From Propionibacteriaceae bacterium (GTDB taxonomy: Bacteria > Actinomycetota > Actinomycetes > Propionibacteriales > Propionibacteriaceae): 32,000 nucleotides of DNA. The notes beneath the pieces are model-generated. The model had not been told where the DNA came from. It did not search any database and saw nothing but the letters and a program-made list of their open reading frames with translations. How positions within the stretch are numbered: the first letter of the stretch is position 1; each line of letters starts with the position of its first letter. The stretch lies in assembly GCA_031256725.1 (NCBI GenBank), contig JAIRQE010000019.1:30001-62000 (forward strand), read 5' to 3'. The translations under genes were made by a program, and so were the position numbers. Below, one piece after another: positions 1-32,000 of the stretch.

Positions 1-216
1 CGAGGTAACCTTCTCCACATCTGACTGAAGTCTGGACAAACGTGAGGTGACATCTTGGGCACGCTCTTGGTCATTCCATAAGTCTGGAGCAGCGGCCTCA
101 GACTCCAATTGGGCGATAGCTTCCAGCTTCGATGGTACGTCAACAACCGCCTCGATCGAGACCATTGTCTGATCAAGGGCGTCCCACAGGGTACGTAAAT
201 CGTCGATTGTTGCCAT
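1..216 (-). CDS. prfB: Peptide chain release factor 2, N-terminal 72 codons (partial, continues past the window edge)
   Basis: Absent from the ORF track because it runs off the edge. The reverse complement of 1..216 reads without stops from ATG (214..216): MATIDDLRTLWDALDQTMVSIEAVVDVPSKLEAIAQLESEAAAPDLWNDQERAQDVTSRLSRLQSDVEKVTS. The block LE.EA..P.LW.DQ.RAQ.VTS.L matches the conserved RF2 N-terminal region (e.g. mycobacterial PrfB). Confidence 0.75.
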   Translation of the reverse strand, partial: MATIDDLRTLWDALDQTMVSIEAVVDVPSKLEAIAQLESEAAAPDLWNDQERAQDVTSRLSRLQSDVEKVTS

Positions 217-366
217 GGGTAGTGATTTTACCGGGAGCGAGCGCGAAACAGCGAATGACAGACCTGTGGGTGTGTTGGTCAATGGATCTTTCACCGACCA
301 CAAAGCCCCAGCAAGACTCTCAGGAATCCTTGCTGGGGCTTGGGGGAAGATATCTACCCTGTGGAC

Positions 367-2205
367 TTAGCTAGCTGCAGCAATCCGCTCGCGTAGAGCA
401 GCAAGTTGGGCAGTCAACTCTGCTGGGAGCTTGTCGCCGAATTGGGCGAAGTACTCCTCAGTTGAGTCTGCTTCTGCAGCCCATGCCTGTGGGTTGTAGG
501 TGAACAATTCGGTGATCGTCTCTTCAGCGATGTCGAGTCCATCAAGATTCAAGTCACCTGGTACAGGGATCTGACCTGAGATGGCATCGACTGCTTCTGC
601 CTCGCCTGCGATACGACGGATAGCCCACTCGATAGGACGGCAGTTCTCGCCAAACCCTGGCCACATGAAGTTGCCATCGGCATCCTTGCGGAACCAGTTG
701 ACATGGAAGATCTTCGGGGCCTTGTCACCAAGGGCCTTGCCCATCCGCAACCAGTGTGCCCAGTAGTCAGCCATGTTGTAGCCACAGAAGGGCAACATGG
801 AGAAGGGATCACGACGAAGGGAACCCACGGATCCTTCTGCAGCAGCGGTCTGCTCAGAGGCGACTGTGGCACCCACGAAGACACCATGCTCCCAGCTATA
901 GGATTGCGCAATCAGTGGGACATTGGAGGTACGACGGCCTCCGAAGAGGATGACATCCACTGGCACACCTGCTGGGTCTTCCCAGTTCGGAGCAATGGAC
1001 GCGGCCTGGTCAGCACGTACCGTGAAGCGACCATTGGGATGGGCAGCTGGGGTACCACTTTCAGGTGTCCAGTCGTTACCGAGCCAGTCGATCAGATGGG
1101 CCGGAGGCTCATCAGTGAGACCCTCCCACCAGACATCGCCATCATCAGTTAATGCGACATTGGCGAAGATGGTGTCATGGTCGAGGGCTTCGAGGGCTGT
1201 CGGATTGGTCTTCAGGGACATACCTGGAGCAACACCGAAGAACCCAGCCTCAGGATTGATGGCGTACAGACGCCCATCCTTACCCGGACGCAGCCACGCG
1301 ATGTCATCACCAATGGTTTCAACCTTCCAACCTGGGATGGTGGGACGCAACATTGCAAGGTTGGTCTTGCCACAGGCAGAAGGGAAGGCTGCCGAGAGGT
1401 GGAAGCTGCGACCCTGAGGATCGGTGAGCCTCAGGAGAAGCATGTGCTCAGCGAACCAGCCTTCGTCGCGTGCGAGGACGGAGGCAATACGTAGGGCGTA
1501 GCACTTCTTCGCGAGGAGAGCGTTTCCGCCGTACCCAGAACCATAGGACCAGATTTCGCGAGTCTCGGGGAAGTGGGTGATGTACTTCTCATCACTGCAA
1601 GGCCACAAAACGTCTTCGCGTTCGTTTCCATCAGAGTCGATGAGGGGATAACCGACCGAGTGAACAGCTGGCACCCAGAATTCACCAGCGGAGATGCGAT
1701 CCAGAGCCGGCTTTCCCGTACGGGTCATGAGGGCCATGTTCACCACAACGAAAGGTGAGTCTGTAACCTCAATACCGAGCTTGGAAATGTCTCCACCGAG
1801 TGGACCCATGGAGAAGGGGATGATGTACATCGTGCGTCCACGCATACAGCCGTCGAAGACTGTCTTGAGTGTGGCGCGCATCTCGGCGGGATCTGCCCAG
1901 TTATTGGTCGGGCCAGCATCTTCTTCTTTTTCAGAGCAGATGAAGGTTCGTGATTCGACACGAGCTACGTCGGCAGGATTCGAGCGAGCGAGGAAGCAGT
2001 TCTTGCGCTTAGCAGGATTGAGGGGGATCATTGTGCCAGCTTCAACGAGCTGTGCATTGAGGTTGTCCCATTCTTCGCGCGATCCATCACACCAATGAAT
2101 GGCTGCAGGCTTTGTGAGTTCACAGACCTCAGCCACCCAGGATATGAGGGATTCAGGGACCCCTGCGGGCGCGGTCGTAGCAATGGTACTAGTATCTAGG
2201 GTCAT
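367..2205 (-). CDS. pckG: Phosphoenolpyruvate carboxykinase (GTP)
   Basis: 612-aa ORF with full-length similarity to GTP-dependent PEPCK (e.g. [34 protein letters not shown] kinase-1a loop, WFRKD...FMWPGFGEN). Confidence 0.95.
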
Positions 2206-2358
2206 CCTTGACTCCTTACGTCGGGCACGTAGCGACTCACGTGCTGTGGTCAGCCATATGGCAGCGTTATCAACGCTTCTAGCTTATCCTACCCATTCAT
2301 CAATCTTGGCTGAAGATAACAAAGTAACCGCAAGAAATGGGAATCCTGGACACTGAGG

Positions 2359-2782
2359 TCATGATGATGTAACAGCCATGGAGGCTGGAGCAACCCTAGC
2401 TGGTTTATGAACTGCTGATAGGGCTACGACAAGAAGTACGAGCCCGGTGCAGACAAAGGCATTACCAGATTGCCTAAAGATCCCCACAGTCACCTCGTTT
2501 GGCACCTGCGCTGGGGTCCATTCTGGTGGATGTAGTACCTGAGGTGACTGGTTATATGGAGGTACTGATCTTATATGGAGGTACTGATCGCGCAGCTATG
2601 GCTTCTCGTACCTCGTGATCACCATTGACCTGAAGCCAGGTGAGTAGCTCCGGGTAGGCATTAGGATGGCGAGCCACCTCAACCAAGGACTCTCGATGGG
2701 TTCGGATAAGGCTCACCAGTTCGACCGTTGTCATATCAGTCCTGAGCGGGGTGGACCCACCAGGATAAGTTGGATCAGACAT
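2359..2782 (-). pseudogene. Small membrane-anchored hypothetical protein, frameshift-truncated by a 19-bp tandem duplication (extant ORF 2552..2782, 76 aa)
   Basis: Strong SD (AAGGAGGTG) lies 4 nt upstream of the ATG at 2782. The ORF stops inside the second copy of a perfect 19-bp duplication. Deleting one copy restores a 134-codon frame ending at the TGA at 2359..2361. The restored C-terminus contains a hydrophobic helix (NAFVCTGLVLLVVALSAV). Confidence 0.5.
2552..2589. repeat. Perfect 19-bp tandem duplication (TTATATGGAGGTACTGATC x2)
   Basis: Copy 1 is 2552..2570 and copy 2 is 2571..2589; they are identical and directly abutting. Confidence 0.95.
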
Positions 2783-2869
2783 CGGTCACCTCCTTGTCAC
2801 GGTACATACTCCCGTCTTCGAGCTAGCGTACCGCCTAGACCGACGCAGAAGGTATCATCGGAAGAATCT

Positions 2870-5356
2870 TCAGCCCAGGGTGATCTTGAGATGAACTTCG
2901 CGACCCTCAGGCCCAGTTTCGATCTGCGCATAGTTGCGCCGAGATCCTTGTGTTGGAGTGAAAGGGACACCATCAACGGTGATTGTCGACACACCTGTGG
3001 ACACATGGTGAGGGTTGAGCACCTCAATGAGATATGTACTCCCCCTCCATTGGCGTGTCACGGTGAATCCATCCCATGAACCTGGGATACAGGGATCAAT
3101 GATCAGATGATTGAGCCGTGGGCGGATTCCAAGAATGTACCGAGTCGCTGCGGTGTACATCCACCCCGCAGTACCCGTGAGCCAAGGATTCTGCGCCTGA
3201 CCATAGTATTCATGGTCGCGCCCGAAGATGAACTGAGTGTAGACAAAGGGTTCTGCGCCTCGTACTTCGATGGAGTCATTGTGGGTAATGGGGGCCATCG
3301 CCTGGTAATACTCAAAGGCGCGATCGCCGCGCCCCAGCATGGTTTCAGCAATGATGGGCCAGGCATTGGGATGGGAGAAAATGGCCCCATTTTCCTTGAC
3401 CCCAGGATAAACCCTTGTCACATAGCCAATAGTGTCGTCGACCTTGGTGTAGGAAGGCGAACACAAATGCAATCCATACTCGCTTGCAAGGTGTTCGTTG
3501 ACTGCATCCATGGAGGATAACCCCCGGGACTTACCAGCAACACCACTCATCACAGCCAGACCCATATGCTCTAGAAAGATTTTTCCTTCCTCGGATTCCC
3601 GAGAGCCGATCTTCACTCCATCACGGGTGAATCCCCGTAGGTACCACTGCCCATCCCAGAGTTCCCGATTAGCAGCTTCAGTTGCTTGGTCGATGATCTC
3701 ATTGAGACGGGCAACCAATCCCAGGTGCGACTGGAGGTCGATAAGCAGGTCCCTCAGGGTACGTGCTGCCCACACATGGAGGAAAGTCACCAAAGCCGTT
3801 TGCCCACCACCAAGGTTAAGACAGTCATTCCAATCTGCCCTGAGACCTTGGGCAATTCCATTGTCACCCACATGGGTCGTAGTGAACTCCAGCCCCCTCA
3901 TGAGGTGTTCCAGAACCGTCGCAACCCTGTGATCGGCGCTGGCATAAGAGCCGAGCACCTTTGCTCTTTCTTCTTCATTCAGATCCGTGTCAGCGAAAGG
4001 TACCACCTCATTCAGCAGCCCCACATCACCACTCTCAACAATGTAGTCCACAACAGAGACCACCAACCATAGATGATCATCCGAGCAGGCATCCTTCAAA
4101 CCGTGAACAAGATCTGTGGCTTTCCCTGGAACAACGGTAGGAAGCTTCACCCCCACGGGAATATCTTTTCGGTGATTTTCCGCGAAAAGCCCAGGCTCGA
4201 AAAGATGGAGGCCGTACCCTGGGGACATCTGGCCTCTGACAAGTTCCTGGATTCTCTGTTTCACCTTGTTAGGGTTGGTGTGTACGACACTGCCAATATC
4301 CTGGGCGGTGTCTCTATACCCCAAACCGACCCGGCCACCAACCTCCACAAAGGAGGCGAACCGACTCCAGACCACACAGGTTTCCGCTTGATAGAGGGTC
4401 CATGTGTTGATGAGAGTGTTCAGGGCCCCACTGGGGGTTTCGCAGAAGTAAACAGCCTTCTTCTTTTTCCAATACTCCGCTAGGGATACGATCGCCTGAT
4501 CAACTACACCAGGAGTTAAATACTTCTTCCTCATCGCTGTACCGACTTCGCGATTTCCGTACCCTAGAAGGTAGGTGAGCCGCAGTGTCTGGCCGGGTTC
4601 TAGAAGTAATGTGTGATGGAGGGCCCCGCAATGATTGCCTGTTGTTCCCTGGGTGTTTGAACAGGAACCTTTCTCAACAGCGATGGGGTTGGACTCGGTT
4701 CTATAGGAGCCAATGAAGGAGTCCCTCTTAGAGTCGAAGCTGGTTGGTTCCAGATCACTGGTGAAGTAATGGTAGGTCCATGGCTCATAGTAGAAGTCGT
4801 ACTCGATCACCGAATCGGCGTAATCCGAACCTGAGGCATAGAGCGACATTTGGAAGTTTTCGTTATCGATCTGTACCGAGTGATAGGAAAATTCCACGTA
4901 CCCAAATAGGGAGAGGTACCTTCGGTGATCGGTGGTATTTGTGACATGGACATCCCACAGTTCCACATCATCACCAATGGGTACGAAAACCCTTTGACTA
5001 GTGGAAATCCCTCGATAGTCTGATTCAAAGACCGAGTACGAAAGTCCATGACGAGTACGATAGGTCGCCTCACCTAGAGGCTTGCCAACCGGTTGCCAGG
5101 ACCCGGACCAATAGTCACCATTCTCGTCATCGCGCAGGTAGAGATAGTGACCAGGGCGATCCATGGGTACCCCATTTGGGCGGAACCGTGTCACCCTCCC
5201 CTGTTGGCTCGACTTATAGAAACTATAACCTCCTGCATTCTGGTTGATGACGGTACACCAGTTCTCCACACCGATGTAGTTGATCCACGAGTGTGGTACA
5301 TCCACACGATCAATGACATACTCATCGGCTGAGTCGTCAAAATACCCGTATTTCAT
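2870..5356 (-). CDS. GH94 family disaccharide phosphorylase, N,N'-diacetylchitobiose-phosphorylase-like clade (substrate not proven)
   Basis: 828 aa. GH94 hallmarks are MKYGYFDD N-terminus, AGGYSFY, GLRADWNDCLNLGGG (catalytic Asp motif), VKENGAIFSHPNAW and NPWLTGTAGW. It diverges from cellobiose phosphorylases where those have WNQYQCMVTFNMSRSAS / GRADWNDCLNLNCFS / YKENxGIFCHNN; here the equivalents are TWTLYQAETCVVWSRFAS / ...NLGGG / ...FSHPN. As far as I recall, these match the Vibrio ChbP-type branch. Confidence 0.85.
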   Translation of the reverse strand: MKYGYFDDSADEYVIDRVDVPHSWINYIGVENWCTVINQNAGGYSFYKSSQQGRVTRFRPNGVPMDRPGHYLYLRDDENGDYWSGSWQPVGKPLGEATYRTRHGLSYSVFESDYRGISTSQRVFVPIGDDVELWDVHVTNTTDHRRYLSLFGYVEFSYHSVQIDNENFQMSLYASGSDYADSVIEYDFYYEPWTYHYFTSDLEPTSFDSKRDSFIGSYRTESNPIAVEKGSCSNTQGTTGNHCGALHHTLLLEPGQTLRLTYLLGYGNREVGTAMRKKYLTPGVVDQAIVSLAEYWKKKKAVYFCETPSGALNTLINTWTLYQAETCVVWSRFASFVEVGGRVGLGYRDTAQDIGSVVHTNPNKVKQRIQELVRGQMSPGYGLHLFEPGLFAENHRKDIPVGVKLPTVVPGKATDLVHGLKDACSDDHLWLVVSVVDYIVESGDVGLLNEVVPFADTDLNEEERAKVLGSYASADHRVATVLEHLMRGLEFTTTHVGDNGIAQGLRADWNDCLNLGGGQTALVTFLHVWAARTLRDLLIDLQSHLGLVARLNEIIDQATEAANRELWDGQWYLRGFTRDGVKIGSRESEEGKIFLEHMGLAVMSGVAGKSRGLSSMDAVNEHLASEYGLHLCSPSYTKVDDTIGYVTRVYPGVKENGAIFSHPNAWPIIAETMLGRGDRAFEYYQAMAPITHNDSIEVRGAEPFVYTQFIFGRDHEYYGQAQNPWLTGTAGWMYTAATRYILGIRPRLNHLIIDPCIPGSWDGFTVTRQWRGSTYLIEVLNPHHVSTGVSTITVDGVPFTPTQGSRRNYAQIETGPEGREVHLKITLG

Positions 5357-7525
5357 TCAGGCTCCTGCATAGTCGTGAACCCAGTCGATGAGTTCCTGGG
5401 CGTGTACCTCGTCAGCGGCCTCAGCGATCATCCTCAGAATAGGCTCAGTACCAGAAAAGCGCAGCAGTACCCAGGAACCATTGTCCAAGGTGATCTTGAA
5501 TCCGTCGTAGGTGTCGATTGTGACCACGGGGATCCCTGCAATAGTAGTGGGCTGGGATTCGGTAATCCTGCGTGGGATCTCGACCTTCATATCGGGGGTC
5601 GCAGGGATTCCTGTCTCAATCTGTGTGGCACGCCCCGTGATGGCGAAGACCTCATCAAGCAGGACACTGAGTTTTTTTCCTGTCACAGCCAACATCTCAC
5701 ATACCAGCGCACAGGCGAAGATACCGTCCTTACCGAGGATCCATCCACGGATCGTGAGACCACCTGAGGATTCTCCCCCAAGGACAGCATTAATCTGGGC
5801 CATTCCTGCGGTGATGTACTTGAACCCCACAGGTACCTCCACATGAGGTTCCCCGAAATGATCAGCGAGCCGATCAATAAGGTGTGTCGTGGAGAGGTTG
5901 CGAACGACTCCACCTTGTTCTCCCCTCATCTCATGGAGGTACCAATAGATCAAGACAAGCAACTCATTGGTGGAAACATAACGACCAGTTTCATCGACGA
6001 TTCCGATACGGTCGGAGTCACCATCCGTGGCCAGCCCAAGGTCATAGGTACCCTGATTCTTGACCATGTCGATCAGTGTTGTCAGTGCAGCGGCATCCGG
6101 GGCTGGTGACTTCCCACCAAACAAAGGATTATGGGGGGCATGGATGAACTCCGCGCGTACCCGTGCATCTGAGAGGACCAGACCCAAGGTGAGTTGGCTT
6201 GTACCATACATGGGATCTATCAGTACACGCAGTGGTTTCGCAGCCCTCATCTTGGGGATGTCGATCTGTGTTTCGATAGCCTCCACATAGGCATTCGTCA
6301 GATCAATCTCGGTGATGAGTCCTGAATTCATAGCAGTCCCATAGTCGATGGTGACGACATCAGCGTTCCTCAAAGAGTTGGCTTCATCTTGGAAGGCATC
6401 GGTTTCATCATTGAGAGGAAGAGACCCGTCGGCTCTGAAAACCTTCAACCCATTCCACTGGGGTGGATTATGGGAGGCAGTGAAAACCAAAGAATACTGA
6501 GACCCAGTGTGGGGGGCCGCAAAGGTCACCAAAGGAGTGGGGACATCACCACGGAGTACCCGGGTTAGGATATTGTTCCCCGCAAAGACTTCAGCAGCTA
6601 CTCGTACCGATTCTGCTGAAAGGAAGCGACGATCTCCGCCAATCACGACACCTTTGGATTCTGTACCTGTGCGAGTGACTTGATTGGCAATGGCTTGACA
6701 TAGGCGTCGCACATTGTGGAGGGTGAAACCCTCACCAATCTTGGCTCTCCAGCCTCCTGTACCAAAGAAGATCTCGTGGGATTCCAGGGCGTGACTGGGC
6801 TCAAAGAGACGTTTGAGGACGATGTCTTCAGCCCTCTTCAACTCTTCATCAGTGTTAATACCTTGGACTTCATCAACATCAAGGATGGCATAGGAGGCCA
6901 CTGGGTTCCCCTCGGCAATCAGACGTTCCGCCAGTTCTGTAAGTCGGTGCTCTCCAATGGCAGCCATCTCATCCAATCTCGGAATGAGTATCGAACTATC
7001 GATCACGTAGGCCCCAACATTGACCTCAACGATTGCAGAGGTTTGAGTAGACAGATCGGATGCTTCAACGATCTCGACGATGCGGGCCTGGTCATCTCGA
7101 AGAATCCGACCATAGTCTCCAGGATCATCAACCATAGCGGTGAGAAGGGAAAACTGTGACTCTTTGAGATGATGTTTCCAGATCAGCCCTCGAAGAGAGG
7201 AAGCCTTCACCATAGGTGTGTCGGCATAGGCAACCAGGACATCACCCTCAAACCCGTCGAGTTGGAACCTGGCACACCTGACGGCATCACCTGTACCAGC
7301 TTGAACATTCTGACGTACATAGGTCCAGGAATCCCCCAACAACTTAGGGATGGAATCATCGTGGGCATCCACAACAATCACCACATCAGATTGGGGGATC
7401 ACTGCTGTGACACTAGCGAGGGACTGCTCCACGACCGTCGAGTTCCCCAACTGGCGCATCAAAAGATTTCTTGTCTGATCACAGCTACCTGCGGCGAGTA
7501 CTACTGCTTTCATTGAGCGGGCCAT
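5357..7525 (-). CDS. Fusion protein: GlmU-type sugar-1-phosphate nucleotidyltransferase domain (aa ~1-245) plus alpha-D-phosphohexomutase (aa ~255-722)
   Basis: N-terminal domain: KAVVLAAG, QAGTGDAV, VLVAYADTP, VDDPGDYGRI, VEVNVGAYV, GEHRLTE and EVQGINT align with the GlmU pyrophosphorylase domain; there is no LbH acetyltransferase domain. C-terminal domain: TASHNPPQWNGLK (catalytic Ser), DGDSDR (Mg), GGESSGG (sugar loop), RFSGTEPILR (phosphate loop). Its stop TGA directly abuts the GH94 ATG, and its ATG overlaps the ROK kinase stop (TAATG). Confidence 0.85.
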   Translation of the reverse strand: MARSMKAVVLAAGSCDQTRNLLMRQLGNSTVVEQSLASVTAVIPQSDVVIVVDAHDDSIPKLLGDSWTYVRQNVQAGTGDAVRCARFQLDGFEGDVLVAYADTPMVKASSLRGLIWKHHLKESQFSLLTAMVDDPGDYGRILRDDQARIVEIVEASDLSTQTSAIVEVNVGAYVIDSSILIPRLDEMAAIGEHRLTELAERLIAEGNPVASYAILDVDEVQGINTDEELKRAEDIVLKRLFEPSHALESHEIFFGTGGWRAKIGEGFTLHNVRRLCQAIANQVTRTGTESKGVVIGGDRRFLSAESVRVAAEVFAGNNILTRVLRGDVPTPLVTFAAPHTGSQYSLVFTASHNPPQWNGLKVFRADGSLPLNDETDAFQDEANSLRNADVVTIDYGTAMNSGLITEIDLTNAYVEAIETQIDIPKMRAAKPLRVLIDPMYGTSQLTLGLVLSDARVRAEFIHAPHNPLFGGKSPAPDAAALTTLIDMVKNQGTYDLGLATDGDSDRIGIVDETGRYVSTNELLVLIYWYLHEMRGEQGGVVRNLSTTHLIDRLADHFGEPHVEVPVGFKYITAGMAQINAVLGGESSGGLTIRGWILGKDGIFACALVCEMLAVTGKKLSVLLDEVFAITGRATQIETGIPATPDMKVEIPRRITESQPTTIAGIPVVTIDTYDGFKITLDNGSWVLLRFSGTEPILRMIAEAADEVHAQELIDWVHDYAGA

Positions 7526-8424
7526 TATTCCACTTCCATTCCGCCTCGACCGATCAGAGCCGCACCGATTGCAGCTGCTCGGTAATTCGGATCCAGGACA
7601 GAGATCTCTTCAGCTATTTCAGCATAATCAGGAAATGTCGTATTCTGGCTGCGTGTCACCAGGAAATTTTGAACAGCTGGAAGGATCCAGGGTGCTGCGT
7701 GGATGACTCCCCCACCAAGCACAATGTAATCCGAGGCATAGACCACGGCGACCAGGGCTGCAACACGAGCTATAACCCGTACTGCTTGATCATGGGCAGC
7801 TATACCAGCTGGAGAAGAATCCTTGTCGAGGGTGGCCCATTGAAGTTCAAGCATCTCCATCCTAGGTGCCAGATAGCGACCCCCCACTACGGTTTCGATA
7901 CACCCGCGTTGGCCACAGCGGCAAGGATCCCCATTCGGATTCAGCACAACGTGACCGATTTCACCTGCACGGTTATTTCTCCCTCGAAGCAGTCGTCCAC
8001 CATCCAGGGTTGCTGAGGCCACACCTGTACCAAAGTTCACGTATGTCACCGAGGTTGACTTGAGCAGGTTACCCACAGCGACAACGGTGGCTTTCACATC
8101 ATTATCAAGGTACACGGGTACAGAAAACTCATCAGCAATCAGATCACGCAAGAGGGTTTGATTGATCCCCAGATTCACCGCGTTTGCGATGGTACCAGTC
8201 TCGCGATTGACAACCCCGGGAATACCGATACCCACTGAGGTGAAGTCTGTGAGTTCTTGTCCGGTTTGGGAAGCGAGGTGACCAGCGACCTCAAGGAGTC
8301 CGGCGACTACACCCTGTTCACCTCGACGCGTGGCAGTGGAGTACTCAGCGATCACGCGATCCTCCTGGGAGAGTACGATACCCTCAGTACTCGTTGAACC
8401 AATATCAATTCCTAGGCTTAACAT
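7525..8424 (-). CDS. ROK-family sugar kinase (no DNA-binding domain)
   Basis: 299 aa. It has the LGIDIGSTS ATP-binding N-terminus, the GEIGH motif and the CRCGQRGCIE zinc motif typical of ROK kinases (glucokinase/GlcNAc kinase type). Confidence 0.85.
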   Translation of the reverse strand: MLSLGIDIGSTSTEGIVLSQEDRVIAEYSTATRRGEQGVVAGLLEVAGHLASQTGQELTDFTSVGIGIPGVVNRETGTIANAVNLGINQTLLRDLIADEFSVPVYLDNDVKATVVAVGNLLKSTSVTYVNFGTGVASATLDGGRLLRGRNNRAGEIGHVVLNPNGDPCRCGQRGCIETVVGGRYLAPRMEMLELQWATLDKDSSPAGIAAHDQAVRVIARVAALVAVVYASDYIVLGGGVIHAAPWILPAVQNFLVTRSQNTTFPDYAEIAEEISVLDPNYRAAAIGAALIGRGGMEVE

Positions 8425-8443
8425 AATTCCTTTCTAAAACTGA

Positions 8444-9295
8444 TTAGCCTTTGACTGCACCGGCAACCAAACCGGAGGTCAAACGGCCTTGAACAAGCAG
8501 GAAGAAAATGATCACAGGGATGGCGACCAGTGTCGAAGAGGCCATCACCTGCCCCCAATCAATCTCTCTCGCTTGGGATGCTTGGATAAAGGTACGCAAC
8601 CACAAGGGCAGGGTGCGCATCTGTTCTGCAGGAAGGATCACCAAGGCGATGGTGAACTCATTCCAAGCTTGGAGGAAGGCATAGACCCCGGAGGCCACCA
8701 ATCCTGGGGCAAGCAAGGGCAAGGTTATTCTGAAGAAGGCACCCGCCGAGGAACAACCATCCACCTGTGCGGACTCCTCCAGATCGGCAGGTACACCAGC
8801 AACGAATCCCCTGAGCATCCAGATGGTGAAGGGGACAACGGCGGCGATGTAGAGAATCGAGACACCCAGGACAGAGTTCAACAAACCGGTGGTGGACATC
8901 ATCTTGTACTGGGCAATAAATAAGCCCTCAGCGGGGAGCATCTGGATGAACAGGATCGCCAACACGAAGGATTTGCGTCCCCTGAACTTGAAGCGTGAGA
9001 TCGCCAAAGCCGCGAGGAATGCGAAAAGGATGGCGAAAAAGACTGCAATGAGGGTCACCTGGAGTGATATGGTCAAGGCCCGCAGGAAGGTACCTCCACT
9101 GAGAACACTTGCGTAATTGGCGAAGCTGCCACCCCAGGGGAAGAAGCGAGGTGTAGTCGAGCTCAAAACCACATTGGGGAGCAGTGAACTGGAGAGCATC
9201 CAGTAAACGGGGAAGACCCAGATCAGGGCAATGACGATCGCAACGAGGGATAGGACTAGGCGCAGGGGCTTGAAATGCTGACGTATGGTGATCAT
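8444..9295 (-). CDS. Carbohydrate ABC transporter permease (MalG/CUT1 type)
   Basis: 283 aa, six predicted TM segments, and an EAA loop (LEESAQVDGCSSAGAFFRITLPLLAPG). It overlaps the upstream permease gene by 4 nt. Confidence 0.9.
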   Translation of the reverse strand: MITIRQHFKPLRLVLSLVAIVIALIWVFPVYWMLSSSLLPNVVLSSTTPRFFPWGGSFANYASVLSGGTFLRALTISLQVTLIAVFFAILFAFLAALAISRFKFRGRKSFVLAILFIQMLPAEGLFIAQYKMMSTTGLLNSVLGVSILYIAAVVPFTIWMLRGFVAGVPADLEESAQVDGCSSAGAFFRITLPLLAPGLVASGVYAFLQAWNEFTIALVILPAEQMRTLPLWLRTFIQASQAREIDWGQVMASSTLVAIPVIIFFLLVQGRLTSGLVAGAVKG

Positions 9296-10284
9296 GAATC
9301 CTCCTTGACTAGGCGCATCACATAGGCAATCGAGATCACAATGGTGATCAGAAGAACGAAGATGGACAGAGCCGACGCCATGGCGAAGTCTCCAGATCCC
9401 ACACCAAGTCGGTAGATATAGGTACCCAATAGGTCTGAGTTGAGAGGCATCTGTGCGTCTTGAAGCATTCGGATCTGGGTGAAAACTCGAAGATCCCAGA
9501 TGATTTGAAGCAGACCCACGATCATGAGTACTGGGCGGATCATAGGAACAATAATGGTGGTGAACTTCCGTGAGGCTGAGGCCCCATCAAGGCTCGCGGC
9601 CTCCATGATTTCCGGGGAAACCTGGGTGAGTCCGGCATAGATGGAGAAGGCCACAAAGGGTACTGACATCCACACCACGATCAGTGTTGCCACGAAATAC
9701 AGACCTAGAGATGTACCCAGCCAGTTGAAACTCGTGAAGTTGAAACCCATCGCGGTCAGGGTGTGGTTGATCACTCCTCGACGCCAATCGAAGAGCCAGA
9801 TCCACACTGTGACTGCGGCGACCACAGGCATGGCCCATGCGAGAAGCAGGGAGATCTGAAGTGTGAGTTTGACCCCCTTATTCACGACATTCATGAGTAC
9901 TGCTACTGCCGTACCAATGATCATGGTGAGAATGGCGTTAACAGCACAGAAGATGAGGGATCGTGCAACAACACCCCAGGTTGATGGGTTCGTGAAGATG
10001 GAGAGGTAGTTGCTCAAACCCACAAACTCTGGTGGTGCACCGAATTGCTGGGCGAGGCCGTACCTCATCATTGATGTATAGATCTGCCACACGAGGGGGT
10101 ACCCGATGGCAATGAGAAGCATGATGACCGCTGGGAGGAGAAGGATGTACGGAGCGCGAGGATTTCTGCGGCGACGTTTGGGAGCCTGTACCTCAAGTGG
10201 ATAGAGAATATCTTGGGTGACCATGTCTACCAGGCCCGAGTCTTGAGGAGTGTCAGGTCGATTAGTGGTTGTCTCAGTCATCAT
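9292..10284 (-). CDS. Carbohydrate ABC transporter permease (MalF/CUT1 type)
   Basis: 330 aa, polytopic, with an EAA-type loop (MEAASLDGASASRKFTTIIVPMIRP). AGGAGG lies 6 nt upstream of the ATG at 10284. Confidence 0.9.
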   Translation of the reverse strand: MMTETTTNRPDTPQDSGLVDMVTQDILYPLEVQAPKRRRRNPRAPYILLLPAVIMLLIAIGYPLVWQIYTSMMRYGLAQQFGAPPEFVGLSNYLSIFTNPSTWGVVARSLIFCAVNAILTMIIGTAVAVLMNVVNKGVKLTLQISLLLAWAMPVVAAVTVWIWLFDWRRGVINHTLTAMGFNFTSFNWLGTSLGLYFVATLIVVWMSVPFVAFSIYAGLTQVSPEIMEAASLDGASASRKFTTIIVPMIRPVLMIVGLLQIIWDLRVFTQIRMLQDAQMPLNSDLLGTYIYRLGVGSGDFAMASALSIFVLLITIVISIAYVMRLVKEDS

Positions 10285-10352
10285 GGTCTACCTCCTTCGA
10301 TGACGTGGGTTAATGGCGAAAGGCTGTCGTCTGGCGAAGGCTGGAATATCGC

Positions 10353-10384
10353 GTGGGGGAACCAGATCACTCCGATTCCCCCAC
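10353..10384 (-). promoter_or_regulatory. Intra-operon hairpin between the binding-protein and permease genes
   Basis: GTGGGGGAA / TTCCCCCAC forms a perfect 9-bp stem with a 14-nt loop in the 114-nt gap. There is no U-tail. Such hairpins after SBP genes usually act as mRNA stabilisers or partial attenuators. Confidence 0.45.
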
Positions 10385-10398
10385 TCGATTCCCTTTCC

Positions 10399-11748
10399 TT
10401 ACTTCTGGTTCAGCATTGGCGTGATGATAGCGTCGTATTCCTTAGTCAAGGAATCGAGGTCAGCCCCATCAGCGACCTTCTGGAAGAACTCCTCCAACTT
10501 GTTGGATGCCTCCACTGCGGCCCACCCTGGGGCAGCTGGGGTCAACTTGGAGTTTGATGCGGACTCAATGAGAGCCTTAGCGAAGATGTCATCACCGAGG
10601 GCTGACATATTGGTGGAATTGGCTGGGCCTAGACCATTCTTACCAAGCATGGTTTGGTACTCGCTAGAGAAGATGATCTCCAAGAGTTGGCGAGATCCTT
10701 CCTGCTTGGTTGACTTCGCTGAGATACCGATGTTGGATCCACCAGCGAAGACTGGAGCTGGCTTACCATCATTACCTGGAAGAGCGAAGACGCCGAAGGT
10801 GTCGTCATTCCATTCGCGAACATCCTTGCCTTCATCATTCTTGGTTAGATCACCAATAGACCAGTGAGCCCATCCGGGAGCCATGATGGTTGCCGCTGCC
10901 AAGGAGGTATCGGTCACAGTACCAGCGTCATCCTTAGCGGAATCCGTGTCATTGATGTACAGCCATGGGCTCTGATCACGTGCAGTGGTTGGGGCCATGG
11001 ATGCCTTGGCCTGAATCTCTTGGAGTTGAGCTAGGCCCTTGATGGTGTTGGGGTCTGACAGTGTTGAAACCCACTGACCATCCTCTTGCTTAGCGAGGTC
11101 TCCACCATTGGCGAAGATCCACGAGATACCATTGCGCCAGTCCTGACCGCCGATGAAGAATCCAGAGAAATCATTGATTGTCTTGGGGTTCTGGTCGGTG
11201 ATCTTCACAACGGCTGCATTGAACTCGTCAAGGGTTGCCGGAGGTGCTTTCACCCCTGCGGCTTCCCACACATCCTTGCGGTAGAACATGTATCGTGAAC
11301 CAAAGTAGTACGGCAGAGTGTAGTTCTTCCCATCAACTTTGCCAACCTCAACAAAAGACTGGAGGAGGTTCGATCCCCCGAGTTTGGCGTACATGTCTGA
11401 GATGTCAGCGAAAGCCCCAACATTAGTGAAGGTTGGAGACTGTGTGTTACCAATCTCTGTCACATCGGGAGTGTTGTTGGCATCCGGTAGCATCGCAGTG
11501 AGCTTGGTAATGATGTCACCCCAGGTCTGCTCCTCAATCGTCAGGGTTCCACCATTAACACTCTTGTACTGTTCAACAAGGTAGTCCCGAAGCTCTTGGG
11601 GAGTGTCTCCACCAATTACCCAAAATGTAATATCCTGGGCGCCCTCGGGCGTGTTGTTATCTGTCGGCTGCGGCTGGGCACAACCTGTGAGTACCAGGGC
11701 TGATGCTATAACGAGCACCAATCCAGCAATCTTTCCTCTCATTATCAT
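10399..11748 (-). CDS. ABC transporter extracellular solute-binding lipoprotein (family 1, oligosaccharide type)
   Basis: 449 aa. It has a signal peptide with lipobox LTGC, and SBP family-1 features. An SD (AGGAAAGG) lies upstream. Confidence 0.9.
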   Translation of the reverse strand: MIMRGKIAGLVLVIASALVLTGCAQPQPTDNNTPEGAQDITFWVIGGDTPQELRDYLVEQYKSVNGGTLTIEEQTWGDIITKLTAMLPDANNTPDVTEIGNTQSPTFTNVGAFADISDMYAKLGGSNLLQSFVEVGKVDGKNYTLPYYFGSRYMFYRKDVWEAAGVKAPPATLDEFNAAVVKITDQNPKTINDFSGFFIGGQDWRNGISWIFANGGDLAKQEDGQWVSTLSDPNTIKGLAQLQEIQAKASMAPTTARDQSPWLYINDTDSAKDDAGTVTDTSLAAATIMAPGWAHWSIGDLTKNDEGKDVREWNDDTFGVFALPGNDGKPAPVFAGGSNIGISAKSTKQEGSRQLLEIIFSSEYQTMLGKNGLGPANSTNMSALGDDIFAKALIESASNSKLTPAAPGWAAVEASNKLEEFFQKVADGADLDSLTKEYDAIITPMLNQK

Positions 11749-11774
11749 CCTTTCCTAAATGATGCGGGGGTGAA

Positions 11775-12908
11775 TTAAGACACTCCCAAAGTGGCTCTTA
11801 GTACGAGTGAAACGGCCCCCTTCAGGACAGCTTCATGACCAAGGCTTGAGGGCTTCACCGAAAGTTCACGGCGAAACTCTGAGTATGTGCGTTCAATAAT
11901 TAGGCTTTGACAAGCATTGATAAAGGTCTCGTCGATGAGGTCGAGTGGACCTCCGACAATGATGTGTTGAAGATCAAGGGCAGCTACGATGGGGGCAAGG
12001 GCCATACCGAGACGGCGGCCAGCCTCAGCCATGATCGTGCCTGAATGGGCCTCGTCTGATTCGAGACGCAAACGAAGACTGGGTACAGAAATCCATGTTT
12101 CCAAACACCCCTGTTTTCCACAGGAACACTCCAAACCCTTATGCTCGATAACAAGGTGGCCGATTTCGCCTGCTGCACCACCAGAACCCAGAACAAGGGA
12201 TCCCTTCAGGAGTACACCAGCACCCACGCCGCGAGAGATCTGCACTCGTACCAAATCTGGGGAGGCTTCTGCGAAGACTTTCTCGGCCATGACGGCTGCA
12301 TTCGCATCATTTTGTACCACGGCGGGGAACCCGAAACGATCAGTGACGATCTCTTGGAGGTTGACCTCACGCCAGTTGAGATTTGGGGCTGCGAGGACTG
12401 TACCAGCGTCATCGACGATGCCTGGGGAACCTATACCGATGCCCAGGATTCGATGGGTGGCGAGGGGGATGGTTTTCTGGATGAGTTCCAGAACCACGTC
12501 GACTGCCTCCTCAGCTACTCGCCCTTCCAGGGCTAAGGAGGATTCGGCCCTCTTCTCCCCTCTCAGGGAGTAGACACCTGCGCGCAAAATATCTTGGGCC
12601 GACAGATCAAGTGCGATGATGTCACATGAGTCCTCACGTACGGCAAGGCTTGTGGCAGGCTTTCCTGGGCGTACCCCAGAGGTTACTCCGGTTTCCTCAA
12701 CAAATCCTTCATTGATCAACTCAGCAACCAGGTCGGAGATGGTGACCTTCGTCAGCCCTGTCTGGCGAGCAAGATCCGCCCGAGTGAGGTACGGAGTGTC
12801 GAATAGTGACTGGAGAACAAGGGAAAGATTGAATCGTCGCCCATCTTGGGGACGAAGGATTCTCACCCCATCACGGGGATGGATTCCAAGGAGCTGCCCT
12901 GTTGTCAT
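11775..12908 (-). CDS. ROK-family transcriptional regulator (N-terminal wHTH plus ROK sensor domain)
   Basis: 377 aa. It has NLSLVLQSL...LTRADLARQTGLTKVTISDLVAELINEGFVEE (wHTH), GEIGH and CSCGKQGCLE. It lies 26 nt upstream of the SBP gene on the same strand. Confidence 0.85.
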   Translation of the reverse strand: MTTGQLLGIHPRDGVRILRPQDGRRFNLSLVLQSLFDTPYLTRADLARQTGLTKVTISDLVAELINEGFVEETGVTSGVRPGKPATSLAVREDSCDIIALDLSAQDILRAGVYSLRGEKRAESSLALEGRVAEEAVDVVLELIQKTIPLATHRILGIGIGSPGIVDDAGTVLAAPNLNWREVNLQEIVTDRFGFPAVVQNDANAAVMAEKVFAEASPDLVRVQISRGVGAGVLLKGSLVLGSGGAAGEIGHLVIEHKGLECSCGKQGCLETWISVPSLRLRLESDEAHSGTIMAEAGRRLGMALAPIVAALDLQHIIVGGPLDLIDETFINACQSLIIERTYSEFRRELSVKPSSLGHEAVLKGAVSLVLRATLGVS

Positions 12909-12912
12909 AGAT

Positions 12913-12954
12913 GTTAGTAAACCTTACTAACTTCTCTAAAGTCAAGGAATTCCT
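12913..12954 (-). promoter_or_regulatory. Candidate promoter/operator of the ROK-GH94 operon
   Basis: On the minus strand the sequence reads TTGACT (12940..12945), an 18-nt spacer, then TTTACT (12916..12921), ending 7 nt before the ATG; this suggests a leaderless transcript. A perfect palindrome GTTAGTAA-N3-TTACTAAC (12913..12931) overlaps the -10 and spacer. A second palindrome AGGAATTCCT (12945..12954) abuts the -35. Confidence 0.35.
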
Positions 12955-13060
12955 GCGTTGTTACCAAATCGTTATCTGAGCTGAGAGTAGATTCTTCCCC
13001 CCTCGAAAATTGTGCATAATCACCACCAGAAGCTAGGATGTGTGGGTTACTAAACGACAC

Positions 13061-13133
13061 GGACTCTTAGCTCAGCTGGTAGAGCACTTCCCTTACAAGG
13101 AAGGGGTCGTCGGTTCGAGCCCGGCAGAGTCCA
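13061..13133 (+). tRNA. tRNA-Val (anticodon TAC)
   Basis: Cloverleaf read by hand: acceptor GGACTCT/AGAGTCC, D-arm GCTC/GAGC, anticodon stem CTTCC/GGAAG with loop CT-TAC-AA (anticodon 13094..13096), T-arm GTCGG-TTCGAGC-CCGGC, discriminator A. No CCA is encoded. Confidence 0.93.
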
Positions 13134-13415
13134 CACAGTGTAGCCCCTAGTCAAGCGATATATCCGCAGTCACCTTCTTTCATGATAGAGGTTTATTGTG
13201 CGCAGTTTTTCCTTGCGGTTCTTCAAACCCAAGGCAACACAGGCTTCATAAATGAAAGAATTGAACTGATGAATCCTGTCTTTGGGAAGAACACACCCTT
13301 AGTGGTACTCCCGGATAAGAATCAAGAACAGACCACAAGATGCGATCCCTGGCATCTACACACCGCAGGCCGACACATCCCGGACTCGCTTGAACAAGAT
13401 ACCAGTGGCAATGCT

Positions 13416-13835
13416 TTATCGCCTACCAGCCTTTGGTCGTACTACCTTGTGGGCAGACCAATCCTTGGAAACTGAGGCGGAGATCGTTAAGGATAAGCCG
13501 GCAGCCAAGACCCCCTCGGATAGATCAGATTGGGGCACATGCCCTTCGCGTCCGATCTTGGGAGTCATTACCCAGAGGAAACCTGAAGGCCCAAGGTCAG
13601 TGAGCGCATCAATGAGGAGATCCATAACATCCCCGTCGTCTTGCCTCAGCCAAAGGACGATAGCATCAACAGCCTCAGCGGATTCCTCCACCATGTCGGC
13701 GTCAATAATCTCCATGACGGCTTGTCGAAAACTCTCATCGACATCCTCGTCCCAACCCAGTTCCTCGACAGCCATGTCTTTCACTAGACCAAGCTGATGG
13801 ATGCCTACTGCTTCAGCAGGCCCACTGTGGCTCAC
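13416..13835 (-). CDS. DUF3052-family conserved actinobacterial protein
   Basis: 139 aa, acidic. It sits immediately downstream of aceE on the same strand; DUF3052/aceE adjacency as in mycobacteria. Confidence 0.7.
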   Translation of the reverse strand: MSHSGPAEAVGIHQLGLVKDMAVEELGWDEDVDESFRQAVMEIIDADMVEESAEAVDAIVLWLRQDDGDVMDLLIDALTDLGPSGFLWVMTPKIGREGHVPQSDLSEGVLAAGLSLTISASVSKDWSAHKVVRPKAGRR

Positions 13836-13886
13836 CTTTAACTCCTTTTCCTGGGGTGGTTCCCTCGCGTATCTAATCTACGCGAT

Positions 13887-16643
13887 CTACTCCTCAGATG
13901 AGGAATCCGCGTCCGGGGATTCAGAGAAACTGTGATTAATATTGTTCAATTCATAGTTTTCGAGGGCATGTGCAGCGGCTTCAGCGGGCATCTGATCAGT
14001 TTTCGCAAGCATCTGCAGGGATTTCACCACAATTGAGGCTGCATCAACTTTGAGATGACGCCTGGCAGCTGCACGAGTATCCGAGAAACCAAACCCATCA
14101 GCACCAAGAGCAAAGAAGTCCTGCTCAACCCACGGGGCGATCTGATCTTGGACTCCACGCATGAAATCAGAGACAGCGACCACAGGGCCACTGCGTCCCT
14201 TCAGCTTTTCAACAAGGTACGGCACCCGCACCTGACCACCAGTCATCAGTGGAGCTTCAGCCTCCATCGCATCCCGGCGAAGCTCATTCCAGCTTGTCAC
14301 CGACCATACGTTCGCGCCAACCATGTAGTCATGCCACAGCATTTCTTGGGCTTGGAGTGCCCAAGGCACACTGACCCCGGATGCGAGTAGTTGTACGCAG
14401 GGACGCTCAGGTACCTCCCCCTCACGCAGAAGGTACATCCCACGTTTGATACCCTCAACGTCGAGATTCTCCGGCTGTGCCGGTTGAATAATGGGCTCGT
14501 TGTAGACCGTCAGATAGAAGATGAGATCCTCAGGGGACTCGCCGTACATCGTCTCGATCCCATGCTCCATAATATGGGCGATCTCATAGGCGTAAGCCGG
14601 ATCATAGTGACGTATAGCCGGATTCGTGGAGGCATAAAGTGGGCTAGCCCCATCTGCATGCTGGAGTCCCTCACCGGTTAGTGTGGTCTTTCCCGCGGTT
14701 GCTCCGATGAGGAATCCTCGTGCCATCTGATCAGCCGCAGCCCAGATTTCATCGGCAGTACGTTGGAATCCGAACATGGAATAGAACAGATAGATCGGAA
14801 CCATGGGTAGCCCATGGGTGGTATGGGAGGTACCAGCTGCACAGAAGGCAGCCATGGATCCGGCCTCATTGATACCCGTGTGGAGAATCTGCCCTGAGAT
14901 GGATTCACGATAGGCAAGCATCAGATCATTATCGACAGGGGTGTACCTCTGCCCATGGGGGTTATAGATCTTGATGGTCGCGAAGAAAGCATCCATTCCA
15001 AAGGTACGAGCCTCATCAGGAATGATGGGTACCACCCGTGCCCCAAAATCCTTGTTCCTGATCAGATCCTTGAGCAGACGTACGAAAGCCATCGTGGATG
15101 CCACCGGTTGTATACCAGAACCCTGCTTGACTCCCGCATATGCCGACTTTTCCGGCAAGGGCAGTGGTGTGTACACACTGCGTCGCTCGGGCACGAATCC
15201 ACCGAGTTCACGGCGGCGCTCAAGCATGTACTGGATCCGTGGATCATCCTCACCGGGATGATAGTACGGCGGCAGATAGGGGTTCTCTTCAAGTACCTCA
15301 TCGGTGATCGGGATCTGGAGACGGTCACGGAAGGCCATGAGATCATCCAGAGCCATCTTCTTCATTTGATGGGTTGCATTACGTCCAGCGAAATGGGAAC
15401 CCAGGAAGTAGCCTTTGATTGTGTGGGCGAGAACAACAGTGGGCGCCCCATTGGGATGAGAGGCCTGACTGTAGGCAGCAAATACCTTCTTGTAGTCGTG
15501 TCCACCACGGGTCAGATGCCAGATCTCGTCGTCGCTCCAATCCTCAACCATTGCGGCAGTACGAGGGTCACGACCGAAGAAGTGCTCACGTACATAGGCC
15601 CCATCATTGGCCTTGAATGTCTGGAAATCCCCATCGGGAACAGAGTTCATCAGGTTCACCAGGGCGCGATCCTCATCTATGGCCAGGAGGCGATCCCATC
15701 CGGAACCCCATACGACCTTGATGACATTCCATCCAGCACCAGAAAAGAATCCCTCCAATTCCTGAATGATCTTGCCGTTACCTCGTACAGGACCATCAAG
15801 ACGCTGAAGGTTGCAGTTCACGACAAAGGTGAGATTATCCAAGCCCTCATAGGCCGCAAACTGGATCAAGCCACGCGATTCTGGCTCATCCATCTCACCG
15901 TCACCGAGGAAGGCCCACACCCGCTGCCCGGAGGTATCCTTCAAACCCCGATTGGCGAGATAGCGGTTGAAGGATGCCTGGTAGATGGCGTTCATCGGGC
16001 CCAATCCCATGGAGACTGTTGGGTACTCCCAGAAATTGGGTAGACGCCTGGGGTGGGGGTAGGACGGGAGGCCGCGTGGTACCCCGTCAATAATGTGGCT
16101 CTGCTCTTGGCGGAACCCATCCAAATCAACATCAGAAAGGCGACCTTCAAGGAAGGCACGCGCGTACATTCCTGGTGATGCATGCCCCTGGAAAAAGATT
16201 GAATCCCCTCCCCCAGGATGGTCCTTACCTCTAAAGAAGTGGTTGAGACCTACCTCATAGAGGGTGGCAGCAGAAGCATAGGAGGAGATGTGTCCACCAA
16301 CCCCAATGCCAGGCCTTTGGGCCCTATGAACCATAACCGCAGCATTCCAGCGAAGCAGACGTCGATAGCCTCTCTCCAGATCGATATCGCCAGGGTATTC
16401 AGCTTCCTCGGCGACGGGAATGGTGTTGATGAAATCCGTGGACCGCAAACCTGGTACTGCTACATGGCGTTCACGCGCACGCTCAAGCAGGCGCAGTGTG
16501 ACATAGCGGGCACGCTCAACTCCAGAATCGCGGATAAGTCCATCAAAGGACTCTAGCCATTCCTCGGTCTCGATTGGATCATTGTCCTGTAATCTGGTGG
16601 GTATTCCCGAGATTATGGGAGACGATTGCTCTTGGGGGATCAC
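13887..16643 (-). CDS. aceE: Pyruvate dehydrogenase E1 component (homodimeric type)
   Basis: 918 aa with full-length AceE similarity, including the ThDP motif region [10 protein letters not shown]...[20 protein letters not shown]. Confidence 0.95.
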
Positions 16644-16724
16644 GTGGTCATCCTTTCTCCCGATGTCAGGAGGACTCTTGGGCTGTGAGAGAATCGTCCC
16701 CTATCCTACAAAGGAGAAAAGGAG

Positions 16725-17588
16725 ATGACAATGGACTGGTTTATGTCCATCCTGCTCGGCATCGTTGAAGGGGTCACAGAATTCCTTCCGATTTCGTCAA
16801 CGGGGCACCTGACGATCACCGAGAAACTCATGGGGTGGAGCATCGACTCCCCTGATGTGACGGCCTTTACTGCTGTTATTCAGGTGGGTGCGATTGCTGC
16901 GGCGATCCTCTACTTTTGGAAAGACATCGTACGTTTGGCATCTGCCTGGTTCATTGGAATCATCCACACATCCAAGAGGGGTACCGACTATCGTCTAGGG
17001 TGGGCAGTCATCATCGGCTCTATTCCCATTGGTATCGTCGGCCTCGTTTTCCGTCACTTCATTGAGACCGCCCTGCGTTCCCTATGGGTTGTTGCTGCAG
17101 CATTGATCATTTGGAGCCTGGTACTCTTCGCAGCCGATTGGTTCTCTGAACTGCTCACGAAGCAGCAGCCTGAGCGTATTCGCACTGAGGAGAGTCTGAC
17201 CGTGAAGGACGCCATCATCATTGGTTGCACCCAATGTATTGCTTTGATACCCGGGGTCTCCCGTTCTGGAGCCACCATCGCCGCCGCACTCTTTCGTGGA
17301 ATTGATCGTACAACCGCCACCCGTTGGAGCTTCTTCCTAGGCATCCCTGCCCTAACCCTGTCAGGCCTCCTCCAGGCAGTAACCTCCTTCGATGATATTT
17401 CCACTGGCCTAGGATGGGGCCCCACCCTTGTAGCCACCGCCGTCTCCTTCGTGGTTGCCTACATCACCATTGCCTGGTTGTTAAAGTTTGTGGCCTCTAA
17501 CCGTTTCACCGTGTTCATCATCTACCGGATCATCCTGGGCCTGATCATCATCGCCCTAATCCTCTTCGGGGTAATCCTGGCGGTTTAA
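16725..17588 (+). CDS. uppP: Undecaprenyl-diphosphate phosphatase
   Basis: 287 aa polytopic membrane protein with the GxxEGxTEFLPISSTGHL signature and the PGxSRSGxTI motif (IPGVSRSGATI). The start may be the ATG at 16731. Confidence 0.93.
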   Translation: MTMDWFMSILLGIVEGVTEFLPISSTGHLTITEKLMGWSIDSPDVTAFTAVIQVGAIAAAILYFWKDIVRLASAWFIGIIHTSKRGTDYRLGWAVIIGSIPIGIVGLVFRHFIETALRSLWVVAAALIIWSLVLFAADWFSELLTKQQPERIRTEESLTVKDAIIIGCTQCIALIPGVSRSGATIAAALFRGIDRTTATRWSFFLGIPALTLSGLLQAVTSFDDISTGLGWGPTLVATAVSFVVAYITIAWLLKFVASNRFTVFIIYRIILGLIIIALILFGVILAV

Positions 17589-17653
17589 CCACGACCTGAA
17601 TAGTGAACCCCCACAAGTCAGGATTTTCTGAAATGAGTATCTGATAATCTCAT

Positions 17654-17787
17654 AGGGTTGGGATCTATGTTTCCTGGCGGATGGAAGGCAAAACCGCGCA
17701 GCGATTTTGTCGACCCTCACAGAGCGCGATGGTACGCTCTGCGACTATCTCAAGCGAACGGCGCCAGGAAGCATGAATCCCAACCCT
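17654..17787 (+). other. Unclassified structured element: a 26-bp closing stem enclosing 82 nt with an internal hairpin (candidate cis-regulatory or small RNA)
   Basis: 17654..17679 pairs with 17762..17787 (23 Watson-Crick pairs, 2 T-G pairs, 1 C/A mismatch). The T-G pairs are wobble-compatible only in a plus-strand transcript. The internal hairpin is GTCG...CAGAGCG-cgatggta-CGCTCTG-CGAC (17709..17745). Confidence 0.4.
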
Positions 17788-17862
17788 GCGGGAACCCACC
17801 ATAAATCAAATCCGTAGTGCGTCACAACCCACCCACAGGACGACATGCCTTAGTCTTGGGGA

Positions 17863-18831
17863 ATGCGTACTGCTCAAGTCGGGAATACCGATCTTCGTGT
17901 TTCCCGTATGGGGCTGGGCACGATGTCGTGGGGTACCGGCACGCCGATCAGCGAAGTGGTACCCATGCTGTCGACTTTCATTGATCATGGTGGCAACCTC
18001 ATCGACACTGCCGCAGCATATGGTCAAGGCGAGGTCGAATCGCTTATTGGGCGCATCCTTTCATCCACGATACGACGTCAGGATCTTGTCATCGCCACCA
18101 AATCTGGGTTCATTGTCAGGAATGGACAACGGGTGATCGATAATTCTCCGCGTACCCTGCTCGCTGACTTGGAAGGCTCACTTCGCCGCTTGGGTACCGA
18201 TTGGGTTGATCTTTGGCAGATTCATGCCTGGGGTGAGGAGCCCTTGGAGGAAACCCTTACCGCAGCCGATCAAGCCGTGTCTATGGGTATGGCCCGCCAC
18301 GTTGGGGTCTCCAACTTTGTGGGCTGGCACGTGGCTCGGGCTGAAACCTGGCAGAGGGCTTTGCAACGTACCCCTATTTCGTCGGTACAGGCGGAGTACT
18401 CCCTGCTTGCTCGTCGAGCTGAATTGGAACTCTTGCCGTGCGTGAGCGCTCTCAGTCTTGGGTTCTTCCCCTGGTCTGGCTTGGGTCGTGGGGTCCTAAC
18501 TGGAAAGTATATTTCTGGGATACCATCAGGGTCTCGTGGGGATGATTCTTCGCTGTCATGGTTTGTGGAACAGTACTTCGATGCTGACTCCCGCAGGATC
18601 GTAAATGCAGTCGCGACTGCTGCCCATGGATTGTCGCTGACTCCAGCCCAAGTTGCGCTGATGTGGGTTCGGGATGCCCCCTATGTCACCGCTCCACTTG
18701 TGGGTCCTCGTGATCTTAACCAGCTTCTTCCCTTGCTGGCGACGGAGGACTTGTCCTTGCCTGATCCTATTGTTTCTGCCCTGGATGATGTTTCTGGTGG
18801 ACCCAATCAGGGGCGCTCACATCAATCGTAA
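17863..18831 (+). CDS. Aldo/keto reductase family oxidoreductase
   Basis: 322 aa with a typical AKR N-terminus (LGTMSWG...IDTAAAYGQGEVESLIG), GVSNF and other family motifs. Confidence 0.88.
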   Translation: MRTAQVGNTDLRVSRMGLGTMSWGTGTPISEVVPMLSTFIDHGGNLIDTAAAYGQGEVESLIGRILSSTIRRQDLVIATKSGFIVRNGQRVIDNSPRTLLADLEGSLRRLGTDWVDLWQIHAWGEEPLEETLTAADQAVSMGMARHVGVSNFVGWHVARAETWQRALQRTPISSVQAEYSLLARRAELELLPCVSALSLGFFPWSGLGRGVLTGKYISGIPSGSRGDDSSLSWFVEQYFDADSRRIVNAVATAAHGLSLTPAQVALMWVRDAPYVTAPLVGPRDLNQLLPLLATEDLSLPDPIVSALDDVSGGPNQGRSHQS

Positions 18832-18874
18832 CCAAGTTGAGACCAAACCGTTATGAAACCCACAGTAGTATGGA

Positions 18875-18903
18875 TTGACGAGCCTTAGTTTGCATCGTAT
18901 TAT
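18875..18903 (+). promoter_or_regulatory. Near-consensus sigma-A/sigma-70 type promoter for the ytfQ-like operon
   Basis: TTGACG (18875..18880), a 17-nt spacer, then TATTAT (18898..18903). It lies 44 nt after the reductase stop codon. Confidence 0.55.
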
Positions 18904-18918
18904 TGAAGAAATCACACA

Positions 18919-18932
18919 TGTGAGCGCTAACA
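18919..18932. promoter_or_regulatory. LacI/GalR-family type operator (cre-like palindrome)
   Basis: TGTGAGCGCTAACA is one mismatch from the perfect palindrome TGTGAGCGCTCACA and fits the pattern TGWNANCGNTNWCA. It begins ~16 nt after the -10 and so would overlap the predicted early transcribed region. Confidence 0.5.
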
Positions 18933-19116
18933 TCGAGAGGCGGCTAAGGTGGCCGCTACAGGGTCAGGGAATAGGTTAGCTTAGCAAAGGAGCTATCGAA
19001 GATCTGATCGACAAGCAGGCCCGCAAGCCCGCACATACTGGGTAAGTATCTCGATAACCGTCCCCGCGGTTGGATATGATATCCTACTTACACAACTATT
19101 TATAAAGGAGAAACTG

Positions 19117-20154
19117 GTGAATTTCCAGAAGATTGCTATTGGCGTGACAGGTGTCGCGCTGTTCCTCAGCCTCGCTGCTTGTGCAGGCGATCCTGTTGAC
19201 AAAGAAACCCCAGGTGGCGAAGTTTCTACTGAAGAGGGCTACAACCTCGTTCCTGCTGACACCAATGGCGACGGCCTCATCACACTCGGCTTCGCACAGG
19301 TTGGCGCTGAGTCCGGCTGGCGTACCGCTAACACCGACAGCTTCAAGAGCTACTTCGTTCCAGAGAACGGCTACGAGCTCGTTTTCGCTGACGCAAACCA
19401 GGATGCTGACAAGCAGAAGCAGGATGTTCGCGACCTGATTGCTCAAGGTGTTGAGGTTATCAACCTCGCTCCTGTGACCGACTCCGGCTGGGTGCCAATC
19501 CTCGAAGAGGCTAAGGCTGCTGGTATTCCGTTGATCGTGTCCGACCGTCAGTTGATGGTGGACGAGAACCTCTACCTCACCTACTTCGGTGGTGACATGG
19601 AAGGTGAAGGCAAGACCGCTGTTAAGTGGCTCAAGGACTACATCGACGCTGGGGCTATCGCTGACGACATCAACATCGTGCACCTCCAGGGCACCATCGG
19701 CTCCACCGCTCAAAAGGGCCGCACCAAGGCTCTCGACGATGCAGCTCCAGGGTACTCTTGGAACATCGTTGCCCAGCAGACTGGCGAGTTCACCCGTGCA
19801 AAGGGCCAGGAAGTCATGGAATCCATCATCCAGCAGGGTTTGGACTTCAACGTCATTTACTCTGAGAACGACGACATGACCTACGGTGCCATCGACGCGC
19901 TCAAGGCCGCTGGTATCGACCACAAGGAGAAGATCATCATCTCCTTTGACGGCAACAAGTCCGCTGTACAGATGGTTGTTGACGGTGACATCGACGTGAT
20001 CGCCGAGTGCGATCCACTCCTTGGCCCACAGATTGGTGGCCTGATTCAGGACGCCATGGCTGGCAAGAAGATCGCCAAGATTACCTACTCAGTTGAAGGC
20101 TTCATCGACTCGACCAATGCGGCCGAGAAGTTGCTGACAGCCTTCGGCTCGTAA
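19117..20154 (+). CDS. ytfQ: Sugar ABC transporter substrate-binding lipoprotein, YtfQ (galactofuranose-binding) type
   Basis: 345 aa. GTG start with AAGGAG 7 nt upstream and lipobox LAAC. GFAQVGAESGWRTANT and GEFTRAKGQEVMESII closely match E. coli YtfQ (GFSQVGSESGWRAAET, GDFTRSKGKEVMESFI). Confidence 0.88.
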   Translation: MNFQKIAIGVTGVALFLSLAACAGDPVDKETPGGEVSTEEGYNLVPADTNGDGLITLGFAQVGAESGWRTANTDSFKSYFVPENGYELVFADANQDADKQKQDVRDLIAQGVEVINLAPVTDSGWVPILEEAKAAGIPLIVSDRQLMVDENLYLTYFGGDMEGEGKTAVKWLKDYIDAGAIADDINIVHLQGTIGSTAQKGRTKALDDAAPGYSWNIVAQQTGEFTRAKGQEVMESIIQQGLDFNVIYSENDDMTYGAIDALKAAGIDHKEKIIISFDGNKSAVQMVVDGDIDVIAECDPLLGPQIGGLIQDAMAGKKIAKITYSVEGFIDSTNAAEKLLTAFGS

Positions 20155-20164
20155 ATAAGTCGTG

Positions 20165-20247
20165 AACCACCTTATGGTGGTTACCGTCTAACATGGAGGC
20201 GGGCACGTGGAGCTTAAAGGCATCGCGTGTCCGCCTTTCATCCTTTA
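20165..20247 (+). terminator. Two hairpins after ytfQ; the second resembles an intrinsic attenuator/terminator
   Basis: Hairpin 1 is AACCACC-ttat-GGTGGTT (20165..20182). Hairpin 2 is AGGCGGGCACG (20197..20207) / CGTGTCCGCCT (20226..20236), 11 bp including one G-T, followed by the T-rich TTCATCCTTTAT. Confidence 0.45.
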
Positions 20248-20269
20248 TGAGTAGGACAAGGAGACCGAT

Positions 20270-21787
20270 ATGACCCATCCACTGATCAGGATGCGGTCCA
20301 TCACCAAGAACTTCCCTGGAGTTCTCGCCCTGGACAATGTGGATTTCACCCTTCATGCTGGTGAGATTCACGCTCTGATGGGCGAAAACGGAGCAGGGAA
20401 ATCAACCCTCGTCAAGGTCCTCACAGGCGCGGAAGCCTTTGAATCTGGCGAAATCTACCTAGGCGATGAGACACAAACAATCATCAACAATTCCCCTCAA
20501 CAAGCCCAACAACGCGGGATCTCCACGGTGTACCAAGAGGTCAACCTCTGCCCCAACCTCACTGTTGCCGAAAACCTCTTTGTAGGGCGCCAACCCAAAC
20601 GCTTTGGTTTCGTCCACTGGGCCGAGATGAACCGTAGAGCCCGCACAATTATGGAGGATATTGGCGTCGACATTAATGTCGAAAAACCCCTTGAAACCTA
20701 CTCCCTAGCCGTCCAACAAATGGTTGCTATCGGGCGAGCCATTGATATCTCAGTCAATGTTTTGATCCTTGATGAACCCACCAGTTCCCTCAATGAAGCA
20801 GAGGTGGCCAAACTCTTCGATCTCATGAGGAAGCTGAAAGGCCAGGGTATCGGGATCATCTTCATTACCCACTTCCTTGAACAGGTCTATGAGGTATGCG
20901 ACAAGATCACTGTGCTCCGAAATGGTGGTCTCGTTGGTGAATATGCCATTGAGACTATGCCCCGCAAGGATCTTGTTGCCGCAATGCTTGGGCGTTCTTT
21001 CGATGATCTTGCTGCAATCCAACATGAGGGTTCTGACATCAACGAGAAGAGCGATGAGCCCCTGATTTCTGCTCAAGGGTTGGGGGTCAGAGGTGGAGTG
21101 AAACCCTTCGACTTGAATATCTATCGTGGGGAGGTTGTCGGCCTCGCTGGTTTGCTGGGCTCTGGACGTACCGAGGTCGCTCGCGCGATTTATGGAGCCG
21201 ATAACCCCGATGCGGGTACCTTAGAAGCCAAGGGCAAAAAGCTTCGTCATAATCCCCTAGCTGCCATGAGAGCAGGTATGGCCTTCTGTCCTGAATCCCG
21301 TAAACATGAGGGCTGTGTTGCAGATCTTTCCGTACGCGAGAACATCATCTTGGCTGAGCAAACCAAGCGGGGCGTCTTCCGACTCATGTCTCGCGCCGAA
21401 CAGGAGAAGATTGCGAAGAAGTACGTTGATCTGCTCCAGATCAAAACCGCAAGCCTTGAGACCCCCATTAGCCAACTCTCCGGCGGGAACCAGCAGAAGG
21501 TTATCCTTGCCCGTTGGCTGGCCACCCACCCTGAGTTCCTGATCCTTGACGAGCCGACCCGTGGTATCGACGTTGGTACCAAAGCCGAAATTCAAAAGCT
21601 CTGTGTGGAACTCGCTGACGAAGGCATGGCTGTACTTTTCATATCCTCAGAAATCGATGAGATGTTGCGTACCTGTTCTCGTATCGGGATCATGAGGGAC
21701 CTCAAGAAGGTCGGCGAAATCTCAGGCGAGGACCTGTCCTCGTCAACCGTTATGTCTATGATTGCAGGAGGTGAGACGCATGAGTGA
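20270..21787 (+). CDS. ytfR: Sugar ABC transporter ATP-binding protein with duplicated NBDs (YtfR type)
   Basis: 505 aa. It has Walker A GENGAGKST, two LSGGNQQK/ABC signature regions and two Walker B motifs (LILDEPT). AAGGAGA SD upstream. Confidence 0.9.
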   Translation: MTHPLIRMRSITKNFPGVLALDNVDFTLHAGEIHALMGENGAGKSTLVKVLTGAEAFESGEIYLGDETQTIINNSPQQAQQRGISTVYQEVNLCPNLTVAENLFVGRQPKRFGFVHWAEMNRRARTIMEDIGVDINVEKPLETYSLAVQQMVAIGRAIDISVNVLILDEPTSSLNEAEVAKLFDLMRKLKGQGIGIIFITHFLEQVYEVCDKITVLRNGGLVGEYAIETMPRKDLVAAMLGRSFDDLAAIQHEGSDINEKSDEPLISAQGLGVRGGVKPFDLNIYRGEVVGLAGLLGSGRTEVARAIYGADNPDAGTLEAKGKKLRHNPLAAMRAGMAFCPESRKHEGCVADLSVRENIILAEQTKRGVFRLMSRAEQEKIAKKYVDLLQIKTASLETPISQLSGGNQQKVILARWLATHPEFLILDEPTRGIDVGTKAEIQKLCVELADEGMAVLFISSEIDEMLRTCSRIGIMRDLKKVGEISGEDLSSSTVMSMIAGGETHE

Positions 21788-22931
21788 GACCAATGTGCTG
21801 AAAAAGATTGTGCGTAACCGCATGTTCTTCCCACTGGTGTGCCTGGCCTTGGTTCTGATCATCAACATGATCGTCACAGCCGCCCAGGGGGGGTCTCCCC
21901 TGTCCTTCTTCGAGGTTCGGATGATTGCGGAGACGGGTACCCTAGCAGGCCCCCTGATCACTATCCTCAATCGCGCCTCAGAACTGGTGATCCTAGCTGT
22001 GGGTATGACCCTGGTTGTTTCGTGTACCAAGGGTGCTGATATTTCGGTGGGTTCGGTGATGGTACTCTCTGGCGCAGTCAGTATCTGGTTCCTCGGTTTC
22101 GGCCAACTCCAAGCCAACAATTACCACGTTTCTGAGTACGTCGTACCCTATGTTGTCGGTCTCTTGGCAGCCCTCATCGTCGGTGGTATCTGTGGTCTGT
22201 GGCATGGATTCCTGGTTGCGAAACTCAAGATCCAACCAATGATTGCCACCTTGATCCTCCTCATTGGTGGCCGCGGTATCGCCAAGGTTGTTGCCAATGG
22301 GCAGATCAACCATGTGGATGTTCCGAGTTACCGCTGGCTTGGGAACACGATTCAAAATGCTGATGGGGTCAATCCTCTTTTGCTTCCCACACCCATCTTT
22401 GTGGCTGCTTTCGTGGTCCTGGTTGCTGCCCTGCTGTTGAAGTTCACGGCCCTGGGAATGAACATCCAGTCGGTGGGCATTAATGATCGTTCCAGTCGAA
22501 TCCTTGGCTTGAATTCTGTCAGGATCATCTTCACGGTCTTCGTGATCTGCGGTGTATGCGCAGCAATTGCTGGCATGATCGCCACCTCTCGTATTTCAAG
22601 CGTGGACACCCAAAACGTCGGAAAGATGATCGAACTCGATGCCATTCTCGCTGTCGCCCTGGGCGGAAACTCTTTGGCAGGCGGACGATTCTCCCTCGCG
22701 GGTTCTGTGATCGGCGCTGTAACCATCCAGACTCTAACGACGGTACTCTATTCGCTGAGTGTCTCCCCCGACCAGTTGCCTTTCTTCAAGGCGATCGTTG
22801 TGATCATCATTGTGATCCTTCAGTCTCCACAGTTGAGGCCTTTACTGGATAAGGGTGTGGCTCGGGTGAAGAACCTCTTCGGCATTAATAAACAATTGTT
22901 TACTGACCCGCAGGAGGTGAATCAATCATGA
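21780..22931 (+). CDS. ytfT: Sugar ABC transporter permease (YtfT type)
   Basis: Polytopic membrane protein. I prefer the ATG at 21780 (AGGAGGTG 7 nt upstream, 8-nt overlap with the ytfR stop) over the track start at 21762. Confidence 0.85.
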   Translation: MSETNVLKKIVRNRMFFPLVCLALVLIINMIVTAAQGGSPLSFFEVRMIAETGTLAGPLITILNRASELVILAVGMTLVVSCTKGADISVGSVMVLSGAVSIWFLGFGQLQANNYHVSEYVVPYVVGLLAALIVGGICGLWHGFLVAKLKIQPMIATLILLIGGRGIAKVVANGQINHVDVPSYRWLGNTIQNADGVNPLLLPTPIFVAAFVVLVAALLLKFTALGMNIQSVGINDRSSRILGLNSVRIIFTVFVICGVCAAIAGMIATSRISSVDTQNVGKMIELDAILAVALGGNSLAGGRFSLAGSVIGAVTIQTLTTVLYSLSVSPDQLPFFKAIVVIIIVILQSPQLRPLLDKGVARVKNLFGINKQLFTDPQEVNQS

Positions 22932-23995
22932 CGAACCTTACCACTATGGATTCACCAAGCTTTGGTGCGCACCTGTGGCGTGTCACGAGAGCCCGATTCG
23001 GTGGGAATAACTTCCTTCTCCTGATCACGATTATCCTCTTTGCGGGAATGTACCTCTTTGGGTCCGTTGTCTATTCAAGCAAGAACTTCGGTACATTGAA
23101 CTCCTTCTTCGACATGCTGAACTCCAACTCGGCATTGATCGTTCTTGCAGCTGGTATGACGATGGTTTTGATCTCTGGAGGAATCGACATCTCTGTGGGT
23201 GCCCAGATCGCGATGTACTGCATGATGTTCGCCTATTTCATGGAACATCAATTCGTGAACGCCTACGTGATGATTCTGGTCGTACTCATTACGGGTATCG
23301 TCTTCGGTCTCATCCAGGGTGTACTCGTGGCCTATTTCGACATCCAACCTTTCATTGTGACTCTGGCTGGGATGTTCCTCGCACGAGGGATGACCGCCAT
23401 GATCTCACCACAGACGATCAGCATCACGAACAAGGATTTCATGGCGCTCGCCAAGTTCCAGATCAAATTCCCCTTCGGTGGGTATACGAATGCTGCTGGG
23501 GTCTACCAGCAACCCTTCATCTACCTCCACGTGGTCCTTGCCCTGGTGGCACTCATCGCCTTGTACATGGTGATGACCTGGTCGAAGTTTGGTCGTAGTG
23601 TCTATGCCGTGGGTGGATCTGAACAATCAGCGAAACTCATGGGTTTGAATGTCAGACGTACCAAGATGATGGTCTATGTCGTCAACGGTTTCCTGGCAGC
23701 CTTTGCTGGTTTCCTTTTCTGCTTGTTCTCCCCAGGAGGCGCAGTAGAGAAGGCTCCTGCCTATGAGATGTACGCCATTGCAGCTGCTGTCATCGGTGGC
23801 GCAATGTTCACAGGCGGTGTGGGAAATATCCTTGGTTCCGTCTTCGGTGTTCTCGTACAGTCCACGATCATCAAGTTCGTGAACTTCAACGGCACCCTAT
23901 CCAATGGCTGGCCCGAAGTGATCCGCGCAGCGATCATGAGCTTCTTCATTATCCTGCAGTCCGTCTTCACCTATGTACGAAAACGACGAGAGTAG
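22928..23995 (+). CDS. yjfF: Sugar ABC transporter permease (YjfF type)
   Basis: 355 aa polytopic protein with an ATGA start/stop overlap with ytfT. It is the second permease of the ytfQRT-yjfF arrangement. Confidence 0.85.
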   Translation: MTNLTTMDSPSFGAHLWRVTRARFGGNNFLLLITIILFAGMYLFGSVVYSSKNFGTLNSFFDMLNSNSALIVLAAGMTMVLISGGIDISVGAQIAMYCMMFAYFMEHQFVNAYVMILVVLITGIVFGLIQGVLVAYFDIQPFIVTLAGMFLARGMTAMISPQTISITNKDFMALAKFQIKFPFGGYTNAAGVYQQPFIYLHVVLALVALIALYMVMTWSKFGRSVYAVGGSEQSAKLMGLNVRRTKMMVYVVNGFLAAFAGFLFCLFSPGGAVEKAPAYEMYAIAAAVIGGAMFTGGVGNILGSVFGVLVQSTIIKFVNFNGTLSNGWPEVIRAAIMSFFIILQSVFTYVRKRRE

Positions 23996-24174
23996 TACCT
24001 GAAGGTGCACTCAACTGGTCATGACTGAAAGGTTGTGACCAGAGCACTTCGTGAAGTCTTATGTCTATGTAGCTCTAGATGGTAGATTATCGTTGCTTCT
24101 TTTCATAGCCATATGCTATATGGATTCATGATTGATGCTTTTTTAAATACGCTAGTTCAGGTAGTGCGAACTGT

Positions 24175-24203
24175 CGAAGTACTGGTTTGACGACAGTACT
24201 TCG
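24175..24203. terminator. Strong hairpin in the convergent intergenic region (possible terminator)
   Basis: CGAAGTACTG (24175..24184) / CAGTACTTCG (24194..24203) forms a perfect 10-bp stem with a 9-nt loop. There is no clear T-tract. Confidence 0.35.
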
Positions 24204-24300
24204 TCACAAAGATTAGTTTTCCCTACCTGGTTTATTCCAGCACCAACAAAACCTCACTGGCCAAAGGCATCACAACCATACATCAGGTACTAACCTGAGC

Positions 24301-24308
24301 TCTTAACC
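24301..24308. repeat. Left copy of the 8-bp target-site duplication (TCTTAACC)
   Basis: Identical to 25786..25793 and directly abuts the IS left inverted repeat. Confidence 0.85.
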
Positions 24309-25785
24309 GGCTCCTCTCAGATTAGGTGGGGGTGGGAGGGGACACGCTGAGTGGGGTGGTGGTGGAAGGGGGTCGTGTCCTTGAAGAATTGATGGTGTCA
24401 ACCACGTCAATTACTTGAAGGACCCGACCTGTGTTCCATTCTACTGATTCTTATGGTGTTACCGCTGATAGTGAGTGTTCCCGGTGTGATCGACTTCTTG
24501 ATTTGAATGGGTATCATGTGATTCGGGTTGAGGGGGATGGGAGTGGTCATCTGATTGTTGAGATTGAATCAAGTCGTTCTTCGCCTGGGTGTCCTGGTTG
24601 TGGGGTGGTCACCCTCAGTCATGGTCGTAGGGAACACCGGTTGGTTGATTGCCCGTGTTTTGGTCGACCAGTGGAACTGGTGTGGCGGAAACACACATGG
24701 AAATGTATGGAGGACACATGTCCTGTGAGACTCATCACTGAACAAGATGACAATATTGCTCAACCGCGGGGACTGTTATCCACTTGGGCTATGTGGTGGG
24801 CTGCACGTCAACTGCGATGGGAGAACGCATCGGTTGCTGGGCTTGCCCGCCAACTAGGAACCGCATGGGCAACAGTGAACACAGCAATCATGGGATTACT
24901 AGTTGGTCTTGACCGTGATCCGTCTCGTTTCGCTGGGGTGGAAGTCCTGGGTGTGGACGAACACCTGTGGCATCACATGAACCCTGCTCGTCGGGGGCCA
25001 CGCGAGTTCACTGGCATGGTTGATCTGACGCGCGACAAGAATGGACGCACTCACGCTCGGCTCCTGGATCTTGTTCCAGGCAGATCAGGGAAAGCCTATT
25101 CAACCTGGTTACAAGCCCATGACCCCGAATTCATCAAGGGTGTGAAAATCGCTGCACTCGACCCATTTCGAGGCTATAAGAACGCGATCGATGATCATCT
25201 TGACGACGCTCGCGCGGTCCTGGATGCATTCCACGTCACCAAACTCGGGTATCAAGCCCTCGACCAAGTACGCTGCCGAGTCCAACACACCACCCTCGGG
25301 CACCGTGGCCGCAAGAAAGACCCCCTCTACAAGATCAGGCGAGTGTTAGTCACCGGGATCGAACGCCTCTCTGAGCGTCAATGGGAACGCCTCATTCAGG
25401 GTCTCGAACACGGAGACCCTGACAGTGAAGTGACCATCGCATGGCAATGCGCCGGGCAACTACGTGACGCCTACCATAACAAAAACTTGAACGCCGGATT
25501 AAGGCAAGCACTCCGCCTCGTGAGAATCCTCCCGACCTGCCCCATCCCCGAGATCGCCCGACTCGGGCGAACCCTGAAACAATGGAAACAAGAATACTTG
25601 GCCTACTGGACCACCAACCGCACCACCAACGGCGGAACCGAAGCCATCAACAACCTCATCGAACTCCACCGACGCATCGCCAGAGGCTTCACCAACCCCC
25701 ACCACTACCGACTCAGAATGCTCCTCATCGGCGGAGCCTTCAACCACCCACAACTCAACTACCCCCACCGCAAATGAGAAGAGCC
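24309..25785 (+). mobile_element. Complete ISL3-family insertion sequence (1477 bp)
   Basis: IRL is GGCTCCTCTCAGATTAGGTGGGGGTGG (24309..24335). The reverse complement of IRR is GGCTCTTCTCATTTGCGGTGGGGGTAG (25759..25785). They are identical at 21/27 positions and have the canonical ISL3 GGCTCTT-type tips. There is a single transposase ORF ending inside IRR, flanked by a perfect 8-bp TSD. Confidence 0.9.
24431..25777 (+). CDS. ISL3-family transposase
   Basis: 448 aa with a GTG start. It has an N-terminal zinc-finger region (CSRC...CPGCG...), LLDLNGYHVIRVE, a DDE-domain region (GVDEHLW..., AALDPFRGYKNAI..., TNGGTEAINNLIE) and the typical ISL3 layout. Confidence 0.9.
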   Translation: MFHSTDSYGVTADSECSRCDRLLDLNGYHVIRVEGDGSGHLIVEIESSRSSPGCPGCGVVTLSHGRREHRLVDCPCFGRPVELVWRKHTWKCMEDTCPVRLITEQDDNIAQPRGLLSTWAMWWAARQLRWENASVAGLARQLGTAWATVNTAIMGLLVGLDRDPSRFAGVEVLGVDEHLWHHMNPARRGPREFTGMVDLTRDKNGRTHARLLDLVPGRSGKAYSTWLQAHDPEFIKGVKIAALDPFRGYKNAIDDHLDDARAVLDAFHVTKLGYQALDQVRCRVQHTTLGHRGRKKDPLYKIRRVLVTGIERLSERQWERLIQGLEHGDPDSEVTIAWQCAGQLRDAYHNKNLNAGLRQALRLVRILPTCPIPEIARLGRTLKQWKQEYLAYWTTNRTTNGGTEAINNLIELHRRIARGFTNPHHYRLRMLLIGGAFNHPQLNYPHRK

Positions 25786-25793
25786 TCTTAACC
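25786..25793. repeat. Right copy of the 8-bp target-site duplication (TCTTAACC)
   Basis: Identical to 24301..24308 and directly abuts IRR. Confidence 0.85.
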
Positions 25794-25953
25794 GGACCCA
25801 CACCAACTGTCAAGACCCATCCCATATAGCGATATGAGTATAAATTTTCCAAACCATCAGTTTATATAACATTGTTCTTTGTTACCAATGTTTTACCTAG
25901 TCATCACGAATGCTCCCATAAATTTTTCCAGCAAACATAGGATCATCGCGTCA

Positions 25954-27048
25954 CTAGCTAGATAGCGCAGCTAACTGGCCGCAGGCTCCGTCGATATCTT
26001 GACCGCGGGTGTCTCGTAGGGTGACAGGAATTCGCGCAGCCTCTAGGCGGGCAATGAACTCTTTTTCATCTGACTTTCGGGAGGCCGTCCATTTGGACCC
26101 TGGGGTTGGGTTGAGCGGAATAAGGTTGACGTGTACCCATCCTCGACCCCGCGCATTGAGTTTCTTAGCCAAGAGGTCGGCTCGGAAGCCCTGATCGTTA
26201 ATATCCCTCATGAGGGCGTACTCTATGGAGACTCTACGCCCAGTGATCTGAAAGTACGACGCTGCCGCGTCCAAGACCTCACCCACATTCCAACGCTGGT
26301 TGATGGGTACAAGCTCATCACGCAATTCGTCATCGGGAGCATGAAGGGAGACCGCCAAGGTCAACGGAAGCCCCTCTTCAGCAAGGTCCTTCATTCGAGC
26401 TACTATCCCTGAGGTGGAGACTGTGATCCCACGCGCAGAGATGCCGAAACCAGAGGGGGTGGGAGAACAGATGGCTCGTACTGCCGTCAAAACTGAGGTG
26501 TAATTGGCAAGAGGTTCGCCCATGCCCATGAAGACAACGTTGTTGAGACTGCCCTGGTTCGAGTCAGTGAGGTGAACTATGGCCAGCCGTACCTGCTCAA
26601 TGATCTCACCAGCAGAGAGGTTACGTTTGAGGCCCGCCTGACCTGTAGCACAGAAAGGGCATCCGATACCGCACCCGGCTTGAGAGGATATGCACAGGGT
26701 TGAACGACTCCCCTGCCCACGTCGATAAGACATGAGTACACATTCCACGAGGGTTTCATCAAAGAGTCTGTACAAACTCTTAACCGTGGAACCCCTATCA
26801 GCAAGCGAATCTGTCACCTTCTCCAGCAAGGAGGGAACCAGTGTTCCCACTGCCTCACGGGTGGCACCAGGAAGATCAGTCCACGAAGAAGGATCGGCCT
26901 CGTACCTTTCGAAATAGTGTCGCGAAATCTGGTCGATGCGAAACTTGGGCATCCCCAAAGACCCAACAGATTCGAGGCGCTCTTCAGGGCTCATTTCAGC
27001 CCAGTGGCGCGGTGGCTTATGTACCCTCCGCTCGACTGGCTCAGACAC
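25954..27048 (-). CDS. rlmN: 23S rRNA/tRNA (adenine-C2)-methyltransferase, radical SAM
   Basis: 364 aa with the radical-SAM cluster [20 protein letters not shown] and a C-terminal GxDIDAACGQL-type motif ([11 protein letters not shown]). Confidence 0.93.
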
Positions 27049-28000
27049 TCGGGAACAACCAGATCATGATGAGCCAAGCTGGCAGCGCAGTCAGAATATA
27101 GGAGTCCACGCGATCCATGATCCCACCATGTCCTGGGATGAGGGTACCCATATCTTTGATACCGAGGTCTCGCTTGATCACAGACTCCACCAGATCACCC
27201 AGGAAGCCGACGATTGCAAGAACAATTCCTACAATAATTCCCTTCCACCATGAACTACCAATGAGGAAGATGGTCATGATCAGTCCAGCGGCACTCGCAA
27301 GAATGAGGGAACCAACAAGACCCTCCCACGACTTCTTCGGGGAGATTCTTGGAGCAATAGGATGCTTGCCGATAGCAAGACCCATGACGTACCCACCCGT
27401 ATCAGCGGCAGTGATAATCAAGAGGAAGGATGCCACGAAGGCAACCCCTTGATCCTCAGCGAGCATGAGTACCATCCCTGCCGCCAACAGGCATGGGTAA
27501 CAGAAAAGGAACAAAGAGTGGGCCACATCAGCAAGATATCCATCAATGGGGCCTGACAACCGAACCACCAGAACGACAACGACAGTCAAGCCAGCGATCC
27601 ACAGTAGGACCTCCACGGGAATGATCGGATACAGTGCACTCGCGTAGACTGCGAGAGTGAACAGTGCTGATCCGGTGAGCAAGGGTATGGATAGGATCTT
27701 CACTCCACGCGTTTCGAAGATCTTTCCCATTTCGATCTGGGCGCCACACACAGCGACCGTGACCACGAGTACCAATGCCCAGGGTAACCAAATCAGGCAG
27801 ACGGCAGCGACTCCAAGCAAGACGAAGGCGGCGAATACAGCCAAGAAAATGTCGCGACCTGCCCTCTTGTTTACCTCATCTACTGCATGCTTGGCGGCAT
27901 CAGCAAACTCATTGAAGGCATGTTCGACTGCCTGGAGTTCCGCAGAAGAACCCTTGGATCGGCGGGACTCAGTCGTATCGTCTTTGTTGGATTTGGCCAT
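27041..28000 (-). CDS. cdsA: Phosphatidate cytidylyltransferase
   Basis: 319 aa polytopic protein with the CdsA signature [28 protein letters not shown]. It overlaps rlmN by 8 nt and shares a TAATG junction with frr. Confidence 0.9.
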
Positions 28001-28557
28001 TAAACTTCCAAAAGTTCAGCTTCTTTATGCTTGAGTAGTTCGTCGATGGCCTCAACATGCTTCTTCGTGAGTTCATCGAGCTTCTTTTCAGCCTTGGCGA
28101 CCTCATCCTCGCCGACTTCCTTGTTCTTTTCCATCTTCTTGCACGCATCTATGGCATGGCGGCGAGCATTACGGATGGCGACCCTACCCTCTTCGGCCTT
28201 CGCCTTAGCGAGTTTGGTGTACTCCTTGCGGCGCTCCTCTGTAAGGACGGGGAGTTGTACACGGATAATATGTCCGTCATTGGAAGGATTCACACCCAGA
28301 TCAGAGTCGCGAATCGCTTTTTCGATGGCTGCAAGAGCGGATTGGTCATAGGGCGAGATCATCATCGTACGGGCCTCAGGAACATTGAAACTCGCCAATT
28401 GTTGGATAGGGGTCGGGGTGCCATAGTAATCGGCTGTGATCTTGGCAAACATGGCAGGATGGGCACGACCAGTACGGATTGCCGCGAACTCTTCCCTAGA
28501 GAACTCGACGGACTGATCCATCTTATGATCGGCAGTAGCAATGATGTCGGATAACAC
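28000..28557 (-). CDS. frr: Ribosome recycling factor
   Basis: The GTG at 28555..28557 is preceded by AAAGGAGA and gives the canonical 185-aa Frr (VLSDIIATADHKMDQSVEF...AIRTGRAHPAMF...). The track ORF (to 28602) adds 15 non-conserved residues. Confidence 0.9.
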   Translation of the reverse strand: MLSDIIATADHKMDQSVEFSREEFAAIRTGRAHPAMFAKITADYYGTPTPIQQLASFNVPEARTMMISPYDQSALAAIEKAIRDSDLGVNPSNDGHIIRVQLPVLTEERRKEYTKLAKAKAEEGRVAIRNARRHAIDACKKMEKNKEVGEDEVAKAEKKLDELTKKHVEAIDELLKHKEAELLEV

Positions 28558-28690
28558 TATGTCTCCTTTGTGGCGTGGATAAAAGGGAAGCTCTTGGATC
28601 AACGTTATCCCAAATTGAGCCTAGCGCGCATACTTAACTAAAGAAAACTGGGATTTCGTTGGTGGATTTATGGGTTTCTTGGCACTTTCC

Positions 28691-29404
28691 TTAAGAATGG
28701 ACACGGGTACCAATACTGTGGCCAGCGACAGCTTTAGCGATATTGCCTGGTACATCCAGATTGAAGAAAATCATGGGCATACCGTGTTCACGAGCCATAG
28801 AAATCGCGGTGGCATCGGCAACCTTCAGATTACGGGCAAGGAACTCGTCATAGGTGAGTTCATCAAACATGACTGCATCAGGGTTCTTTTGGGGGTCGGA
28901 ATCGTAGACTCCATCTGTTCCCTGCTTGCCCATAAGGATGACGTCACAGCCAACCTCCATAGCCCTTTGGGCAGCCACGGTATCCGTCGAGAAGAAGGGC
29001 ATCCCTGAGCCTGCACCGAAGATGACAACCCGCCCCTTTTCCATGTGACGGATGGCACGACGCGGGATATAGGGTTCTGCAACCTGACCCATGGTGATCG
29101 CGGTTTGAACACGGGTATCAATCCCGGCCTTCTCACAGAAGTCCTGCAAGGCGAGACAGTTCATCACCGTACCCAGCATTCCCATGTAGTCTGCGCGCGC
29201 GCGCTCCATCCCACGATTTTGAAGTTCAGCTCCACGAAAGAAGTTGCCTCCACCAACAACGATGGCTACCTGGGTACCACGCATGGAAACCTCAGCGATC
29301 TCCTTGGCGATGGATGACACGACATCCGGGTCAACACCGACAGCTCCACCACCAAAGGCTTCGCCAGAAAGTTTGAGTAATACTCGCTGATATGTCTGGG
29401 ACAT
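28691..29404 (-). CDS. pyrH: UMP kinase
   Basis: 237 aa with [21 protein letters not shown] and full-length PyrH similarity. Confidence 0.95.
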
Positions 29405-29459
29405 CTGTCCTCCTCACCTCGTGGGTACAATCCCGGCTGGTTATGACCGGATATGACAA

Positions 29460-29494
29460 GACTGTGCACCGTGGATATCCATCGGCGCACAGTC
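29460..29494 (-). terminator. Long hairpin between tsf and pyrH (attenuator/terminator-like)
   Basis: The minus-strand RNA reads GACUGUGCGCC-GA-UGGAUAUCCA-C-GGUGCACAGUC. The outer stem is 11 bp (one G-U, valid only on the minus strand) with an inner 4-bp stem, followed by the weak U-rich UUGUCAU. Confidence 0.45.
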
Positions 29495-29506
29495 TATAGG
29501 CATTTC

Positions 29507-30322
29507 TTAGGCTCCTGCAGAGAAGCGTACAAAGCGGGTGATCGTCACTCCGGCTTTTTCAAGGGCCTCACCCACGGTCGCAGTGTCACCGAAGATGGCG
29601 GCTTGCTCAACGAGACAGGCATCCTTGAAGTAATCCTTGATACGACCTTCAACGATACGTGGGATCACCTGATCAGGCTTACCCTCTTCGCGGGCTGCTG
29701 CCTCTGCAATACGCTTTTCCGACTCGATGGTCTCTTCAGGAATCTCACCCTTATGTACCACAGTGGGGCTCATCGAAGCGATCTGAAGTGCAACAGAGTG
29801 GACAAGTCCCTCGTCTGAGCTTCCTTCAAACTCCACGAGTACACCCACCTGAGGAGGTAGATCCTGGGAACGACGATGGAGATAGGTATGGGTTGCGCCT
29901 GTGAACTGCGCCACATTGGTGAGCTCCAGCTTCTCGCCGATCTTAATAGCAAGAGCACTCACGGCCTCTTCCACAGTCTGTCCGCTTGCGAGCGTGACTT
30001 TGTTGGCGGCTTCAACAGTATCCGCACCATCCTTGGAGACAGCTTCTGCGATCGCCGAAGCCAGATCCATGAACTCGGCATTCTTGGCTACGAAGTCGGT
30101 TTCAGCACCCAACTGAATGATGGCCTTGCCAGCGGCAGCCACGAGTCCATTGCTGGCTTCGCGATCCGAGCGCTTGGCAGCCTTCACAGCACCAGAGACA
30201 CGCAAGAGTTCGGTTGCCTTCTCAAAATCGCCATCAGCCTCGGTTAGGGCCTTCTTGGCATCCATCATCCCTGCGCCTGTTTGGTCGCGCAGTTTCTTCA
30301 CATCAGCGGCAGTGATCGCCAT
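29507..30322 (-). CDS. tsf: Translation elongation factor Ts
   Basis: 271 aa with an N-terminal UBA-like motif VKKLRDQTGAGMMDAKKAL and full-length EF-Ts similarity. Confidence 0.95.
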   Translation of the reverse strand: MAITAADVKKLRDQTGAGMMDAKKALTEADGDFEKATELLRVSGAVKAAKRSDREASNGLVAAAGKAIIQLGAETDFVAKNAEFMDLASAIAEAVSKDGADTVEAANKVTLASGQTVEEAVSALAIKIGEKLELTNVAQFTGATHTYLHRRSQDLPPQVGVLVEFEGSSDEGLVHSVALQIASMSPTVVHKGEIPEETIESEKRIAEAAAREEGKPDQVIPRIVEGRIKDYFKDACLVEQAAIFGDTATVGEALEKAGVTITRFVRFSAGA

Positions 30323-30364
30323 GTCTTCTCTTTTCTTCTGGGATTGGTCTAGGGGTTGGTGGAC

Positions 30365-31324
30365 TTACTTGTCTTCGGTTGCTTCAGCAGCTTCGACGAC
30401 TTCCTCAGCCTTATCTGCGACTGCTTCGACCTTGGCTGGTGCGGCCTCAGCCTTTGCCGCCTTAGCTGGCTTAACTTCGGCTTCTACGACCGGCTCAGCT
30501 GCTTCGACGGTTTCAACCACGGCATCGGCAGGAACCACCGCATCAGCGACAGCATCAGTGCCAGCAAGAAGTTCGCGTTCCCACTCTGGCATGGGTTCAA
30601 CCTCAATCTCCTGCTCACCAATGAGGGGAGCCTGAGAGCGAGCCATAAGACCATCAGCCACAGCATCAGCAATGACCTTGGTCAGAAGAGCAACAGCGCG
30701 GATAGCGTCATCGTTGCCTGGGATCGGGTAGTCGACCTGATCTGGGTCACAGTTTGTGTCGAGGATACCGACGATCGGGATACCGAGCTTACGGGCTTCG
30801 TCAACAGCGAGGTGTTCCTTATTAGTGTCAACGATCCAGATTGCTGTCGGTACCTTCGCCATATCGCGGATACCACCAAGGGAACGAGCAAGCTTGTCGC
30901 GCTCGCGGGAAAGACCCAGCAACTCCTTCTTGGTCAGACCCAAGGTTGAGGTTGCAGTCAGATCCATGGCTTCGAGTTCCTTCATACGCTGGATTCTCTT
31001 CATCATGGTGGGGAAGTTGGTGAGCATGCCACCCAGCCAACGCTGGTTCACATAGGGCATTCCAACGCGGGTTGCCTGCTCAGCAATAGCCTCTTGGGCC
31101 TGCTTTTTCGTACCCACAAAAAGAATCTGGCCACCGGAAGCGATGAGGCTACGCACAAAGAGGTAGGCGCCCTCAATCTCTTTAATGGACTTGTGGAGGT
31201 CGATGATGTAGATCCCATTGCGCTCCGTGAAGATGAAGCGCTTCATCTTCGGGTTCCAGCGGCGGGTCTGATGACCGAAGTGGACGCCAGCGTCCAAAAG
31301 TTGACGTGAGGTAATGACAGCCAT
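30365..31324 (-). CDS. rpsB: 30S ribosomal protein S2 with an Ala/Glu/Val-rich C-terminal extension
   Basis: 319 aa. It has [19 protein letters not shown] and the S2 core, plus a low-complexity tail of ~60 aa typical of actinobacterial S2. Confidence 0.95.
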
Positions 31325-31601
31325 AGTGCAGTCCTTTCTTTGTGAGGCTTACGCCTCAACTTTGAGTTTCTGATGCCGTGAGGCATCCCTGACACCGGTA
31401 GAGATCCCCACCGATTAGGCAACGATGTGTTGACCAAACCGGACCTGCGAAGATCAATTCGGACTTCCGATGTGCGAAATACGTGAACTGGAGTTCACCT
31501 AGTCTATGAAGACCAGCGTCTATTCTATCGCGCCCAGCGGATTGGGCAAGTCAGGTTTGGGCCAAGTTGCGCAAGGGCGTCATATAGGGCAGAGTTCCAT
31601 C

Positions 31602-32000
31602 ATGAGTTCACAGGCGAACATACCCGAAATTGTGTCATCGATCCGCAACGTTGTCCTCGTAGGATCGTCCGGATCGGGCAAGACCACGTTGTACGAATCC
31701 CTTCTAAAATCCCGCACGGCTGGTTACCGTGGCGAGAAGATGGATCCCGAGCGAGCAGCCGCCCTGTCCATCTCGTCTATCCAGGTTGACTCCATCACAG
31801 TGAACCTCCTGGATGCGCCAGGGCACCCAGATTTTGTGGGTGAATTAAGGGCTGGATTGAGGGGTGCCGACGGCGCAGTCTTCGTCATCTCCGCCTCGGA
31901 CGGTGTTGACTCTGCCACCGAAGCTTTGTGGCATGAATGTGCCGCCGTGGGAATGCCTCGCGGTATAGCCATCACGAAGCTTGACGATGGTCGCTCCGAC
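31602..32000 (+). CDS. fusA2: Elongation factor G-like GTPase (FusA2-type paralogue), N-terminal 133 codons (partial)
   Basis: Absent from the ORF track because it runs off the edge. It translates as [35 protein letters not shown]...[67 protein letters not shown]. The G1 (GSGKTT), G3 (DAPGH) and G4 (TKLD) motifs are present. The sequence closely parallels mycobacterial FusA2 (GPSGGGKTT...[20 protein letters not shown]...ITKLD). Confidence 0.8.

Follow-up and report, generated by a model that had tools for sequence, protein, structure and literature searches.

A seven-gene cluster on the minus strand of the window (the whole 32-kb stretch of DNA analyzed here) is probably an autoregulated operon of a Propionibacteriaceae-like actinobacterium for the utilization of chitobiose, (GlcNAc)2, with a UDP-GlcNAc-forming step included. 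Uptake of chitobiose, its phosphorolysis and the interconversion of GlcNAc-1-P and GlcNAc-6-P are well supported as predicted activities. The unusual part of the operon is an uncharacterised two-domain enzyme, through which GlcNAc-1-P may pass both to catabolism and to UDP-GlcNAc.

Organization of the gene cluster

The cluster occupies positions 2870-12908 and comprises seven co-directional ORFs in the ORF list, given below in transcription order (domains from Pfam unless otherwise stated).

11775..12908, minus strand: ROK-family transcriptional regulator, 377 aa, first gene of the operon (HTH+ROK; winged HTH at aa 31-72, ROK domain at aa 109-371)
10399..11748, minus strand: CUT1-type ABC solute-binding lipoprotein (SBP), 449 aa (SBP_bac_8/SBP_bac_1; lipobox)
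9292..10284, minus strand: ABC permease 1, MalF/UgpA-like, 330 aa (BPD_transp_1)
8444..9295, minus strand: ABC permease 2, MalG/UgpE-like, 283 aa, with a 4-nt overlap with the preceding gene (BPD_transp_1)
7525..8424, minus strand: ROK sugar kinase, 299 aa, presumed GlcNAc 6-kinase (ROK, 1.2e-41)
5357-7525, minus strand: fusion protein, 722 aa, made up of the next two parts
6797..7525, minus strand: N-terminal domain, aa 1-243, GlmU-N-terminal-like sugar-1-P nucleotidyltransferase fold without the LbH acetyltransferase domain (NTP_transferase; NCBIfam and PDB matches)
5357..6778, minus strand: C-terminal part, aa 250-722 plus stop codon, four-domain alpha-D-phosphohexomutase (PGM_PMM_I-IV)
2870..5356, minus strand: GH94 protein, 828 aa, predicted N,N'-diacetylchitobiose phosphorylase (ChbP) orthologue (GH94 supersandwich and catalytic domain; phmmer and residue comparison)

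According to the ORF coordinates, the successive junctions are 26 nt, 114 nt, the 4-nt overlap, 19 nt, TAATG and TGAATG, the last two having been read in the sequence. The first-pass annotation had described the same seven genes and junctions, in exact agreement with coordinates and sequence, and its domain contents were reproduced by Pfam. Moreover, the identical gene order was found again in about 20 related Propionibacteriaceae/Propionicimonas-like genomes, and therefore the arrangement is not due to chance.

Phosphorylase and substrate

The GH94 protein is very probably a ChbP orthologue, judging from its sequence. It scored 948.9 bits in phmmer against 1v7v, the ChbP of V. proteolyticus (VpChBP), versus at most 494 bits against cellobiose phosphorylases, and approximately half of its residues are identical to those of VpChBP. 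Q168, R343, R349, D350, D492, C493, V631, H644, Q690, T709 and G710 of VpChBP are kept, with catalytic, phosphate-binding and subsite residues among those checked. The +1 positions 627 and 631 are Tyr and Val in the window protein versus Glu and Tyr in cellobiose phosphorylase. Close homologues carry the source name N,N'-diacetylchitobiose phosphorylase. The resemblance to ChbP, and not to the cellobiose type, that had been noted in the first-pass annotation is borne out by bit scores and retained residues, and the subsite inspection proposed there revealed a single exchange among the residues checked, F627 to Tyr. In addition, the protein has a 19-aa insertion relative to VpChBP.

The sequence gives no assignment for the sugar of either the kinase or the SBP. 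The kinase contains the DxGxT, ExGH and CxCGxxGC motifs, has glucokinases as its nearest solved structures and reached no NCBIfam equivalog; it is from context alone that GlcNAc is suggested as its sugar. The SBP has a lipobox (L-T-G-C, aa 20-23 of the translation), and its best solved relative is CbpB, which we take to be a cellodextrin-binding protein, at only 2e-19, a match from which the substrate is not identifiable. GlcT/UgpA-like NCBIfam matches of permease 1 were under the cut-off.

It is improbable that the operon serves another beta-linked disaccharide (GlcNAc-GlcN, a peptidoglycan- or N-glycan-derived GlcNAc disaccharide, cellobiose or laminaribiose), in which case the sugar-1-P and the nucleotide sugar would differ accordingly. 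The weak similarity to CbpB, the glucokinase-like kinase and the F627 exchange and insertion in the GH94 protein could be read in this way, and GH94 specificity has held a surprise before, in a poly-beta-1,3-GlcNAc phosphorylase (PMC9052796). However, the VpChBP score is about twice that of any glucoside phosphorylase, the checked ChbP residues including V631 and Q168 are kept with an aromatic residue (Tyr) retained at 627, and the nucleotidyltransferase domain fits GlmU far better than Glc-1-P transferases.

Regulator and regulatory elements

Three putative regulatory elements accompany the genes.

12913..12931, no strand assigned: putative ROK repressor operator, a perfect 8+3+8 palindrome, GTTAGTAA-ACC-TTACTAAC (conservation and uniqueness in the window)
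12959..12975, minus strand: second conserved upstream box, ATAACGATTTGGTAACA, which may be a second regulator site (inspection only)
10343..10393, minus strand: strong RNA hairpin between the SBP and permease 1 genes (RNA fold of 10285-10398, minus strand)

The regulator matches Pfam ROK (1.4e-48) and HTH_24/MarR_2, with partial NagC/Mlc-like matches under NCBIfam cut-offs. The palindrome occurs once in the window, versus 0.01 occurrences expected by chance. In the form GTT[AC]G[TG]AA-N3-TT[AT]ACTAAC it occupies the corresponding position in about 17 of the 20 related loci despite differing flanks, and there is one copy per locus across the 20. In two loci (L066 and L080) it is placed ahead of the fusion gene and not at the regulator start, and in Actinotalea it travels with the fusion-GH94 pair. 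As the palindrome ends 4 nt upstream of the regulator ATG, the regulator transcript probably has little or no leader. Variants of the second box, ATAACG[AG]T[TG][CT]GGT[AC]A, were found by inspection at matching relative positions in L003, L004, L006, L013, L015, L019, L026 and L033.

The hairpin in the 114-nt gap has a 14-bp central stem and a minimum free energy of -46.5 kcal/mol (z = -3.78), and none of 200 shuffled sequences was as stable. Located 3' of the SBP gene, it probably acts as an mRNA-stabilising or attenuating element that would raise expression of the SBP over that of the permeases and other downstream genes.

A nucleotidyltransferase-mutase fusion

In the fusion protein, a GlmU-N-terminal-like nucleotidyltransferase domain is followed by a phosphohexomutase with all four domains intact. 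We found no paper on this fusion family and, to our knowledge, no nucleotidyltransferase-phosphohexomutase fusion has been characterised. The mutase domain has the phosphoserine (TASHNP), metal (DGDSDR), sugar (GGESSGG) and phosphate (RFSGTEP) loops, and its top Foldseek matches are archaeal and Thermus PGM/PMM. It is likely to act on GlcNAc phosphates, as a GlcNAc-1-P/GlcNAc-6-P mutase.

The top NCBIfam (7.6e-43) and PDB (1.6e-30) matches of the N-terminal domain are GlmU uridylyltransferase domains, and in NCBIfam it is far from RmlA, GalU and ManC. Q72, G77, T78, Y100, D102, E154, N169 and N224 are invariant in the fusion family. The counterparts of the GlmU ligands for Mg, uracil and GlcNAc do not vary either, D102 and N224 being the Mg-ligand equivalents; R19, which aligns with the catalytic Arg, is also kept (Lys in one homologue). 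The AF2 model has pLDDT values of 86-94 across the domain. Judged by its conservation, the domain is under purifying selection; its mean pairwise identity is 59.6%, compared with 70.5% in the mutase. The signature loop departs from the canonical form (LAAGSCDQTRNLL, without P-K). The fingerprint L-X2-G-X-G-T-X-M-X4-P-K, described as strictly conserved in this pyrophosphorylase class (PMC10087520), was found nowhere in the actinobacterial fusion clade, whose members have lost the second Gly and the P-K segment, have a loop extended by 2 residues and retain the Arg alone (Lys in one member). A near-canonical loop (G-K-G-E-R-M...P-K) is present in a distant fusion homologue, P0378, which suggests that the ancestral fusion was likely catalytic. 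P0378 and L088, both of a low-GC lineage (L088 is from a Firmicute), have the nucleotidyltransferase-phosphohexomutase architecture at 36% identity to the window fusion.

We surveyed 76 informative genomes, mostly Actinomycetota, in which the locus had room downstream of the fusion gene. A ChbP-like GH94 gene directly followed the fusion gene in 73 of them, and the co-occurrence that the first-pass annotation had proposed to survey spans Propionibacteriaceae, Bifidobacteriaceae, Actinomycetaceae, Sanguibacter, Demequina, Cellulomonas, Cellulosimicrobium, Oerskovia and one Chloroflexota MAG. The two genes often form a stand-alone module amid otherwise unrelated neighbourhoods. The fusion was present with no GH94 gene in L022, L025 and L073, and in the L090/L091 lineage ChbP lies beside an unfused orthologous mutase. 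These data support a tightly conserved functional pair. In one Actinomyces locus, a UDPGP-family gene is located just upstream; the fused domain could be insufficient alone.

Predicted pathway and alternatives

In the proposed mechanism, the ROK repressor would occupy the palindrome beside the leaderless start of its own gene until freed by an inducer (step 1). The disaccharide would enter via the CUT1 ABC system of lipoprotein SBP and two permeases, its ATPase presumably being encoded elsewhere in the genome (step 2), and the GH94 enzyme, a phosphorylase by family, would convert (GlcNAc)2 and Pi to GlcNAc and alpha-GlcNAc-1-P (step 3). Free GlcNAc would be phosphorylated to GlcNAc-6-P by the ROK kinase (step 4), and the mutase domain would interconvert GlcNAc-1-P and GlcNAc-6-P (step 5), the bulk flux probably running from 1-P to 6-P and on to NagA/NagB encoded elsewhere, as with Vibrio VC0611. 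In the least certain step, the GlmU-like domain would turn part of the GlcNAc-1-P pool and UTP into UDP-GlcNAc (step 6). If true, this would provide a deacetylation-free shortcut to a cell-wall precursor.

On balance, we lean slightly towards a catalytically active nucleotidyltransferase domain that makes UDP-GlcNAc. Such a reaction is plausible given the invariant ligands for Mg, uracil and GlcNAc, and the N-terminal domain of GlmU is active alone, with no need of the trimer (PMC10087520). As the fingerprint is missing from the clade, UDP-GlcNAc synthesis by the fusion is a prediction and not a fact. An extra uridylyltransferase looks redundant beside a housekeeping GlmU, which, if present, could already use GlcNAc-1-P. 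A purely catabolic module is a less likely alternative: the fusion would then be a GlcNAc-1-P to GlcNAc-6-P mutase only, like VC0611, and its GlmU-like domain would be non-catalytic, either binding a ligand (such as UDP-GlcNAc or UTP, as a sensor that tunes the mutase) or having a structural/oligomerisation role. The clade-wide loss of G-X-G-T and P-K, the faster evolution of the N-terminal domain and the fact that its invariant residues are those needed merely for UDP-GlcNAc binding are consistent with this, as is the pairing of ChbP with a mutase alone in other lineages (L090/L091; Vibrio, PMC5209532), a cross-phylum partnership suggesting that 1-P to 6-P catabolic flow is the core job of the mutase. 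However, the Mg-ligand equivalents and R19 are retained, and the distant fusion keeps the loop. Pseudoenzymes usually lose metal-ligand or catalytic residues, and we know of no precedent for a GlmU N-terminal domain as a sensor.

The chitobiose-to-UDP-GlcNAc route of the first-pass annotation stands for phosphorolysis, 1-P/6-P interconversion and the GlmU-like ligands; its final UDP-GlcNAc step (step 5 there) lacks the fingerprint. Its idea of a dedicated salvage bypassing NagA was an over-reading, as the mutase probably feeds mainly catabolism and the L088 fusion lies beside nagB and nagA, an architecture that coexists with the deacetylation route and does not replace it. It is very unlikely that UDP-GlcNAc is the fate of essentially all imported chitobiose, the mutase working in the 6-P to 1-P direction and NagA, GlmS, GlmM and the GlmU acetyltransferase being bypassed. 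Kinase, mutase and nucleotidyltransferase would indeed complete a eukaryote-like path, and no nagA, nagB or hexosaminidase domains were found among ORFs of at least 150 aa in the window, as had been remarked for the locus, but this absence holds for no more than the 32 kb analyzed here. Inducible ABC importers of high capacity combined with a phosphorylase typically serve the use of carbon and nitrogen sources, whereas UDP-GlcNAc demand is small, and phosphohexomutase equilibria favour the 6-phosphate.

Comparison with known systems

The analogy to the Vibrio (GlcNAc)2 operon that had been drawn at first is real: in V. cholerae, VC0611 is a GlcNAc-1-P mutase and the adjacent VC0612 a (GlcNAc)2 phosphorylase (PMC5209532). 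Like VC0611-VC0620, the window operon brings together genes for an ABC importer, a chitobiose phosphorylase of family GH94, a sugar kinase and a phosphohexomutase, with adjacent phosphorylase and mutase genes. Unlike it, the window has a mutase bearing the N-terminal GlmU-like domain, a CUT1-type importer that includes a lipoprotein SBP but lacks an ATPase gene, a ROK repressor as first gene, no hexosaminidase or glucosidase genes, and the gene order fusion, then GH94. Compared with GlmU itself, aa 1-243 of the fusion have it as top family and structure match and keep the equivalents of its uracil, Mg and GlcNAc ligands, but a mutase is fused in place of the LbH acetyltransferase domain and the fingerprint is absent. 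The low-GC fusions P0378 and L088 share the two-domain architecture and have a near-canonical loop; unlike the window fusion, that of L088 is not beside GH94 but neighbours an ABC system (presumably similar to the Afu sugar-phosphate transporter), a HAD hydrolase, nagB and nagA.

If step 6 is real, the logic of GlcNAc to GlcNAc-6-P to GlcNAc-1-P to UDP-GlcNAc without deacetylation would be shared with the eukaryotic salvage by NAGK, AGM1/PGM3 and UAP1/AGX1. The mutases belong to the same superfamily, that of the window being closest to archaeal and Thermus PGM/PMM, whereas the kinase (ROK versus NAGK family) and the transferase (GlmU-type versus UDPGP-type) are non-homologous, and half of the sugar in the window pathway would enter as the 1-phosphate via phosphorolysis. 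Bacterial precedents for direct conversion of a sugar-1-P to a UDP-sugar are AmgK-MurU and the Bifidobacterium LnpA-NahK-LnpC system (GNB/LNB), in which an anomeric kinase or a disaccharide phosphorylase supplies the sugar-1-P and the converting enzyme belongs to the same cluster. These systems rely on GH112, APH-type kinases, a GalT-type transferase and MurU, with no mutase and no domain fusion, whereas the window operon combines GH94 with a fused nucleotidyltransferase and mutase.

Organization of the operon and its genomic context

In the ORF list of the window, the operon comprises seven ORFs, all on the minus strand and together spanning 2870-12908. Their domain contents in Pfam match those proposed in the first-pass annotation:

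11775-12908 (-), regulator: HTH and ROK domains
10399-11748 (-), solute-binding protein (SBP): SBP_bac_1/8, with an L-T-G-C lipobox
9292-10284 (-), permease 1: BPD_transp_1
8444-9295 (-), second permease: BPD_transp_1
7525-8424 (-), sugar kinase: ROK, with the ROK ATP, sugar and zinc motifs
5357-7525 (-), fusion protein: NTP_transferase and PGM_PMM_I-IV
2870-5356 (-), GH94 protein: GH94 supersandwich and catalytic domain

The gene junctions were also as described earlier. The regulator and SBP genes are 26 nt apart, the SBP and permease 1 genes are separated by 114 nt, the two permease genes overlap by 4 nt, and the kinase gene begins after a gap of 19 nt. The kinase gene runs into the fusion gene at TAATG, and the fusion gene into the GH94 gene at TGAATG. 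RNA folding recovered the hairpin noted in the 114-nt gap, which has a 14-bp central stem (-46.5 kcal/mol, z = -3.8). No NagA, NagB, GH20 or GH3 domain was detected by Pfam within the 32-kb window, in agreement with the reported lack of nagA, nagB and hexosaminidase genes at the locus. PDB and NCBIfam searches for the sugar specificity of the SBP and the ROK kinase gave weak, generic matches only. An Rfam scan returned a tRNA as its sole match and no riboswitch in the operon, and the promoter and terminator scan gave no convincing sigma-70 promoter or intrinsic terminator.

The flanking genes, by which the window belongs to Actinomycetota, are those for GTP-PEPCK, tRNA-Val, DUF3052, aceE, uppP and the rpsB-tsf-pyrH-frr-cdsA block, and the nearest homologs (70-76% identical) come from Propionibacteriaceae MAGs. 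The tRNA-Val gene (anticodon TAC; 13061-13134, +) lies between the promoter region of the operon and the DUF3052/aceE genes, and an ORF beside it (13182-13475, +) has no Pfam match and is probably spurious. On the other side, the 664-nt gap between the GH94 gene and pckG, in which no terminator was recognized 3' of the GH94 gene, contains a 76-aa ORF (2552-2782, -) with AAGGAGG ahead of its start, a 48-aa hydrophobic ORF (2359-2505, -) and, at the end of the 76-aa ORF, an exact 19-bp tandem duplication (GATCAGTACCTCCATATAA x2, 2552-2589). The two small ORFs and the duplication (2359-2782) resemble what is left of a membrane-protein gene after disruption. The window also has an ISL3-family transposase gene (24431-25777, +) and a separate ribose/xylose-type ABC sugar importer (19117-23995, +) composed of a Peripla_BP_4 SBP, a duplicated ATPase and two BPD_transp_2 permeases, neither of which is related to the chitobiose operon.

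The GH94 protein as a probable chitobiose phosphorylase

The 828-aa GH94 protein matches PF06165 (3e-77) and PF17167 (1.8e-149) in Pfam, so both the N-terminal supersandwich and the (alpha/alpha)6 catalytic domain are present. Against all PDB sequences, it scored 948.9 bits with the chitobiose phosphorylase of Vibrio proteolyticus (VpChBP, 1v7v) and 494 bits or less with cellobiose phosphorylases, followed by cyclic glucan synthase (284 bits), 4zle (191 bits; deposited as a putative b-glycan phosphorylase) and laminaribiose phosphorylase (52 bits). N,N'-diacetylchitobiose phosphorylase (ChbP) is thus the nearest characterized GH94 specificity by PDB bit scores. The identity to ChbP is about 51%, a value that is approximate because the ChbP sequence used departs in places from that of 1v7v.

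Inspection of the -1 and +1 subsites, which had been suggested in the first-pass annotation, pointed the same way. In a residue-by-residue alignment to 1v7v, the catalytic Asp (D492), the adjoining C493 and all of the phosphate and -1 subsite residues (R343, R349, D350, H644, Q690, T709 and G710) are identical. At the +1 subsite, which has a role in N-acetyl recognition, the protein shares Q168 and V631 with VpChBP and has Tyr in place of F627. In the alignment, Glu and Tyr occupy positions 627 and 631 of the cellobiose phosphorylase of C. thermocellum, and the +1 subsite is therefore of the ChbP type and not of the cellobiose phosphorylase type. A single 19-residue insertion relative to 1v7v was found around aa 459-477. 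The earlier impression that this protein resembles ChbP and departs from cellobiose phosphorylases is thus borne out, and the protein is in all likelihood a ChbP ortholog with a predicted activity of EC 2.4.1.280. ChbPs have been characterized in V. furnissii, V. proteolyticus and Ignavibacterium album (PMC8950772), none of which is an actinobacterium.

A GlmU-like nucleotidyltransferase fused to a phosphohexomutase

Residues 250-722 of the fusion protein constitute an intact alpha-D-phosphohexomutase (PGM_PMM_I-IV in Pfam), in which the phosphoserine (TASHNP), metal (DGDSDR), sugar (GGESSGG) and phosphate-binding (RFSGTEP) loops are present and invariant in 17 homologs. The AlphaFold2 model of the fusion matches PGM/PMM structures with TM-scores of 0.82-0.88 (normalized to the target), the closest being Thermus and archaeal PGM/PMM. 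A Foldseek search with the full model returned mutases only, and no solved structure with the fused architecture was found. The conserved adjacency to ChbP, together with the Vibrio precedent, suggests that the mutase is specific for GlcNAc-1-P/GlcNAc-6-P.

The N-terminal part is related to GlmU. NCBIfam GlmU models match aa 7-241 at 7.6e-43, versus about 1e-5 or worse for RmlA, GalU and ManC, and aa 1-243 retrieved S. pneumoniae GlmU from PDB at 1.6e-30; among the nucleotidyltransferases compared, the fold is most like the GlmU uridylyltransferase domain. Eight residues (Q72, G77, T78, Y100, D102, E154, N169 and N224) do not vary among 17 family members and align with the corresponding residues of S. 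pneumoniae GlmU. They are the counterparts of the uracil/ribose, Mg2+ and GlcNAc ligands of GlmU, which in E. coli numbering are Q76, G81, T82, Y103, D105, E154, N169 and N227. The fingerprint L-X2-G-X-G-T-X-M-X4-P-K, described as strictly conserved in these pyrophosphorylases (PMC10087520), is absent from the fusion, whose loop in the window is LAAGSCDQTRNLLMRQL (L-A-A-G-S-C-D-Q-T-R-N-L-L-M-R-Q-L, residue by residue); the clade consensus is LAAG-x4-[ST]-[RK]-xLL, with the P-K segment deleted. Moreover, Pfam gave no Hexapep match for an LbH acetyltransferase domain, and the phosphohexomutase stands in its place. The fusion is therefore not a GlmU.

Mean pairwise identity is 59.6% for the nucleotidyltransferase domain versus 70.5% for the mutase, and sequence comparison indicates that the former is under purifying selection. 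It is modeled by AlphaFold2 with a pLDDT of 86-94 (whole fusion 83.6, pTM 0.82). The N-terminal domain of GlmU is active alone and needs no trimerization (PMC10087520). A search of the domain against 1.8 billion representatives yielded many fragments, the distant fusion homologs P0378 and P0296, and stand-alone 250-aa GlmU-N-like proteins. P0378, of low GC, retains a G-K-G-E-R-M...P-K loop, and the ancestral fusion was therefore probably catalytic. The source databases label the fusion only as 'NTP transferase domain-containing protein' or 'phosphomannomutase', and a literature search, with subscription-only papers outside its reach, found no publication on it.

The final step of the pathway proposed in the first-pass annotation, synthesis of UDP-GlcNAc by this domain, is thus favored by the GlmU-like fold and the invariant ligand residues and disfavored by the missing fingerprint. 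A stranger variant, in which the same degenerate domain would bind without turnover, is that it acts as a UDP-GlcNAc sensor gating catabolism versus cell-wall synthesis.

Conservation of the fusion and its gene neighborhood

One genome per species was scanned for relatives of the fusion, which were found in 259 species genomes. The best 80 of these, all with full-length fusions, were examined as loci, and their neighbors were identified by tblastn with the window proteins and from pre-called genes. Downstream sequence was available in 76 of the 80 loci, and in 73 of these the next gene after the fusion, usually 20-130 nt away on the same strand, encodes a ChbP-like GH94 protein (56-83% identity); the co-occurrence of fusion and GH94 that the first-pass annotation had asked to be surveyed is thus widespread. 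The taxa include Propionibacteriaceae, Propionicimonas, Bifidobacteriaceae MAGs, Actinomyces, Scrofimicrobium, Sanguibacter, Flavimobilis, Demequina, Cellulomonas, Actinotalea, Cellulosimicrobium, Oerskovia and one Chloroflexota MAG. Complete genomes carrying the module include CP049862.1 (Sanguibacter sp. HDW7) and CP183974.1 (Cellulosimicrobium sp. E-16). The full seven-gene layout was seen only in the Propionibacteriaceae-like group. In Sanguibacter, Demequina, Actinomyces and one Bifidobacteriaceae MAG, fusion and ChbP genes stand alone as a pair in unrelated neighborhoods, and it is therefore this pair that is conserved as a functional unit.

Several loci depart from this arrangement. In two metagenomic loci of another lineage (L090/L091, 4881-15517), a ChbP-like GH94 gene (54% identity) is directly followed by an unfused mutase gene, the product of which is 43% identical to fusion residues 236-711; a NUDIX hydrolase gene precedes the GH94 gene, and a YesM/YesN-like two-component system and a CUT1 ABC importer come after. 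This pair mirrors that of Vibrio, in which VC0612 is the phosphorylase and VC0611 the GlcNAc-1-P mutase (PMC5209532). A Firmicute-type locus with CodY (L088, 1-15807) encodes a 721-aa fusion with a near-canonical G-K-G-E-R-M...P-K loop and has no GH94 gene. Its neighbors are an SBP_bac_6 SBP, an ATPase, a fused double permease, a HAD hydrolase, nagB and nagA, as well as a histidine kinase and an AraC-type response regulator. The ABC set resembles the Afu sugar-phosphate transporter, and the locus may serve amino-sugar-phosphate utilization. From L090/L091, the Vibrio pair and L088, it follows that the mutase is the universal partner of ChbP and the nucleotidyltransferase domain an add-on, which in L088, with nagB and nagA alongside, coexists with the NagA/NagB route.

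Other neighborhoods were more individual. Three loci (L022, 7549-12169; L025; L073) have a full-length fusion with no GH94 gene downstream and could be paralogous copies or rearranged loci; the L022 fusion comes after two phosphofructokinase-family genes. In an Actinomyces MAG (L087, 8535-9887), a 450-aa gene product of the UDPGP family (PF01704, the eukaryote-type UDP-sugar pyrophosphorylases) is encoded directly upstream of fusion-GH94 on the same strand, which may be a coincidence or a hint that a separate uridylyltransferase is needed. A Propionicimonas-like locus (L086, 14787-17398) has, after GH94, an overlapping 382-aa ORF with no Pfam match and then a GH3 gene, and a GH94 locus without the fusion (L084, 4140-5333) continues with a 397-aa ORF, a HAD hydrolase and an MFS transporter. 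The 382-aa and 397-aa ORFs were compared and are not homologous.

Putative regulatory sites

A perfect palindrome, GTTAGTAA-ACC-TTACTAAC (12913-12931), occurs once in the window and is separated by 4 nt from the ATG with which the ROK regulator gene starts. The same palindrome is found at the same position, within diverged flanks, in about 17 of 20 related loci. In L066 (Actinotalea) and L080 it is instead found ahead of the fusion gene, at a distance of about 100 nt, and Demequina and Actinomyces loci have related GTTAGG...CCTAAC palindromes in that position. The palindrome is the putative operator bound by the ROK repressor, and the operon would thus be autoregulated. Another conserved box, ATAACGATTTGGTAACA (12959-12975, -), located some 30 nt upstream of the putative operator, has variants in at least eight related loci, is part of a palindrome TGACCA-N8-TGGTCA in L033 and may be the site for a second regulator.

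Sanguibacter and Flavimobilis loci (L042, L044 and L081) have a shorter palindrome, TGTTAGG-CTT-CCTAACA, about 100-130 nt upstream of the fusion gene, with GTTAG/CTAAC cores in common with the window palindrome and a different spacing. Cellulosimicrobium, Cellulomonas and Oerskovia loci (L048, L050, L052, L055, L067, L069, L074 and L079) have an ATTTG-N3-5-GGAGTCC motif. Since the upstream motifs differ, the same module may have different regulators.

Proposed pathway and its significance

Judging from the gene set, chitobiose would be imported and split by phosphorolysis into GlcNAc and alpha-GlcNAc-1-P, and the free GlcNAc would be phosphorylated. The mutase would most likely convert GlcNAc-1-P to GlcNAc-6-P and so pull phosphorolysis forward; phosphohexomutase equilibria favor the 6-phosphate. 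GlcNAc-6-P would then go to NagA/NagB encoded elsewhere, and some of the 1-phosphate would be diverted to UDP-GlcNAc by the GlmU-like domain of the fusion, the weakest step because of the missing fingerprint. The earlier proposal of a dedicated salvage route bypassing deacetylation is not supported, because the operon has the capacity of an inducible ABC importer and a phosphorylase, ChbP pairs with a mutase alone across phyla, and the L088 fusion adjoins nagAB. We consider it possible, though rather unlikely, that the fusion is a bifunctional GlcNAc-phosphate mutase/GlcNAc-1-P uridylyltransferase with a non-canonical loop, giving several hundred actinobacterial species a complete path from chitobiose to UDP-GlcNAc that is free of deacetylation. 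The fusion is a well-defined, widespread and uncharacterized enzyme inside an otherwise ordinary sugar-utilization operon.

In the textbook bacterial scheme, GlcNAc is reused through deacetylation by NagA, followed by GlmM and re-acetylation by GlmU. If chitin breakdown were linked directly to UDP-GlcNAc, bacteria would have a counterpart of the eukaryotic salvage path, and the otherwise essential GlmS/GlmM/GlmU-acetyltransferase steps could be conditionally dispensable when chitobiose is available. A widespread 'NTP transferase domain-containing protein' would also gain a function, a nucleotidyltransferase would work without a supposedly invariant fingerprint, and a compact pair of enzymes would be on offer for producing UDP-GlcNAc out of chitin oligomers, phosphate and UTP. 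Should the nucleotidyltransferase domain be inactive, the system would be no more than the Vibrio chitobiose pathway in an ordinary actinobacterial form.

Comparison with known systems

GlmU differs from the fusion in having both the acetyltransferase domain and the fingerprint. The parallel drawn earlier with the Vibrio (GlcNAc)2 operon is sound as a functional analogy with ChbP orthology: an ABC importer, ChbP, a sugar kinase and a mutase are co-encoded in both, all four being present here by domain, and ChbP is orthologous and the mutase probably so. The importer and kinase families of the operon differ from those of the Vibrio operon. Given an active nucleotidyltransferase domain, the system would also work like the eukaryotic NAGK-AGM1-UAP1 salvage path and would join AmgK-MurU and the bifidobacterial LnpA-NahK-LnpC as a further example of direct conversion of a sugar-1-phosphate to a UDP-sugar.

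Follow-up and report, generated by a model that had tools for sequence, protein, structure and literature searches.

A GlmU-like domain fused to a phosphohexomutase at a chitobiose phosphorylase locus: a possible sensor of UDP-GlcNAc supply in actinobacterial chitin catabolism

What is a nucleotidyltransferase domain of the GlmU type doing on a phosphohexomutase encoded next to a GH94 phosphorylase, and is it likely to have remained an enzyme there? The question is raised by one gene in a 32,000-nucleotide stretch of DNA from a Propionibacteriaceae bacterium (JAIRQE010000019.1:30001-62000, hereafter the window). The original prediction, made from the DNA alone, had described a 722-residue open reading frame in two parts, and profile-HMM assignment bore this out: Pfam NTP_transferase matched residues 29-212 (26.6 bits against a cut-off of 21.2) and PGM_PMM I-IV matched residues 253-714 (E 1e-28, 7e-21, 5e-25 and 4e-8). 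All the motifs it had quoted are present in the translation (LAAGSCDQTRNLLMRQLGN, QAGTGDAV, YADTP, DDPGDYGRI, EVNVGAYV, GEHRLTE, EVQGINT, TASHNPPQWNGLK, DGDSDR, GGESSGG and RFSGTEPILR). The reading direction had to be corrected, as the gene lies on the minus strand and translation of the plus strand of 5357-7525 gives stops throughout. The coordinates of the gene, its parts and its neighbours are collected in Table 1.

Table 1 Features of the fusion gene and its operon, in window coordinates.
Feature	Nucleotides	Strand	Residues	Remarks
ROK-family transcription regulator	11775-12908	minus		N-terminal HTH; ROK and HTH domains; NagC/Mlc-like
ABC sugar importer	8444-11748	minus		Binding protein 10399-11748; permeases 9292-10284 and 8444-9295; SBP_bac_1/8, BPD_transp_1
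ROK-family sugar kinase, presumed GlcNAc kinase	7525-8424	minus		Pfam ROK, E 1.2e-41
Fusion gene	5357-7525	minus	722 aa	ATG start; GlmU-type N-domain, short linker, four-domain phosphohexomutase
N-domain	6800-7525	minus	1-242	Homologue of the GlmU uridylyltransferase half
Variant signature loop	7460-7498	minus	10-22	LAAGSCDQTRNLL; replaces GlmU LAAGKGTRMxSxLPK
Phosphohexomutase module	5360-6772	minus	252-722	PGM_PMM I-IV, all four catalytic loops
Phosphoserine loop TASHNP	6464-6481	minus	349-354	S351-H352-N353
Metal loop DGDSDR	6008-6025	minus	501-506	D501, D503, D505, R506
Sugar loop GGESSGG	5759-5779	minus	583-589
Phosphate loop RFSGTEP	5441-5461	minus	689-695	R689-P695
GH94 N,N'-diacetylchitobiose phosphorylase (predicted)	2870-5356	minus		Pfam GH94, E 1.8e-149 and 3e-77

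The N-terminal part was compared to GlmU at the level of both profile and structure. Positions 2-241 of the NCBIfam GlmU models align to residues 7-241 of the fusion (E 7.6e-43), at scores far below every GlmU equivalog cut-off, and the best solved relative is GlmU from Streptococcus pneumoniae (PDB 4aaw, E 1.6e-30). As had been predicted, the acetyltransferase half has no counterpart: the NCBIfam models stop matching near position 241 and Pfam gave no Hexapep match in the fusion. The protein is accordingly not a full bifunctional GlmU; where GlmU carries its left-handed beta-helix acetyltransferase and trimerisation domain, the fusion carries the phosphohexomutase. An AF2 model of the whole protein (pLDDT 89.3, pTM 0.87) had low confidence only at residues 243-248, and its pTM suggests that the two parts are held in a fixed arrangement.

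The fusion protein is 100% identical to the public entry P0001, 'NTP transferase domain-containing protein [Propionibacteriaceae bacterium]', and belongs to large families found in hundreds of species of Actinomycetota, Chloroflexota and Oscillospirales-type Bacillota. The original prediction had allowed that the architecture might turn out to be common and already characterized; common it is, and a characterized member was not found, as no study of the fusion was retrieved from the full-text literature and no curated family was found for the architecture. Hundreds of genomes label the protein merely as 'NTP transferase domain-containing protein', or wrongly, e.g. as 'glucosamine-1-phosphate N-acetyltransferase'. 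A generic KEGG entry, K16881 ('mannose-1-phosphate guanylyltransferase / phosphomannomutase'), covers nucleotidyltransferase-mutase fusions, and its appearances in the literature are limited to labels in lists from metagenomes; it shares the pairing of a nucleotidyltransferase with a phosphohexomutase but is named for mannose and GDP, whereas the fusion described here is GlmU-like and linked to a chitobiose phosphorylase.

The genes of the locus are tightly packed in the order ROK regulator, ABC importer, ROK kinase, fusion and GH94. The kinase and phosphorylase flank the fusion as predicted; the kinase stop codon overlaps the fusion start (TAATG), and the fusion stop abuts the start of the GH94 gene (TGAATG). 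No promoter or terminator at the operon ends scored above shuffled background. The GH94 protein aligned over residues 1-800 with the chitobiose phosphorylase of V. proteolyticus (1v7v) at 949 bits, against 494 bits for the best cellobiose phosphorylase, and its RADWND catalytic motif is intact, which clearly points to a chitobiose phosphorylase. The fusion is directly followed by a GH94 gene in 74 of the 77 related loci and directly preceded by a ROK kinase in 25 of 73, and the importer and regulator are conserved upstream in loci of the Propionibacteriaceae type. The Oscillospiraceae contig L084 encodes GH94 followed by the fusion, NagB and NagA. Linkage of this kind, to a GH94 chitobiose phosphorylase and to GlcNAc catabolic genes, is what a GlcNAc-1-P mutase working behind chitobiose phosphorylase would be expected to show. 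The remaining neighbours gave less specific assignments: all NCBIfam matches of the kinase were below cut-off, as were the best matches of the regulator, Mlc and NagC, and the best PDB relative of the binding protein was CbpB, a weak match (73 bits).

Since the neighbouring GH94 is predicted to be a chitobiose phosphorylase, the sugar phosphate supplied would be GlcNAc-1-P rather than glucose-1-P. The original prediction had proposed an assembly line from sugar-6-P through sugar-1-P to a nucleotide sugar; the GH94 assignment speaks against that order, as it points to GlcNAc-1-P arriving ready-made, and the mutase would then most likely work from the 1- to the 6-phosphate, for catabolism. Judged from the gene content, the ABC system would import chitobiose, GH94 would use phosphate to split it into GlcNAc and alpha-GlcNAc-1-P, and the ROK kinase would convert the free GlcNAc to GlcNAc-6-P. 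By converting GlcNAc-1-P to GlcNAc-6-P, the C-terminal module would allow both halves of the disaccharide to enter catabolism. In Vibrio chb-type operons the mutase is a separate gene and is not known to carry a fused domain. Phosphorylase, GlcNAc-1-P mutase, kinase, NagA and NagB form the accepted route, and the operons of Chitinispirillum and of the Vibrio chb type share the logic and neighbourhood of importer, GH94, kinase and mutase seen here (PMC4814513). The Chitinispirillum mutase has its own gene and no fused domain is mentioned for it (PMC4814513), whereas here a GlmU-like domain of about 245 residues is attached.

The mutase module has the four-domain architecture and the catalytic loops of the alpha-D-phosphohexomutase superfamily. 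The four intact loops anticipated by the original prediction were all found, with key residues invariant among 59 aligned homologues, and the module is predicted to be a catalytically intact phosphohexomutase. Its closest solved structures are the Thermus and archaeal PGM/PMM enzymes 1tuo, 1wqa and 9du5 (E 1e-55, about 28% identity), and its fold matches reached TM-scores of 0.87-0.91 normalised to the target (0.91 for 1tuo). These enzymes have the four domains and loops in common with the module but are stand-alone and act on other or unassigned substrates. A fold search with the full AF2 model returned mutases only and no match for the N-domain, because the mutases dominate the alignment. 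Identity with GlmM was considered and rejected, as the module scored 273 bits against a cut-off of 439 (TIGR03990) and 150 against 447.55 (TIGR01455); the protein should therefore not be named GlmM. We know of no diagnostic specificity residues for GlcNAc-phosphate mutases, and it is from gene context that we infer specificity for GlcNAc phosphates. Stand-alone mutases of the same subfamily, lacking the fused N-domain, also exist; together with the separate mutase gene of Chitinispirillum (PMC4814513) they imply that the pathway does not require a built-in sensor.

The N-domain is homologous to GlmU over the whole pyrophosphorylase domain, and its ligand residues are identical to those of GlmU for uridine (Q72, G77), GlcNAc (T78, Y100, E154, N169) and ribose/Mg (D102, N224); in Sp/Ec numbering the GlmU ligands are Q72/76, G77/81, T78/82, D102/105, E154, N169 and N227. 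Their roles have been described previously (PMC9105790; S. aureus NagU preprint), and loss of N169 impairs S. aureus GlmU (NagU preprint). In the family alignment Q72, G77, T78, Y100, D102, G139, R140, N169, G171, E192, R194 and N224 are invariant, and more than 20 invariant positions of the domain fall at ligand-contacting sites. Among 116 actinobacterial fusions, the uridine, GlcNAc and Mg ligands vary only at position 154 (Glu in 97, Asp in 19), and Q72, G77, T78, D102, G139, R140, N169 and N224 show little or no variation among 258 fusions from three phyla.

The signature loop of this enzyme class contains an Arg and a Lys that are regarded as catalytic in the literature on GlmU and RmlA. 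The corresponding fingerprint, L-x2-G-x-G-T-x-M-x4-P-K (PMC10087520), is not matched by the window, which has LAAGSCDQTRNLLMRQL; compared to GlmU there are two extra residues before TR, PKV is deleted and a new Arg occupies the GEYY position. The original prediction had singled out this abnormal loop and its missing Lys, and the abnormality is real, but it is no peculiarity of one gene: all 116 actinobacterial fusions have an alignment gap at the canonical Arg and a Leu in place of the Lys, PKV is missing from 120/120 family sequences, and R19 is present in each of the 117 that have a residue there. The actinobacterial consensus reads LAAG[H/A/Q]Dxx[T/S]RxLL, from which the window departs at S14-C15, where the family has H-D. 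The loop has a fixed length and an invariant (T/S)R, with an entropy of 1.34 bits against 1.14 for the rest of the domain. From these alignments it appears to have been rebuilt, with the Lys deleted, R19 fixed and a new invariant R194. As the pocket ligands are kept and the clamp residues lost, here and in the Chloroflexota, it is the product-binding pocket that seems conserved across lineages and the triphosphate-handling part that seems lost.

The other two phyla present different states of the loop. Bacillota fusions have a canonical GxGxR...PK loop (Arg in 24/25, Lys in 25/25), so that the fusion probably began as a genuinely bifunctional enzyme. In Chloroflexota the loop is hypervariable, 2 to 36 residues long, and 39 of 117 fusions have neither loop Arg/Lys nor R197, with the nucleotide-sugar ligands still kept. 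R194 occurs solely in fusions that have lost the Lys (154/229, compared to 0/29 of those with Lys), and the same was seen among 99 representatives (15 versus 0).

Selection on the two parts was compared by dN/dS from exact tblastn coordinates within the Propionibacteriaceae, using closest pairs only, and gave 0.07-0.24 for the N-domain and 0.11-0.24 for the mutase. The high-GC Cellulomonadaceae were left out, as their values exceeded 1 because a GC3 near 0.97 compresses dS. Purifying selection acts on the N-domain with about the same strength as on the mutase.

Taken together, we tentatively favour a regulatory role for the actinobacterial N-domain, as a sensor or valve, with a probability of about 0.4, slightly ahead of an efficient uridylyltransferase. 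The loss of the canonical Arg/Lys clamp on the triphosphate and on the departing pyrophosphate, in a pocket otherwise complete for uridine, GlcNAc and Mg2+, lends weight to the caution in the original prediction that the domain might regulate rather than catalyze. It would mainly bind UDP-GlcNAc (or GlcNAc-1-P/UTP), with residual catalysis at most, and act on the mutase as a valve in cis. Such a valve is proposed because GlcNAc-1-P is also an obligatory intermediate of UDP-GlcNAc synthesis; it would drain GlcNAc-1-P into catabolism only once the cell-wall precursor pool is satisfied. The more explicit version, to be held a little more loosely still, is that of a pseudoenzyme descended from an active uridylyltransferase whose canonical form persists in the Oscillospirales fusions; it would sense UDP-GlcNAc or the balance of UTP and GlcNAc-1-P and gate the mutase allosterically. 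A bolder variant would have the domain perform uridylyl transfer without a pyrophosphate leaving group.

There are precedents of the same fold. Human GMPPA, a paralogue without catalytic activity, binds GDP-mannose and exerts feedback regulation on GMPPB (PMC11228364; PMC9168903), and the large subunit of plant AGPase has lost the loop Lys, some activity being restored by a T-to-K change (PMC2529307). Both are ligand-sensing regulators in which signature-loop residues are lost or altered and the nucleotide-sugar pocket is kept. Their target is a homologous pyrophosphorylase of the same hetero-oligomer, regulated in trans, while the fusion would regulate an unrelated mutase in cis. Counting against the sensor reading are the undecayed actinobacterial loop, with its fixed length and invariant (T/S)R, the appearance of R194 solely in fusions without the Lys, the canonical loop of the Bacillota, and the stand-alone mutases mentioned above. 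If the valve exists, it would decide whether chitin-derived GlcNAc-1-P is burned or kept for the cell wall, and would block a futile, acetyl-CoA-wasting cycle of GlmU acetylation, mutase, NagA and GlmM. If the domain is a sensor, the fusions would form a natural series from canonical through rebuilt to degenerate loop, recording an enzyme on its way to becoming a cis-regulatory pseudoenzyme.

The strongest competitor, to which we give rather less than an even chance, is that the N-domain is a working GlcNAc-1-P uridylyltransferase in which R19 and R194 replace the canonical Arg and Lys. The protein would convert GlcNAc-1-P and UTP to UDP-GlcNAc and PPi, tapping some of the phosphorylase product into the cell-wall precursor pool and bypassing NagA deacetylation, GlmM and re-acetylation by GlmU; with a reversible mutase and the ROK kinase, free GlcNAc could also reach UDP-GlcNAc, as in eukaryotes. 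The complete ligand set, N169 included, agrees with this, as do the canonical sister fusions of the Bacillota and the equal purifying selection on both parts. Constraint on the loop matches that on the remainder of the domain, its invariant (T/S)R resembles an ancestral GTR extended by two residues, and the gain of R194 in Lys-less lineages only looks like a relocated catalytic charge, which fits retained catalysis equally well. Set against it are the loss of residues regarded as catalytic and the fact that a host GlmU could already use free GlcNAc-1-P. The same loss inactivated the AGPase large subunit (PMC2529307), and some Chloroflexota relatives have retained the domain although its site lacks any positive charge, so that the shared function would tolerate loss of the clamp. 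The protein may still channel sugar-1-P into a nucleotide sugar, as originally proposed.

Bacterial UDP-GlcNAc is usually thought to come from GlmS, GlmM and GlmU only, with GlcNAc recycled only after deacetylation. An active N-domain would provide a bacterial short-cut akin to the eukaryotic route, from GlcNAc-6-P through GlcNAc-1-P to UDP-GlcNAc without glucosamine phosphates. Other alternative routes to UDP-GlcNAc are eukaryotic AGM1 with UAP1, S. aureus NagU (2026 preprint) and salvage of the AmgK/MurU type. Those proteins are unrelated or distant (UAP1 and NagU being of eukaryotic type), and none is known to be part of a mutase fusion or to be linked to a phosphorylase. With either function, the fusion would stand at the exit of chitobiose phosphorylase as an undescribed point of control where chitin catabolism meets the supply of cell-wall precursors, and it may serve the enzymatic production of UDP-GlcNAc or GlcNAc phosphates from chitin.

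A glucose-phosphate module, composed of a cellobiose-type GH94, a phosphoglucomutase and an enzyme or sensor of the UDP-glucose type, is improbable. Many GH94 members are cellobiose phosphorylases, the host genera Cellulomonas and Cellulosimicrobium are cellulolytic, the closest mutases of solved structure carry the annotation PGM/PMM, and the binding protein is weakly related to CbpB. Opposing this, the GH94 is far nearer chitobiose phosphorylase, the GlcNAc-contacting residues of GlmU are kept, NagB and NagA follow the fusion in L084, and the N-domain matched GalU and RmlA models at only E 1e-4 to 1e-6, far behind GlmU.

Still less probable is a reading of the N-domain as a relic of evolution or a purely structural appendage, serving solubility or oligomerisation with no ligand role. 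Signature residues have indeed been lost, and between actinobacterial families the domain diverges faster than the mutase (46-52% versus 63-66% identity), but its dN/dS is well below 1, more than 20 of its invariant positions are ligand-contacting sites, and the domain persists at full length in three phyla. An assembly or gene-calling artefact joining two genes, which the origin of the window in a metagenome-assembled genome might suggest, can be dismissed, as the same continuous open reading frame is found in complete genomes and isolates, including Sanguibacter (CP049862) and Cellulosimicrobium (NZ_CP183974), and in hundreds of independent contigs.

As originally predicted, the fusion gene is a real, single open reading frame; it starts with ATG and runs for 722 codons. 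It is, however, encoded on the minus strand; stops occur throughout the interval when it is read on the plus strand. All motifs quoted in that prediction were found in the translation, and profile HMMs placed Pfam NTP_transferase at aa 29–212 (slightly over the cut-off) and PGM_PMM I–IV at aa 253–714. Residues 7–241 aligned to positions 2–241 of the NCBIfam GlmU model (best E 7.6e-43), while the GlmU acetyltransferase half was indeed absent, the NCBIfam GlmU models matching none of it. The N-domain was far closer to GlmU (E 1e-43) than to GalU/RmlA (1e-4 to 1e-6); among solved structures S. pneumoniae GlmU matched best (E 1.6e-30), with M. tuberculosis and E. coli GlmU at 1e-19 and 2e-16, respectively. 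An AlphaFold2 model (59 homologues; pLDDT 89.3, pTM 0.87) had low definition only at the linker (aa 243–248).

Genes of the fusion operon and a transposase gene in the window
Feature	Position	Strand
ROK/HTH regulator	11775–12908	-
Solute-binding protein	10399–11748	-
ABC permease	9292–10284	-
ABC permease	8444–9295	-
ROK kinase	7525–8424	-
Fusion gene	5357–7525	-
GH94 protein	2870–5356	-
ISL3-family transposase	24431–25777	+

The window fusion is identical to a public Propionibacteriaceae bacterium protein that bears just the name "NTP transferase domain-containing protein". All of the 120 best relatives (58–76% identity) shared the two-part architecture, and nearly all were 700–785 aa long, a few being 5'-truncated calls. 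In contigs from one genome per species, relatives were found at 420 loci; at the best 80 of these, complete genomes among them, the match ran almost the full length of the query (residues 3–688 at a minimum), and the hosts were Propionibacteriaceae, Propionicimonas, Cellulosimicrobium, Cellulomonas, Oerskovia, Demequina, Sanguibacter, Actinomyces, Actinotalea and one Limnocylindrales. Searching with the N-domain only revealed two more fusion lineages, one in Oscillospirales-type Bacillota (~718 aa) and a large one in Chloroflexota (Caldilineaceae and Anaerolineae). The fusion is a family rather than an accident, and the chance of an artefact is negligible. The architecture is thus common, occurring in three phyla, but the database survey found no characterized member; the combination has no curated Pfam or NCBIfam model, and full-text literature searches found no published study of it. 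Some public records (the Chloroflexota fusions P0426 and P0482) are named glucosamine-1-phosphate N-acetyltransferase without an acetyltransferase domain, probably an annotation error inherited from GlmU. Among the closest relatives are many metagenome bins with isolate names resembling those of insect-gut (termite) bins. The window fusion belongs to a markedly lower-GC lineage than 26 relatives at loci L002–L038 (GC3 0.55 versus 0.71–0.97).

The fusion is flanked by a ROK kinase and a GH94 gene, as the original prediction stated. The genes from regulator to GH94 share one strand with spacers nearly absent; the start codon of the fusion overlaps the stop codon of the ROK kinase gene (TAATG, 7523–7527) and the fusion TGA abuts the GH94 ATG (TGAATG, 5356–5359), suggesting that translation is coupled within a single transcription unit. 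The GH94 protein, which keeps the RADWND catalytic motif, scored 949 bits over 800 residues against Vibrio proteolyticus chitobiose phosphorylase (1v7v) versus 494 bits against the best cellobiose phosphorylase, so the predicted product relevant to the fusion is alpha-GlcNAc-1-phosphate, and a glucose-phosphate system is improbable. Relative to 1v7v, the GH94 protein carries a ~19-residue insertion at aa ~459–477 (LNEEERAKVLGSYASADHR). The accepted route comprises chitobiose phosphorylase, GlcNAc-1-P mutase, GlcNAc kinase, NagA and NagB (PMC4814513), and the fusion takes the mutase position.

Counting only those actinobacterial-type related loci whose downstream sequence reached 600 nt or more, a GH94 gene followed immediately on the same strand in 74 of 77; a ROK kinase lay directly upstream in 25 of 73 related loci. 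The three exceptions lacking GH94 include a Propionicimonas pair (L023, 5549–10157; L026) in which the fusion comes after two phosphofructokinase genes and might be a paralogue serving some other function. Bacillota contigs carried the order GH94, fusion, NagB, NagA (Oscillospiraceae); ROK then fusion, adjoining a pair of APH-kinase and NTP-transferase genes; or the fusion behind a binding protein and permeases. The APH-fold kinase and small NTP_transferase adjoining an Oscillospirales-type fusion at L083 (11818–13705) resemble an AmgK/MurU-like anomeric sugar kinase/uridylyltransferase salvage pair. In Chloroflexota contigs the fusion preceded APH-type (APH/choline-kinase) and GHMP kinases, or followed a binding protein and permeases and had its 3' end overlapped by the next gene, for a phosphodiester glycosidase of the NAGPA family (PF09992); GH94 was absent from the Chloroflexota loci L087 (10136–11725) and L086 (10278–12728). 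The contexts in Bacillota and Chloroflexota again involve GlcNAc or hexosamine-1-phosphate chemistry.

The C-terminal part was closest to archaeal-type GlmM and PGM/PMM models, far under all equivalog cut-offs. The four predicted phosphohexomutase loops proved intact and invariant among 59 aligned homologues: phosphoserine (S351, H352, N353), metal (D501, D503, D505, R506), sugar (GGESSGG, 583–589) and phosphate (R689–P695). The nearest structures were 1tuo, 9du5 and 1wqa (~28% identity, TM 0.87–0.91 normalized to target), and the genomic context suggests specificity for GlcNAc phosphates. The fusion falls under the GlmM cut-offs, and of the features that define GlmU it lacks both the fingerprint and the beta-helix domain; neither name should be given to it. 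The nearest relatives of the Bacillota fusions are far commoner stand-alone 465-aa mutases (66–74% identical over the mutase part); a Clostridia one (L085, 5875–8398; ~72%) follows a GHMP (galactokinase-like) sugar kinase and precedes capsule genes.

The N-domains of 116 actinobacterial, 117 Chloroflexota and 25 Bacillota full-length fusions were aligned to S. pneumoniae GlmU. Q72, G77, T78 and D102 (S. pneumoniae numbering) were invariant in the 258 fusions save one Bacillota D102N, G139, R140 and E154 were near-invariant, and N169 and N227 varied nowhere in Actinomycetota and only rarely in the two remaining lineages. In GlmU this set binds uracil, ribose, Mg2+ and GlcNAc (PMC9105790), and natural replacement of N169 weakens the S. 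aureus enzyme (bioRxiv 10.64898/2026.06.23.733835). The dN/dS values, rough because GC3 reaches 0.97, were 0.07–0.24 for the N-domain versus 0.11–0.24 for the mutase in the closest Propionibacteriaceae pairs (medians over 250 pairs, 0.29 and 0.225). Judged by residue conservation and dN/dS, the N-domain is functional and very improbably a relic.

The pyrophosphorylase fingerprint, L-x2-G-x-G-T-x-M-x4-P-K (PMC10087520), was canonical in Bacillota (Arg 24/25, Lys 25/25), rebuilt yet conserved in Actinomycetota and hypervariable in Chloroflexota. The predicted loss of the loop Lys was borne out across Actinomycetota, where PKV is deleted, the length is fixed, the consensus is LAAG[H/A/Q]Dxx[T/S]RxLL with invariant R19 (window numbering), and loop entropy is 1.34 bits versus 1.14 elsewhere in the domain; the window's S14-C15 in place of H-D is unusual even there. 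Chloroflexota loops span 2 to 36 residues, Lys being replaced by Trp in 85 of 117, and 39 of 117 have neither Arg nor Lys in the loop nor a compensating Arg elsewhere. R194 occupies the GlmU Y197 position (GEHRLTE versus GEYYITD); by phylogenetically non-independent counts, Arg occurs there in 154/229 Lys-less versus 0/29 Lys-keeping fusions, and in 15 of 150 cluster representatives (0/99 with canonical signature).

It is firmly supported that the fusion is the GlcNAc-1-P-handling protein of the chitobiose phosphorylase operon and carries a GlmU-derived predicted pocket for a uridine-GlcNAc ligand; the reaction of its mutase module is most probably GlcNAc-1-P to GlcNAc-6-P. A regulatory role would make physiological sense: GlmU's two reactions are necessarily linked by GlcNAc-1-P as intermediate, so that a GlcNAc-phosphate mutase left uncontrolled could drain cell-wall synthesis and, with NagA and GlmM, set up an acetyl-CoA-wasting cycle. 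We tentatively favor (probability about 0.4) the N-domain being a cis-sensor, regulatory rather than catalytic, since it is precisely the triphosphate/pyrophosphate clamp that is lost, all product-touching residues being kept, clamp-free Chloroflexota members retain the domain, and such transitions have precedents in this fold: in the AGPase large subunit the loop Lys is gone, a T-to-K change restoring some activity (PMC2529307), and non-catalytic GMPPA binds GDP-mannose and feedback-regulates GMPPB (PMC11228364, PMC9168903). Next in probability, and a serious contender, is a true bifunctional enzyme with a still catalytic pocket, as the Bacillota relatives are canonical, the actinobacterial loop is constrained, its invariant (T/S)R resembles the old GTR, and the positive charge has apparently relocated to R194.

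Each part (GlmU N-domain, phosphohexomutase, GH94 pathway) is known by itself; in the literature we found no description of the fusion of the first two, of how nearly always it accompanies chitobiose phosphorylase in Actinomycetota, or of graded signature-loop states across phyla. A common yet uncharacterized architecture is placed at a point where amino-sugar metabolism is controlled, posing an enzyme-or-pseudoenzyme question. Elsewhere in the window, the ISL3-family transposase gene (DDE_Tnp_ISL3, E 4e-48) has an ABC transporter cluster on one side and a radical-SAM/cdsA/pyrH/rpsB block on the other.
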